From: Hyphochytrium catenoides
Taxonomy: Eukaryota > Protista > Hyphochytriomycota
Direction of reading: 5' to 3'
Assembly (NCBI GenBank): GCA_900088475.1
Contig: FLMG01000355.1
Coordinates: 1 to 64,000, forward strand
Length of the DNA: 64,000 nucleotides
Positions 1-64,000 of the stretch are shown piece after piece (within the stretch, counting starts at the first letter, position 1; each line of letters opens with the position of its first letter). Below the pieces are notes generated by a model that worked only from the letters and a program-made list of their open reading frames with translations, searched no databases and had not been told where the DNA came from. A program made the translations under genes and the position numbers.

Positions 1-916
1 GTGATGTCTTTGCCGCTGAAAGCCTGTGCTATGGTCTGTTGTATGGGCTGGCGGAAAGTAACTTCGCGGAGGTGCTAAAGTAGTAGTCATGATCTCGCCG
101 AAACGCGGAGGTACGCCTATAAGGTAACGACCTGCTGCTCCAAAGTCACGATTCCATGTGTTAGAGGGCCTCAGAGAAGTGCCAGCAGCCTTTAGTATCA
201 ACCACCCTTATAGGTGGCGAGGGCAACGTGGTCTATTAACATGAGAGTATGTAATGACACTGCGGTCTCCTCAAGATGCCCTATGCGCACTCATATCCTC
301 TGGATCTGAATTGGCCTTTGAGAAGAAAAAGTCCTCTAGTTTGTGCGCGATGGAAGGACATAGAAATACTATGCTTACTTTAGAGTGCAGCCATCAGGAG
401 GAAAGGTAGGTATCAAGCTTGTCATGCTGCTCTTTATCGCCCTACTACGAGTATGTATCGAGAATCCCAAGAAATCTGATCCTCAACGGATCATCACTCT
501 GTTCATTGGAGATGAATGAAGAAACAGAGTTGACATCAAAACTCGAAGACACGTACCCCTAATGAAGTGGGTAATCTGGGTACGGGGGTCAATGGCTTCG
601 CGAAGGGGCGGGTGAAAATAAACCCTAAATAAAGAAGAACTAACAGCTAACCCAGATAATGAGATCAATTGAGATGATAACTAATGCCTGTTGACTGGAA
701 AGGGTAAATGGGTAAATCGCTAATTCCCATACTTCCACCGCCCGATGTGCTCGCCGCTTGCGCTTTCACGGCGCCTAACAAAAGAGCAAGGTAGTTCTCA
801 AGCCTGTGGGATCTGATAGAGCTGCAGACTGAGCTTCATCTCTGAGTCCAGATCATTTTCTATGTCAGTGGTCTTTCTAGTGGCGGCTTGGACTCATCAA
901 TAGGAGCTACCGAAGA

Positions 917-1598
917 ATGGCCTTTCGCTCTGCAGTCAAGAACCTTAACAGGGGCAGACCCCTTCCTGAGCTGAAGGCTAACCCCGCCGTTGTGCTATAC
1001 AGACAATGTGTCAGGTATCTGAAGTGCGAGTGGTGTCCAAATAACCGATGAAATCAGTTCTAAACTCTTGAATGAATGGCTAATGTTGATACAGGAGTGT
1101 ACCCAGGGTCCTCACGCTGTATGATATAAATATGGACCCGGCTGAGGCGCGGAAGGAAATTCAGAAGCTGTTCCGCGTGAACGCAAGTGTTAAGAGCGAA
1201 AGAGCAATTGACACGCTGCTTGCCAAGGGAAAATTGGAGCTGGAGGAAGTGTTAATGCAGTGGAAAACCAGACATCACGTCGTGGTAAGGAGTGACATCG
1301 GTTATAGGGTCGCTTGTAGGTTGGACTCACTTAGTTTTCGCGAAAAAAGGCGATGCTAAAGCCTGAAGAGGCCATGAGCTCGGCGCAAAGACGGAGGCTG
1401 TTGGAGGATACTGGCGATCAGTTCTCGGCACCTGATCGGCAGCTCGTCATTTGGCAGCTGATCAACGAAGGCAAGACTGATTTCAGCGAAGAGGCTATCC
1501 GTAAGAAAGCAGCAGACATGGTCGACGCTGGAGAAATATTTGCGATTGATCCAGAGTGCTTCAAAGCTAAGATCGGGCAGACTACAATCGCAGGCTGA
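917..1598 (+). CDS. NDUFA6: NADH:ubiquinone oxidoreductase subunit A6 (B14, LYR-motif family), 3 exons, ~178 aa with C-terminal extension
   Basis: Spliced exons 917-1014, 1095-1284 and 1350-1598 give MAFRS...VVLYRQCVRSVPRVLTLYDI...EIQKLFRVNASVKSERAIDTLLAKGKLELEEVLMQWKTRHHV. This has the LYR motif and the NDUFA6-type ID.LL.KG..EL.E....WK...H. Confidence 0.85.
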
Positions 1599-3191
1599 GT
1601 GGTACCGTGGCTCACCAATCAGAAGAAGGCAAAATAAAGACATCGTAGGAACCCTAAAGGATCATATCTAGTGCTTGTGCCTAAAGTCAAGGGCATCTTC
1701 CTTCCAACGGCGCTGCGGACAAATCGGCTCTTGGCGTCGATCGGTGATTAAACTCTCGTTCGTGCAACTTCTTCTTTCTAGTCATTCATGTCTGCTATGT
1801 CTGTTAACAAGTCGTCATTCGTTCATAGTGTTAGTAATTTGAGCACAGCAAGGGTTATTGATTCCCTTGCAATGGGGACGCGGAGAGCACAGCTCATTTT
1901 GGCCGTTCATAAACACTGTGACATCGTCGCCACGGAGAGCCCGCAGCGTGACTACCAAAGATAGCAAACAGGGAAGTCTGCTCTGTTTCTGACCTACATC
2001 GGCCACAACCACCGTTGGTGATTGGCTATAGAGCTTTGGAGCTGGCTAGCGATCCTCAACCTGACGCATGCTTCACAAATCACAGCCAACAAATCCCAGA
2101 GGGCCTTCAAACTTTCAGAAAAGAGCCTGATGGGAGCTCAGCCAACCGCACACTGAGAGCCAGCAAGAACATGAAGTATATCATTATTAAAAATGCATTG
2201 ATTGGGCTATCGACGCAATCAGGGGGCAGTGCTGAGCCCATTGGAGTTTAATCAAGCTAGTATGTGTGCTTGGACAGGTTTGGCGAGACTCGTATGTGAG
2301 CATATGGAAAGGAATGTAGGCCGCTTTTCGACAGCTTTTTTGTTCCTGTGCTTTGGAGATTGCATAGCATCTTGGCGGCGACAGGGTAAACAATAACAGC
2401 TGCTACTAATAGAAGGAAGCGTCTCAGCCATCGAGGGCTTATCTATAGATACGGCGAGGTCAAGGTACTGAACACTCTAGGTGCTGCCAGGTCGAAGTTT
2501 AGATAGGGGAGGAAGCGTACAGCCTGGCGATCGCGGAGCTGGAGCCTTTTGTCGGGCAATGGAGTACGTGCTCATTTAGTAGTCTAGAGGGTCCATAAAC
2601 ATTGTACTACCTGTACCACACCGTAGGGTTTCCCAAGCTGTTGTGCCACTATTCCATAAACCTCGAGGCGACAGCCGAAGCACACATTGAGAGCTCTGAC
2701 TATTGCTTTGTCACAATGATGATAGATTGTCGCACACCATCGTCAATCTTCTATGACTAGCTCTATGACTGTATCTTCTTGGCGCTGTCCGCCCTTCATC
2801 GCGCAACCTGACCATTTGATGGCTTGATCGAAGGATTTGGAGCTTTTCAGAGGAGACTCCATCTCTTCAATCTTCGTTGTCACGAATAATCTCTGCGCAA
2901 GGTGTATATGTCAGGAATAAGAGAGGGGCCTGTTCTGGATAGAAATGGTATGATGATGGTTTTATCCCGACTTGGTACAGTCCTTGGAGTAGAGTGAGGG
3001 TTCTGATTCTTATGATGTGGTGAGGAGTGAGATGAGGATCGGGCCGCAGAGCGCCTTGCCTCGGGTGTCACACACCTTCACTCTCCTTTTGCATTCAGGA
3101 CAGTTTGCAAGTTCCGTCGAAGTCAATAGCTCAAGGCTCCTCTTTCTGCAGAGGCGCAGCGCTCCTCGTCAAGAAAAGTTACGTTCGGAAG

Positions 3192-4979
3192 ATGGAGACA
3201 CTGCAGGAGCTTCTTGAGCGGCTTGCGCCGAGCTTGAGCGGTGTAAAGGCCACAGCCGAGGAGGCTTTCCCAAAGGAGTTTGAGAATGACCCAATCGTGA
3301 AGAAAATTTGGGACCTCTATGCTGTGGCCTACGAAGTTCAGCAGTATCGGGGTCCGCTGGGGGCCACCATGCTGTCGGACTATCGTTACAATGATCGTCT
3401 CCCCGACCTCAGTATGGAGGCGCATCTTCAGTCAATCCAAGAGCTACAGTCCCTACTGGCCGAAGCCGAAAAGATTGACGCTGAGGCGGTACCAGCGTCG
3501 CAACGTCAGAACTTCCTTTTTCTCAAGGAGATGCTGGAATTAGAGCTCCTTAGGGAGAAGTTACCTTCGTCTAGGCTAATACCTTTGAGCCACCTATTCG
3601 GGCTTCACACTTTCTTCCCTCAGCTGGGCCAATTTCATCCTCTCTCCTCTAAAGAAGACGGAGGCACATTTATGAAGCGGATGCATGCTTTCCCAAAGCT
3701 TATAGAGCAGATCATCGCGGCCTTCCAGGAAGGTGTTTAGGAAGGCTACACTCTTCCTGCCTTCTCTATTGAACAGATCATCGTGCAAGTCAACGACCAG
3801 CTAGTGCCTGTTGACGAGCTAAGTCTCTATGCTGCAGTTAAGGGCAAACTTGCTGCAGTCAATATTGATGACGAGGACTTTCGCCTTGTCCTCAGTGATG
3901 AAGTGCAGCCTGCTTACGCTCGATTGAAGGAGTTCTTGCAGAATGAGTATATCCACCATGCCCGCACAACGGATGGAATCAGCTCTTTCCCCTTGGCCAA
4001 AGAAGTGTATGACAAAGAGCTGCGATATTACAGCTCACTACCATACTCCTCGGAGAAGATCCATCAGATGGGCTTATCCGAGGTTGCGCGTATCAAGCAA
4101 GAGATGGAGGGCATCAAAGCGCAAGTAGGCTTCAATGGTACTCTTTCTGAGTTCATGGATCACCTCAAGGAAGAGCCAAAGTTTGTACCACCAAGCGGCG
4201 AATATATTGTGGAGGAGTACAAGCGGATCCTGAAGCTGGCGGAGGACCGTGTCAAACCGTTCTTCGGCTTGATGCCCAAGGCTTCTTACGATGTAAAGGC
4301 CATTGAGCCCTTTAGAGAAAAAAGCGCTCCGCCTGCGCACTACTTCCCACCTGCCCGGGATGGCTCTCGTCCTGGTTTGTTCTATGCAAACACCTACAAA
4401 CATGAAACAAGGCCCACATATGTGATGGAGTCTATTGCACTCCATGAGGCAATTCCAGGGCATCATTTCCAAATTGCCATTGCACAAGAACTTCCTGGTC
4501 TCCCTCGTTGTCGCACTTTAACTCAAGGTTTCACCACCGGCTACATTGAGGGGTGGGGACTGTACACAGAAAGGCTGGGATTGGAACTCGGATTTTATAC
4601 AGATCCTTACCAGAACTTCGGACGCCTAGTGACGGAGATGATGAGGGCAGTACGATTGGTCGTTGACACCGGCATCCACTCGATGGGCTGGACGCGGGAG
4701 AAGGCCCTTGAATACTTCATGGCCAATTCCGCTATGGGAGATACCGACGCTAGGAACGAGGTGGACAGGTACTGCGTGTTCCCGGGGCAAGCAGTCTCTT
4801 ACAAATGCGGTGATATAAAGATCTGGGAGCTTCGGAAGTACGCAGAAAATGCCTTAGGTGACCTCTTCAAAGTCTCTGAGTTCCATGACGTTGTGCTAGG
4901 CGTAGCATCAGTGCCTCTGCCAATACTGGAAACTACTATTCACGAATGGGTTAAGAGGAAGCAGCAAGACTCCGCATAA
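3192..4979 (+). CDS. DUF885-family putative zinc metallopeptidase, intronless, ~595 codons, with one in-frame TAG at 3738-3740 (readthrough, recent pseudogene or base error)
   Basis: ORFs 3105-3740 and 3783-4979 share a frame. Family motifs: IHQMGLSEVARI, YFPPARDGSRPGLFYAN, LHEAIPGHHFQ, YIEGWGLYTERLG, RAVRLVVDTGIH, EVDRYCVFPGQAVSYKCG, FHDVVL. Confidence 0.85.
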
Positions 4980-5808
4980 ACAACCTCTTCCCCATGTAGC
5001 TAGTAAGCTCCTTTATTATGTTGGTAACGAAGGAAGACTTAACGATGGAGCATATTTTGCATCCAAGGTCGACGTTCGTAATGCTAACTATTCGCGACGG
5101 TTTGTGCCGCGGGGGATAATGATCTGTGAGTCCAAATAGCATGCAGCAGCTTTCGCGAGAACACGGTCGTAAGGCTAATACTTCTTATATAAGACCTACG
5201 ATCTTTCCTTGGGCAGCGAGGTGTTGTCTGAGCTGTGAGTGCAACGCAGAAAACACAAAATCTTTCACAAGTATCATGGCACTACTTACCTTTACTTGAT
5301 CTGGACTCTCTTCTCTTCACCGTTAGCTCGCTTCAGTCACTCATCGTGCTATCATCTGATGAGTCTGGCAGCTGTCGGAGGAGAGACAACAAGAACTCTC
5401 GATCTCTCCAAGGAAGCATCTTGCCTTTCACCAAGCTTAGCAAAAAGGCAAAATGATTGCTTGGGCTTGATCTTGACTTTTGACAACTTGACAACATAGA
5501 ACAAGAGGCTAAGCTTTTCCGTTAGGGGCTGAGGGGTTCAGATTATCTATCCGTTAGCGGCTAAAGGCCAGGTTGCCTTGAGGGCGGTGATCCAAAGATG
5601 TGATGATGTAATGATGTCCTGCAGATCCAAACTCTTGCAAACTCTCCTTCCCTTGCTCTCGTGCTGCGCTGCGCGGTGTCTCTGGTGAGATACTCTTCTA
5701 GCTACTCTTCCTCATCTCTTCATAGTCAGCAGAGAAGCCAGAGCTTCTTTACGGGGTGGGATCTGTTTAAAGATTTATCCTCGTAGTTCATTTAGCCCCA
5801 TTGGAACC

Positions 5809-8800
5809 ATGAGGGCCATCGTGTGGTACTGCTGCGCGGTGATTTGGGGCAGCGCTACACCTCTCAGTCTCGCTTTGTACGCAGATCAGGCTGGACAGTT
5901 CGACTGGCTACAGAGATATGTAGGCCTTGTGTCAAAGGCAACCTATGACGATAAGAGGACCTATGTAATGACGGAAAGCAACGTCATAGCATCATTGAAG
6001 TCCAAAACCGGGGAGATTCAATGGCGACAAGTTCTACCTGAAGGTCTGTAAGATTGCAGGGATATTCTGCCGCATTTGCTGAAGTCGTGTCTGCAGGAGA
6101 TCGAGTGAACGATATTGGCCTTTGTGGAGGCGGAGTTCTCTCTGTCTCCGGGTAAGTGGATGTTTGCTTTGCTGGCCGCATTCGAACGACCAAGTCTGAT
6201 TATATCTTAAGGAGGAGGTTCATTCGAGGATGGAGTGCTAACGAGGGGAAGTTACAATGGGAGCATGTCCGAGGATCTGGTGACGGATTGGCCCGGGTGG
6301 CAGTTATATCAGATAATGAGGCGCTAGCGGTATCAGGCAATGAAGTGTCATTGGTCAATTGCAGAACAGGGGACATTAAGCGATCCACTACGTTGGGAAC
6401 AGATAAGGGGGTGACTGAAGAGATGGTCTTTGAGAAGGTAAGTGAACTCATTGACTCCCATCTGGCCGGCCTAAGCGTCTTAGTATTTGCGATGAAGGGA
6501 ACTGAAAAGGTCCGCTTCCTGAGCCGTGAAGGCAAGATCGTGCGGGTTTTCAGCCTGGATCTTGCAACGTGGGAAAAGAAAGAGGAGACATACTTTTCCA
6601 ACAGTAGAGATCAATCGTTACCTACTACCTACCTGAAGAGCAGCAAAGGTTCTTATTCCATTACATTGGTGCAACTATCCCTATAGTCGTTGAAAGTGTT
6701 TGTTGCCCAGGTTCTTCAGGCCCATTTCTTACACAGCTGGCGAAGGACGGCACCCTTGACGTCGTCACCCTCCAGACAGGCAAAAGTTATTCTTATGGAC
6801 TGTCCAGCTTCACAGATTCCAAAGCCTCGCCTCAACAGTTGCTCTTCCCTGCACCCTCGCAGCACAACACAGTAGGAGCTTTTGTGGTGGTGGATGAAGA
6901 ACAAAATGCCCATCTTGCCTGCCTGAATGACGGCGGAGTCCCACAACACATTAAGACGGAGAAAGGAGTAGAAACGGCTGCTGTCGGGGCTGCTACCCTA
7001 GAGACTGAAGGTACTTCACTCACTGGTCAGGCCCGTGATTTCGGGACATCGTGGTTCTTTGATTTGCCCTACGGTCTTTGTAGTTCTGATAGTATTGTTA
7101 GCAACAAGGCAGGGCGGATAGAGACCCCAGGTTGCTTCTGTATATCTCTCTCTTTCTGAGAGACGGATGATGCCTGTCACACTTCTCAGTTCTCTTCAAC
7201 TATTCAACGCAACAGACGGAAAGGAGTTCATTGTATTTGCCTACAAGTCTACGAAAGGGAGTTTTGTTTTGGAGCTTATCGCTATGGATTCTCTCACGAG
7301 TAAGTTTGTCGACCAATTGGTGCTTCCCGCGGTACCTATGACCGTTGTACCTCCGTTGGGTTACACACCTGCCATGGCTAACGACCGCTTCAGTTGTCCA
7401 GACTTGGAATATCAAAGATGGGTTGTCTGATACCGTGGGCCTTCTTAATGTCTTCGCCCAGGTAAGTCTACCACCCTCGCCTGTCCCAGTTCCAGAAACA
7501 GCATCTTTCAGGACTTGGCAAATTAGATTGTTTAGAAATGTCAAGAGGAGACTTCTTAATGTAGCGTTGTCGGTACAGGTCTTCACTCGAAAAGGCGATG
7601 GACGCATCGCCTTCAGGGCGTTAGTCCTGGAAAGGGATCACAGGACCATTGCTGTCGAGAAATCCAAGCTGATGTGGACCAGGGACGAAAGTCTGGCTTC
7701 CATTGCGAAGGTAGGAGCTCCAAAAATGAAATCAGCATCTGAATTAGGCTATTGAAGTTGAGCTACTTGAATAACGAAAGCGAAGAGAGGGGTATGCTGC
7801 GGGACAGTACTTGTGTCCTGAGCCAGCGGTGGACTAGAGCTGAAAGTACAACGGCCAGACAGCGCGCTTGGGACAGAGAAAATGAAGTGGGCATGGAGAT
7901 CACATAAGAGAAGTCTGCATCCACCGTAACGGGTCTAGTCCACGTCTTTGAACGAGATTGTTTGCCATTGCTGTTAGGTGGAGTGGATTGGCCTCTCAGA
8001 GCACGTGGAAGAGGAGACATTTGTGCACATCCCTCCCTTTACCGAGCGCTTGAAAGTGCAGCTGCACCACTTGCAGAGTTTGGGTCGGAAGCTGCTCGAC
8101 CCTTCAAGCTTTACTACAGCATTCACTGACAATAAACACTACTTTGGATTTGATAAGGTAGGGCCCTTCAATAGCGGCATTCTCCGTCTTGGATTTACAC
8201 CTCGTTGTCCTCACCTAAGCTGTGAGCCATCTCAATACCCGTTGACCTTTCCTTTTCCTTCTGCAACCGTTCCTGGGGTTCTCCCATATTGGTGTGTCAC
8301 TTGCGAAACCTCAGGCGTCCGAAGATGGCATATTTTTCTCAGAAATCTCTGTTGGTGCTTTATACAATGCAGGTCATTGTAGCGTATACTTCTACGGGGA
8401 AACTGTTCGGGATAGAGGCATCTACTGGCTCTATTCTTTATCGCGAGCAATATCCTCCCCATCTTCAGCTTGTACCAAGGAGGAGGATGCCGGGAGGAGG
8501 GGAGGTCGCGGAACTCTTCCTTTTATCTTCTTCAAGCCTCTTTGTCATCAATGGGGAGACCGGAAAGGCAACGAAGAAAATAAGTTTGGGACAAGGTATG
8601 TGGTGGCTAGGAGAATGGAACCTGCTTTCGGTCTTCCAGGCTTAAGTCTTTAGAATCCTTCTGGAGGTGCTAGGCTAGTCTATCTTGCATCCAGCGAGGT
8701 GCTTACTTCTTTGTCCCTTCGATGTCTACGACGCTCGTATGTTCAGATTGCGACCAAGTCCTTCTGTTCCCGCCGCACGCACCGTCCGCCGGGATGGAAG

Positions 8801-11073
8801 GATATATTGAGAAGATTCTTCTCCTAGTTCAGGAAGGAGGACGAGTTGAACTCTTTCCGGATACTGACAGCTCCAGACTTCTCATCGACGAACACATCCG
8901 GTCCAGGAGCGGGCTTGGTATGACCTTGATTTGATCTAGCTTGGCAGAGCAGTTCCACAGTCTTGCCCCCTCGAGCGTATTCGACGTGCTACCAATTTCT
9001 CTTCCTAACTGAGACATCTCTATTGCCTCCAGGTGAGATAATGTACTTCCACAAGGTTGATAGGGCAGCTAAACGGGTGGTGGGTTACGCCATCAAAAGC
9101 GTGAGGAAGGAGGTAGGCCGAAACTTACCTTGTACTGCCCTGTTAGCCGATACCTGCTCAGGAGAATCTGCTACAGCCATGTAAAAATCTCTCGTTTCGT
9201 CCTCGATTCTGTCTAACTTACCGTGCTGACTTACTGTGCTTAAGAACGAGAAGGAGATCTTACTTCCTGCCACTTCTCTTGCCTTAGCAGCTAAGGGCCA
9301 TTGAGACCTGGACGGTGGCCTTTGATTCGAGCGAAAAGGTCATCGCCACCTCGTCTAGAGCAGACGAAGAGGTGCGTCGTAAAATTGTGTATGACCTCTC
9401 TACCTCCACTGGTCATCTACATGGTCCTTTGTCGCACGTAGGCCACGCACTGTCCAACTCCTATGTTATGCTGGCTTCTCACTTCAGCTTCGTTGTCCTG
9501 TTTTCCCTTACCTTTCCCTCGGTCTGACTTCATCCTCATCCCTTTCGCTCTGGTTGCAGGTGGTAGACTCTCCAGTAATGGTCCTTGGAGATGACAGCCT
9601 GCTTATCAAATACCTGAACCCACATATGATTGCCGTCGCAACGCTCTCTGAAGGGGAACGTGGAGGAAGCACTGAAGTGCAGGGAGCGAAGCACAATCGC
9701 CGTCTCACACTTCATATACTGGACTCTGTAACTGGGAGGATCCTGCATCGCGTCTCTCATGTGAATGGAGCCGAACCGTGCACAATTGCTCAGGTTTGTA
9801 TGTGCGGATGTTCTTTTGCTTCACTTTTTTGCAGAGAAAGGCAACAGCGCTAAAGGTGCCATTGTCGCCTGCATTTGGGGCCCAGAGCGATTATGTTTCT
9901 GTAAAGCCGCTCCATTGCCATCTTTTGTATGTACTAAGCAGTATGCATTCATCCTTCTGCTTACAGACCGAGAACTGGTTTGTCTATTCGTTCTTCAACC
10001 CTGCAACCAGTCGAACAGAAGTGGCCTCTGTGTCTTTGTATGAGGGTATGATCGGAAAGAGATCTCTATCTCCCTGGAGAAGCCCGAAAGTGGACCACAC
10101 ATTTTCGTCGTTCAACTCTTCCGTTCCAGTCGTCCTACAGAAGACATTTGCATTTCCAACCGGGATCAAGGTGAGATAGATATCTGAGACCCCTCCCCTG
10201 TCCAACATATTCTGCTTAGGGTTAGGAAAGTCGTGATCGCTCCAGTCCCTGATCCCACCCCTTGATCTCATTCTTCTTCGCTTTATTGTTGCAGTGCATG
10301 GCGCCGACCATCACCGCCAAGGGCATTACTACCAAAAGTCTTCTGGTGGGGCTGAGCACAGGACAGATCCTCTCCATGGATCGCCGTTTAGTTGATCCAC
10401 GCAGGCCCATTGGGGACCCATCTGAGGATGATCAGAGGTAAGACTAGCCGCTCGCATGGTACTGGCAGCGGCCGAAAAAGTGGGAGATCAATGGTAACCG
10501 TGTTTTTTTGGAGAGGATAGTGTGTAAGAGCGGCATGAAATTTTTCCGCCTAATGAGGAGATAGAAATACCACTGCTGACCAGACTCTTCCAGCGAGGGT
10601 CTCCTCAAGTACTCGATCTACGTACCCATGATCCCTACCGCCGTTGTCACCTACAATCAGACGATTGAAGGACTTCGAGGGATCAAGGCTACCGGTATGT
10701 AAATAGATTGTGTCTGAGCTGATTTCGAACGCTCGTACCCATGCTGTGACGTACTGTTCCTAACGTTCGATGTCTCTCCTCTATCGCGGCTGATGTTGCA
10801 TGGATTTATTTGGCAGGGATCAAGTGTATGTTCTTGTCAGTCCCCACACTAACTCTCACTCTTCCAGGGGCTAAGCTGGAATCCTCTTCGCTGGTGTTCG
10901 CGTACGGTCTTGACCTCTTCTTCACGAGAGTCAACCCTTCCAAAACATTTGATCTTCTTTCATCAGACTTCAATTATCCACTGCTGGTAGCCCTCACGGC
11001 GGGCCTCTTCATAGCACAACTGATAGGAAAGCATATGGTACAGCAGAAGAAGCTTAAGACAGCCTGGAAGTAA
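5809..11073 (+). CDS. EMC1: ER membrane protein complex subunit 1, multi-exon
   Basis: Signal peptide then ALYADQAGQFDWLQRYVG, SNVIASL...GEIQWRQVL, WTRDESLASI, FGFDK, VLGDDSLLIKYLNPH, ENWFVYSFFN, T.KGIT, LESSSLVFAYGLDLFFTRVNPSKTFDLLSSDFNY, a TM segment and KKLKTAWK*. Confidence 0.95.
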
Positions 11074-11471
11074 GGGCAAAATAGGGAAGCTTTGTACATG
11101 CTGACTAAAGAGAGACGTCGATTAGCTCCACGTCGGCGGTTCAGATTTGAGGGATGTTGAGAGGTGGAAAGATGTCTCCACAAGGTCAGGGTACACAAAC
11201 GGGAGAAGGGAGAGCTGGTGTGGAAACCAGAGTGCCAAGATGACGTGAACACGCAAGCAAGAGGAAGGAGACAGTTTCTTGTGCCTGCTTTAGGAAGAGC
11301 GGAGGCCTGGGCACTCCAGATGTTGTACCAGGGTCATCTAATTGCGTTTTGCAAGTCAATCAAGGTTATTCACAAAAGATCCTTGTTATCCACGCTAGTT
11401 AAGCGCACTTCTACTCTCTTCCTGGTCGGGCCTTCTCTCTTTTTCGTCCCCTTAACCTAAACTTTTCTCAG

Positions 11472-14400
11472 TTAAGGAGCTTCATCGTCGACCACCTCTG
11501 GGGAGGAAGTGGGGACATTGGCATCTGCAAGAGCAAGGCGCTTGTTAGAGAATGGGACTTTAAGGGGCACATCAGCATCGTATAGTAACGTAGCAATGCG
11601 TAACGGAAAGGACCTAATCGGGCAGTGATGCAGACAGTACGGAGGAGTTTGGGGCACAAATGCATACGGTAGAAGAGGCTTGATCTTACTCTTCTTCGGT
11701 TCCCCCCTCTGTACTGCGGTGATTCTGTCACCAAGGCTGAGGGCAATGCCTTGTGTCTTGCTTCTGATACGGATGTACCCAGAAATCTTTCCATCCTCCT
11801 GCTTCTCAACGCTGAGATTGATCAAAGCATCCTCGCCTGTTTTAATGAGCAGAAAAGAGGCATCAGAAACATCAGGGCTAGAATAACGACTAGTGGGTTG
11901 AGCTGCACAATGCGAAGCTCTCCTATAGGACGATCATGTCTCACCAAAAACACTCTTTGCATACAAGTTCGCTGCAAGGAAGTTCGTCTCGCCGTCCAAA
12001 GCGGACACAGGCGTGAGACAATTCATGTTTGTGCTCTTCACAATGTGAGAGAGAAACTCCGTCACGTCTGTGATATTGGTATTGACTGCAACCTTATTCT
12101 CCCATTCAAACTCCGCCCACATAGTGCGGAAGGCAGCATCGCTACAGGTGCCTAATCAGCGCAGAGAGGACAGAGTTAGGTAAGCAAGAACGGAGACGTG
12201 AAAAGTGGAAGGAAACGTCTAAGGGCAAGATCCGGATATGGAGATAAGCAAAGGGTGATTAGGCATGACTCCTTCTGCAGAATGCAACCCCTTCCTGGGT
12301 AACCACTATGGCCTTAACCCCTTCATGCTGTCTGTTGGACGTCCTGTTTGGGGAATATCATTAGTCCTACAGCTGCTCAACCTGGTTGTATATAGTCCAT
12401 AATGTCGAGGTGCACGTCATTGAGGTTGATCACAGTCTTCTCGACGTTGCTCGAGGTGTCAAAGACTATTGTGCCAAAGATGTGTCCGGTCTCAGTGGAC
12501 GAAACCTGCGGGTTGGAATTAGGCAAGTATTGTATCACCGTTAGAATGGGCGATAACAGAGGATGTTCGAGTAAAGCGAGAGGGGATAAAGTATGAACTC
12601 CCTAGATCATAGACACAAAACAAGCTACATTCAGGCACCTTGATGTTAGCCTTGATCGTCTTATGGTCAAGAGGTCCGATTGTATAGCTCTGCGGTCGCT
12701 CCACCAGCTTCAGATCACCCATAGTAGCCAGCTCTACCGTGAGATTGGTCAAAGTCTACGAGAAAAGAAGCAAATTTAGCGGTACGATTATCCAGTCTTC
12801 AGATGTCCAATAATTGAAATCGAAGTAGGGCTAAAGAACGAAGACGCATAGCAACTTTTCTAGTGGCTACCGGTACTGTTCCAAAGGAGGCGCTCCTTTG
12901 ACGGTAAAGCATAACATGGCTAGAACAGAGAGCCCGAGGAGACCACAACCATCGGCCTTACATTTGGCGTTCTATTGATGACAAGAATCTCCAGAACAAT
13001 GTCATAGTCATGGACTGTCACATATGCCTCTGCGTAGACTGGATCCGCAAAGCCAGAGAGCTGATAAATCCGTGCCAGCTTGGACTCAAAGGGAGTCTGA
13101 TCCTTGGCTCCGGTCGCCCGTGAAATGTCAGTGCTATCGTCAATGTCAATCTCTAATGGAAGCCATGACATGGGAGAGGTTGGATAGATGAGGAGGGTTA
13201 GAAGTCCGCTCGCAAGGAGAGATGCAGCCAACCAACTAATGAAGTGTACTGACTATATAGGTAAGCAACGAACAGACAACAGTGCGTTATCGTTGAAGTT
13301 CTTCACGTTCAATCGTCCTCAAGAAGGCGAGCCAGTAGAAGAAGCCTCATGACCGACGCATTAGCCGAATTAATAGAGAGAAGAGTACTCCTACATCTCA
13401 CCTGTGACACCTAAGGACTTGGTCCCTCTCAGCTGCCGGATGGAGATTAGATCGTCTGCTTGGGCAACGGGCTGTAAAACCTTGGTAGACTTCAGCTCAG
13501 ACTCCTTTTGAGCAGCCAAAAGCGCAGAGTAACTTCGACGGCAGTCTGACAATAAAAGAGAACGATCATTAGCACTCGCTTAATTTGACAAGCCTTAGAT
13601 TGAATAGGAAATTTAGTCAGTGGATACGACGGCTTGAAATCAAGCTATGGGCCAATAAACCTTCCACGAACTATTCGGTGAAGTTTAAAAGCTTTAAATG
13701 GTTACTTTACCTCCTAGCATCGTTACTCCAAGTTCCTCTCCTATAGAAGGATCGCCAAGGATCTGCAGGCAGAGGGAGATCCTCTGACGTGAATGACTAT
13801 CGATCTTCGCCTTACTGTGCGATGACTGTCCGTACAACACGATGTTGCACATCATCATCATCGACTCCACAATCTAAGAAGTGTCCCGTAGCGCAAAGTG
13901 AGGGACAAATAGTCAGACTTGCCAAAGAGCTATGGCACTTGAAGAGGTGCAGGATGAATACAAGGGCCCCTTTGAGATAAATTTCATAGATGGTAGGACA
14001 AGGCCTTGCTCCGAGAAAGGTAGGGATGTACGTCGCAGGAGGGCTCTCAAAAAACGCTATGGAGTTATGCTAAGCTTTGCAAAAGATGCTCAAAACTAGC
14101 TATACGAGCAAACGGCAGCACTACTATAAAAATAAAGCGCGTAACAGTAGGCCAGTATAAATATAGAGAGTCAACCAGCACTTACAATGACTTTGGCCGA
14201 TGGAGAATTGGATCCGTAGGTTGATGCAGCACGGAGTGACAGTTTGGTGAGGCAGACAGCAATTGAACTGCCAAGGTAGTAGTCACCAGCGAGAAGTAGT
14301 TTTCTAAGGGTGGCCTGAGTAGACAAAGGAGTAGAAAGCCGATGACACATTAGATCAGCAATCATAAATAGTACCGCAAAGATAAAAACTGAAGTATTCG

Positions 14401-17400
14401 CCGAATAGCAAAGGCAACTCATCCTTCATGAAATGTCTCTCATTCCGGAAAATTGAGAAAATACAGCGAGATAGAAAAGATGCGAAGTCAACTCACCTCC
14501 GCTTCTTCCACATGCTTCACTGCATTATCCACCACCGTTTCCGTGGCATAAGTACCATCAGCTAGAACTACACTCTTTGTCGTCAATTTGGTCTCAGAGG
14601 GCTCAACCTGTTTGGAAAAGAGATAGAGCATAAGGTTAAAACTTTGAAAGCGTGAAGCTGATGCTTTGTCAAACCCGACCTCCTTTTGCGGTGCCGATGA
14701 GTAAGGCATGACAAGAAAGGCCGCACGCTATTCCCTTTCAAAGAGAAGTGCAACAATAACATAACCCACCTTGGGCTCCTCTTTCTGGTACTGAACAAGG
14801 GGAAGAGGTCCAAAGCACTTTTTTATAACTTGGAACGCCTCTTGAAGCAGCGCGGAGCTTTCACAGTACTCTCCTAGGATCCAAAGGGCCACACGGTAGA
14901 CCTTGCCGCTCTTGACGTCGGGGAAGCAGACAAGAAGCTTTCCCAATATGCTTGTACGCATTTCCTTTTGGTGAAGAAGCATATGGAGTCGTAAGGCCGG
15001 AAGAGATGGGTTCTAATATCAAAGGATTGATATGGACTATGGCTCTTGGTCAATTTGAAAGAGAAGGTCACAACTCTCAGGAACAGCTGTATTCGAAAGT
15101 TTGCGGATAGCAGGGGACCCTGAAGACAGATTTGGGATGAAAAGGGCGAGCAATCTTACAGGGTATGATTCACAGATAGCCCTAACGAAGTGGATCACGT
15201 CTAATGCGCCATCACCGCCGAGAAATTCCATGAGTACATGGACCTACAAGCACCAGAAATGTCAGCAATCCGTTTGATGGATTAATTCTCCTCTAAATAT
15301 TCCATGTAAGGACAATCAATCGAAGATAGCAGAGGGCCAGAAAGAAGCGCTTGAGTATTAGCTCCAAACGAGAGGAAAGAAAGCTAACTTCCTAAGAAGA
15401 GGTCTTGGAGATAGTTCAGAAAAGGAGAGACACTATTGTGTTATCAAAAGGTAAGGAGCAGCTGGAGGCTTAAAGTCCGCAATTACCACTGAGTTGGCAA
15501 CGTCTGGAAACTTTACGGCACAGTTATGAATCGCCTTGATGAGCAATTGGCGGTATTCATTGCTCTTTTCCATGTCCCTAAAAAGAAGCAGATGTAAGCG
15601 CAAAGATTGATGTCATAGAAGGAGATACGGGCCACGATCCGTAGGATAAACTTTAGGCCAACAAGGATCAGGGAAGTGTGAAAATGTTTAAACCGCGCGT
15701 ACTTATCCTGAGTCTTCAATACTTCACGCTTTAGAACGGCCATGACTTCATCCACATTGCGAGGCGAGATGAGATCCATTGCAATATCCAGGACCTGTGC
15801 AATATGGGCAAGTGGTCACGTTGATAAGCACCAGGTCTATAGGATTGAAAATGAGCTACGAGCGAGCCTTACCTTTTTCCTAATGTCTGTGTTCGGGCTA
15901 TTCAAAGCTCGCATGACGTCCATCATGATCTCTTGCAAGACCTGAGGAATTGTTGCGGTGAAAAAAGCTGATACTTAAGCAAAGGCACAGAAATGTCAGG
16001 CATGTCGGGCCACCACACATGCTCTGCTACTCCTGCGTCCGACTAGGGACCCGCCAAAACTCCGGCTCTTATGGCATCTACCTTTGAATGGTGTTTCTTC
16101 AATTCCTCAAGCCTATTGAGTACAATAAGCTTCACGTTGTTATCGCTTTGCGTATTCAACAATGCAGCGTTTGTAGCGGCAGCCGCTCTGACAGCCGTAG
16201 GAGCAGATGATAAGGACATCAAAGTCCAAGCCGCTTCATAAGCTACGGCCGCCGACCCGGAGTTCAGCAATTGGAAGATGCATCGTACAAAGCGTGCTTT
16301 TTGCTGTGGGTCCTGGCGACAAACTTTCCGTACCAACTCCAGGATGACCAAGCTAAATCCGTCACCAAACCGAGGAACCTGAAGTATCGGTTAGCAGGAA
16401 AGCAAAAGCGAGAAACACAAGAGATTCACACTCTTACCTGCTCAAAATTATTGATCAAATAGGCTACAGCTCTATCCTGCGCACAGTCAAAGAGCATTAA
16501 GAAGGCATTTCTTCTCGTATTCATGTCAGTTTCTGTCTGAATCAGCCTCTCGATGAGGTCAGGTCCGTCGGGAAGTAAATGATCACCGAAGTTTTTATAA
16601 ATATGGAACACAGCCATCACAGCATTCCGGCGAACGAAAGAGTGTCGGTGCTCAAGATTCCTAGAAGGAATTGACAGTATCCGGGGTGGTAAGTAGTGGT
16701 CGTGTGTGTGGAGAAGGAGGGAGGGCGGTGGTTGGCCAGAAGAAGCGAGTGAGCATTGGAAGCAGCAAGTAACAATGGAAGACAGAGATTCTCTCACGTT
16801 TTAATGGAGGCAATTAGGGGCTCCAAGAGCTCGGGTTCTCGTAATTTGCACAGGAACCTAAGCATGCAGCCTCTTACGAACTCATTCGGGTGAATGAGGT
16901 CATTTCTGTTATACGGGAAGTAGAGGACATGGTCAGCTTTGGGGAATTCGCTCAGCATTATAGGCCTAGGAATAAGTCTAGCAATATACCTCAGTGCGTT
17001 GCAGACAAGGATCATTTCCGGCAGAAGCTTTCCAGAAGCATCAGTCTTTGGTACCACTTCCCAGTAAATCATGAGGAGCTTTTTCAAGTTATGGTCCTGG
17101 TTCGGCACACAGTACTGGATAACCTATAACATAACAGGGGAGTGTAAGAAGCAGTACGTGATCAGGGACAAGCACTAAGCAGCAAACCGGTATATTGAAA
17201 GAGCAAGCAGTGACGGTCAGCTTCCTTGGCGAATGAGGGATGATAAACAGAACCGCATAAGGAGGATAGTAGGATAAAGGGAAAGAAGAGAAGAGGTCAC
17301 TGTTAGAAAAGTGAGATGTCTTCTTACCTGCATAAGCAATCGAGGGAAGGATTCCCCGGCTAGGAGACCCATGATAGCCAGCTTCATTGCTTTGACCTTG

Positions 17401-17574
17401 AGCTCCACCTTTCCGATACAGGGATCCCTGTCAGTGATGTATAAACGACCCATCCACCAGGAATATGATTACCTTCGGACTCTGAAGATCTTTGATGATC
17501 TCCTCCTGGGTAGGAGGGTTGCCTTTCTCCTGGCGGCTGAGAAGGATCGTACAATTCTTCTCTATATTGCTCAT
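11472..17574 (-). CDS. COPB1: Coatomer subunit beta (beta-COP), multi-exon
   Basis: [12 protein letters not shown]..., [132 protein letters not shown]. Confidence 0.97.
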
Positions 17575-18197
17575 CGTGTCCCCTGTGGAGTGCCTGCTAT
17601 GGGCTACGGCTGTTCAAAGCGTGGTCGGGACGGCAGTCCCGTGCTCTCCCGAAGACTTAAAGGAGTATAAGCATCCAGATGGAAGCTCTAATAATTGTTT
17701 GACCGCGGTAGTACGAGATCGGCCTCCTTTCGGCTTATCGACACGGCCTGGCAGCTCTGCAGTCGTACGAAGTCATGAAGTGGAAGAGCTGCTGTTGTGG
17801 TTCGACAGGTACTCGACACTTGAGAAAAAAGATTGCCGTCAATCGATCATATCTGACCTTGCTCTGTCTTTCCGCATGTGTCTACTCAGCCAACTCTCTT
17901 CTTTTGTGGCTGGAAAGGAGGGCTCTTTCTTGCCTTTCTCATCTCTTAGGGCTCTGACTCTTCTCTCACATGTCCTCATTATATAGTAATAGGCAAGCTG
18001 TCTGTGTATATCTGACTGTGTAGACATCCTTACTACGTCCACTTGCTTCCCGAAACATTGCTGAAAGATTTGATCTGAGAGAATATTTGGAATAAGAAGT
18101 GGTTTGCTCTGAATAAAGATTGATAAGAGGGAGACTAGTTATGAATGGAGAGTGCTGTATTCCTGATTCCGCTGATAATGAAGCGACGTCAACTGAT

Positions 18198-18330
18198 GAG
18201 GAAGCAGGGCACCACCCTCCTCCTTGTCGGTTGTTGGTGCTTCTGACCCTCGTCGCTCACCTCTCATCCTATCGAGGAAGCAGAAAAGCAGGCATCGCCC
18301 TTCTTGTCGGTTGTTGGTGCTTCTGACTCT
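18198..18330. repeat. Imperfect ~80-bp tandem duplication
   Basis: Exact 25-mer CTTGTCGGTTGTTGGTGCTTCTGAC at 18223-18247 and 18303-18327. GAGGAAGCAG precedes each copy, at 18198 and 18274. Confidence 0.8.
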
Positions 18331-18729
18331 CATCTCTTATTCCATCGTCCCCACTCAGCTCCTGTGCAGAGTGCCATGGTGTTGAATGTTCGGACCCTCG
18401 TCTTCGCTGGTTACATCCCCCGCTCTTACTACGAGAAGGTGGCACCGCCCCAGATTCTGAGCTTGGGGCACCTATAATCTTCCTATGGCTCGCGGCGGTG
18501 ATTTGGACGCTTTGCATGAGGACTGTGATCGCTGATGCCGTGATAAGAGTTGCATAGGCGCACTTCCATCATGCTTGCGTTGCTCTCCCGGTGCTTCATA
18601 AGTTGTCTTTCCGACAGCCAGAAAGTGTCCCAGGGACGTGATGGGCTCTATAGGGCTAAGGTCCACAAAAGGAGTTGCTGCTGAATGCTAAACACAATTG
18701 TCTGCGGCGAAGTGGGCAGGCGTACCTAA

Positions 18730-21700
18730 ATGGATCCCTTTAAAGGCCCAAAGCGCTTTACGGCTAGGCAAAGGGGCCCCATTACGCCTACCCACGACCA
18801 TCTCAGGAGTGTAATGAACTCGGAAGACAGAGGCCATGACGTGCGGTTGTTGGCCCTGGACTCACCCAATCACAGTCCTAGACCCGGCATCATGATGGCT
18901 GCAAGTCCTCTGCAACTGGGTGCCCAGAACCAGATTAATCCTGTCTACTTCCAACCATCCACAGGGAAACGAAAAGCCCAGATGAGCGGACATGACGGAA
19001 CTGTTATGGAGCTCATCTCATCTTGCCCGCGACCCACAGGAGCATTGCAAGGGATAACAGACCATGATGAAGGTTGAGCTTTCCTCTGAGGCACCATCCA
19101 TTATTATCAATGTCTGACACTCTCCGGCAGACAACGTCATGATGGCAACCGTAATCCAAAGAGTAGCGGCGCTTGAGCAAGCCAACAGCCAGCTGTATAT
19201 GGAGCTAAAGAGGGTGAAGGATGAGTTCGCAAAGGTCCTTGACTCTACAGCGCAGGTCTGCCCTGATTCGTCGAACATGTTATCATTGCCACAAGCCTAT
19301 CAACCCGTCTTCTCACGTCCACAGAGTGGCCGTGGTGGACATCCACTCAACCTTTATCCAAGGGTTCCCGCTATCGAAAGCGAAGGTCAGCTCCACGCAA
19401 CCCCAGTGGAGCAGCGGTCGTTAACGGCGGAGATGGAAAATAGGGTCTGTAGTCTAAGCCGTCAAATGTTTTATGGACGACATCATAACTCTTCCACACT
19501 CCTAGCTAAAAAGCCTTGAAGAGCACATGCAGAGCCTGACGCAAGTCCTTCAAGCTCTTGAAGTCTCAAAGGTCGAGAACCAGGAAGAGCAACAAGAATC
19601 TTGGAATAAGTGGGGTATCCCTAATTTGATGCTTTTACATTCTGCAGGTGCTACACCTACCAGCCCAGCTTTCTGACTTAAGAGATGCCGTTCAGAGTCA
19701 ATTTAATCGTTATGGAAGGGCCCAGGAGGAGGATAGAAAACACCTTAGTTCTCTGTATGAGGAGGTAAGTTAGCGGTACACTTGGCGCCGGCTTAGCCCT
19801 AAGCACGATTTCCATTCTCAGTTATCAAACGTCAAAGGCTCATTAGTGAAAGCAGAAAGCGCGGACCAAGGGTTGGTTGCTTTCATCAGAGAACGGCTTT
19901 CATCATTTGCTCGAAAGCTTCAGGGTGTCGATGATTTCAAGCTTGCGGTACGGGTGAGGTAACACTGAATCAGCCATTCCCCTAATCGTCTTTTCTACTT
20001 AGATTGAACAGATGCGGCAAGATCTTCTTCTGATGCCTGATCGCTTAGCGGATCTGGAGCAAAGAACAAAGGAGAGTGCTAGTAAGGTTATCGACGATCA
20101 GCTAAATCGGATAGAGGAAGATTTGGTGAGCTATTCATATCTCAGACCTGACGTCTATCTGTTCTTACATAAATCTATTTCTTTGATTATAAAGAAGGCA
20201 ACAAAGTTTGATCTGCGTAAGGTTGAACGTCGCGTAGAGCAAGTTGAGCCGAACCTGATGCTAGTAGCTAACAGAGGACAGATGGAGCTCCAGGAGGCCT
20301 TAGTAAAGCGCCTTCAGAACGTAGAGGCGACTCGTGTATGGGATAGAGAGCAGGCAGAACTAGTGATGTCGGTAAGAGTGCGATCTGTGGACGGCTCTGT
20401 CCAGTCGCGGTTAAACTTACTCTATTTTGTGTTCCAGAGCTTTCAGCAGTTGATGGAAGAGCGCTGCCCCAATCTTGCTCGGCAGGTATCCCATCACATG
20501 CGTTATAGCCTTGGCTTTTCAAAGTTCCGCTCCCAGGGACTTTGCTGCCGGGGTTCATTCCTAGTGTAGTCTTTTTACTCATACGCCCGAATTATGCTTT
20601 GTTTCGAGTCCTTGACGTTGCTCCAATTGGCTCTATTGCATAAGGTGTTTCAAGAACATGCCGACATCCTGCCAGCAGGAGCAGCTTCACTGTCCGGAAA
20701 TCGAGTGAGTTCAGCCCGTCCATTGTCGTTGTGTAATAAGCAGACCGAAGATCAACTTGCAGAAACCGCAACAGACCTGACCAAGCTGGAAGAAGTTGTT
20801 AGGGCAGAGATATCTTCCAGGTAAGCGTGAGTCTACCAGCCTACAATCATATAGTGGCTTGTTGATTTGTATCCTAATGAGTCAGTTGCAGGCTCCGCAG
20901 CGAACAGAAGTTCAAGGACAGGGTTGAGAGCAAGTTAGCAAGCCTTTCCGATTATCTTGAAGAAAGAAGCAAGTCTTTGGAGGACATCACCCGGCAAATA
21001 GAACTTCGCATTAATGGCGCCACCGAGATACTCACCAAACAATGGGAGGGAACAAGGATCGCTCTTGAGCAAAGGGTTGAGACCAAAGTAGCAGTGCTTC
21101 AAGAGCGGCTTGGTGTACTAGAGAGCTGCCTAGAGAGCAGCAAGAAACGAGTTGTGGAAGCAGAAGGCGCCAACTTTGCTATGGCAAAGAGGGGTCAGGA
21201 GGAGCTAAAGGAGATGCAAGACGCCTACCAGAAACAACTGGAGAGACTTCAGATCGACTTTAAGCGGCAAATGTAAGCATATACCCACGTCTCTTTACAT
21301 GTTTACTAAGACGGGGAGGAAAACGACGCATGAAGGAGCGAAGGCGGTTAGGTGGGATGGGGTAGATGGTAAGCGGAGGTCCGTGAAGAAAGAGGGAGTG
21401 TAAAAGACAGAGAGAAGAATAACGGTGATGGAGCTTTGAGGGCAAGAAATGGTTTCCGTACAAAATCAGCTTAAGGACACCCAGCTTAAGACTATATTGT
21501 TACTATAACTTGACAGAGATCTAATGGAGCAAGAGCTTTGTCAGCGGATGGAGACCCATCTTAAGGCCAATACAGACGCTTTGGAGGCAATGAGGACAAT
21601 CATGCTTAGCAATCGCCAAGAGGTATTCGAAGCCATTGAGCTCAAGGACGAGGAGGAAAGATGCAGAAGTGAGAATTTTGAAAAGACCTTTCATGTAAGA

Positions 21701-22777
21701 TAGCTATTTGATAGCCAAACAGTTTGCTTGATATCTCATCTGAAACAATCTACAGAAGCTCTTGACGGAAAGCTGTAAGGAGTTGAAGCGTGAGATTAAC
21801 TCGGCAGCAGTCGCGACATCATCAAAAGAGATTGCTTCCCTGAGGTACAGCATTGAGGCGCAAGCTGCCGACCTGAAAGCCGTTAAGGATCAAGTGTCTT
21901 TGTTTGCTACGACTTTCCTTGAACAAAATGAAAGCCAAGAGCGCAGTGTGAGAGCACATTTTGCAGAAAGTGGGTAGAGCTTCATCCATACTGAAAGCGT
22001 TCTTAGGTCCCGGCGAAGCAAGCCGACTTGGATTTTTTACGGAAAGAGGTCTCTGCTCTACAAGCAAAAACCTTTGCACAGTTGGAGGAGCTAGCAGGCA
22101 GAATGGATATGTCGATCACAGGCTCCCACGCCCAGTCGGGAGCTTCGTTGGAGGTAAAGTTAGCTCTACTGCTGTAGGTTGGAGATAGGGTGTACATCTC
22201 TTGTCTTGAACTCTGCTGACTACACCTTGTAACGCAAGGAGCTGAGACTGGTAGAGGAAAAATTAATCGCGGTGGACTCTCTTCTTCGAGAAGAGTGCAT
22301 CAGAATCAGAGCTCTAGAGAGCGACTTCAACACTTGCGCTGATGCAATCAAGGTATATCAATACGATTTGCTAAGAGGATCAGTTCACTGACGTAAAGGA
22401 TTGCTTTCAGGATCAAGAGCTCAAGACCATGGCCATCAATGCGCAATTAGCTGACTTTGTAAAGGAGATGAAGGTGCGCCACGTGTTATCCTACGGAGCA
22501 CCATTAGGGATGAAGTCCCACGTCCTTTTCGTTTGTATTGGAACAGGGATATCGAGGCATCTCGGACGATGCGTTCCTGGAGAGTTTGAGACTCTCGAAC
22601 CCCTTTGGCAGCTTTGATGTCAGTGAGGTAAAGGTTGATGATGGTAGAATTATTGAACTAGAGGCCAAAGCACCTTACTCTTCCTCGCAATCGTTATTCG
22701 ACCAGGCATCCTTAAGGAGCAAACGAATTTCAACTTTCAAGGCGTCTCATCTGGCAGCCGGTGATCCATTCACTTAG
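18730..22777 (+). CDS. Uncharacterised long coiled-coil protein, multi-exon with short introns
   Basis: A chain of E/K/Q/R/L-rich heptad-like exon ORFs (e.g. 19139, 20012, 20977, 21762) separated by ~50-60 nt GT..AG introns and ending AAGDPFT*. No family recognised. Confidence 0.7.
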
Positions 22778-23022
22778 ACTTGTATTTTTTATATATAAAA
22801 AGTGTATGAACAATTATGATGACAACTTCGTAGCCACGGCAAGCCCTAGATCATTTGTCTCGAGCTTATTACGTAGTCTTCTTAGGCAGCGACAGCATTT
22901 CAGAAGAGTGAAGGAAGCAGCACCCGCCAATGATATGAGGCAAGTATTATGGACATGGAGCGGTGGGTGCCACAGGCATAAATAAAATCCTGACTCCATA
23001 GAGCTACATCACAGATGCCTGG

Positions 23023-23640
23023 TTACCCACTAGCCTGAGGTGCGAACGGGGACAAGTGAGGTGTAATGCCGACAGTACTATAGTAGGAAGAATTGCAAAG
23101 CGAGCTCTGCTGATACTGCTCATGCGGGGGAGGCGTGATGGAGACGTACCAGCCCCACTGGGGCGATACGGTCTCGTAATCCATTCGTCTCTCTTCTGTC
23201 CCAGTGGAGCCTGAATCGTCCGGACTTCCTCTTGCTGTCTCTAAGATGCTGTCGTCGACACCTTCCATTAGAGCGGTCCGTCTATGTCTAACAAAGCTCT
23301 GTCTGCTTTTCTTGCTATGGAGAGATGGATCCGATGCGAGGCCTAATCCACCGAGACGTCCTGGCATGCCATTCATTGCATCCTCTAACCTTTCCTCCTC
23401 TTCCATGTCCTTTCCTAGTACCTCAATAAGACTTCCTCCATGCTCGTCACTCCAGGAGATATCTCTATTAAGAACCTCTTCCTCGGTGGACTCCTGGTTG
23501 CTAATCAGCTTGTAGACGGATACCGCAGTAGCCGCAGCCACGGCAACAGAACCAATAATTGGGTGCTTCTTAAACCACTGAATGCCAAAGTTTACCTCGC
23601 CAATCGCTGGGATGGCTGAGGCGGCCACATTTCCATTCAT
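23023..23640 (-). CDS. Intronless 205-aa hypothetical protein with an N-terminal hydrophobic segment, an RVxW-like motif and an SPQWGWY motif
   Basis: Clean ATG-to-TAA ORF containing PIIGSVAVAAATAVSVYKLI, RDISWSDEHGGSLIEV and SPQWGWYVSITPP. Confidence 0.75.
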   Translation of the reverse strand: MNGNVAASAIPAIGEVNFGIQWFKKHPIIGSVAVAAATAVSVYKLISNQESTEEEVLNRDISWSDEHGGSLIEVLGKDMEEEERLEDAMNGMPGRLGGLGLASDPSLHSKKSRQSFVRHRRTALMEGVDDSILETARGSPDDSGSTGTEERRMDYETVSPQWGWYVSITPPPHEQYQQSSLCNSSYYSTVGITPHLSPFAPQASG

Positions 23641-24136
23641 TCTCCGAAGCCGGTTGAGATAGGAGGCTCCACAAGCTTGGCAAGAGATTGTCGTTCTGGG
23701 AGAATATCTGATAATTAAGCAGGCGCTCCACTTTTGCAGGTGGTAGAGTTAGAAGCCGCAAAATGGATAAGGTTGATCTTTTTAGGCTGGGGTTTTCACT
23801 CTGCGATAATAAATGCTGATCAAGAGTCTGAAGGCTTGGAGCTATTGCATCTGGGGAAGAAGTATGGGTCTTCCTTGTGCGAACTGGCCCGCGCCGACGG
23901 CGAGGTTCAAGAAGAGACAGAATTGGGTGAGCTCTCAAAGGTGTGGAAGTTCCAATAGCAGAGGAGGGCTGAGCAGATTTCGCGCCTTTCAGTATCAAGA
24001 AAGCTGAATCTTCTTCTTGGTGCGAGGGAAGGGAGACGAAGACTGAGCCAGCGCTTCCAGGCTCATCGACACAGCCGGCGCTCACCTGACAAGATGCATC
24101 GTGCGATGACGAAGCAATAGAAGAGGAAAGGGACAC

Positions 24137-24194
24137 AGAGAGAGAGAGGGGAAGAGAGAGAGAGAGGGCGGAGAAGAGAGAGAGAGAGAGAGAG
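24137..24194. repeat. (GA)n/(TC)n microsatellite upstream of the 23.6 kb gene
   Basis: Interrupted GA dinucleotide run, seen directly. Confidence 0.9.
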
Positions 24195-26854
24195 CAAGCG
24201 ACGATGGTGTACAAAAGTGAGAGAACAGAAGAGATATATATTCTAACAACCAGAAGAGTGTCGTGTAGAGGTAAAAGCCAAACGAGAAGGATTCAAGAGA
24301 TAGGACGACCGAGAGACAGACTCCGGAGAGAGGAAAAGGAAATAGTTTGTAGAACCGTGAAGAAGAGAGGGCAGTGGACACCTTTCTTAGACTGCTGCTG
24401 CTATGGCGAATGTGTCTGTTGGCATCTAAACAATAGCAAGAATCTAACTACGACGACGAACTGTTCTACGCTAACTACAACACCACCACTGCCCTGCGAA
24501 CATGGGATGAGGGCGAAGGTTGGTGGTGGTGTGTGTCTGTTCTCTGTACGCGCCAGTTGAAGAGTCAACAACACAAGCGACCATGTCCTTGGGCAACGTA
24601 GGGTAAACAGGCATGCGAAAATCCCTTTATAGTAATAAGCTGTGAGGGTGGGTAAGCCCTGGAACTCACTCCAGGTCCTCTTTTTGATCAAGTTACAATA
24701 CAGTTCTAGAAGGGACGGCTCCACAACCAAGAGTACAAAAGTATACACAGCGTCACTCCCACCCGACGCCGCATGGTGGGCTAGCACCTGTTTGAAGTTT
24801 GGCGCTGATGGGGTCTGGAGGCGTTTCGCAGGCCTTTTAACCTCAACTTGCAGCCGCTCGTGCACTGGAACAGCGGCTCAGTCAGCACATCCTACCCGCA
24901 CTTTGCAATAGTTTCAGATCCCTTCTGAGAATGAACGGAGGGTTGGGTGGGAGGATGTTGCTGCAGAAGTGTTCTTTACTGGCAATCTTCCTATCATAGA
25001 AAACACTAAAGAAAGAGTGAAGCAGACTCCTTGAGTTGAGTGAAGGTGCAGGAAGTATGAAAACAAGAATAGAACTGTAAGAAAAAAGGGGACAAAGCTC
25101 TTTGGTTGACAGTCTGCCTCAACATGACCAGAGAGAGAGAGATCAGGGTCAGGAAAATTGCGGGAATTATCAGTACCTCCGAGTTTTTCCATCTCAGGAG
25201 TAATATTATTCTAAGATCGGCCTCGACAAAGAGATTAAAGTTCTACTAGAACGCTGAATGTTTCAAAGAAGGGTGCGTCACAGTTCTATTTTGATCTGCT
25301 ACCCATTAGGATGTCTCTCGGAGTCTCTATCCAGCTGAAAGGCTCGTAGTAGTTGAAGAGAAAGGCGCCGTGTTTGACGAGCCTACAGAGTAGAGGGAGA
25401 AAAAGTGAGGATTTCTTAGTAGTATTTGTTATGCTGCTCCCTTGGCTGCTCCATACGTAAACAGAGAGTTCGCCTCACAACAACACGTGGTGTTGGCTTC
25501 AAGTTATCTCTGTAAAGCCTTAGACTGTATGTCTTGTTCCCGCCCTTCCTGGCATTCCCACCCGACCACCAGCATAGTATCCACTAGTGCAGGGATGGGT
25601 AAGACGGCATAGGGCATTCTTGAACACGCCGTGTGCCCAATATCTTCGCCACAAGTACCCTTTCACTGGGTACATTTTAGTGGGAGCAGGCGGCCACTTC
25701 CCAGCTTCCCACATCCGTTACGTGCTCAGTAGAACTACAGAGCAAGATCTTTGATCTTGTTTGTGTGCCGAGCACTGCAACATAGCAAGAGCTTCCGTTC
25801 ACTCCCATGATGGAGAGGGGAAGAAAAAGTGATCGTCGTAGTTCCACTCTGCACTGGGATTGTTCGTGTCCCTCGAGGCTGCGTGCTGGTGGAGGTCAAG
25901 GAACTCCTTTATAATAATAGTGCACAAGGCGATTGCTATTGCAGTTGGTGAGGCACATTGTTCATCTGGCTCGCCTTTCCATGGAGCGCATAATGTCGGC
26001 GAGCACTTTGCGCACCATCTTCAAGAACCATTTTGACTTCCTCTTTACTTGGTACTTGTATGAGTAGAACCTAAAGATCTCTTCTTTATAAAACCTTTGA
26101 GACTAGAATTTTCTCCTCTATCACGTACTGCATATGTCGGGTAATTAAGGCAGGACAGGACCCTCTTACATCGTAAGGAGTTAGCTCACCCATCATGTCG
26201 CATTTGTCTTTCAGGTGTCCAATAGCATTGGCCCATCAACAACCAAAGCTAAATATTTCTGCATTCTTCTGCGTTCTTCTATTTCATCGTCTCTTCTTTC
26301 TTCTTGTTTACTATCAAGCCTAACCCAAACCCTTTAGATTGTTGGCGACGCCTGAACGGCCTTTGACGAAGAAAAAAGACGATTAATCTCTCTCACCTAT
26401 CTTTGGGCACCTCGCGGCATACCCTTAATTTCTCAAGGCTTCCCAGGATGGGACGTGAGAACTGGTATCGCAAAGGATAGTGAAGCCGACGTTACTCCTG
26501 GACTTTACTAGATAATGGATATGTTATGATGGAATGACACTATTGATTGTGAAATGGAGCACTGCTCCTCATCGCTGACATCTTGATCAAGTTTAACATC
26601 TGGTTGAAGCCCTAGGGGCGGCGTACTTGCGCAGCGAAGTCAACGAAACGGCGAGCACCATAAACAACTGCCGGTCCCTGACGACCAACCTCGCTCCCTC
26701 TTCAGTAAGTAACCTGTCCAAGGAGTCGCAGATTAGCTCGAGCGCCTTCAGTTTCACGGAGTAACCAGACGATGTCTGTTATAAACCGAAAGAGTTTATT
26801 TTCGAAGATCGAAATGCATATTTTCTTTATAAAACAGTTATAGGACAAACTTTA

Positions 26855-29800
26855 TCATCCGCCTCCTAGTATGGTATTCAAAATGCTGCCAAAGACTGGC
26901 CCTGCTAGTGCTTTGCAGAAGATGGTCACTGGCTCCTTGATGAATAGGTCAGCAGCCATTGAGATCAGAGAGGTTGTCAGCCAAGCGTCAGCTGTCCCCT
27001 CATCAAACTTCACCCCAAAGATAAGGTTGATGAAAAAGCAGAAGAGGATAACACCCAGAGCAACTGCCCATACAACCCCCAACAGGATTCGTCGGGTGAT
27101 ATTGTTCTGTCTCCAGTGGTTGAGTTCACGGAGACGCTGAGCCTGAAGCCTAGCATGGAACCCGCGATAGGCAGCTTGGACGCGCTTGACACAAATGACC
27201 ATATGAGGTGTGATTGGCCTACCATCCACCAGAACTCCCATCTTCAAGCATCTAGCAGCAATGGCCTGTTCCTTTGCCTTGCGGCTTTCAATGAAGTAGC
27301 GAGGGCTGTAACTCATAATCGCAAGCACCAAAGCATAGATCAGCAGCAGAATACCGACCACAATCAGGGCATTGGCCCATGGCAGTAGGATAGATATGAA
27401 AAAGTCAAGGAGTAGGTTGCCACAAGGATTGCCAATGCTTGACAAAGCACAGTTGGTCTGTTTGATGTAAAGCTCGTCTGGGATTTCGTCAAAGCCACAG
27501 CAAGAGAATGTGCGCTGCACAGTCGTGAATATCAGTGCGGCCTGGTGAGCGCCTTCAGGATCCTCAAGATTTTCCAGCATTTTGTTCCATTGTGTTGCAA
27601 GCACGTTGTATGCCTTATTTCGGTATGGCTCTTCATTGGCAACAAGGTGAACGACCGTCCCTGCCAGCATCATAGCGCCCACGAGAATGACTAGAGTAGA
27701 TGCAAAGACCCGGGTTTCCGCTGGCTTGCGCTTGTGAATTGCCGACAAGCCAAAGACGCTGAGTAACGTTCCTAGACCACCAGTGGCCCCTGGCACAAAT
27801 GCAATGGTGCTGCCAAATCCGTAACCCGACTCTGGGACTGCGGCCATATATATTGCAACACCAACCATTGACAGCCCTGCCAAAAACAACAGACAGGCAA
27901 CACCCATCAGGATTTGAGGTAGAAGGCTAAAGGGACGATAGGCCTCGCTGACGCCAACCATGGGAGACAAGTCTTCCTCAGCAACAATTGTCGTTCTAGG
28001 AAGAGGTGGGCCTTTGACTGAGCGCTCCCCTCGAGGTGAGAATGAGTAATCCTCATTCATATTTTCTAAGTGTTCGAGCAAGTTCTGGTCCGTCTTCGCC
28101 TTTGCCGGCTTCTCCGAGGGGCTCGAAGGACCCTGTGCAAGGTCGACAGGCGCTTGCGCATCCTCCGATGCTGGACTGACTGGCATCTTTGCATCACGAG
28201 CTTTTTGTTTGCCAAAAAGGACGTCGACAGTAGATTTGGCAGTGGCCTTGTCGTGCTTGCTGCCCAGTTCCTTGATTTGCATATCTTCGGCCTTCTTATG
28301 GTCAACATGCGGTCCAAGTAATTTTCTTTTAACCCTCTTTGAACCTCTTTGCAGATGCTCTTCGATAAAATCCAATGTGGTGGACTTAATTGGATTCTGA
28401 AGCTTCATGAAAGCCATTGGAATTCCAACCTCCACAGGAAGCATGATGCACATCGATATCAGAGATACCACCAAGGTCTTGGCAAAATTATCCTGTCGCT
28501 TGCCATAGAAAACTGCAGCCACAGTGAAGGAGATCATAACCGTTGCGCAGAAAACGGCAACCCGCTGAGGTCGGGAAAGGGTTACATGAGAGTGAGTTTG
28601 AGGCTTGAGAATACTGACCCACTTGCTCTCTTCCCTTAACACGCCTAGAATTTCGAACAGCATTCCCTTCGTATAACCATAGACTGCTGTTGCGTATCGG
28701 TGTGATTTGGATTCTCCGGCGGGGACGAGGCCAGTCTTGTCCATTTTGTCCTCATTGTCAAGCTCCTCGGCGTCTTCTTCTTCTGCTTTGTACATTCCCT
28801 CCTTGAGATATACGTTGGTCAAGTACTCATTGAGCTTCTCTTGGTCGGATTTATCCAGGAAGTAACCCATGACTCCTACGATAAGGAACCCTCCCAAGAC
28901 CGAGCACAGAATGATAAGCGGAAGGGGGTTGTTTTCATAGAGAACTAATAGCTTTGCATCTCCGATTGGGTCCACCTAGATCATAACAAAATGAGTACGG
29001 AGATTGCAGCTTAAACTCTGGAAGGCCCTGCCAGACCTTAGTCCCACCTGATTGATTTCGGGAAGCAAAGTATCCGCCGAAGAGCTGAAGTCCGTCAGAT
29101 GGGTTATCTCACAGTCCAAGTAGATTACAGCGTCCTCTAGTACTACTCCGCGTTGAAGTAGGCCGTCAGTGACCCAGACTTCTCGCTCCTTATCCCAGTA
29201 CCTGCAATCAGGAAACGTATCTGCAACGAAAAGGTTAGCAACATGGTTGCGGTTAGCAATAGTAGCACGCTCATCATCCAACCCCACCATTGGGAATATA
29301 CTTGACAGTGATACGCATTGAGATAGGCTTGGTCAGGTTTGCTACTGGTGCGATGCTGTTGGCATCCCCCTCTGATGCCGTGAACGAGAGTACGGCAGAA
29401 GACAGGCTCTGATTATTCTCGCTCCAGATGTAGGGGTTCGAGCTCCATTGGATAGCCTGTCAGTAACCAAGACATCAACCAGTTTGTCACCTATTGGGAG
29501 CTACGCACTGAGAAAGAGTTCATGCCTGCGCTTACCTTTACACTGAAAGAGGAGTTCTGACTAGAAGAACTGGACAGACCTTCAGGTAGCGTCAATCTGG
29601 GCCCATTGGGCACAACAAGGTCTGGTCAAGATTAAACTTTAGAGGAGGTGAAGAAAGTCGCGAACACCGAAGCTTGTAGGTGACTCTTACCTGTGGGGCC
29701 ACTAATGTCTGACCGCGCTGCTGCCAATGAGATCTTATCGCTGGAGAGGGTCACTGGTGTTTCTCCAGGTAGCGATTGCGACAACAAGAGGTCTCCAAAA

Positions 29801-32800
29801 CTGCTAATCAGACTGACCATAGTCTCACTGGCCGTCCGGACTGGATCACTTTCTGCAGCAGTTAGCCTTCGCTTCTTACCCGTGAGTTTTGCATTTTTTG
29901 CCTGCTCGGATGTGGCGGTGAAGACATTACTGACAGCCCCTAGAATGGTTGAGCCCGTGCTCGGATCTGGGACGTTTTTGATAGAGGTAGAAGAGACGAT
30001 GAGAGTTTCAACGAAGTCCAGCGCCTTATAGGAAGTCTCCGCATTAAGCTCCTGAGGAGATGACGTGATGGTGCGCAGAGAGACTGCTCCCTGCGCCAGA
30101 GCTTCCGGCGAGGGATCCTAATGACCCAACAAAAATGTTAGAAAGCTCTTCACAACTCGAATCAAACTAAGAGGCGCTCTTACGATATTGGCACTTGCGG
30201 TGATGACGGCGTCAAGGAGTTGAGACCTGATAGCCTTCCGAGCTTCCACTTCGGCCTCGGTAAGAGAGCAGTCTGCTCCACTCCAGCCCTTGTCACATGC
30301 ACAACTGTATTGGCATCCATTACTCACACTACACCCCTGTTCTCTCACGCAGACACCGTGATTGGAGCACTCCGGAATGGTGGGATCTGCATAGGCCATC
30401 GGTGTGCCTATTGTACAATCGCGTGAAACGCAAACAGGTGATTAGTGACATCCAACATCAGGCTCGATGGCTATCCCAATGAATTTACCTGCAGGATAAG
30501 GCGGACAGAGAGGAACCGGTGCTGGGCAGAGTGCAAGGTTGCACTCCCTGGTCTCAGTCATGGGTCCAAGGCGAGAGCAATCCTTTCCTCCTTTCGATGG
30601 TGCGGGATTGGTACAAGCCCGCTGTCTAGACTGCGTTCCAGGGAAGAACCCTCCCCTGTCTGAGGGGCAAGAGGAGGAACATTTGCTCCAGTCACTCCAC
30701 TTCGTGTAACCCCCATCTGCCATAAAGTGAGGATATGAGTTTTCAATCTAAGCGTCTTTGACGAAGGTCTTACCTATTTCTTTCTCGCAAAGTTCACTGT
30801 TGCAGAGTTGCGTCTCTTCCGCAGCTCCTGAGCAAGGGTTGCCACCTCCACTGGGGGGTGGATTGGTACAGGTCCTCCACCTCTTTCGGACACCGCCACC
30901 GCAACTAACGGAACAGGGTGACCATTCAGTCCAAACTGACCAGTTGCCGTCAATTACTGGTGGCTTTTCACACTTTTGACCAGAGTAACCGTTTTTGCAG
31001 TTGCAAACGCCCTGCTGGCAGGAGCCATACTGTCCGCAGTCTAGTCCTCTGCAGGGGTCAGCCAGAAGACTGCCCAGAATATTGACCACCGTCAGTACAG
31101 TGTCTGCGCCACTTGCTTTAGTTGATCCGAGAATGCTTGAAGCGTTGGCAGTAAGGAAGGAAGTAGTTAAGGAAGAGTTGGGACCTCCACCTCCCCCTTG
31201 TCCTGAGTCACTTTGCTGACCGAGACCAAGTGGAAGGACTGACACCAGTGCTCGTGACCCGTCGTGTAATGTATCACACCGAGTGCTAGCTCCCAAATTA
31301 TCCGCCACGTAGACTACAATTGTGTTCAAATGGTCCTTGCCTTGGCCCTGGGGTAGCATGGAGCTGTAGGATGGACTATCTCGGAAAGATGATATCAGGG
31401 CTACCTCCTGCGCAGTCGTTCCGTTATTAGCCATGGACATGTTGCCACGTGTGTACTTGTACCAGTAACTGAAGGGATAGTCCGCGGCGTCGTCTGTCCA
31501 TGAGCTAGAGACGGCGATGGTGAAAGTCGTCTGGAGCACGATGCCGGTGGTTGGCGTCACAATAATGAAGCCACTGGAAGGAGGAGCATTCATCACAATG
31601 GAGATTTTACCAACGCCATCTCCATTTAAGGTTGAGGCTGTTAGCGAGAATGTGTAGGTCGAGCCCGGGTTGAGACCATTAGGTCTAACGACTAGCTGAG
31701 AGCCCGTGATACTAGTGGAGCTGAGGCTAGCGATGCTAGTGGAGGTACCAAGTTCATCCTGCGGAATGAGAAATGCATCCGTGAGTAGGGTGACCAAGGA
31801 CCAGCTAATGCGGTAATGAAGCGTCGTAGAGTTCAATAAGAGGGATGGACAAGGGAGACTTAGGAGGACGCCTAAATATAGCAGCCCATTGAGTGGTGGC
31901 AAGAAGGACTGGAAGGCTAAGAAGGATGTCTTACAATGGACCAGAGAAGGGTATAGTCGGGCAATGTGGAGTTTACTGTGGCCAATAAGACAAGCCGTTT
32001 GGAGGGGTCGTGCTTTCTCGCTTGTACTTGAGAAAAAACCTGGACGACAGGTGGTTTGCCGTGTGTGAATGACAAGATGGTCTTAGCTGTAGCAGTTCTA
32101 TTGCCGATGATATTGTTCGAAGTGCTCTTGTTAAACTCCAATGCAACTTGGACCCTGGACGCTGGCGGGAACATTCCCGGCGGTATGTTAATCACCGAGC
32201 CATTGTTAGTCGTATACTGATTAATGTCGAGCGTCGCATTGGTCCCAGCTCTAAGACATGGTGCCTGTTGCCCGGTATTGGGTAGAGTTGCGCAGCTCCA
32301 TCGATAAGAAGTTTGAACACCGGCTTTGATGTCGTCGGGGTCTGACGACGCACTTCCGTCCAAGCGAATCCAATCATCGGACCCCGCAGTTCTATCGCCC
32401 CCTTTAATCCTGAACGGGTGGAAAGGCAAATGTTGATTAGGTACTTGACGACCAAAGCTTATTGGGCATGGTATCTTCGAATCTTTGCTGAGTCTTTCAA
32501 GCATCACAAAAGCGGCACTTCAAGGACCTTACCAAGCCACTAGGTCACTGGGCATGACTGTGATTTCCAAAGTGGCAGAATTATTCAATGACTCATTCTT
32601 GAACAGGCTCACCCAGCAGGTAAAACGGTACTGCTGGCCGGCATTCAGCAAATTTGGAGAGATCCGAAAGGATCTTGGATCTCTCATTATGCCACGACTG
32701 ACGTTTATCTGGTGGACATCTGTGGATTCCTGAATCCAGTTGAACTTCAGACCCGACGTGGAATCTGTACTATCATTCCCACATGAGAGCATGCTGGTTT

Positions 32801-35800
32801 CAACTCTTACAATGACATCTTCGCTACGCCGTATAGCCCTAACGTGATTGGTTAGAAATACGAATACGCTCACCGCTACAGCCAAACCTACACGAAGCAT
32901 TCTGTTGTTACCTACCTTGACGAAGCTCCAGCAATTTTAACGCTCGGAATGTTCTGCTCCGACTTTCTGAGCATTACCGCTGCTTGGCCTATTGTGGAGC
33001 TCAGGTAATTAGAGGCTGAAGCGGTGAAGTTGTAGGAAGACCCGCTATTGAGTAGTCGGCTTGGGACTCGCACAACCGCTGCCGTCGTATTTGTCAACAG
33101 GACCGCCAACTCTGCTGAGATGTTCTGTGCCAGTAAAGATGCGTTACTACAAAGAGAACACAATAGATCACTATCCCTATTGGCTCGTCACCTGTTCAGA
33201 GGATGCCACACTCCATGAGAACGCCATTTGCCTTCCTCCACTACCGCGAGACAGTGATGCATCCATAACAAGGTCCTCACAGGATCCGAGAGTGGATGGT
33301 GCTAGTAACACCACCTGCGGCAAAGGGGGGTTGAGGGGGGGCAGAACCGAGATGCATCCTGAGGATGATGCAATACTTCCGGTCACAGCCTTAAGGGCTC
33401 CAGTTCTTAAGGTAAGTGATCGACCAAGTGGGCAGGATGTGAGCAGGCCGCTGGACTTTGCCTGCATGTATGGCTGGATTGTTGCCTCAGAACCCAATCG
33501 TAGACTGATTGTGGTGGCGTTCTCCCAGAGACACTGGGCCCCGCTGCCCAGATAGGACACTGTGGAGGAGTCAAATGCTAGAGCACAGTCTACAAACCCA
33601 GTTTGTCCCGAAATTTTGAGGTCTGTCAATCCGCTGAAGCTGACAGCGATAGAGGCACCCGTGTCAGTGAAGCGAGCTAGGACCAAAGAGGGAGGTGGAA
33701 TTCTTCCCTGGAGGAGAACTAACCCTGACGCAGCTACCCCTGTTTTGCGTGATATGACCTCACCACGAACTACAAGTGGAGTCTTATCAGGTATCGAGGT
33801 GGTCGCGTATTGAGTGTTTCTAACTGTGATGTTTAGCGTGGTTTCGTTGAGCCAGGAACAAGACGATTCTCTCCCCAACAGCTCCCAAGTGGTCCCATCA
33901 AAGATTAGCTCTGGAGTGCAAGCACTTTGAAGAGTCTCAACGGGTTCGTCGAATGCCATCAGGATTGTGTTCGAGGTCTCTAGCAGTACCGCAGAGCGCA
34001 CAGTAGGGGCGTTGGGTGGCACGTACACGTGATTATGGATTGTACGCACTGGATCCGAACCAGATGCACGCCATCAAAGATTATGTATTAGTGGAGTCGG
34101 ATGGGAGGAAACAATATGATTTAGCATTTCCATCAGTAAAGCATCACGTGGTCTCCTTACCTTCAATGGATACTTGACTGAGGCTGTAGGCCCTATCGTC
34201 TGAGGACGTCACCAGTGTTATGATGGTGCTATGGTTGTTGACGGGAATACTGGCATCCTGCGGGACGATAGTCGCTGTGACCAGCCGTGAGATATTCCAA
34301 TTCTGTGATGTAAACACTATAGAGCTGATGTCAAGCACAACATCGCTGATGTTGCTACTTGTCAGCCGAAGCACAACGTCCGCCTGCGGTCGAGACCTCA
34401 GAGATAGCGTTAGCGAAGCGGTCATGCCTATATTCCCAATGGGGCGTTCAGCAACGCTAACAACCCTACTTGACACTGTGAGACCAGGCATATCCACCTC
34501 GGTAACTAGGAACGAAGTTGTAGGTAAACAACTGCCATTAGCCAGTACTGCAAGAATCCAATCGCTGTTCGTGCTCTGCAAGGTCCCAAAGAGGTTAAGG
34601 CAGCTCTGTTCCCCAGGACTTTGCCATAGACAATAGTCTGCAATGTAGCGAATGCAGCCTAGACCATCTTGATAGCTTCTGCACCGCTGAGTATTGCAAG
34701 GACTTCGTTGGTCGTCCCAGGGGAATGGACACCGTGTCTCTCTGTTGGTAAGCGAGAGTACTGCATTCAGCAGTTTCGTTTCAGCGTCCGGAAGACTGAT
34801 ATCAGATGTATTCCATCCTGACATGGAGAAGGGGTTCATCCAGTTGAACATTGAGATAGACGTTCTAGTTTCCGACTGCTTGCATGCTGTGCAGTCCGAA
34901 AAAAACGTGATATTTCTTGGAGCTGAGTCACCCCCGAAAGTGATTGTTGTTCCAACAACAGTGTCGTTCTCCCTTCGCAGCGTGAGTTCCCCCCATTCTC
35001 CGTCGATGTGGTTCTCCCACCGAGCGGTCGCGCTCCGCATGCCGTAATACGAGAAGTTATATACTGAGATGTTGCCCTCAGAGAACTTTCCGTACCCGTT
35101 AGAGATGAGCACCGAACCCATAGAGGTCTGCCAGACACGGTCGTCCATCCACCTAACCCACCCCGACTTAATGACATCCGGACATGTTGTGACACAGCGT
35201 TTACCGGTCCACTTAAAAGCAATTTCAGTTGCACTATGCTCAAGTCCAAAAGAGATAAGGATTTCTGTCCCATCCCAACTCCGGGAGACGGTAAACAAAC
35301 CTTTCATGGCGCTACTATCATCAACCCAAGTCCCTCCAGCCGTGGAGGGGCTTGAGTAGAGAATTGAGGCCAGGGTCATATTAAATATAGTGGATTTGGA
35401 CGAAGACTGTACAAGACCAAATTCACCGTGGATAGCCACATAGCTACCATTGCTGTCCGTCCAGACCCCGTGAAACCATAGACGGTCAGTCCAAAGAGAA
35501 GAGGGCAGAGATTTGCCAGGGCAGCTTGGAATATTGTAAAGGGGATTGTTGCTTGAAGTTGACAGGGCGACGATCGCCGTTCTCGCTTCGACTGCAGCAA
35601 AATCCCTACTGCCCGACACGGAGAAGTTTCTAGTTCGACTAGAGTTTTGGTCGAACACGATAATGGACGGGCTGATCGTGACATTGCTACCGCCACCGGT
35701 GTCCAAACTCTCCACCTTAAGGATAACAGGAGAGAGAGGATCGCCAACAAGACTTGCCGAGAATTGCAGAGTCTCATTTTCAGCGAGTGTGAGCTGATTA

Positions 35801-38800
35801 TTCCTTCCCAAAATATTACCCGACGCCAGCATGATCTCAACCCCAAATCGCCGCTGGAAGCGGAAGGAGATGGCGTTTGATGTTACTGGCCAACCAGAAG
35901 AGGTTGCCAATACTGTATCCATCAGCATTCCAGCGCTTGGGCGAGCTACTGGGCTTGGTGTTACATAGACGTACTGGATTGTCTGAGAAGGATCTGAGAA
36001 ATTATAGGTCAGACGGGCTGGGAAGACTTGGAAGTTACCGAGCGCGCTGCTGACAAAAACATTTAGAACTTCGTATGGAGCAACGAAATCCTTGGACCAT
36101 TGTACCCTTACGGTACCAACAGAACCGTTCAACAGTCCTCCATCCACAAAGTCCACGGGAATGAGCTCTATATCTGGCCGTATGCTCTCTCCTGTACCCA
36201 TCAAAAAGTGCGGGAGACAGGTTGGCCTTTGCGGTAGATATGGCCATGATATCCATGAGCGCACTACATCCGAATCACACGAGGATGGGCTGCTGGGTTG
36301 CATGTAACGACAATAGTCTCGGACATACTCTCCACACCAATCTAATGCTGCCTCAGATGGGACGCCCACATGACCACTCCAGAGTACTTCGCTTAATAAA
36401 GAAAGAACAGAGACAAGGAACGCGAGCGAACGAAAAGGTGTCGGTCAGAGCGGTCTGCCGTAGCATGGGTCCACTATGCTACATCTCATTTGTTTCACTC
36501 CTTCCGAATAAAAGCGCACTCACCTGCAGTTTCGGACGTGACAAGGGTTCATAGGATGAAGATCATCATGAAATAGACAGCTTCCTGGTGATAGGTGGGT
36601 ATGGAGCCACTCCAAAAGAGCAGAATGATTGTAGATGGCACGCTGGCCAATATGAGAATCATCACACGTCGGAAGGTCAGAGTACAGGGGAGACAAAGAC
36701 GATCGGGTTGTGATATTGAGTTGATTCCCCTTGTTCAGAGATTCCTTCGCAGCATCAGACAAACGTAACCATGGCGCCGACTTTCTCTCAGACGTCAAGA
36801 AAATTCCGTCCTCGGGCAAGATCTCGCCATCCATTGTCTGAGCTTTAATTCCATAGGTCGAGACCCACGTGACATTCACAGAAGCTTGCTCTTGAATGGT
36901 GTTTGACAAAGCAAACCTCAAGAGCATGGTCCTAAAAGAGAGGGCACCAGGCATGACCAATCAACACCAAACAGACCGTGAGAGATTATGAGCACTTGAG
37001 GAGAACAGGGTACGGCCATGATAAAACGATCTCAACGCAGCAGAGAGATATAACAACTAGGAAGAAGATCACGTTGCCCGATTCGAAGTTCAACTTACCA
37101 GGGCGATAAGCGCTTTGATGCAACCCGAAGACCTTTGTCGTTCGTGACTCTGGTCCTGACAGAGAACGAGCGGCTCCACGTCCTGCCAATAAGATTAAAG
37201 GATATCACCTGGTACTGGATAAAGTTCCCGTTTGTGGGTTCGGTAACAGTTGAAGTACGAAGATAAATCAGGGTAACAGCGCTGGCACTATAATCGAAGC
37301 TGATAGACCGTGAGAAATTTGCACAAGGTCCACTGCTTTCCATTGAAAGAGCACAAATGCCAATGGTTGCGTTCTGTGTCCCCGCTGTTGCCATGGCAAG
37401 GGAAGAAATGGACAGTGTGAACGGAAAGCCTGAAGGATGGAATTGATTGATAAAGGGAAAAACGAGCTCTCTTATCCCGCTATCTCCTTGCAGGATCAGT
37501 CCATCGACTGCAGCTGTTGCGGCATCAAATTTGTTCTCATCAACAACCATTAAAGTGAGCGGAGAGGCACATTGTCTAGGACCCAAGAGAAGAGCGGGCT
37601 CCTTTCCGAGAGTGTTTCTCATGTCTGCGAACAGATTTATACAGCCCAAGTCATCTGACTGAAGCCAGAGGCAGTACTCGATTATTTGCTGCACGCATTC
37701 ATGGTAACCATCAAGTGAGAAGCAAACAGGATTCCGGCATGGGGTAAGAGGATGTGCAGGGCTGAAAGGACAGCTATCCAAAAGTCGACCTATTCTTCCC
37801 AGTGAGAGAGTAAGGCTTGAGAGCGGNNNNNNNNNNNNNNNNNNNNNNNNNNAAGCCCCAGTCTTCATTGCTTCCGTCATAGGTCCATGGTGAATTGATG
37901 ACTGCAGGGCCTTCCCTTGTTACAGGCGCCTCCAAGTTGTAGCTGGCAATGGGTGGCGGTAGTAGCTCGAAGCCACATGAGGAACATAGGCTTGCCTGGA
38001 CGTCGCGTACTTCGAGAGCTGCTGTCTCAGCTGATGGGGTTTGGGCTGCCATCTTCAGTAAAAAGCCCACACCACTTTTTATTTTTTTAAGGGTTGCTTG
38101 AAGGTAGTGCTTGACACCTTCGGGGGCGGTATAGGTCACATTGCAATAGTACAGATTTGAGCTGTTTGCGTACACACGGCTAAAGGTGAGATCCTGACGC
38201 TGAGCCTTCACACTGTTTGCTGAAATTTCCAAGCGGCCCCATTCTGGTATAATCCAGACGCCTTCAAGCCATGAGGCCTGACCTAAATCGCTCTTGAGCT
38301 GGGGCAGTAGAGCCAAGCCACAAGTCTCGTTACCCATCTCCTCTGGAGTGCAAACACGTCTACCCTGTATGAAGATCTCCTTTCCGGCTTCTACTCCGTT
38401 AGTGAGAGCACCTTCAAATGAGTCCGTCCCGTCCGCCTGGAGTTCTATGATGCCGTTCGAACCAACAGGGAGGGTTTCCCCGCCGGAATAGTACCACTTC
38501 CCAAAGACGGTAGCATTCTTGCCATATAAGAGTGATCGAAGGACAATTCCCCTTGTGATATCGTTTTTCAACACGCCGAAGCTTCCATATATCTCCATGC
38601 GGCCCAGAGAGGTGTCCCATACGCCATCCAAGAAACCTCCCAGTCGTGAGAAGGCAGCTAAAGGTACTGCTGTGAAGTTATCATTGCCTAATCGTCTATC
38701 GGAGGGACAGGAGGACCAACGCAGGAAGGGATCAGAGCTATTAGACGACAATTGTATAGTTGTATTGTAGTCCATGAAGCTAGAGTTTGACGTGGCCATA

Positions 38801-41800
38801 CGCACTGTGAAAGCGGCCGTTCCTGCTCTCTCACCCACGTCGAGCCCAAATGAGCTCTGAGAGAGTATGATCCTCGGATCTGCAGAGTGCACATCCATCT
38901 TGAACAGTAGGGACTCGTTCATACGTCGCGGATAACGATACTGTATTTCTACCTCGGTGTGAGCCGATTCTGTGATCGCTGGAGTGACGGTACTCAATTG
39001 CAGGCCATAGGGATAGTAGATCGAGAAAGGAATACAGATTGGCGCTGTCGCATTGATTGCCGCGTCGTCTGATCTTGCTGTGAAACAAAGCTGCTCGTAC
39101 AGCAACGGTCTGAATATTTCAGGCTCTGCGGCAAGTGACACTGTGATAATTCCTACTGCCGTCCAGTTGCTATGTGAGAAGCTGACAGACGGGGCTGCTG
39201 TCAGGCTCGCCAACGTATGAAGAGATGAAACCTCGACCAAGACTGAGGCGTTTGGAGCTTGATTCAGCTTTACGAGGACATCATGAGTGCTGCCCCCCAG
39301 TTGCGAAGTATAAGATGGCAAAGATGCGTGGATAATGGAGAGAACGTTGTCCGACGTGCCAGAACTAGCAAGAGTGCTAATCGGAGGAATGCAGCGATAA
39401 TAATCTCTGAAAGTGGTCCACTTTGTCCATTCCAGAATTGAGGAATGGCCGCAAATTGGGGAGGAGAAGCCTATTGAACCATCGTAGAGACAAAGGTCTG
39501 TTGCATAGCCCTTACATTCTCCGCTCCCAGTCAGTAGGAGCCTATTGGAAGCAGCATCGTAGTGGTGCCTGAAATAGGTTTAGATAAGTCAGATGCAGGA
39601 ACCATTGACCATTCCAACCAGTAAGCAACCTACCGACATACTCCCACTTGGCACAGAAGAGAAAACTCCGGAACACTGCAATCTAATGAGAGATTCGCCG
39701 GTGAAGTGCTAGGATAGGTAAACCCCTCTGCATTGTAACAGCTTTGGAGTTCAGAGAACTCTGGTACTGTGCTGTTGGCCGTAAACTGCAGCTCCAAGTC
39801 CATCGGGAGCTCCTTTGAAACGTCAATGGCTTGCACCGTGAAGAGGATGGGACGGTTGAGTCGGACAACTATCTCCGACGTATTTGGGTTCATAGACTGA
39901 ACCTTGATGCTGGTACTGCTTGAAACATTTAGTTGAACCAGAACTTCCTGGGCTGTCGTTTTTTTTGGAAGAAGCATTGCTTGCAGGAAAGCCGTTCTAT
40001 GAACGCGAGGATACGAAAGAGTTAGCGAATCATTTGATACGAGGAATTTTTTGTAGCTTACCCGTCCGTGGTTAGAACTGCTTGCACTTTAAGCTTCTTT
40101 ATGTCGTCATCGATGAGCCGGAGTCGTACTTGTTGCCTCGAGGTTATGGTGAGGACATTATTGGAGTGGTCCACTCCATAAGCCTGTAGATAAAATTCTA
40201 ACATAGACACTGTTCTAGAATTGACAATGGAGTCTTTATAGGACCTCAGGAGCATGGGGACCGCAGCCGTAGCCTCCAGCTCACCCCGCAAATAGATTGC
40301 AGAGAGTCCCCCGGGCACACACAGTGCTTTTTGGGTCACAGCCGCGGTGCAGAGGTCATAGGAGAGCCTTGGATCTACAAATACGGGAATCAAGGTCACG
40401 TATACCTTTGTGACGTCCATTGCTAGCCACTCAGGTCCAACAGGCGCTAGAAATAGGTCCCGGTGACCCTCCACTATCTTCATGCCATCAATAGACGATA
40501 GATCGAAGACGTCCAAGGCGGCCTTAGGTGCAACTGGCTGGAATGGGTTGCAGCCAAGGATACCTGCGGTTGTCATAAAGGGATATGGGCACCCAAGTTC
40601 AGGCAAAGCTAGAGCAACATTAAGGCAACCTCCATCAGCTGGATTAAGGAACTGGCAGTAGCGGCGCACGTAATCGAGGCATTCACTCGAATCTTGAACG
40701 CACGCAGGGCTGTGGCAAGGCGATATCGCGGTCCAAGTATCAAAAGGGCACCCGCTGGTGCTACCGAGGGCNNNNNNNNNNNNNNTTGTGTTGGCAGGTC
40801 ATACCATATTTCTCCAGTGTCAGTACGAGTGTATTGCAGTACGGACTGGTTGGTGCTAGGTGAGGAAAGAAGGATTGAACCATGAGCCGCAGCCTGCTCG
40901 TCGTACCAAGACACCTTTGACGTCGTACTATTTAGTGGGACGACAGAGACAGGTATAGAGTGAATGACTCCAGATACGTTTCTAAGGAAAAATCCAATCC
41001 GGTCTCCAAGCTCTAGAGTACCCAAAGAGGTCTCCCAGATTCCGGTGATGGCTCTATTGGGTTGCTCCGTGTTACCACCAGCACATGAGCAACATCTGCT
41101 TCCATCGACGATACCGATGATGACATTTGGATCTGTGATTGCCATGGTAAAGCTATCGTGCTCTGCAGAGAAGTTCATAATGAACTCAGAAGAAATGGAT
41201 TCACCGACAACTCTAGTAATCGTCCCTGATAGTGTGGAGCTTCCGTTGTGAAGCAAAGTATGGAGCACATACTCCGATCCCAGAATTCCTACCAAGCGAG
41301 TGAGCTTCAGGTCACCCATAGTTGTGTTCCAATGGATGCATTTGAGCCATGTAGGATCTGTAAAGTCCTTATATTCCGGCCCCAGAATAAGAGAATCATC
41401 CTGCTTGGTTCCCATAATGCTCTGCAAAGGTTGCGAGGAGTCTAGGACAAAATGACCTGTCAGCAATGTTCCCTCCTGATTGGCCACCTCTAGCTCCATG
41501 TAAATCGGATCTAGCGCCTCGTTTGATGAACCCATACCGTAGACCTTTGATCCTTGTGGACTATATTCGATGGTGAGGATAGATCGATGGCTGTTCGAAA
41601 GCTCCAAGGTCGCAATGTTACCAAGGACCTGGAGAAGGCCGACCGTAGTAGACCATACGCCGCTCAACCACCCTCTTACTCCCTCGCTAATCGTTGGGAT
41701 AGCAGCAGTCCTGTTTGCTGTCGTTGGACCAGGACATGCGGGGACATTGTAGGACATATCACCACTTTTGGTTTCAAAGCTGAGGCTGATTTCCTTTAAA

Positions 41801-44800
41801 GCATCTACAGAATCCACTGGGAGCTCGACAACAAGTTCATTCTTACTCGCGTTCGAAGAGCCAAAAATGGTGATAGGTTGGTTATCCACAAAGACCCTTT
41901 GTCCTGCTATGTCCAACACCGGTATAATTGTCACCTCCATATCGACAAATCGACTAAAGTCGATGGAAGCTTTGGTGGTAAAGTGACCTGATTCATTTAA
42001 GCTGATTCTTGGAACGACTGAAGCCCCTCTTTTCCTTACTACCTGGAAATGCAAGGGCTGCGAAGTACGCCCGCTGCTGTAGAGCAAGTCAGCCGAATCT
42101 TGCACTTGTAGATATATCTCGTCTATTCGAAGAAGGTCCGGAGAAGGAAGAGTCCCTACCATGACTGTGACCGTCTTTGGAATACCCCAGTCACTCTCCG
42201 AAAAGCTCACGCTGCTGGGAACTGATTGCAGGATGTCAGACTTTGCTTTCACTTGTAACACGACTGTTCCGCGCGGTGGTTGGGGTAATTTGAGGCTAAC
42301 GTTAATGCTAGAGTCCTCAGGTATCGTTGTGAAGTCAAGGCCATACCCTGACGTTGAGCTAAAGGAGACGAGGAAATCTGGCGAGCTGATACTTCTCATC
42401 GCTACCGGTTCTAGACAAGCAATGAGGGTTGTGCTGAGCATGCTTTTCCACTTCTGTATTTGAGGGTCATGGCAGCCGACTTCGCCAGAAAATTGAGGAG
42501 AGGAGCAGAAGTTCACTACGAACTGTTCGCAAGAAGTTCCCCACTTCTCCGAATGTCTCTCTCGTGCTTGACTGTGGCATGGCTTGTAGGCGCAAGGTGA
42601 AGAGCCTGGCCCATTTGTTTGAAACGGGCATGTTCTGCCTCCTGGTCCCCAGCCAAAAAAGTTTCTATCCTTCCAGGTTGATCGCGCGTACGGTGGAGAC
42701 AATGAACATGATGTAAGGTTAAAGCTAGGATCCGAGCTCTCTAAAGCTATTGCCACTCTCCTGGTAGCATTGCCGCTATAAACCTTTACTCTGCGGGGTA
42801 GGTACCATGCTTCTGATGAGATCGACAACGCACTGGATAAAATTGGGCTTCCTGCTCCTTCAGGGATCTGTTCCAGACCGTAGTATAGCGTTGTTTTGCC
42901 TTTGGGCGGGACTAGAGCCCGAATCTCCAGCTCCAGCTCCTCGCTATGCTCTGTGGTGGGCACATGGACAACCCTGACTGGATATTGCTCCCGTATCCAG
43001 ACAAGGAAATGCAGGTCTGTCGTGTGGATGTTTAATGTAGGATCATCGCTAGCCACGTGGAAAGAAAGCGTCTCCAAGACCCAGGGCGCGGAGGGAGTCT
43101 CATCAAGCCCCATCACCTCGAGGGTCAGGAGCACGTTCTGGGACTGGTTGTATTGAGTCCACACAATTTGACTGTGATCACCCTTTAATTGAAGCCTACC
43201 AGTAGCAGAGGTCATGGTAGTCGAAATGGTGTATGTAGATCTAAGATGTAGGCTGAGTTTGATCGGAATTGCAGAGGCTGATGACAACACTCCGCCGTCC
43301 TCAAGCCCGTCAATCGTGAGCACTTCTGGAAGAGGCGGGAGAGTAAGTTGCAATGGCTCATAGCATGCATCGCCCTCTCTATAGGAAGGAATGAACTTCT
43401 CATCCTCACTTTCGCTATATCGTACTCCTTCCCAAGCGCAGGCTGGATCAATATTGGACCGACAGAAGCCCTCCAATAGTTCCTCACAAAAGGAGGAAGT
43501 GTAAAAATGTGTGCCATTGCCGCACAGGTTGAAGGTACAGGGATCAAAAGCGCTACTACCAGAAGTAGGACATGGGACAATAGTTCCTGCTTTCTCCGTT
43601 GAGCTTTCCCAATCAGTGCGATGCTCCCAAGCAGGACTTTCATCATTGGTGTTGTCAAGGATGGCCTGGCAAACCGTAGAGTTGAAGTTGATGCTGGAAA
43701 CATTATAGAGTGGATCCCCGCTAACTGCAAAAAAGTGAAGCTGGAGTTTGGGAGTCACTGATGCAAATGACAGAGACTCTAAATCAAACCTGACCTCTGA
43801 AGACCAGTTGTCAGGGGTTACTACGGTCGTGAAGAGTACCTCTTCCTCGCGAGGTCCTTCTCCTGCATCAAGAATAGTATCTTTCCAGTCTGGGGTTTGG
43901 GAGACGTAAAGATTCAGAGAGACTGACGTGCTGGGCATGACAGTAGGTCGAACTGATAGACTTCGCCTTTGGGTGATATTGTTCATCACAATGTTGGCAC
44001 GAAAGGGTATTCTTGGTCTACGAACCCGAAAGCGCACAATGCTGGAGCCGCTTGTCGTAGCACCGTTAGAAGGCGCTAGAGAGAGATTTAGGCCCCCAAA
44101 TGCGGGCCCGTTGAATACAATAGCGCTTGCGCTTTGGCTTGAGAAATGTATCCGAACCAGCTGGGTTCTGTTCCAGGTAGAGGATGTGAAATTGAGGCTC
44201 GATGAGCTCACACTTCCTAGTCCATTACCGAAAGGAGAGAGGGTGGCGCTGACCGCTGTAGTGCCAGCCAACTCGTGACGGAGTTTAACGCCTACAGAAA
44301 GGAAAGACCCTAACTCGACTGCCATACCATCGTAGGCGCCCTCTATGATGAAAGGATCGCTGCTAGAAGGTGAACCGTCCATTTTTATCATCCCACTTGA
44401 ACCTGTGAGATTAACGATAATGGGACTAAGGCAGCCTGGCTCAGACATCTGTTGTACTCGCCCAATAACAGCCTTGGTGGCATCTTGGGAACAGCTTGGA
44501 TGAGACGGATCGATATGACTGCAGAATCTTGCAATCTGAAGCATGCAAGGCAGGGATAGTCTAGAGCACCACCCCAGCGTGCCCGGCGGTAAGCACTCAT
44601 TCCGGCTGCAGATGCCAAGTAGGCAAGGGTTGTTCGAAGACATAGCGCTCTGAGTATTTGAAATGGGACACTGCTCAGAAGAAGAGCCAGCAGTTGGCGG
44701 TTCAGGCCATGCAGTAGGACAGGAAGATAGGATAGGAGCGGAGGAGTCACTTTCATGCATTGAAAATACCACCTCGCCAGGTGTAGAAATTGAAGCGTTA

Positions 44801-47800
44801 GTTGAGTCAGCCAAAGCAGAGCGGCGCAGAGCAATCGTAACAGAAGCCTGAGAGTGGTCCTCAAAGCGAAGAGTGGCAGTCCTGGCAGTGCTGCTTTCAG
44901 TCATGAGTCCCCCTCCGCTTAAGAAATGTTCCATATCTAACAGTAACGAGAGCGAGGTGTCCAACCGTACTGAGACAGGATATACCGGTTGATATGCTAG
45001 AGCCAAGGTTAAGAGTACGTCCTCTTTCCACGGCGAGCTTAGAAGTCTCCTCTTGATGGAAGGCTGCGTACTATCGCGAATATAGTATGTCCGCTGAAGG
45101 GTTCTTTCTACGGTTCCGTCCATAGACACGGCTCTTATTAGTAAGCTGTCTAGATAGATGGGCCGCTGCTCTAATCCATTGTCTCGGCATCCAAAGTGGA
45201 CTTCAACGGGCTGAGACCAGTTGTTAGAGGAGAAAGTAATCGGAAAGTTCACGTGCGGGAAGACTAATAAGCCGTAGAAAGGCGATACATGCAGCTGCCA
45301 TCCTCCGGCCATCGAAAGAGGCTCCGCAAATTGTATCATCATGGTGTAGAGACTGCCCTCCTTTAGTGTGCTGCCATCCATGGGCATGTCAACCACCAGA
45401 GGATATGAATGCAAGCTGTCTAGCGAAGGTGATGGCGTTAGCCAGACTGCGTCGTGGAACTCTTCCCTAAGTTCATAACAAGTACTGCTATTCTCAGTCG
45501 CAGTGATTTGACATTGATGCCGCAAGTCCTCTGCGGGACATGTGGCTCCGTGGATTAGCAACCTAGGGACCCCAAGCGCAGGTTCAGCTTCGTATGTGAC
45601 CTGTCGGTAAGCAGTGGGACCGTAAATCAGTTAAAGCAACAAAACATTACGCCTGGGACACACCTGCAGATACGAAACAGCCGATTTCGTTGTCGCTTCA
45701 TTCGTCTCCAAAGGTTTTCTAAAAGTAGCTTCATCTGTGAGGTAGGTCACTGAGAAGTTCTTATACATAGCTGGGTTGTCAGCCGTAATACTGTAGTCTA
45801 AAGGACGTAGAAACTCTCTGGAGAGCGAGACTTGCACCAGATGTGTCTCTAAGGACCCGTTCGTAGTTAGTTGCGGTGCGCTCCCTTCAAATCTGACTGC
45901 CTGAACTTCAAATGGTGGAAGGGTAGTGTGGCCGCGGAAAAGTGCCACAAGGTTAGACCTACTTTGATTGAACAAGGCATCCTTTGACTGTGCCTGGAAG
46001 AAAACTCCATCCACAAAAACATTCTGTCGCCAGTCGCTTTCTTCGAAGGGCTGTTCTCTTGCCGTCCTATAGACCAACAATCCGTACTGCAATTCACTCC
46101 AATTCTGAGGACTAAATATGAACACTTGCTGACTTTCCGTATCCATTGCAAAGGTACCAGCTAAGCTTGTGAACACGACTTCAACAACTTCGGTTGGCGC
46201 GTAAAGTAGATGCACCTGAAAGGCGATGGTGTGGTTAACTAAAGCTGTCTGGGGGTTACTCGTCGTTTGAGTAGAGAAAGAAGTATGCAGTAGTGCCTGC
46301 CCCTCCGAGCTCTCATACGAAAGCGGTGTCTCACAAATTCCGGTCGGGGCATCAACATCGCGGTCCGCGAGATACTGCCTACATGCCTCTGATTGAGCTA
46401 TTGGAGCTGAGTAGGTACAGTACATTTTTATGAAAAGGGAACAGTCTCCTGAGCCGAAGTTCTCAATGCAAGGCTTGTGCACACATGGAGAGAATGGACT
46501 TGAGTCCATGTAGAACGGACATTTGCTTTCAACCCCTGTCCTGTCTTCGCCGTACGTAGGATGACTCTTGGGCCGTGATTTCAACATAGGGCAGGGGTAA
46601 GAGTGCCCCCCAGCATCGTGGTACGAAAAGGCCAACTGGTTCCTATTCCTAATGCTGTCACCGAGATCGTCAAAGCGCCACATTCTAGTCAAGCTGAGGA
46701 CACGTTCTATATGCCAATTGTCCGAGGTGAAGGTTAAACTAGAAGAAAGCACTCTCGCACCCACTTCTTCCATCAGAACTTGAAACTCAGAGGTGATGTT
46801 AACAGTGGCGGTTCCTGATGGCGCCCTCCGCAACTGGACTCCGATCATAGTGGTAGCTCCAGTCGAAGATATAACTCTTGCACTGACGAAAGATGACGAC
46901 GAGTCACGTATCCGGAGTGGAAGCACTGTCTCCTCTACCATAAGGTCGTCTGTCATGTCGTGAACACTTATGGTTGCTACCGACCAGGTCTCCGCTAGCG
47001 ATGAAGCCGTTGAAGCGCTGCTGGGAAGTGGGATTGTGACTAAAGCTTCAAATAGACTATTCCTCCGCGGCATTATTAGGGTTGCTTGCAAGTTGACATC
47101 ATGTGAAAAGGCAACCCAAGCCTGGAGGTGTCTAGCTGCGAGGTCCTTATTCCCGTCTTCGTCATTGAACGTTGGAACGCAATAGATGCTATCTTCATAG
47201 GTGCCCTGGACATGCAGGTTGACGCCTAAACCGCCCAAGAGCAACACCTCCTCTGTTCCCTCAAGAAGGACTGAGGTAGTCATCTCTCCTTCTGCTGTGC
47301 TAACCGCGGCTGCAGAGACTTTAATTTCTTTGGACGATGGCTGCATGGAGAAATGGGAATAGTCAGAGAAGAATGTAGGGCGTCAAGGAGAGAAGTCTAA
47401 TCACCTTCCACAGCCAGACTCCTAGCGGTCTTGTGGAATCTGCGACGGAGGCATTCCATGTACAGGATTGGGTTTGCAGTCCGCATCTGGAGAAATAGTA
47501 AGAGCCACTTGCGAAACCAAGGTCATCACTTTGCGAACTGTTGATGACCGGTGTTGGTGGGCTCTGCGGCCAACAATTAGTCTCCAGAAAAGGAGACATC
47601 GGCCCTTCCCAGTGCAATGGAACCAAGAGCTCTTGGTCCCCCAACTGGTAGCCAGCTTGCAGTCTTTTGACGACAGGATTATAGTCCATGGCTCTGGTCT
47701 TCACAAACCTAACAGGAAGAACAGCAGAAATAAGAACAAAAGGGACATGGGAAATTTTGAACAGGATGAGAGAGAGGAGAAAGGGACTCTGAGATAGTTG

Positions 47801-48418
47801 AAACTACTCATCATCTTGGGCTTACTCTTGATGCATGTTTTTCTTAGTTCCAATTAGAACTCCAGCCCCAGGAGTCACCAAAAAGTTCTTGACTGTTAAA
47901 GGCTGTGTGATAGACTGCCCTTCCCCTTGCGAGTCACACTGGTAAGCGTGCAGCAGCTGGATGTTTATATAAACCTCCATAGGATATTGACTCTTGAAGA
48001 GAACATTGCAAGTCAAAGAATCTGATTCTAGAGTAGAGTTCACAGGAGATACTGCGTGCTCCAACAATGTTGGCCCTGCCCACTGATGAGCGTCAAAGAG
48101 GCGGAGCTGCCTGGCAGACTTTAGGGCTTCAACAGCAGCCGCTTTCGGTCGTGTGCGAAACCACACACCTTTCTCGTTTGGATTGCCCAAGAAGATGTCC
48201 GTCACGCTGCTTGAGATCTCATAGATTAGGTCCAGATCGTAATCGTAGTGAGGGACCCCATCAATGCAGCGTGATATTCTTGTCCAGTCATGAAGATTTG
48301 GCTGGCAAACCTCGGAAGCTTGAACAAGTTGAACATTCCGCGGTGCCAACAGCAGTAAACAACAACTGTACAAGGCCAAAAGGGCCACAAGGCTTCTTGG
48401 ATTGTCATGGGACACCAT
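26855..48418 (-). CDS. Giant polycystin-1/REJ-GAIN-like cell-surface protein (~6,500-6,800 aa): signal peptide, Calx-beta-like repeats with Cys-rich inserts, REJ, EGF, 2xTSP1, EGF, GAIN/GPS, 5 PKD1-like TMs with an embedded tetraspanin and IQ motif
   Basis: Contiguous minus-strand ORFs joined by GT-AG introns and two N-gaps. Signal-like [25 protein letters not shown]; REJ ([36 protein letters not shown]...[12 protein letters not shown]); TSP1 ([20 protein letters not shown]); GPS (CRYWD....W...G...[10 protein letters not shown]); TMs ([10 protein letters not shown]...AVFYG; [14 protein letters not shown]...DLFIKEP). An alternative in-frame ATG lies at 48523. Confidence 0.85.
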
Positions 48419-49549
48419 CTTAGGACTAGGTAGGGGATACCACCTGCTGATCTGATAAGGCAGTTTACAGGCGGATGATGGCGAAGACCTAGTGTGTTCT
48501 TCACCTACTGTAGTCCATTTCATTTCACTTCTTGGGTCTTAGCCTCTAGCCCAAGCCCGTCTACGATGGTGATTAGTCTCAGAGCATGACTTCTGTGAAC
48601 GTCCCACCGAGCGACCCAACAGCGTACTCCAACCAGATTGGAGGGAAATGAACTTTAGTGAACTTTATAGCATCTCCTCAGAGCTTAAGTGTTCCTTGGT
48701 ACTGAGGTAATTTGTGTGAGGGCTGGAAAATGTGTTCATCAGGCTTTTAGGGGTCAGGATACCACGAAAAATCGAATGAGATGCAGCGGCACTTTACGTA
48801 GGTCTAATCGGGAAATAGTGGAGCATCAGCATCAAGAATCCACTAGGACGCGCGGATCAACAAACGACGAGAAGTGTTTGGCCTGTGATGAAGAATTGTG
48901 GGAGAAGGAGTATGAATATGTTGGGTATGTCACTACGAGACGGCAGGGGTTTAGAGCTGGACGGCATAATTAGTAGGCCAAACGAAGCAAGGTAAATGAG
49001 AGGCTTCCTCTACAGTAAAAGACAAAGAGACCATTCAGCAGTAGTAATAAGCAACAAGAGGTCGAAGCAGGAGAAAGAGAAGGGCGGGTTGTGGGCATGA
49101 AGGGGCGCTGTGCGTCGGTGGATGAGTTCGACAGCAGACAGGAAGGCGGGCGGGTGCCTCCGAGCCTCCAGAACACTGGAGATCTTTCCGCTTGACCTTT
49201 CAGCTTTATGCGCGGAAACGGCTGATGGTGGGGGGTCGAGACAGTGATTTAGCTAGAGTACTGTTAGCTGTTGTAGTAGTTGGTGGAGAATACGGTTGTA
49301 CATACATGGCCGACTGTACTTGCTCTATTTCAAGTCAAAGTAGACAGCAGACAACAGTCATTCGGTTGGCGACGGGGGGAAGCGGTGGGCGATTGTTGTT
49401 GTTGTTATCTAGCAGCTCTTCTTCCAGCAAGAAGCAGCATCCCTATGATGGACGAAGCACGTCAAAAGAATCTTCGTCTACGCAGCAGTATAATACAGTA
49501 GTAGCAAGTACTGTCGGCAACCCCACCACCAACATGAACAACGAACTGG

Positions 49550-50640
49550 CTGGTGGTCAAGTCCACCACCACAAAGATGATCTCCTCCAGCTTCACATAC
49601 TTTACACAAAGGTTAACACAGTAACAAGCTTCCTCTCGTTATCTACGACGAAGAACCACCTAGCACTTATTGCTGAGATGACCCTTCTTCTCGTTGTCCT
49701 CAACAACAATAGAGCACCAGAAGAGTTCATGCTGCCTATTATTATTTATGACCGACCGCTTTATAATAATCAAATTGGAGCTAAAATAACAATAAAGTAC
49801 CTGGGATGATGGCCATCGACCCTAACGATAACAAGTACACATATTATGAGATGAAGGGATGTATAATAACTAATGGGAACAAGCAAAAGGAGAGAAGAGA
49901 TAATGAGCGTGCAAAACTCAAGAAGAAGAAGAAGCCTCATCAACTCTCCCTCATCAAATTTCTTTCTACAGAGAGACTGCAAAAACCAGAGAAGTAATAT
50001 CTCTGTCTCTATATATACGTTAACACCAACATGGTGGTGATGACTGGCATAAAAAGACTAGTCCTCGATGATGGAGATCAGATAGATCTACAGTGTCAAG
50101 GTAGGACAAACATTAAGGAGTCTCGTTCACAACCAACCACAGCAGCTTTTTCTTTTTCCCTCCTCAGGGCATCATCAACATACCAAGAATCCTTGTTGCT
50201 TATTATGCCTATATTATTATCTTCATTTTGCGAAGGGAAGCCGACAACAAGAAGGACCTGGATGCACTTCTTTTCTTTGACCCTCTACTACCGTTCTTTG
50301 AACTGCAGGAGGCTGCTGGATGATGATAAGGCAAAGTCATCGTCGGGACGAATGAAATGATCTCCTCTATAAAATAATTAGGCCCCTGCCTTCTTTCTCT
50401 ACTGCCTATACCCGATACACCATAAAAATAGTAGTAATAATGGCTTGCCGCTCCTTTCGCTAATGTGCCCATCCACCCCACTCACTTGCTTATACCGGAC
50501 TCAAAAGAGTGATCGGGGCGGGTGGGAAGGGCCTTTCATGAGATATTGGTTAGAACCAAGGATTTTTATAATAAAAATCATCACAAAGCCCATCAGTTTC
50601 GATGATGAGTTCTCAACACCTCTGTGGATAGAGAAAATCT
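49550..50640 (+). pseudogene. Possible highly degraded DEAD-box helicase relic (Dbp5/DDX19-like)
   Basis: Collinear degenerate motifs across broken frames: IKRLVLDDGD (motif II-like, 50049-50078), TAAFSFSL (III-like), GKVIVGTN (V-like, 50330-50353) and TCLYRTQKSDRGGWEG (VI-like, 50484-50531). The region is AT-richer than its flanks. Confidence 0.4.
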
Positions 50641-51097
50641 ACAGTAGCTCTAGTTCCCATTGAGCTGTTTCTTCCTGCTGTCTTCTTCGCTGGCTCTCTG
50701 TCAGATCGCTCATACTCATTCTCGCGTATAAGCTCTGCGTGGTTCCTATAAAAGCGGCATGTGAGCGAAGCGCAGGAGGCAGGTGAGCAAAAGGAGCAAA
50801 AAGTACTTCAATCTCCTCCTTGTCCACAAGGCGACTCCCCTCAATTGTCCTCCTGCTGCCATCCTCCTGCCTGGAAGTCGGAGCAAGTTGGTTTCTTTCA
50901 AACGGATTGACATCTATCGAGAACCTAGGCTGGCCTTCTTCAGCCACTTCTCCTCGTGCGAGGTTTATAGCTTTGTTATATGTTAGCCGCCCCCCCCGTC
51001 GATGCACGGGCTGATTGCTCAAGAAATCATACATCCCTATTCGTCGGTGCGTGTGCGAGGGTTGTGACTTGCCGCAGCTGGTGATAAGAGTGAACAC
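50639..51097 (-). CDS. Hypothetical ORF (152 aa), divergent from the transporter gene
   Basis: Open frame with plausible composition only. No motif recognised; may be non-coding. Confidence 0.2.
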   Translation of the reverse strand: MFTLITSCGKSQPSHTHRRIGMYDFLSNQPVHRRGGRLTYNKAINLARGEVAEEGQPRFSIDVNPFERNQLAPTSRQEDGSRRTIEGSRLVDKEEIEVLFAPFAHLPPALRSHAAFIGTTQSLYARMSMSDLTESQRRRQQEETAQWELELL

Positions 51098-51194
51098 TAT
51101 TAGAAGGAAAGTGCAGATCCGGGAGCAAGGGTCTGTCGGCTAAGAAAGTTACTTTGGGCCTCTGTCCCATCAGTGCTTGCTCTGCGCCAGCGAC

Positions 51195-52879
51195 ATGGTC
51201 AAGAGCAAAAAGGAAAGTGGCCCTAGTGGTCGAAGCAACGTTGAGGAGACGTCCATATTGTCTAAAAGTACCATTAAGAACGTGGCAGCCCAGGCAGTAT
51301 TTCTAGGGACCGGTGTGCTCTCGACGTGCCTTAACCAGACTCTATTTTACCACGGTGCGGCTGGTAAGTAAAACTACGAATCCCGTTCAGAGGCGAGTTG
51401 GCTCACTCAGCGCCACGGTTTCCTATATTTGGGTCCTCAAGACCATTGGAGTATGCTGCTTCCGCTTGGAAATTATATTGGGATGACCCTGGTGGGGCTC
51501 GTGCCGATAGGATTTTCTGAGGGCCCAGCTACTAAGAGAGATAATACTCCGAGAGCCCTCAAGCCGCATCCCGGTGAGGATGGACCAATTCTTACCCTAG
51601 GTGAGAGAGGCCAAATGAGGTAGGGCAATCCCATAGTTGCCATCACACATTGGCCCGTCCTTTGCTTAAAACATCCATCTTGACCGCACTAGGCAGCGCC
51701 CCGACCATCATGTACACCTCCAGTCAAAAGAATCTTTAGGAAAAGCCGGCAATACAGAAGCTGATGGTGGTGTAGGCCAGGTTGGTCCTCATGGAACAGC
51801 CCGATCATGGCCATTGTCTCGGCTTGTCGCGTTTACGGTGGTGCTAGACTTTGCAGGTATCATTTTTACATTCTTAGCGTTCTTTTTAGTGGGACCGAGC
51901 ATTCACCTCCTGAGTTGAATTTTGTAGGAGCCATCTTTTGCATGTTTGGACTGACTATGGCGGGCAGTGGCCTGTACCAGGGTAAGAAAGCCCCAGCAGC
52001 GAAAGAGAGCAACTCCTTTTCGATTAACTCTGTCCCTCAGTTCTGTACTCTTCAGTAGTCTGCTGGTCAGCATTTCTTTCCAAAGCAGTCCTCCGAAAGT
52101 ATGTCAGCAAGGTAAGAGGGTTTCCTTCGCGCTAAAAAATATGACACCCTCAACAACACCTTATTCCATTTTAGGAGGAATGGTATGGGATCTTTATAGT
52201 GACGGTGGGGCTCGCCATTAGCGCACTCGGGCAGAACATATCGGGAGGTCAGTCATCATATATAACTATTCCGTTGCTATCATGAGTGTTCATCTCCTCT
52301 GGATTGTCACTTCTAGGCAAGGGCTATGTGGTCATGCTGGGTGTCCTAAACACACTGATGGGGGCCGCCTGCTACGCTGGAACATATGTTACCGGTGAAC
52401 TCATGATGCAGAAACCGGAAAAGCCGTCGCCCCACAGTCTGTGTGTCAGAGTGGGGCTTAGCTGTACCATTGTCCTTCTAGTCTATATGGTTGCCTACAC
52501 CATCCCCAGATGGAAGGAGCTCGTGACAGATAACATCATCGCGCATAATGGGGATGTTAGGGTCATTGCCTGGGCCTTTATCTGGCTCATCATCTCGCAA
52601 CTAGCTCATGCCCTAACCTACTTCATGCTCTTGGGTTCAGTAGGAGCTGTTACCACTGGGATACTACAAAGCCTACGCGCAGTGTGCGTCTTTGCATTCA
52701 GTTCTCTACTCTTTTGTTCGGTTCAAGACTCGCAGTGCTACACAACTACCCGCGGCTTTGCTACCTTAGTGGTAGTCTGTGGAGTTATCTATTACTCGAA
52801 GAGTAAGGCCAAATGCCGAGCCCCCCTCACCTCTTTGCCACTAAAGACTCCTGCAGAGTTAGAGCCACTCAAAGCATGA
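51195..52879 (+). CDS. Drug/metabolite transporter (DMT) superfamily membrane protein, SLC35F/nucleotide-sugar-transporter-like, multi-exon
   Basis: Multiple hydrophobic helices: AVFLGTGVLSTCLNQTLFYHGA, MLLPLGNYIGMTLVGL, FGLTMAGSGLYQ, TYFMLLGSVGAVTTGILQSLRAVCVFAFSSLLFC..QDSQC. Confidence 0.75.
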
Positions 52880-53025
52880 GAACGGGGAACTTCTATAGAC
52901 ACCATAATCCCTTTTGAATATCTCATGACAATGCTGTCAAGAGGTCTATCTAGTGTACAGAGCCAGGGCCTGCTACCGCAGTGCACGCAGATAACCGTGC
53001 GCTTTGTTCTTACGACCTAGGCAGT

Positions 53026-54939
53026 CTACCATCGGGGAGTTCTATCCATCGTACCCCGTGGGCTCTTACGCAAGCTTCTCTTGACAAGTGTCTCAGAACG
53101 CCTGGGAGCTTGGCGCATTGTCTTCCTTTCACTGTTTGCCTTAATGGGACCTTGGAGCCCACTAGGCAAAGTACTTTGCCGCTTAAAATCTACAGACTTC
53201 TTTTCACCGATCGACCTTTCTCTTGCTGATGGCTTCGGTTCCGGTTCTACTACCGCCCTCCTCTGGTCGACTTGACCAGGTATTGCCTTCAAGGTCCAAC
53301 TTACTATCGTGAATGATAAAACAGTTCGAGTACCCACTTACCGGCTTTCGTGTGATCCTTGAGGAGCTATCTTTGTGTTTTCTCAAGGTCGCCAGTTTAA
53401 AGAGCTTCTCAAGCTTCTCTGTCTTTTCTCTCACTCTTTGCAACTCCTCTTGCATTAGTAGAGGAGTCAGGGGGACGGGATTGGACGGCTCTTTGTCCGG
53501 AGGTAACGGTACTTGAGGCATCAGTTTGGCGGCTACAGGCATTCAGAGGGAGAGTTGAATGTTACCGACGCCTTCTTAACACGGCCAAGTATAAGCTGCG
53601 GGGCCCGCGCTTACCGAGCTCCTTGCTTTCTAGCCGCTGCTCGAGTAAAGCGACCTTTGCCAACGCTGCTCTTTTCTCAGCTTCAGACTCCTGACAGCGT
53701 TCCTTGGTATGTTGGAGCTCACGAAGCAAGGCCTAACGATGACGTTAAACCTAGCGATCCGCAGTTGAGTTAGGCTTGAGCACACACCTTCTTCTGCTCC
53801 TCCAGCTTCGATGCCTCTAGCCTTATCTCCTCTTTCTCTCTGCGATAATTTTCCACTTGCTCTTGAAGCTGTCGTTCCTTTTGGCTTAGTTCGTATGCCC
53901 ATCTCTTCTCATCCGCCGCAAGAACAGCTTCTTGCTAAAAGATGACACACTCAGTTCGCACCCTAGAGGGATGACGCGGAGATATCCTTACCTGACGTAA
54001 GTCTGTTTTTAGCTCTCCGCATCGGCTTATCAACTCCTCTTTTTCTCTCTCGAGTCGCCTAACTTTGTCTTGCAAAGCCTTCAAAGCCGACAAGACGGCA
54101 TTGCTACCAGTCAGGTGAGGAGTGGCTTGAAAAGAGGTATTGGTGGCTAAGTCGACTCCGGAATATCTTCCTCCGCTCGAGCTAGCTGAAAGCGGCTTTC
54201 TTCGTTCACGAAGTTCCCGGAGAATATCTGTCAGCTCCTGAGATGTGGTAAGGGCATGCCTAGGGTTGCGTATCTTCCGTGATGGGTTCCACGCTGGTAC
54301 ATTTGAGGTTTTCTCGTCTTCTACCAATTCGTCTGAGGATATTTCGGATGCAGCTTGCCTTGTTCGCCCATCGAAAGGCATCTTCCACAGCGTCTCCCTA
54401 ACACTTTTGAGCTCGGGTTGTTCTCTGTCTTGGTTGTTTGCAGGGATACCCTGGTAGCCCTTCGCTGTGGGCAAGAGATGTCCGTGTGACGGGGAAGTGC
54501 CCGTCGACTTGAAGGTAGTCGGAAGCTGTTCAGGCCTATCATCTTCGTGTTCTTCAGGCACAGATGTCCTCTTTTCCAAGGTGTCATATTCCTGTATTGG
54601 TCCCAAGGGCCTTTGTCTCCGCTGTAAGTTCGAGGGCGAAGAGTCGTGATTCGAAAGGGGGACCCATGCTGATCTAGGTTTATCCGACACTAAGCCTAGT
54701 CGTCTCAAGTAGGCTTTGGAATCAAACGAGGAGACGTTGGAATGCCCTTGTTCCCTTTCTGGGGTCCAGGCTGGGTCGTTTAGGGGCGTCGACGGCCAGT
54801 CAGCAACGGATGCATCTTTGGAGAGAGCGGATTCCGAGCCCTTTACATCATGGTCCCGCTGCCAAGTCCTAGAAGTTGCCTGCGTCACATAAGAGTCATC
54901 TCCATGACTGTTGTCTCTATAGAGTGCTGCTTCCTCCAT
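53026..54939 (-). CDS. Cep57/translokin-like coiled-coil protein, multi-exon (3' end approximate)
   Basis: A disordered N-terminus is followed by SNAVLSALKALQDKVRRLEREK, which resembles the Cep57 motif AVISALKxLQEKIRRLELER, and then coiled-coil exons. Confidence 0.6.
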
Positions 54940-55053
54940 CGGACTTCTACATCATCGTCTGTCTGATTTGCTATCTGCTTTCTGTCGTCAAGGATGGAGC
55001 TGTGGAGATGAAACTCCATTAGGACGACGGTGCGCTTTTTGAGTGGCAAAAGA

Positions 55054-55062
55054 TTGGCGGGA
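55054..55062 (-). promoter_or_regulatory. E2F-like site (TCCCGCCAA) ~115 bp upstream of the Cep57-like ATG
   Basis: TTGGCGGGA on the + strand matches the E2F consensus core. Confidence 0.35.
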
Positions 55063-57202
55063 TGAGAATTTGCTTCGGCAGCTGAACACTTGACACTTGA
55101 ATGTTTCCATCCAATTACTGCGGTTGTTCACTACAATAATAGCGGCAAAATCTTCAGTAGGATTATTTAGGAGAAAGAAAAGAAAGTTTTCAGCCCATGT
55201 GACTGTTGATGATGAATAATCCGATTGTATCCTCTCGCGATCATGATGTTGAGGTCATCATCTACATGTTCCCCAGCTATCAGCTGCAAGTCTATTATAC
55301 TTGCACGCTGACTAATGGCGGTGACTGCGCAGCTTGCCGCTGGGCCTGGGGCTGCTTCAGCGTCAATGCTTCAGCCCTCGGAGCCAGTAATAAGTGATCG
55401 GTACACTGGAGGAAGACGATCATTCCTTCCTCTCTTAGGAATAAACAAGAGCTCCTTCCATCTCGTGATGGGTCATGCTGCCCTTGAACCCATTGCTAAT
55501 AAAATATGGCAAGAACAAGCCTTTCTCATAAGTAACGGTATGAAGCGCGAAAAAGCATGCCTGCTCGTACACCGCGTCATCGACTTGAATACTCTCTAAT
55601 AACGGGACTTAATATTTCTTGAGGATGAACTATACTTCCAGGCGCTCAAAATCGAACGGCTTTCTTCGCCCTATCTTCTTTGTTCCACGACTACTCTCTG
55701 TCTTCTGACGGTACTCCCTCTCGGCCTCAATAATCTCCTGGGGACTAACTTTTATGAGATTAGCCTGCGAAGCCTCTTTTTCTGGACTCTGAAAGGTGTA
55801 GACAAGAGGTATGAGTCAAGCAAGCTTGAGTACTCGACAGTGGTGGTGGACGGCTTACCAATTCCCCTAGCAAAACAATGCTTTCACCTCTAAAAGGATC
55901 AAGAGAGGAAGAGTCAGAACCTTGATGAGGGACAAGCTCACATATAATCACCTAATGATAAATAGTCCCACTGGGATATCTCCGTACTTGTCCTCAACAT
56001 AGTGTCGCTCGAATGCATCTTGGAGGACAATATTTGCTAAGGTTTACTGCATCAGTGCTGCAAGCGCCGAGGCTGAAGGACCATTCTTTTACTTACAAAA
56101 TTGGTCAAAGCTTCGCATCATGCCTACGAAGTAACGCCCATCCCTAAGGACTATCATAACTTTCTCTGGCATTGGAGGGCATAGTAAGTGTACAAACTCA
56201 ACCAAGCAAAGCAGGGAGGGAGCTTACTATCAAGTTGCTCCACCAAGCTCGCTGTGCCGGGAAGCATCGTTTCTCTCCCTTTTCCGCCGCTTGCCGAATA
56301 CCGATTTAGTCAGTCAGATCCAGCTACTACATTCGCTGCGTGCCAGCGAGAGTGGAGTGTGGTTAGGCATAATAATAATTTCTAAACTCTTTGGACTCAC
56401 CAGAGCAAGGTTAAGCCAGTAAAATAAACTGGAGATTCCAAACTGCCTGGAGTGGTCTGTTGCACTAGCTCCAGCTTGGAGGTAGGATCACCGAACAAGA
56501 TCCGTAGGAGATGCTATCCCAGATGGAAGATAGCTGAAGGACAACCTCTCCAGCCTCTTATCCAAGAAGAGAGTAAGCACTACCGGCCGCTGACCTCGTG
56601 TTTTCCACTTGTTCGCCTAGTAGTTCTACGTTGTAGTATCGTCTGCAGCACCACTTGATGAAGACAACAAACTTCAGATTTCCAGAAGAGGTTGCTGAGG
56701 AGAAGATTCAACAACAGTGAAATCAACCTGTGAAGACGGAGATCTCTCGCATACTACCACAATACCTCACTCTCTACTATGGTATTTACCGCTTCGTGGG
56801 CTGTGCTTTGTATAATGAAAGACTATTTTCAACTCCTGGGGGAGCTCTCCCGCCCCTATACATTTGGTGTGTGCGATTTGGTGGAGTTGAGGTGCAGTAT
56901 GCATGCATAGAGATTGATTGTCGATGTGATTCTTCACAGCCATCTGATTCAGTGGCATCTCAATCAAAGGCCAAGCACTGACATCATCTTCATACCGGCA
57001 GACGACGAGTGAGGGTGACTGTTGCCTGCTCACTACCCAGCACAAATAGTGAAGAGGAGCTTTAGCCTCCTAAGAACGGAAAGAGAGCTAACACTAGAGC
57101 TTTTTTAGTCCTTGCCGCGACGCGGCTCCAGACCTCCCTGATGTTCCGGGGCGCCGTTTAGGCCCTTCGAGTTCGGGAAGGTTCCCAACTTACCAGTTAA
57201 AT

Positions 57203-58117
57203 ATGCGTGGTGGTCGTGGTGGTCGGGGTAGGGGCAGAGGAGGTGGTCGCGGTGGCGGTGGTGGTCCAGGAGCTAGAGGCAACGATGTAATTGGAGACAC
57301 CGCGGAGGAGTTGGGGCTTACACATATGCAAATGGATGCATTCGCGGTAGGTTGAGCACTTAAAGCTTAGCCATCGCCGACGACTGTGCTAAGAACTGAA
57401 CTTTTCTTTAGAATCAGCCCCTGCCTCTTTATCCCCCCCTGCAAGAGTATCCGCCAATTAGTGACCTAAGCGACAGAGACGGTTATCTCATCAACAAAAT
57501 GAGGGAACTCTCTTACAGGATGACCGTTTCTGCTCATTACCTGGATAATCGACCTGAGAAGGATGACGGCATTATTCATGGGAACTTTAACCTCCGGTAT
57601 GGAGCTCGTTACAGCGCTGCTGTGTCCGCATGTAGTTTACGCATATATGGCTGCCTAGGTCTCGCAGCCGTGAGGAGTTTCTGTCAAGCTTTACCGAGCT
57701 CAATTCAGAGGAAGGGGCATTTTTTCCCGCGGAGCTTTTTGCGGATAGGAAGGCATTGGCAGTGGCGTCTGGAAGAGGTATGTCTTTTTCTTCTTGCCTC
57801 GAGGTGACTCTGCTTGACTTCCAAGTTTGTCAGGCCCTATGGGGAACCAGACCGTCGTCCTCAACAAAATCGCTGGCTTGGAAGCAAAGGAGTCGACCTA
57901 CACCAAGGGAGGGGATGGTTTAGATAAGGTAAGGGACGTCATCTGTCGGCATCGCTCCACGCTCTAATTTGGCCCGGCGCAGGACAATGACGATAAAGAA
58001 GAACCAGACGAGGAAGAGGAAGAGCAATGGGATGATGAAGAGGGAGATTATGAATTTTATGATGTTAGCGGAGGCGAAGATAGTGGAGGGGAAGATGGGG
58101 GCGAGGCAACCTTTTAG
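57203..58117 (+). CDS. POLR3G: DNA-directed RNA polymerase III subunit RPC7/C31, 5 exons
   Basis: RGG-rich N-terminus (MRGGRGGRGRGRG), PLPLYPPL, FFPAEL, and an acidic tail ending DEEGDYEFYDVSGGEDSGGEDGGEATF*. This matches the C31/RPC7 layout. Confidence 0.8.
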
Positions 58118-58413
58118 TGCTCTTCTCAAGCTCCCTTTGGTCATTTATTTGCTATTTATTCTTTCTACTTGCGCGAACTTCGTTCTGGGCCATACCTGCC
58201 ATGGCAGACGCCGGTAGATGGACAATGATAGACGGATGTAACACTTGCGGCTCATCTACATAAGGTAGGAGAGATTCTTATGAGCTCTTCTTCGGTTCAG
58301 AGGATAATCTAAAGTTTTATTAGAGGCGGGAACAAGAAGGCACTAGTCTCGGACTGGCGCTGCCTGCCATTATTAATTCAGGGCATGGCCGCTAATAACA
58401 CCTTCACAAGCCC

Positions 58414-58506
58414 AGTTGACTCCTGGGGGATGAGAGTGTACGTTAGTTGACTCCTGGGGGATGAGAGTGTACGGTAGTTGACTCCTGGGGGATGAGAGTG
58501 TAAGGT
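58414..58506 (+). repeat. Tandem repeat, 3 x 31 bp (AGTTGACTCCTGGGGGATGAGAGTGTAMGKT)
   Basis: Units 58414-58444, 58445-58475 and 58476-58506 are identical over their first 27 nt. Confidence 0.95.
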
Positions 58507-58537
58507 TTCCCGCCAGATTTGTGTTGGCTCTCCCGCC
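58506..58537 (+). promoter_or_regulatory. E2F-like sites upstream of Timeless (TTTCCCGCC at 58506-58514, TCTCCCGCC at 58529-58537; also GGCGGGAA at 58325-58332)
   Basis: One match to the canonical TTTSSCGC E2F consensus plus two near-matches, within ~500 bp of a replication-fork gene. Confidence 0.45.
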
Positions 58538-58806
58538 GTTTTTCACAGTCTTTCTCTGGGCTTCAGATGGCTGCTGAACAAAGTGTAAAAGCTATTGGAG
58601 ACAGCAGCAGACGAAATCTCTGTGGAGGAGAGTGTCGCGAAGAAGCCTCGTTAGCGTAGCCTTGTTGATTGATTTATCGCCATAGAGTCATAACGGCAGC
58701 GCAGTTGTGCTTCAAACGGACCTCTAAGTGTGCCAGTTCCGAGCTGGGTGGGGCTGTCCTCTCCTCCAAGTTAGGCTCACTGGAAGCCATCACGTTGGGT
58801 GCTAGC

Positions 58807-61800
58807 ATGGAGCCTGAGAAGATGGAGGATCTGGATGAGGAGGAAGAGGGAAGCGCTGCAGGGCTGAAAGAGGCAGAAGATGATGCAAGAGATAGGAAAG
58901 TGGAAGTAGAACCCATGGATGAGGCTTTGATGAATGAGCTCCTCCTAGTTTGCTCAAACCTGGGAATGAAGGAGATTGTTCCAGGAGATGACGGAGAGAA
59001 TCATGAAGTCTTCGTTCGAGGTGACAGCTGCATTGAATGGATTCGGGACTTGCAAAGGTATTTTGCCGCTGTTTCTTGGTGGAGATCACATTTCAACCTT
59101 ATCTTCCTCTGCGCAGAGCGATCAGAAGGGATGATGCCAAGAATAGACATGTTTTTCGCACACTAGGTTCATGGAAAGTGCTGCAGAACAAACTTCTACC
59201 GCTGTTCGTTCATCATCAGGATGATGAGTAAGATAGAGGACCAGAAGCTCCCTGCATAGCGAGGGCCTAGTGCTCTCTAACACTTCTGCCTTGCTTCCTT
59301 TGTCAGAAAACTCGTCTTCGCCATCATGAAAATTCTGGTCATGCTTACAATGCGCCCAGATCCAAAGTCTATTGAACTGGATAAGCAGAGGGAGTACCTT
59401 GCGTCCTATAAGTTAGCTTTCTGTCAAGTGGATGTGCTTGAGGTCATACTAGGACTAATCGAGGACTCTCTCGTAAAGACAGATCGAGAGGAAGCGGTAC
59501 GACAACGAACCTAGACGATGATCAGATCAAGTGGTAGTGCACGTACTAACTGTTCCGTACAAAAGGACAACCTGAAGCTCGAGCTATTCCTGATGCTCGT
59601 GAGGAATTTGCTCTGCATTTCCGAGCCGACCAAAACCATCCACAGCAGCTCTCTAGCCACGGTTCATGAGACATTCCTTGTCATGCTCAAAGATTATGGC
59701 GTCATCGATATTGTCTTGTCCTTGGCGGAGGTGAGGTCTTTGTCTTTCGGGTAATAGACACTACTGACATAGAGCATCAGGATCGCCGCGACGCAAGAGA
59801 ATGGTCCCTACTTTTTATAGAAATACTCCACGCAACGTTTGGCGAGTATACTCCCCAAGACATCTACACATGGGAACGTAAAAAGTTACAGGCAGGAGAG
59901 CTCGGAACTGCAGATGATCCAAACCTACAGCGTCCAGAGAACGACCATACCGCAGCAAAGTCAACGGATCCTCTAGTACGCATGATAACCTCAGAGAGAG
60001 AGTCGAGAAAGAAGATGTTGATGCAGTCATCAAGGTAAGGCCTAGTTAACCGTTGTGCATTTAGAACACGCTTTTTTAAGCTCTATCGCCACTTTAGCCG
60101 GCATACAAACTTCGGCTTTGCAGTAAGCATTGGCAAGCTAAATGGGCGAAGAATGATAATGACCAACTCCTTTAGCGACCAGTCGATGAACGTTCCTCAG
60201 GTACGGAGGTAGCTTTGCAGGAATCATGCACTTCTTTTGATATGAGGTATCGCATCAGCCACCGAGACGGAACCTAAAGATGGTGGCCCCCATCATAGGC
60301 GCGGGTACTCCCGCTGGTAGACTCGACTCCAGAATATCTCGGAGGTGTGTTGGCTTAGACTGGTCCAGGTCTCTCGATTCGAATGCTGACCAAATGGTCT
60401 CAGTTCCCTATCAGGAAGATGTTGCAGCATAATCAAGGAAACGATCCAGACTTTTATTGACACATGTTATTCAAACGTCATGATTGCAGCCCAGTCTGAA
60501 ATACAGAGGCATAACGCTGAAAGAATCCTTCCTACGGATAAACTGAAGTACTTTGATTTGGCACAATTTTGCTTGGCGTTTTGGAGATATGAGAACAAGC
60601 TGAGAGCCTCGAGAGTCAAGGTAGAACTCTGACCAACTAAGTCGTTCAGCGTGCCCTACTTAGCAAGCTTTTTGGTAATAGAGGGAGGGCAAAGCCTTTG
60701 AACTAGAGGTTGGACCCCTTATACTCAACCTGAACGAGTGGTCTTGGAATCATGTCTACTCCTTTGCAGAGGTCAGTGCAACGTTTTATCAATCCGTCGC
60801 TTTTGTCTAACCTTTATCTGCAACGGGCTTAGACATGCGTTGAAGTGAAGAACTACAAAGACTTGATCCATCCCTTAGGCTTGCTAAGGGAAATGTTAAA
60901 TCTACTCGTAAGTCTTTGCCGATGTCTTGGAGGTGGATTGCAAGGCATTAACCCTAGTAGTGGGAGATGATAACCTCTAGGAACGATGGCCTTAGAAAAG
61001 CTGCTAAGGCCAACATCCACCTTAACATTTTTCAGTTGCAAGAGAGACTGGGTAAGTGCACCTTGACTAGTCGGACTGCCTGCATCCTCTGCCAAAGTGA
61101 TGACTCCTGCTTGTTTTAAGACTTCTATGCGAGGCTCGTCAAGTGCTGGCAAATTGGTCAGTTCCACTATAACTGTTTGAAGCTGATCGTAGAAGTTACG
61201 CATGTACGCCCACTTTGCGCCATCATCACCTTGACCTGGAACTAACACCGCGATCGTCATTAGACTGTTCTCAAAATTGCAGGGATGGAGTCGGGGCAAG
61301 TTGAAGTATCTGCAAGGAGGAGGCGAGCCATGCATAGATCAAAAAAGAAAAGAAAGAAGCCAACAGGAGAAGGGTCAGGAAAGGAAGATGAAGATCCTGC
61401 CAGTGATTTCGAATCAGAAGAGGAGGTCGGACTATACCAAGCCTTTTAGGGCACGTCCATCTAATACTGATCCCCGCGTGTCCGACAGCAGCGGCAGCAG
61501 GAGGATCCTGCTTCTGATAGAAGAACGTTTCTTTTTGACTTCACTGCCCTACTGCGGAACATGATCTCCTACAAGTAAGTTGATCTTGAGCTGCACAATT
61601 GGGTCGAGTGATTAATGGATTCAACCACCATGCAGCACCCTCCGCATGTATGTCTCACTACTTTCGTCCTACTATACGAATGGAGAGAGGCTAAATTACT
61701 TTATCGTATCCTTCCTCCACCGAGTCCGCAACTTCAAGGTATGTAGGATAAGGGGATGATGGCGGTAGCATTGCGCATGAAGGAGCTCAGACGAAACTTG

Positions 61801-63982
61801 TGCAGATCCGCGAAGTGCCTGACAGTCTGACCCTTGCACCAATGCTCTTCCGGCTGGAGTTTCTGGTAACCTATGAAAAGATACTCAATGACGTGCGGAT
61901 ACGGTCCAAGTCAGACTTCGCAGAAGTGCTAAAGTTCACTAGGTACGCGGTCCACCTTGGCTCCGGTCCATTTTTACTTGTTGCTCCTTTTTATGCTTTC
62001 CAAGGCCAGATCAGGCGAGTAATACTACTCTGCCTTCTCTCTTTGCTATAGGACTGTAGTGAAGGATTTCGCGGAGCTCGCCACCAAGAATCAGCTCTTG
62101 TATGTCGAAATATTTATGCCCCAACACAATCCTCGGCGTGCTTGTGAGCGGCTATTACAAGTGTATGAGGATGACTTCCAGGTCTTGAGTCACATGTGTG
62201 TTAGGCTCTGCTATCAATCTAACTCTCGAGATGTAGATGTCCAAGGAGCAAGTAGAGGAAGCACAGATCACCCGTAAACCATCGGAGACATTATTGGAGA
62301 AAGGACCAGAGGAGATTTCCAGTGATGCCGAGAAGAGTGGTAAAGGGTCAAGCGACGAGGAGGAGCACGAATACAATGGGGCCATGGACCCTGTAGCTGA
62401 CAAACCCAAATCGAAGGGAAAAGTGCGCGGTGGAAAAAAAGAGAAACTAGGCAGGAAACGCTGGACCGCTGAAGTAAGATTAACCTTGTCAGCAGCCTTA
62501 GGTTTATGCCTCATGTCCGCCATATGTCAACCCGCAGGAGGATGACTTCATTCGACGGGAATACGAAGGCTTGAAAGATCTTCCCTCAGTCTTCGAAATC
62601 TTGGCACTGGAAGATATCTTTCAGGTATGCGGACTAGCGTTGATGATCCAAATACACGTTAGAGACCTGCCCTAAGACGGAAGCATGTAGGAGCGTAGCA
62701 GAAGCCCAGAGCAAATTGCCAGGCGGGTCACAGTTCTAGGACTAAATAGAGCTAGGAATTCGTACGAGCTGGACGACCAGTCCACCAGCAAGCTTAAGAA
62801 GTACCTTGAAAGTATCGGAACCTCGCCTAAAGGTAGGCAAGCCTCTGTGGGTTCGCTACTTTCAGAGCTGACCAGCCATGTTACAGAAAAGTACAAGAAG
62901 GCTATCACCCTAGTGGTGGAGTTGCTCAATGAATGCTTGGTGGAGAGAGGTAGGAGGGAGGCAGTGTGTACTGTTTAGCTCTTAGCAAGCTGACTGAAAG
63001 TTCAAATAAGGGACTGGAGGTACTGGGGACCGTCCTCTTGCTGCAAACGCAGAGGTGCAGAAAGTCCTTGAGACTCCCAAACTAGTCAAGATATTATCAT
63101 CCCTTCAGCTGAAGAAGCCTACAGCAAAGCGAAAAGAGTGGATGGTTCCCAAGGATATGAGAGAGGACGATTTAAAACAGCGACTCCAGGTCTTGCAAGT
63201 TTGAGACGAGCATTCGCCCTATTTATGGTTCTAATACTTTCCGCAGCTACTTGACCCTAGTTGGGTCTACGCAGAACCTCAAACGCAACCAATAGAGTCT
63301 AGCAGAGCTCCGTCGCCACCTCAGGGACAGGGCCAAGGAGATGATTCGTCGGATGAAGGGTCACAACCTGGAGGATCGCTAAAGCTAGGGAGCCACGGGG
63401 CCATGAACAGGTAGAAAAAGTATCGGTTCACCGCGAATTAAACAGCTTCTTTACAAATACCACCTTCTCGACGCGACAGCTCTAGCGAATCGGAAAGTCA
63501 TGTTGAGGCAACGGACAAAGGCTATAAGCAACGGTTCCCTGCCATCGATGCTCTGGGTGCGAAGGAGCACTCCCAATCATCAGCTTCACAAGAAGGTGGC
63601 ACTGCTGAAGGTAAGGGCGAAGAATACACTGGAACTTCATTTGTACGCGCTCACATACTACTCGAAGACAAACATGAGGAGAGGCGCAAGCGATTGCGGC
63701 GAGTTGCTCGACTAGTAGAGTCCGATGATGATTCGGACAGCGATGTGATGGCAGGACCCGAACTTAATTCTTCGAGAATCCTAAAAGGGGTAGACGAGGG
63801 CCCACCCAGTCCTCCTAAAAGACCGCTAGAGGTAAAGGTGTCTCAACAAGATCTCCACATTCTACCCTGTCTAACTTCTGTCTTGTTGCTAGGAGTCAAA
63901 GGACGGCAGTGCTACACCTGAGGATACACAGCTAAAGCGACCCAGGAAAGCCTTCATTATTGGTGAAAGTGACGAGGAATAA
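58807..63982 (+). CDS. TIMELESS: Timeless/Tof1/Swi1 replication fork protection complex subunit, intron-rich
   Basis: ELLLVCSNLG...FVRGDSCIEWIRDLQRAIRRDD....VFRTLGSWKVLQNKLLPL, KILVMLTM, LMLVRNLLCI, RHTNFG, PMLFRLEFLVTYEKIL, NQLLYVEIF, a SANT-like RKRWTAEED, and an acidic C-terminus KRPRKAFIIGESDEE*. Confidence 0.92.
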
Positions 63983-64000
63983 ACGAATTGAACCGCTGAG

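Follow-up and report, generated by a model that had tools for sequence, protein, structure and literature searches.

The locus on the minus strand of this Hyphochytrium catenoides window (the whole 64,000-nucleotide stretch of DNA that was analysed) raises the question of what remains of a polycystin-1 (PC1)-like receptor when its channel is missing. PC1 is a major human disease protein whose ligand or stimulus and whose signalling mode, including the role of its N-terminal 5-TM half, are debated. Its layout is REJ-GAIN-TM1-PLAT-TM2-5, followed by a 6-TM TRP-like unit. The best explanation of the locus, to which we assign a probability of about 0.75, is one intact gene with a single predicted ~20-kb transcript, encoding a putative giant surface receptor of the PC1 family with a type-I start and nine TM segments.

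Extent and integrity of the gene

Open segments run along the minus strand from 48538 to 26858 and are linked via short GT-AG introns of ~52-181 nt. The splice model was built by dynamic programming with manual junction fixes, and all of its splice junctions are predicted from the DNA. Its overall features are as follows.

26855..48523, minus strand: whole gene model, 22 exons, ~6,629-6,630 aa, two assembly gaps included
48317..48418, minus strand: signal-peptide-like N-terminus of 34 residues, read by eye from the sequence
40772..40785: assembly gap 1, 14 N, within the coding sequence, unbridged in all three DNA runs
37827..37852: assembly gap 2, 26 N, within the coding sequence, true content 145 letters
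26855..26857, minus strand: stop codon TGA, three residues past the last helix (TM5)

The ~19.9 kb of modelled coding sequence contains no in-frame stop. The earliest in-frame ATG lies at 48523, and the original prediction began from the ATG at 48418. The last exon is continuous over 706 codons. Differences from the assembly in sample X2, counted across the gene, comprise 18 synonymous, 5 non-synonymous and 2 intronic changes, and a 10-nt indel falls within a predicted intron. This excess of synonymous over non-synonymous changes (18:5), which holds for the sequence on either side of each gap, suggests purifying selection.

Each of the three DNA runs (X1, X2 and X3) supplies one contig that bridges gap 2, and the bridging is identical in two samples. 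The difference in length, (145-26) mod 3 = 2, cancels an apparent frame change, so that the gap 2 flanks lie in one frame; this agreement follows from the fill length (145 versus 26) alone, and either gap might hide a stop or an intron. Gap 1 must be longer than its 14 letters, since the loose ends that reach it in the DNA runs measure 98 and 93 letters. Thirty letters on each side of it translate open in the frames of the gene (...PTQ|ICDRCYYKSL on one side and AALLSLTRRF| plus 10 residues on the other), and on either side the sequence leading up to this gap looks coding and shows the module motifs expected there. The original prediction of one ~21.6 kb gene is thus borne out by long open segments joined through GT-AG introns on the minus strand and by closure of gap 2 in frame, its single transcript being a prediction.

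The ectodomain and its GAIN domain

The domain order in the original prediction was signal peptide, ~4,500 aa of repeats, REJ, EGF-TSP1-TSP1-EGF, GAIN/GPS, TM1, a short loop, TM2-3, tetraspanin, IQ, two TM segments and stop, and this order is recovered, with an IQ-like motif at the place of the IQ. The extracellular features are listed below.

34165..46542, minus strand: ectodomain repeat region (Cys-module alignment A3 and HMM)
31276..32744, minus strand: REJ domain in three exons (PF02010, E 1.7e-3, 7.8e-13 and 5.8e-25; profile positions 16-406 of 452)
30970..31053, minus strand: EGF-like module 1 (CRGLDCGQ...GQKC), six-Cys pattern in the sequence
30787..30942, minus strand: TSP1 repeat 1 (PF00090, E 6.3e-15)
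30526..30699, minus strand: TSP1 repeat 2 (PF00090, E 7.9e-5; PF19028, E 1.6e-8)
30268..30369, minus strand: EGF-like module 2 (EGF_2, PF07974, E 2.4e-4)
29048..30264, minus strand: GAIN domain in five exons (GPS plus match to relatives and to GAIN structures)
29087-29206, minus strand: GPS (PF01825, E 2.7e-3; 18.6 bits against a cut-off of 22.5), with CEITHL|TDF

The repeat region is built around a ~70-aa 7-Cys module with the pattern CP[F]x6-9PCx4C...C...C...C...C, which occurs eight times (starts at 46521, 44670, 43572, 42630, 40750, 37772, 36579 and 34731). Alignment A3 of these modules has nine invariant columns (C8, P9, P18, C19, C24, C36, C44, C52 and C77), and the corresponding HMM detects all 8 copies, one of which lies outside the training set (iE 3.7e-6). 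Beta-rich segments with an 'FTxxNW' motif come after each Cys module, and 'W..GVW' modules are interspersed in the region. The repeats are visible only via the Cys pattern, the alignment and the HMM. Self-BLASTP of the modelled protein finds no internal repeats at E 1e-3, and Pfam gives no match to the ~4,500 aa repeat region even at E 10, the eight pieces into which it was divided returning only noise at that threshold (Evasin, DUF4097 and ApeC at 0.04-0.4). A feature search of the ESM Atlas with 691 aa of the region produced scores of 0.79 or less, which are unusable, and an AlphaFold2 (AF2) model of one ectodomain unit, for which the seven internal copies served as the alignment, had a pLDDT of only 51.5. 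The 7-Cys modules are absent from all fetched relatives; the Cys-module, beta-rich ectodomain is lineage-specific.

Closer to the membrane, the ectodomain consists of recognised families. Relatives carry EGF_2 or EGF_Teneurin at the position of EGF-like module 1. Once spliced, the GAIN region aligns with relatives at E values from 4.6e-38 to 1e-11, and the family profile A4 matches solved GAIN domains (ADGRG6 at 1e-13, ADGRL3 at 5.9e-12). The two-Cys GPS, 'C..W......W..(D/E)GLL', presumably resembles that of human PC1 itself. A conserved stalk (..DPIGDA..) follows the GPS. In the GAIN domain, directly ahead of TM1, the HL|T site is intact, and autoproteolysis is predicted from this motif.

The membrane region and alternative readings

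Five TM segments of the PC1 type frame an insertion, as set out here.

28853..28924, minus strand: TM1 (hydropathy; AF2 helix 18-59; VIA match to PC1)
28400..28573, minus strand: TM2-TM3 hairpin with the motif (L/F)(S/T)RPQR (AF2 helices 135-157 and 164-192; VIA versus PC1 3064-3610)
27284..27940, minus strand: complete tetraspanin in the TM3-TM4 loop (PF00335, 46.2 bits, E 5.6e-12)
27107..27208, minus strand: IQ-like helix running into TM4 (AF2 helix 590-623; 11-residue motif)
26867..27103, minus strand: TM4-TM5 hairpin (GVKF...W...S...D...P) (profile A5; VIA Z 15.6)

Of the searches run with the last exon, only an exhaustive structural search and a focused profile recovered PC1. The VIA search with the AF2 model of the last exon ranks polycystin-1 (8z6b_A, chain 3064-3610) first among 48,161 PDB chains (rmsd 4.8 over 192 aligned residues, 20% identity) with a Z of 15.6, a score that is inflated for helical bundles in general and here stands 3 units above the next row. 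Profile A5, which covers TM4-5, matches polycystin-1 in the PDB at E 0.0027 and does so at TM4-5 of polycystin-1; this PC1 segment is also the one to which P0128, a relative, aligns. A single-sequence PDB search with the last exon found nothing, profile A1 recovered tetraspanins and not PC1 from the PDB, and Foldseek with the last-exon model did not recover PC1. R135 and R138, in the TM2-TM3 region, are invariant in alignment A1. These comparisons, one of them made with a predicted model, show that the 5-TM core is homologous to TM1-TM5 of PC1. The proposal that the protein is polycystin-1-like accordingly stands, with REJ and GAIN/GPS present and a core that matches PC1 3064-3610.

The features of PC1 that were predicted to be missing are missing. 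The cytoplasmic TM1-TM2 loop is ~95 aa long and is modelled by AF2 as helices and disorder only; Pfam gives no PLAT match there even at E 10, and close relatives likewise have none. No Pfam match was obtained for PKD_channel (PF08016), for the TOP domain or for a 6-TM TRP-like unit, and the ORF ends after TM5, with relatives terminating 3-70 aa past the corresponding aligned position. A secretin-like 7TM region is also lacking by Pfam (no 7tm_2 match), and GPCR rows in Foldseek have probabilities <0.4. The locus likely represents a protist subfamily in which the PC1 membrane region is reduced to its N-terminal half.

The insertion between TM3 and TM4 had been described as a tetraspanin placed between TM2-3 and the last TM segments, and sequence and fold agree with that description. 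The PF00335 score of 46.2 bits exceeds the cut-off of 32.1 and spans profile positions 4-223 of 225; within the last exon the domain occupies residues 346-564, with AF2 helices at 352-379, 388-415, 418-447 and 518-555. It has four TM segments, a large extracellular loop and a CCG motif at 27494-27502, and C492, C493, G494 and C518 are invariant in alignment A1. The profile finds CD81 in the PDB at 8.8e-9, along with CD53, TSPAN15 and CD9. The top 8 Foldseek matches are tetraspanins throughout, with fold-match probability 1.0; Foldseek and VIA together give CD53, CD9, CD81, uroplakin, PRPH2 and TSPAN15, and the Atlas returns the CD81 cluster (TM 0.50). The 11-residue motif of the helix that follows fits [ILV]QxxxRGxxx[RK] and scores 12.6 bits against PF00612 (E 0.12, cut-off 20.3); the same column in relatives scores 20.5 (P0005), 26.2 (P0128) and 16.7 bits (P0001), and the weak PDB matches of this region are IQ peptides without exception. 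Hydropathy and AF2 yield a self-consistent topology that places the IQ-like helix, the loops and the N-terminus of the tetraspanin on the cytoplasmic side. The cytoplasmic TM3-TM4 loop holds both a full tetraspanin and an IQ-like helix.

Three other readings of the locus have to be weighed against a single intact receptor gene. Two neighbouring genes might have been merged, one for a secreted or anchored repeat protein (48.5-~34.1 kb) and one for a REJ-GPS-tetraspanin receptor (~34.0-26.9 kb). Since no fetched relative has the Cys modules, homology cannot tie the repeat region to the same gene, and the receptor part alone would match the usual size of relatives (2,000-3,000 aa); the longest predicted intron (181 nt, 34160-33980) also falls exactly at the boundary. 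However, both parts lie on one strand, separated by just 181 nt whose GT-AG ends keep the frame; the downstream part starts without a Met and signal peptide although it is extracellular; and relatives of 4,000-6,500 aa exist, all of which makes a merger unlikely. A decaying or mis-assembled copy, whether a pseudogene or a chimera made at the two gaps, is a still fainter prospect. It draws on the presence of both gaps within the coding region, and on the failure of all three runs to bridge gap 1, but is opposed by the open reading frame across ~19.9 kb, by the bridging of gap 2, which is identical in two samples and restores the frame, by module-bearing coding-like sequence that enters gap 1 from both sides and by the signature of purifying selection flanking both gaps.

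Least probable of all is a channel after all, formed either by the four tetraspanin helices and TM4-5 acting as a 4+2 TRP/PKD unit or by channel exons downstream. The helix count after TM3 does resemble S1-S4 plus S5-S6, and minus-strand ORFs are present downstream of the stop at 24865-23023. These ORFs, however, have no Pfam match, splice paths continuing beyond the stop have a lower score, and relatives terminate there too, also those derived from transcripts. The hidden 4+2-helix channel is rejected because the last two helices align to TM4-5 of PC1 and not to a pore, because the loop connecting them is ~10 residues long with no pore helix, and because both sequence and fold identify the four preceding helices as a genuine tetraspanin.

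Relatives, possible mechanism and known systems

The intact channel-less receptor has counterparts elsewhere. The REJ-TSP1-GPS-tetraspanin layout also occurs in Bicosoecida sp. CB-2014, in Cantina marsupialis and in metagenomes, and its recurrence in the two named organisms indicates a gene family and not a one-off. The Bicosoecida relatives (A0A7S1C6T6 and A0A7S1C4Z5) are auto-named 'PKD/REJ-like domain-containing protein', and single mRNAs with REJ, TSP1 and tetraspanin are represented by a Bicosoecida MMETSP transcript and by Cantina Trinity transcripts (EukProt). Across relatives the layout is REJ-EGF-TSP1-GAIN/GPS-TM1-TM2/3-[insert]-IQ-TM4/5-end, with 21-40% identity over the membrane part. 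The insert contributes four extra TM segments in Bicosoecida, Cantina and most of the metagenome and Logan ORFs checked, with CCG in several. Relatives without a tetraspanin are known from Cafeteria roenbergensis (KAA0171508.1) and Pedinophyceae sp. (CAG9463240.1): in the TM3-TM4 loop the pedinophyte protein carries PLAT and one metagenomic member RhoGAP, and the Cafeteria protein has neither. Most relatives measure 2,000-3,000 aa, and P0015, P0034, P0261 and P0128 reach 4,000-6,500 aa. The combination had been put forward as one not recognised as described. This holds for the literature searched, in which no paper describing a REJ-GPS-tetraspanin combination was found; it does not hold for public databases, where the same layout is deposited as unnamed or auto-named proteins. 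As far as we could find, this is the first case of a complete tetraspanin inside another multi-pass receptor.

The architecture suggests a possible mode of action, in which the protein is autocleaved and signals, we infer, via membrane microdomains and calmodulin instead of a pore. The GAIN domain would cut itself in the ER, leaving the giant N-terminal fragment bound, and this fragment may sense adhesion to, or force from, prey, substrate or partner cells. When pulled, or when a ligand binds, the fragment would move or come off and the conserved stalk would be exposed to the 5-TM core. Inside the cell, the change could be read by a calmodulin-like protein bound to the IQ-like helix, which abuts TM4; in the plane of the membrane, the built-in tetraspanin could read it and would in turn govern trafficking, clustering or the recruitment of partners. 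Free tetraspanins exert such control for CD19, ADAM10 and uroplakins. For any ion flux, PKD2-type channels encoded by other genes would be needed.

Here the N-terminal half of PC1 would have been isolated by nature together with an intact REJ-GAIN ectodomain, a tetraspanin and an IQ-like helix, offering a testable model of pore-independent output. The family is found in several heterotrophic stramenopiles and is probably a main surface-sensing system of such little-studied flagellates. The relatives of the receptor suggest a heterotrophic stramenopile as the source of the DNA; a neighbouring DUF885 gene, with best matches to Chlorokybus (55%) and Gonapodya (49%) ahead of many bacterial proteins, was uninformative on this placement. 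A broader and rather doubtful extension is that the 5-TM half of PC1 is an autonomous, ancient receptor module whose TM3-TM4 loop acts as a slot for effectors (tetraspanin, PLAT or RhoGAP), and that the fusion is a 'Rosetta stone' predicting use of a tetraspanin partner by PC1-type receptors in general. If true, these receptors would rely on such a partner for trafficking, clustering or vesicle shedding. Human PC1 is reported to colocalise with TSPAN4 both on migrasomes and on retraction fibres (PMC10487028), which would fit a general PC1-tetraspanin partnership. The covalent fusion of tetraspanin and receptor in the protist suggests a search for a PC1-tetraspanin link in animals.

Among known systems, the PC1 family (human PKD1, PKD1L1-3 and PKDREJ, C. 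elegans LOV-1 and sea-urchin suREJ3) shares with the protein described here the REJ domain, a GAIN/GPS with HL|T beside TM1 and the 5-TM core. In contrast to that family, the protist protein lacks PLAT in the TM1-TM2 loop, the TOP/polycystin domain, the TM6-11 channel-like unit and the C-terminal coiled coil, and its TM3-TM4 loop accommodates an inserted tetraspanin and an IQ-like helix. Its ectodomain combines TSP1 and EGF domains with novel Cys modules, whereas PC1 family members use PKD-Ig repeats, LRR or C-lectin. The eight Cys modules also set it apart from its protist relatives (Bicosoecida, Cantina, Cafeteria, pedinophyte and metagenome).

The inserted domain has the hallmarks of CD81, CD9, CD53, TSPAN15, uroplakins and PRPH2/ROM1, namely four TM segments, two extracellular loops, one small and one large, and CCG with further conserved Cys residues. 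Free tetraspanins, however, are proteins of 200-350 aa, whereas this one lies within a cytoplasmic loop of another membrane protein, so that a covalent partner takes the place of the usual non-covalent one. Adhesion GPCRs such as ADGRL3 and ADGRG6 are similar in their long mosaic ectodomain, their GAIN domain with an autoproteolysis motif and the stalk ahead of TM1; their secretin-like 7TM has no equivalent here, where the membrane part combines the PC1 TM1-5 fold with a tetraspanin. Sea-urchin suREJ1 and suREJ2 are REJ receptors without the polycystin channel half, with one or two TM segments, and are not known to have a 5-TM core, tetraspanin or IQ. They show that REJ ectodomains can function without a pore of their own.

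Gene model, assembly gaps and differences between runs

Open segments on the minus strand, measured from stop to stop and reaching 1,673 codons, extend from 48538 down to 26858 in eukaryotic sequence of even composition (GC ~49%), and short introns with CAG/GT...AG ends explain five same-frame pairs of long segments split by one stop. An exon model built by a dynamic programme on codon usage and splice signals, with three junctions fixed manually, predicts 22 exons, introns of 52-181 nt and a protein of ~6,629 aa, running from an ATG at 48523 (48418 in the original prediction) to a TGA at 26857-26855. A single predicted gene at 48523-26855 is the most economical reading of the sequence, because the spacings between coding parts are short and keep the frame and because the downstream part lacks its own signal peptide. 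One large gene, as originally proposed, thus stands as a prediction. Three other features of the window were recorded:

3105-4979, plus strand: two-exon DUF885 gene (Pfam E 8.7e-130)
52286-52879, plus strand: ORF with a weak EamA transporter match (E 3e-3)
53935-54939, minus strand: ORF with a weak Cep57 centrosome-localisation match (E 1e-4)

The best relatives of the DUF885 gene are from Chlorokybus (55%) and Gonapodya (49%), and behind them rank bacterial proteins by the hundred (44-50%). The gene may have been acquired from bacteria long ago.

Two assembly gaps inside the coding region were tested with three DNA runs of the organism (X1, X2 and X3; two samples), compared over 36500-42000. 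Each run provides one contig that bridges the second gap (37827-37852, 26 N) with 145 letters between its flanks; the apparent shift from frame 1 to frame 2 is cancelled exactly by (145-26) mod 3 = 2, and both flanks therefore share one frame. No contig in the three runs bridges the first gap (40772-40785, 14 N); the contigs flanking it end in loose stretches of 98 and 93 letters, one per side, which makes the true gap longer than 14 letters. The 30 letters on each side are open solely in the frames of the gene (...PTQ/ICDRCYYKSL and AALLSLTRRF/...), and their translations carry CxxC and LSLT motifs like those beside other Cys modules. The loose ends at these flanks (40771/40786) resemble partial reverse complements, GCGATAAGAGAGCTGC vs CAAGCTCTTATAATAGC; an inverted repeat or haplotype branch may have broken all three assemblies at this point. 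Under the gene model, the 25 differences between X2 and the window over 5.5 kb comprise 18 synonymous, 5 non-synonymous and 2 intronic changes, and a 10-nt insertion in X2 falls inside a predicted intron, a pattern indicating that purifying selection acts on the modelled frame to either side of each gap. Over 36500-42000, X2 and X3, which come from a single 2011 sample, depart from the window at ~0.5% of sites, and X1 (2017) at only 5 sites; two strains or haplotypes have therefore been sequenced.

Extracellular region

The first ~4,500 aa have no Pfam match, even at E 10. They contain eight copies of a ~70-aa module with 7 Cys, seven of which align with nine invariant columns and the eighth of which is picked up independently at iE 3.7e-6, and beta-rich stretches come after each copy. 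The module was not found in any relative fetched, and the repeat region is thus not tied to the remainder by homology. A second module sits between some of the Cys modules, and one piece of its region has a weak ApeC (apextrin C-terminal) match (E 0.044). The features of the ectodomain are as follows:

41700-40790, 38600-37900 and 35560-34900, minus strand: second repeat module, W..G(V/I)W.T..G...(I/L) with a CxxC end, ~six copies
Downstream of the repeats, minus strand: REJ (Pfam E 5.8e-25, 7.8e-13, 1.7e-3)
Downstream of the repeats, minus strand: two TSP_1 (Pfam E 6.3e-15, 7.9e-5)
Downstream of the repeats, minus strand: EGF_2 (Pfam E 2.4e-4)
Before TM1, minus strand: GPS (Pfam E 2.7e-3), ...CEITHL/TDF

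Another EGF sequence pattern, the first, lies upstream of TSP1. After splicing, the stretch from GAIN to TM1 matches relatives (E 4.6e-38 to 1e-11), and the GAIN profile of those relatives matches solved GAIN domains across both subdomains (ADGRG6, 1e-13; ADGRL3, 5.9e-12; also ADGRF1 and ADGRG1). The REJ, EGF-TSP1-TSP1-EGF, GAIN/GPS series originally proposed is borne out.

Membrane part

The last exon is an unbroken 706-codon frame. Its AF2 model (27 relatives in the alignment) has a mean pLDDT of 75, with helices at 85-95, and among 48,161 representative PDB chains best matches polycystin-1 (8z6b_A) in the PC1/PC2 complex (Z 15.6, rmsd 4.8, 192 residues aligned, 20% identity), three Z units above the following matches. 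The match pairs model residues 1-687 with PC1 3064-3610, from TM1 to TM5. A profile of the C-terminal IQ and two TM segments from 33 family members matches PC1 TM4-5 (E 0.0027), and a pedinophyte relative aligns with the PC1 TM4-5 segment and the PLAT of PC1.

Residues 346-564 score 46.2 bits for tetraspanin (PF00335; cut-off 32.1). CCG and one more Cys are invariant in the alignment of relatives, the profile matches CD81 (8.8e-9), CD53, TSPAN15 and CD9 in the PDB, the best eight Foldseek matches are all tetraspanins, and an Atlas CD81 cluster matches with TM 0.50. The IQ-like segment lies in the model on a helix continuing into TM4 and scores 12.6 bits, below the Pfam cut-off; in relatives this alignment column reaches 20.5 and 26.2 bits. 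The tetraspanin and two last TM segments of the original prediction are thus confirmed, and its IQ motif stays below threshold.

Absence of PLAT and of a TRP-like unit had also been claimed, rightly so. The ~95-aa TM1-TM2 loop is modelled as helical or disordered and has no Pfam PLAT match; the stop falls three residues past TM5, relatives terminate at the equivalent aligned position, and no Pfam PKD_channel match occurs in the gene, the downstream ORFs or any relative.

Relatives and classification

The last exon, searched against 1.84 billion representatives, gave 129 matches. The closest, at 40% identity, is a 695-aa ORF carried by a contig of 5.9 kb from public run SRR28521203. Immediately upstream of this ORF, small ORFs (L001:1269-1741) probably represent the GPS exons of an orthologue or paralogue in a related organism. 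Full-length relatives combining REJ, EGF, TSP1, GPS and tetraspanin come from Bicosoecida sp. CB-2014 (a transcript, UniRef 'PKD/REJ-like domain-containing protein'), Cantina marsupialis (several Trinity transcripts) and metagenomes. The shorter hypothetical protein of Cafeteria roenbergensis shares only TM2-3 and IQ/TM4-5, and no TM segments were found in its loop. Four extra TM segments lie between TM3 and IQ in 10 of 12 further metagenome/Logan relatives examined; four of these ten have CCG and one passes Pfam Tetraspanin. Instead of tetraspanin, the TM3-IQ loop holds PLAT in the pedinophyte relative and RhoGAP in one metagenomic member. In four relatives (P0013, P0015, P0007, P0034), it has four closely packed TM segments and no CCG, long extracellular loop or Pfam tetraspanin match; this segment may be either a tetraspanin that has degenerated or some other 4-TM insert.

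Full-text literature search found no description of a REJ/GPS receptor with a tetraspanin, in keeping with the original remark that the combination was not recognised as a described one, but the layout already exists in public sequences from Bicosoecida sp. CB-2014 and Cantina. The oomycete PKDRR paper covers only PKD2-type channels of stramenopiles (PMC7399828), and TSPAN4 and human PC1 are reported in one paper to colocalise on retraction fibres and migrasomes (PMC10487028).

The analysis establishes the domain architecture and its homologies. From the known behaviour of these domain families, the receptor would undergo autoproteolysis at the GPS, the IQ-like helix might bind calmodulin, and the tetraspanin could act in trafficking, clustering or partner recruitment. 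The gene resembles the polycystin-1 family in its REJ, GAIN/GPS and TM1-5 core but differs in lacking both PLAT and the channel; for this reason, we file it as a 5-TM, tetraspanin-bearing subfamily rather than as a polycystin-1 orthologue.

Follow-up and report, generated by a model that had tools for sequence, protein, structure and literature searches.

Tetraspanins are treated as free-standing, non-covalent organisers that arrange many partners laterally, and their partner pairings are usually hard to establish; the animal pairs include CD81 with CD19 and with GPR56, and Tspan15 with ADAM10. Polycystin-1 (PC1) carries the mutations behind most dominant polycystic kidney disease. To our knowledge, its transmembrane (TM) helices TM1-TM5 are the least understood part of the protein, with a so far unexplained function. 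In animals, GPR56 occurs in cis complexes with CD81, the GPR56/CD81/integrin association is an instance of lateral tetraspanin partnering, and shedding of the GPR56 N-terminal fragment requires CD9/CD81 (PMC6092491). PC1 colocalises with TSPAN4 in animals (PMC10487028), the PC1 tail binds calmodulin (PMC4999191), and the number of TM helices varies within the PKD1/REJ family, which includes the sea-urchin REJ proteins (suREJ) (PMC1934368).

We analysed a 64,000-nt window of Hyphochytrium catenoides DNA (contig FLMG01000355.1, forward-strand positions 1 to 64,000) that encodes a receptor resembling each of these systems in part. With human PC1 and the PKD1-REJ family it shares the REJ domain, the motif before TM2 (W.S...(F)TR.QR) and the TM2-TM3 and TM4-TM5 hairpins, joined by a TM3-TM4 loop that is long and predicted to be cytosolic; a putative GPS, with a predicted HL^T site, adjoins TM1. 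In contrast to PC1, it is without PLAT, the S1-S6 channel-like half, the TOP domain and the coiled-coil tail, its ectodomain is made of TSP1, EGF and unrecognised repeats, and its TM3-TM4 loop holds four extra TM helices (the tetraspanin) and an IQ-like helix.

With tetraspanins (CD81, CD9, CD53, Tspan15, the uroplakins and peripherin-2) the insert shares four TM helices, a short first extracellular loop (EC1), a second one (EC2) with CCG and two more cysteines, a full-length Pfam match, a predicted fold that includes EC2, and two ends predicted to be cytosolic. It is 12-18% identical to animal tetraspanins, and whereas these are stand-alone proteins of ~25 kDa, here the tetraspanin is an internal domain of a receptor of several thousand residues. 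As for GPR56 (ADGRG1) with CD81 or CD9, an adhesion receptor, here predicted to be cleaved at its GAIN/GPS, and a tetraspanin stand in cis in one membrane; however, those are separate gene products with a 7TM receptor, whereas here one chain carries a 5-TM polycystin-type core.

The last exon of a receptor gene with a putative GPS

A very large gene of the polycystin-1/REJ lineage, which codes for a GPS-bearing receptor of the adhesion type, has its 3' exon in the open reading frame (ORF) at 26855-28975 on the minus strand. The 706 codons of this exon encode the stalk and nine TM helices and end in the stop codon TGA (AlphaFold mean pLDDT 76), and they cover the host modules on both flanks of the tetraspanin without interruption. 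Pfam and profile searches treated each exon on its own, so that the GPS exon was searched apart from the last one.

Upstream on the same strand, pieces of a REJ domain, one EGF-like repeat and one TSP1 repeat lie at 30748-32900. We found Pfam REJ (PF02010) in three consecutive ORFs (E 4.4e-25, 7.3e-13 and 0.0013) whose pieces are collinear along the profile (16-86, 88-247 and 248-406), together with TSP_1 (E 1.4e-14). Between REJ and GPS, exons at 30118-30723 (minus strand) encode a TSP1 repeat (TSP_1, 23.4 bits, above the cut-off) and an EGF-like repeat (EGF_2, 22.0 bits against a cut-off of 22.1). In the large ORFs further upstream (33177-48523) Pfam found no family, in the downstream minus-strand ORFs it found no domain, and an ESM Atlas look-up with the last exon gave nothing usable.

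The GPS-motif exon occupies 29048-29290 (minus strand), with its 3' end (...PEINQ) at 29048. This copy scores 18.8 bits with Pfam GPS (PF01825), against a cut-off of 22.5, over profile positions 1-43 of 45; the Cys..Cys..HLTxF pattern can be read directly at 29084-29212, and autoproteolysis is predicted at its HL^T (29093-29101). The GPS of relatives scores above the cut-off (37.8 bits in P0099 and 23.9 bits in P0010).

The GPS exon is separated from the last one by a predicted GT-AG intron of 72 nt, which holds a TAG in frame (28976-29047, minus strand; CAG/GTGGGA ... TCTAG/GTGGAC). In the relative L001 the identical codon position is interrupted by a GT-AG intron of 86 nt, which needs splicing because it shifts the frame. 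An AATAAA at 26795-26800 (minus strand), 55 nt past the stop, is the probable poly(A) signal and probably marks the 3' end of the gene; transcript-derived relatives likewise stop 10-60 aa past the TM4-TM5 module. Since the RNA run at the locus gave just two 151-nt contigs without joints (27382-27667), we infer the GPS-exon splice and the 3' end from the sequence.

A polycystin-1-like membrane part

By hydropathy, TM1 (aa 17-40, 28856-28927) follows directly past the GPS stalk, and the model has a helix at 18-59. The motif before TM2 (W.S...SRPQR) and the TM2-TM3 hairpin follow at aa 100-205 (28361-28678). The family profile for this segment, searched against the PDB, has PC1 as its top match (6a70_B, E 7.4e-9, chain 233-332). 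Likewise, the profile of the TM4-TM5-like hairpin with the C-terminus (here TM8-TM9, aa 626-706, 26858-27100) finds PC1 first, at a weaker E of 0.0066 (chain 550-603), and the two matches are collinear on PC1. TM3 and the insert are joined by a linker of ~145 aa that is predicted to be cytosolic (aa 206-349, 27929-28360; like all of these features, on the minus strand). All but its first part, the C-terminal ~120 aa from about aa 231 to 349, is charged (K+R 24, D+E 24), poorly conserved and predicted to be disordered, with AlphaFold pLDDT below 50 at aa 231-294 and 309-349.

A structure search over 48,161 chains ranked PC1 TM1-TM5 first, with 192 residues aligned at 19% identity and a Z of 13.7, which is weak taken alone, as helical bundles have a high background Z. 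The alignment pairs model residues 1-687 with PC1 3064-3610, so that TM1 falls within it; the pTM of the whole-exon model is just 0.57. The profile and structure searches thus both place PC1 first and bear out the first-pass annotation, which had called the flanks PKD1-like and set the insert between TM3 and TM4.

That annotation had also described the membrane region as polycystin-like; the host has the REJ domain, the GPS and the TM1-TM5 homology, but neither PLAT nor the channel-like half. Pfam gave no PLAT match in the last exon, whose acidic TM1-TM2 loop of ~95 aa is predicted to be helical or disordered. For the channel-like C-terminal half (PKD_channel/TOP, coiled-coil tail), the ORF stops 3 residues past TM9 and Pfam gave no match downstream. 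There was no 7tm_2 match of an adhesion GPCR in the last exon either, and the helices past the GPS match PC1 rather than a secretin-like 7TM domain. Hence, the host is defined by REJ, GPS and TM1-TM5 homology and is not a full polycystin.

A complete tetraspanin within one exon

The insert is a complete tetraspanin, with four helices (T1-T4), EC1 and EC2 at aa 355-552 (27320-27913, minus strand). The Pfam Tetraspanin match (PF00335; E 5.6e-12, profile positions 4-223 of 225) reaches 46.2 bits where the gathering score is 32.1, which is far beyond chance. Hydropathy and the model give helices at aa 352-384, 389-415, 418-447 and 518-556 or, with slightly different bounds, at aa 352-378, 391-414, 419-447 and 519-556, with a small EC1 (~12 aa) and, between helices 3 and 4, a large EC2 (~70 aa) with four cysteines. 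The CCG signature lies in EC2 at 27494-27502 (minus strand; TGC TGT GGC), and the residues are C492, C493 and G494, followed by C509 and C518. CCG is invariant in all 14 family members that have the insert, and the last EC2 cysteine is kept in at least 90% of them.

Searched against the PDB, the family profile of the insert matched CD53 (3.4e-11) and CD81 (1.9e-10), and the matches, which also include TSPAN7, CD9 and TSPAN15, span E 3e-11 to 9e-9. The domain model has a pLDDT of 85. When the predicted folds were searched with Foldseek, CD81, CD53 and CD9 came first; the best matches were tetraspanins only for the whole-exon and domain models alike, including all of the best 13 for the domain model. 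The Foldseek E-values are modest (about 2e-3), with TM scores of TMq 0.61 for CD53 and 0.57/0.61 for CD81 (7jic_B). Isolated CD81 EC2 crystals also match the model (TMt 0.57-0.60, rmsd 3.1-3.5).

These results uphold the earlier claim of a complete tetraspanin, with four hydrophobic helices and a CCG followed by two further cysteines, lying with an IQ-like stretch inside a single 706-aa exon. Because it is internal to an exon of a giant receptor, it is a tetraspanin domain rather than a classical tetraspanin protein. A word-index search that used just the tetraspanin part gave no match among proteins of stand-alone length, a weak blank given the length and word limits.

Insertion site and topology

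The tetraspanin occupies the equivalent of the cytosolic TM3-TM4 loop of PC1. Both ends of a tetraspanin are cytosolic and its helices are even in number, so that its insertion should keep the host topology and would put the large loop outside, next to the GAIN/GPS stalk. The indicators used were a GPS outside the cell, the three TM helices that precede the insert and the wealth of K+R in the loops predicted to be cytosolic, and the predicted topology is consistent with the nine TM helices and extracellular CCG loop that had been proposed. Lack of any tetraspanin HMM or structural match, or a cytosolic CCG loop, had been named as grounds for rejecting the tetraspanin; both were examined, and we found the HMM and structural matches given above and a CCG loop on the predicted outer side. 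The site shows the TM3-TM4 loop to be an insertion hot spot that takes even-numbered TM modules with no predicted disturbance of the topology.

The IQ-like helix

A 16-residue IQ-like stretch was read from the sequence at 27143-27190 (minus strand). Its 11-residue core (27149-27181), of the form VQxxxRGxxxR, is part of a long helix (aa 590-623) continuing into TM8. V599, Q600, R604, G605 and R609 fit the consensus [FILV]Qxxx[RK]Gxxx[RK], which is found at the equivalent place in 31 of 90 family representatives, where 0.11 were expected. However, Pfam IQ (PF00612) scores 13.7 bits for this exon and 17.1 bits for the relative P0001, in which the motif is conserved, against a cut-off of 20.3. We therefore call it IQ-like where the first-pass annotation had an IQ motif: the consensus and its conservation across the family stand, but the motif is not part of the insert. 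Relatives that lack a TM insert altogether (Cafeteria P0012 and Pedinophyceae P0146) have it as well. Hence, the motif is a feature of the host-family loop and was not inserted together with the tetraspanin.

Relatives with the same build

The relative P0001, from another organism, aligns with 98% of the exon at 35% identity and has a collinear build. In Cantina marsupialis, Bicosoecida sp. CB-2014 and Platysulcus tardus, one ORF of a single transcript (Trinity/MMETSP) holds TM2-3 together with the tetraspanin and TM4-5; among them, P0004 of Cantina also has a GPS, and P0004 and P0005 have the IQ motif. The fusion is present in database entries, namely UniRef100_A0A7S1C6T6 ('PKD/REJ-like domain-containing protein', Bicosoecida sp. 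CB-2014) and the EukProt entries P017152 and P008202 (Cantina marsupialis) and P002572 (Platysulcus tardus). These share the TM2-3 module, the four-TM CCG insert, the TM4-5 module and mostly the IQ-like motif with the 26855-28975 exon, but they are only about 20% identical to it. A literature search found no paper that describes the fusion or its uncharacterised database entries.

Other relatives carry short TM-free loops of 21-65 aa at the equivalent site (22 aa in Rigifila P0099). Hence, the tetraspanin is a true insertion. Since the build is found elsewhere at 35% identity and recurs in transcripts of several deep-branching stramenopiles, it is a real, selected architecture.

Proposed action of the built-in tetraspanin in cis

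Our overall explanation, to which we give a probability of roughly 0.7, is that this receptor of the polycystin-1/REJ lineage bears a GPS and a built-in tetraspanin that would act in cis, with the IQ-like helix as a putative read-out. The architecture, a tetraspanin within a PC1-like receptor, is very probable; the mechanism, a cis scaffold plus calmodulin, is tentative and stands at a little under even odds. The built-in tetraspanin would play the cis role that free tetraspanins play for animal partner receptors. It may pack laterally on the receptor TM bundle, cap the juxtamembrane ectodomain, or both, and could thereby control how the cleaved N-terminal fragment is exported, clustered or shed. 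Near the membrane, the IQ-like helix would offer a docking site for calmodulin or a calmodulin-like protein, as a cytosolic read-out or regulator.

Alternatively, the tetraspanin could work in trans and, instead of touching its own receptor core or ectodomain, bring the receptor together with other proteins in tetraspanin webs or cholesterol-rich microdomains, in the way that free tetraspanins organise many partners laterally (PMC6092491 for GPR56/CD81/integrin). The linker to TM3, with about 120 of its ~145 aa predicted to be disordered, would permit independent movement, and the low whole-model pTM (0.57) agrees with this; yet the C-terminal tie to TM8 is about 70 aa and mostly predicted helical, and covalent fusion gives a local concentration that favours cis contact. 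We consider action in trans unlikely. It is rather doubtful, too, that the IQ-like helix has no calmodulin site and serves as a basic, amphipathic segment next to the membrane, for binding acidic lipids or for packing against the TM bundle. In favour are a very Arg-rich segment immediately before TM8, Pfam scores below the cut-off in both proteins and a strict pattern in only 31 of 90 relatives; against it are Q, RG and R at exact IQ spacing, conserved from stramenopiles to a green alga, and the tandem IQ-repeat proteins (P0052 and P0087) that a profile of the segment retrieved among 1.8 billion sequences.

The gene model itself could mislead, with an independent or nested tetraspanin gene read through by chance, or a pseudogene copy. 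RNA at the locus amounts to two 151-nt contigs and the ORF list is purely mechanical; against these points, the 706 codons are stop-free across the host modules on either side, the collinear build is kept at 35% identity and in transcript-derived ORFs of three named species, and CCG and the host motifs are invariant. An artefact of this kind is highly improbable, and the built-in tetraspanin acting in cis remains our preferred reading.

The recurrence of one build in other stramenopile protists suggests that receptor and tetraspanin work together, and here one tetraspanin-receptor pairing is fixed in a single chain and kept across distant protists. A Rosetta-stone link of the receptor to tetraspanin microdomains and Ca2+/calmodulin control, as had been suggested, is a reasonable proposal. 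A far-reaching form of it would make the PC1-type five-helix N-terminal TM domain and tetraspanins an ancient, specific physical pair, covalent in stramenopiles and in trans in animals (PC1 with TSPAN4 or a CD81-type protein), in which the large loop caps the GAIN/stalk and so gates ectodomain release after cleavage, and calmodulin on the IQ helix acts as a cytosolic switch. We hold this to be speculative and quite unlikely. If true, the Rosetta-stone reading would assign a function to the TM1-TM5 domain of PC1, and it makes a testable prediction for animal cells, a tetraspanin bound by PC1 TM1-5. The protein also offers a natural minimal system, without the channel half and PLAT, for the study of TM1-TM5 and GPS cleavage.

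History of the insert

Some other relatives have inserts of four close TM helices without CCG. A descent of these from decayed tetraspanins is not supported, as hhalign of the two insert profiles gave a probability of 12.8% and Pfam found nothing in them.

For a tree of the host modules, meant to date the insertion, the modules were cut from each protein and concatenated (here aa 101-205 and 623-706). Because the tree is unrooted, a single gain with losses and several gains look the same on it. Its backbone is weak, and the tetraspanin-bearing rows are scattered, with 7 changes, at least 2 of them forced. The insert-free rows all fall inside one starred clade.

Tetraspanin domain in the last exon

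The last exon of the gene is, as the first-pass annotation had claimed for this 706-aa exon, one uninterrupted ORF (26855..28975, minus strand). Its middle third (aa 355-552) matches Pfam Tetraspanin (PF00335) over nearly the whole profile (4-223 of 225) with E 5.6e-12 and 46.2 bits, above the curated cut-off of 32.1. The four hydrophobic helices described earlier are present at aa 352-378, 391-414, 419-447 and 519-556, and the loop of ~70 aa that joins helices 3 and 4 contains both the CCG (27494-27502, minus strand) and the two further cysteines (C509 and C518) that had been reported. CCG is invariant in 14/14 family members and the last cysteine nearly so. Searched against PDB sequences, the profile of the insert built from these 14 members had only tetraspanins as top matches, with CD53 best (3.4e-11), followed by CD81 (1.9e-10), TSPAN7, CD9 and TSPAN15.

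AlphaFold modelled the whole exon with mean pLDDT 76 and pTM 0.57, and the tetraspanin domain with pLDDT 85.3 and pTM 0.74. In the Foldseek comparison that the first-pass annotation had proposed for CD81 and CD9, run against the PDB, the first 10 matches of the whole-exon model and the first 13 of the domain model were all tetraspanins (probability 1.00, TMq up to 0.61), comprising CD81, CD53, CD9, PRPH2/ROM1, Tspan15 and uroplakins; isolated CD81 large-loop crystals matched at TMt 0.57-0.60 and rmsd 3.1-3.5 Å. Foldseek E-values were modest (about 2e-3) and identity to the matched tetraspanins was 12-18%; hence, the insert is a true tetraspanin domain, though a divergent one. A word search found no close stand-alone relative of it.

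Polycystin-1-like host

With an alignment of the exon and its single close relative as query, we found 214 proteins in an exhaustive HMMER search, mostly large (up to 6,545 aa), with two conserved modules in common. The first lies ahead of and through TM2-TM3 (motif W.S...TRPQR) and the second spans the last two helices (INL..GVKF...W..S...D...P). Human polycystin-1 (PC1) is the best entry of the whole PDB for each module profile: the TM2-3 profile matches 6a70_B with E 7.4e-9 (chain residues 233-332, directly after PLAT), and the last-hairpin profile matches, collinearly, residues 550-603 with E 0.0066. In a structural scan of 48,161 chains, independent of Foldseek, PC1 8z6b_A ranked first (Z 13.7, rmsd 4.9, 192 residues, 19% identity), aligning model residues 1-687 with PC1 3064-3610, that is, TM1-TM5. 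Since helical bundles have a high background Z, we relied chiefly on the sequence profiles for the homology; they identify the host as the PC1 N-terminal TM domain. Because the flanking module profiles match PC1 collinearly, the tetraspanin was rightly placed between PKD1-like TM3 and TM4.

The earlier "polycystin-like" label holds for TM1-TM5, but this is not a full polycystin. PC1 carries PLAT in its TM1-TM2 loop, whereas Pfam found no PLAT in the exon and the loop is a short acidic low-complexity stretch (28679-28855, minus strand; aa 41-99), helical or disordered in the AlphaFold model; PC1 also has a channel-like half, which the window protein lacks. The closest relative, P0001, has a poly-Asp run at this place.

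Upstream exons and predicted topology

Exons were searched one by one, as separate sequences. Consecutive upstream ORFs on the same strand contain a REJ domain in three collinear pieces (Pfam E 4.4e-25, 7.3e-13 and 0.0013) and TSP1 and EGF-like repeats. The GPS motif in the window copy is below threshold in Pfam (18.8 bits; cut-off 22.5), and its Cys..Cys..HL^TDF pattern is read at 29084-29212 (minus strand). A GT-AG intron of 72 nt, which contains an in-frame TAG, is predicted between the 3' end of the GPS exon (...PEINQ, 29048) and the last exon (start 28975), both on the minus strand. At the P0001 locus, whose product is 35% identical over 98% of the exon, EGF and GPS exons also lie upstream and a GT-AG intron lies at the same codon; this intron shifts the frame, so splicing there is obligatory. 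In the window, the stop codon follows three residues after the final helix, with AATAAA 55 nt downstream, and the downstream minus-strand ORFs had no Pfam match. Farther upstream, no Pfam family was found in any of the large ORFs at 33177-48523 (minus strand; 290, 741, 261, 515, 203, 1650, 571 and 233 aa). This chain of more than 4,000 unrecognised residues probably forms the distal part of the ectodomain encoded by the same gene.

A tetraspanin must begin in the cytosol. Since the GPS is extracellular and three helices precede the insert, the insert is predicted to begin there. Two further helices follow the insert, so that the predicted topology has 9 TM in all and ends in the cytosol, with 12, 24, 3 and 13 K+R in the predicted inner loops and outer loops that are not K/R-rich. 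From the helix count and the K/R-rich inner loops, the CCG loop is predicted outside, as is the small loop EC1, and the end of the insert and the IQ-like helix in the cytosol. The prediction thus does not give the cytosolic CCG loop that the first-pass annotation had named as refuting its reading. Because its helix number is even and both its ends are cytosolic, a tetraspanin can be accommodated in a cytosolic loop with the host left undisturbed.

Conserved IQ-like motif of the host loop

The IQ-like stretch [16 protein letters not shown] (27143-27190, minus strand) is present as the first-pass annotation reported, and its core, V599-Q-x3-R-G-x3-R609, fits the IQ consensus, but it scores 13.7 bits in Pfam IQ, under the cut-off of 20.3. 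In P0001 the core is conserved as IQTAYRGYRDR (17.1 bits, also below cut-off). Of 90 representatives, 31 have the strict IQ pattern in the 70 aa preceding the last module (0.11 expected from shuffling), at a median distance of 28 aa. The motif is also found in relatives without any TM insert (Cafeteria roenbergensis P0012, Pedinophyceae sp. P0146, P0051, P0053 and P0070). Hence, its earlier pairing with the tetraspanin as one insert does not stand; the motif is part of the host loop and was not brought in by the tetraspanin. The family profile of the IQ segment also retrieves P0052 (1,414 aa) and P0087 (1,517 aa), with 9-14 tandem IQ-like repeats; these two, P0131 and P0139, matched solely via 5-14 tandem copies, are unrelated IQ-repeat proteins drawn in by the profile.

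Proposed role of the insert

In animals, tetraspanins associate in cis with partner receptors and govern how these are exported, clustered and shed. For GPR56, an adhesion GPCR cleaved in its GAIN domain, CD81 and CD9 play this part, and the shedding of the GPR56 N-terminal fragment is among the steps they control (PMC6092491); on retraction fibres and migrasomes, PC1 colocalises with TSPAN4 (PMC10487028). With these precedents, we read the built-in tetraspanin as permanently partnering the receptor core in cis. Cleavage at HL^T would leave a 9-TM C-terminal fragment, and insertion into the cytosolic loop would bring the large tetraspanin loop beside the GAIN/stalk. The IQ-like helix would then dock calmodulin or a calmodulin relative; the PC1 tail binds calmodulin via a non-IQ motif (PMC4999191). 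We give this analogy-based reading, cis partner plus calmodulin dock, a probability of about 0.4. That the tetraspanin instead acts in trans, through tetraspanin webs, seems improbable to us, and that the IQ-like helix binds lipid rather than calmodulin is somewhat doubtful.

Loop contents among relatives

We sorted 37 representatives with both host modules by the content of the loop between them. Six have a TM-free loop of 21-65 aa (Rigifila ramosa P0099, P0105, P0128, P0081, P0098 and P0116), and in five the loop is TM-free with an IQ motif. Thirteen have four TMs with CCG between TM3 and TM4 (P0001-5, P0007, P0009, P0011, P0016, P0020, P0032, P0049 and P0104), and eleven have at least four closely spaced TMs without CCG (P0018, P0061, P0150, P0092, P0119, P0058, P0013, P0008, P0010, P0072 and P0025, the last being Cafeteria roenbergensis KAA0159266.1); P0015 and P0090 fall outside all four groups. 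Of four insert-bearing representatives scanned with Pfam Tetraspanin, P0005 and P0011 pass the cut-off and P0002 and P0004 narrowly miss it. The CCG-less inserts lack a large loop and match no Pfam family; aligned with the tetraspanin insert by hhalign, they reach a probability of only 12.8%. They are either a second, different 4-TM insert or a tetraspanin altered beyond recognition.

The tetraspanin-class members with a named source are Trinity/MMETSP transcripts from three deep-branching heterotrophic stramenopiles: Cantina marsupialis, Bicosoecida sp. CB-2014 (UniRef100_A0A7S1C6T6, which bears the automatic name 'PKD/REJ-like domain-containing protein') and Platysulcus tardus. The other members come from environmental contigs. 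Since transcript ORFs carry it, the fusion exists in single mRNAs. Its parts are known families; the literature searched yielded no instance of their combination and no paper that treats tetraspanin and REJ domain together, and fusions of the same kind lie unnamed in public databases. In an unrooted host-module tree, all insert-free members form one well-supported clade and tetraspanin-bearing members are scattered over the poorly resolved remainder, so the tree does not separate gain from loss of the insert.

The channel-less, PLAT-less 5-TM polycystin-1-like receptors are an old eukaryotic family in their own right, extending beyond stramenopiles to the green alga Pedinophyceae sp. YPF-701 (P0146, CAG9463240.1) and the CRuMs protist Rigifila ramosa (P0099). 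The tetraspanin-class member P0104 has a much longer large loop and is one uninterrupted ORF of 2,454 aa; in its cluster (P0167-P0180, 90% identity) the same length recurs on 13 different ENA/JGI/Logan metagenome contigs, each roughly 8-11 kb long, and a shorter Tara fragment belongs to the cluster too. Its source appears to be an abundant, apparently intron-poor marine protist.
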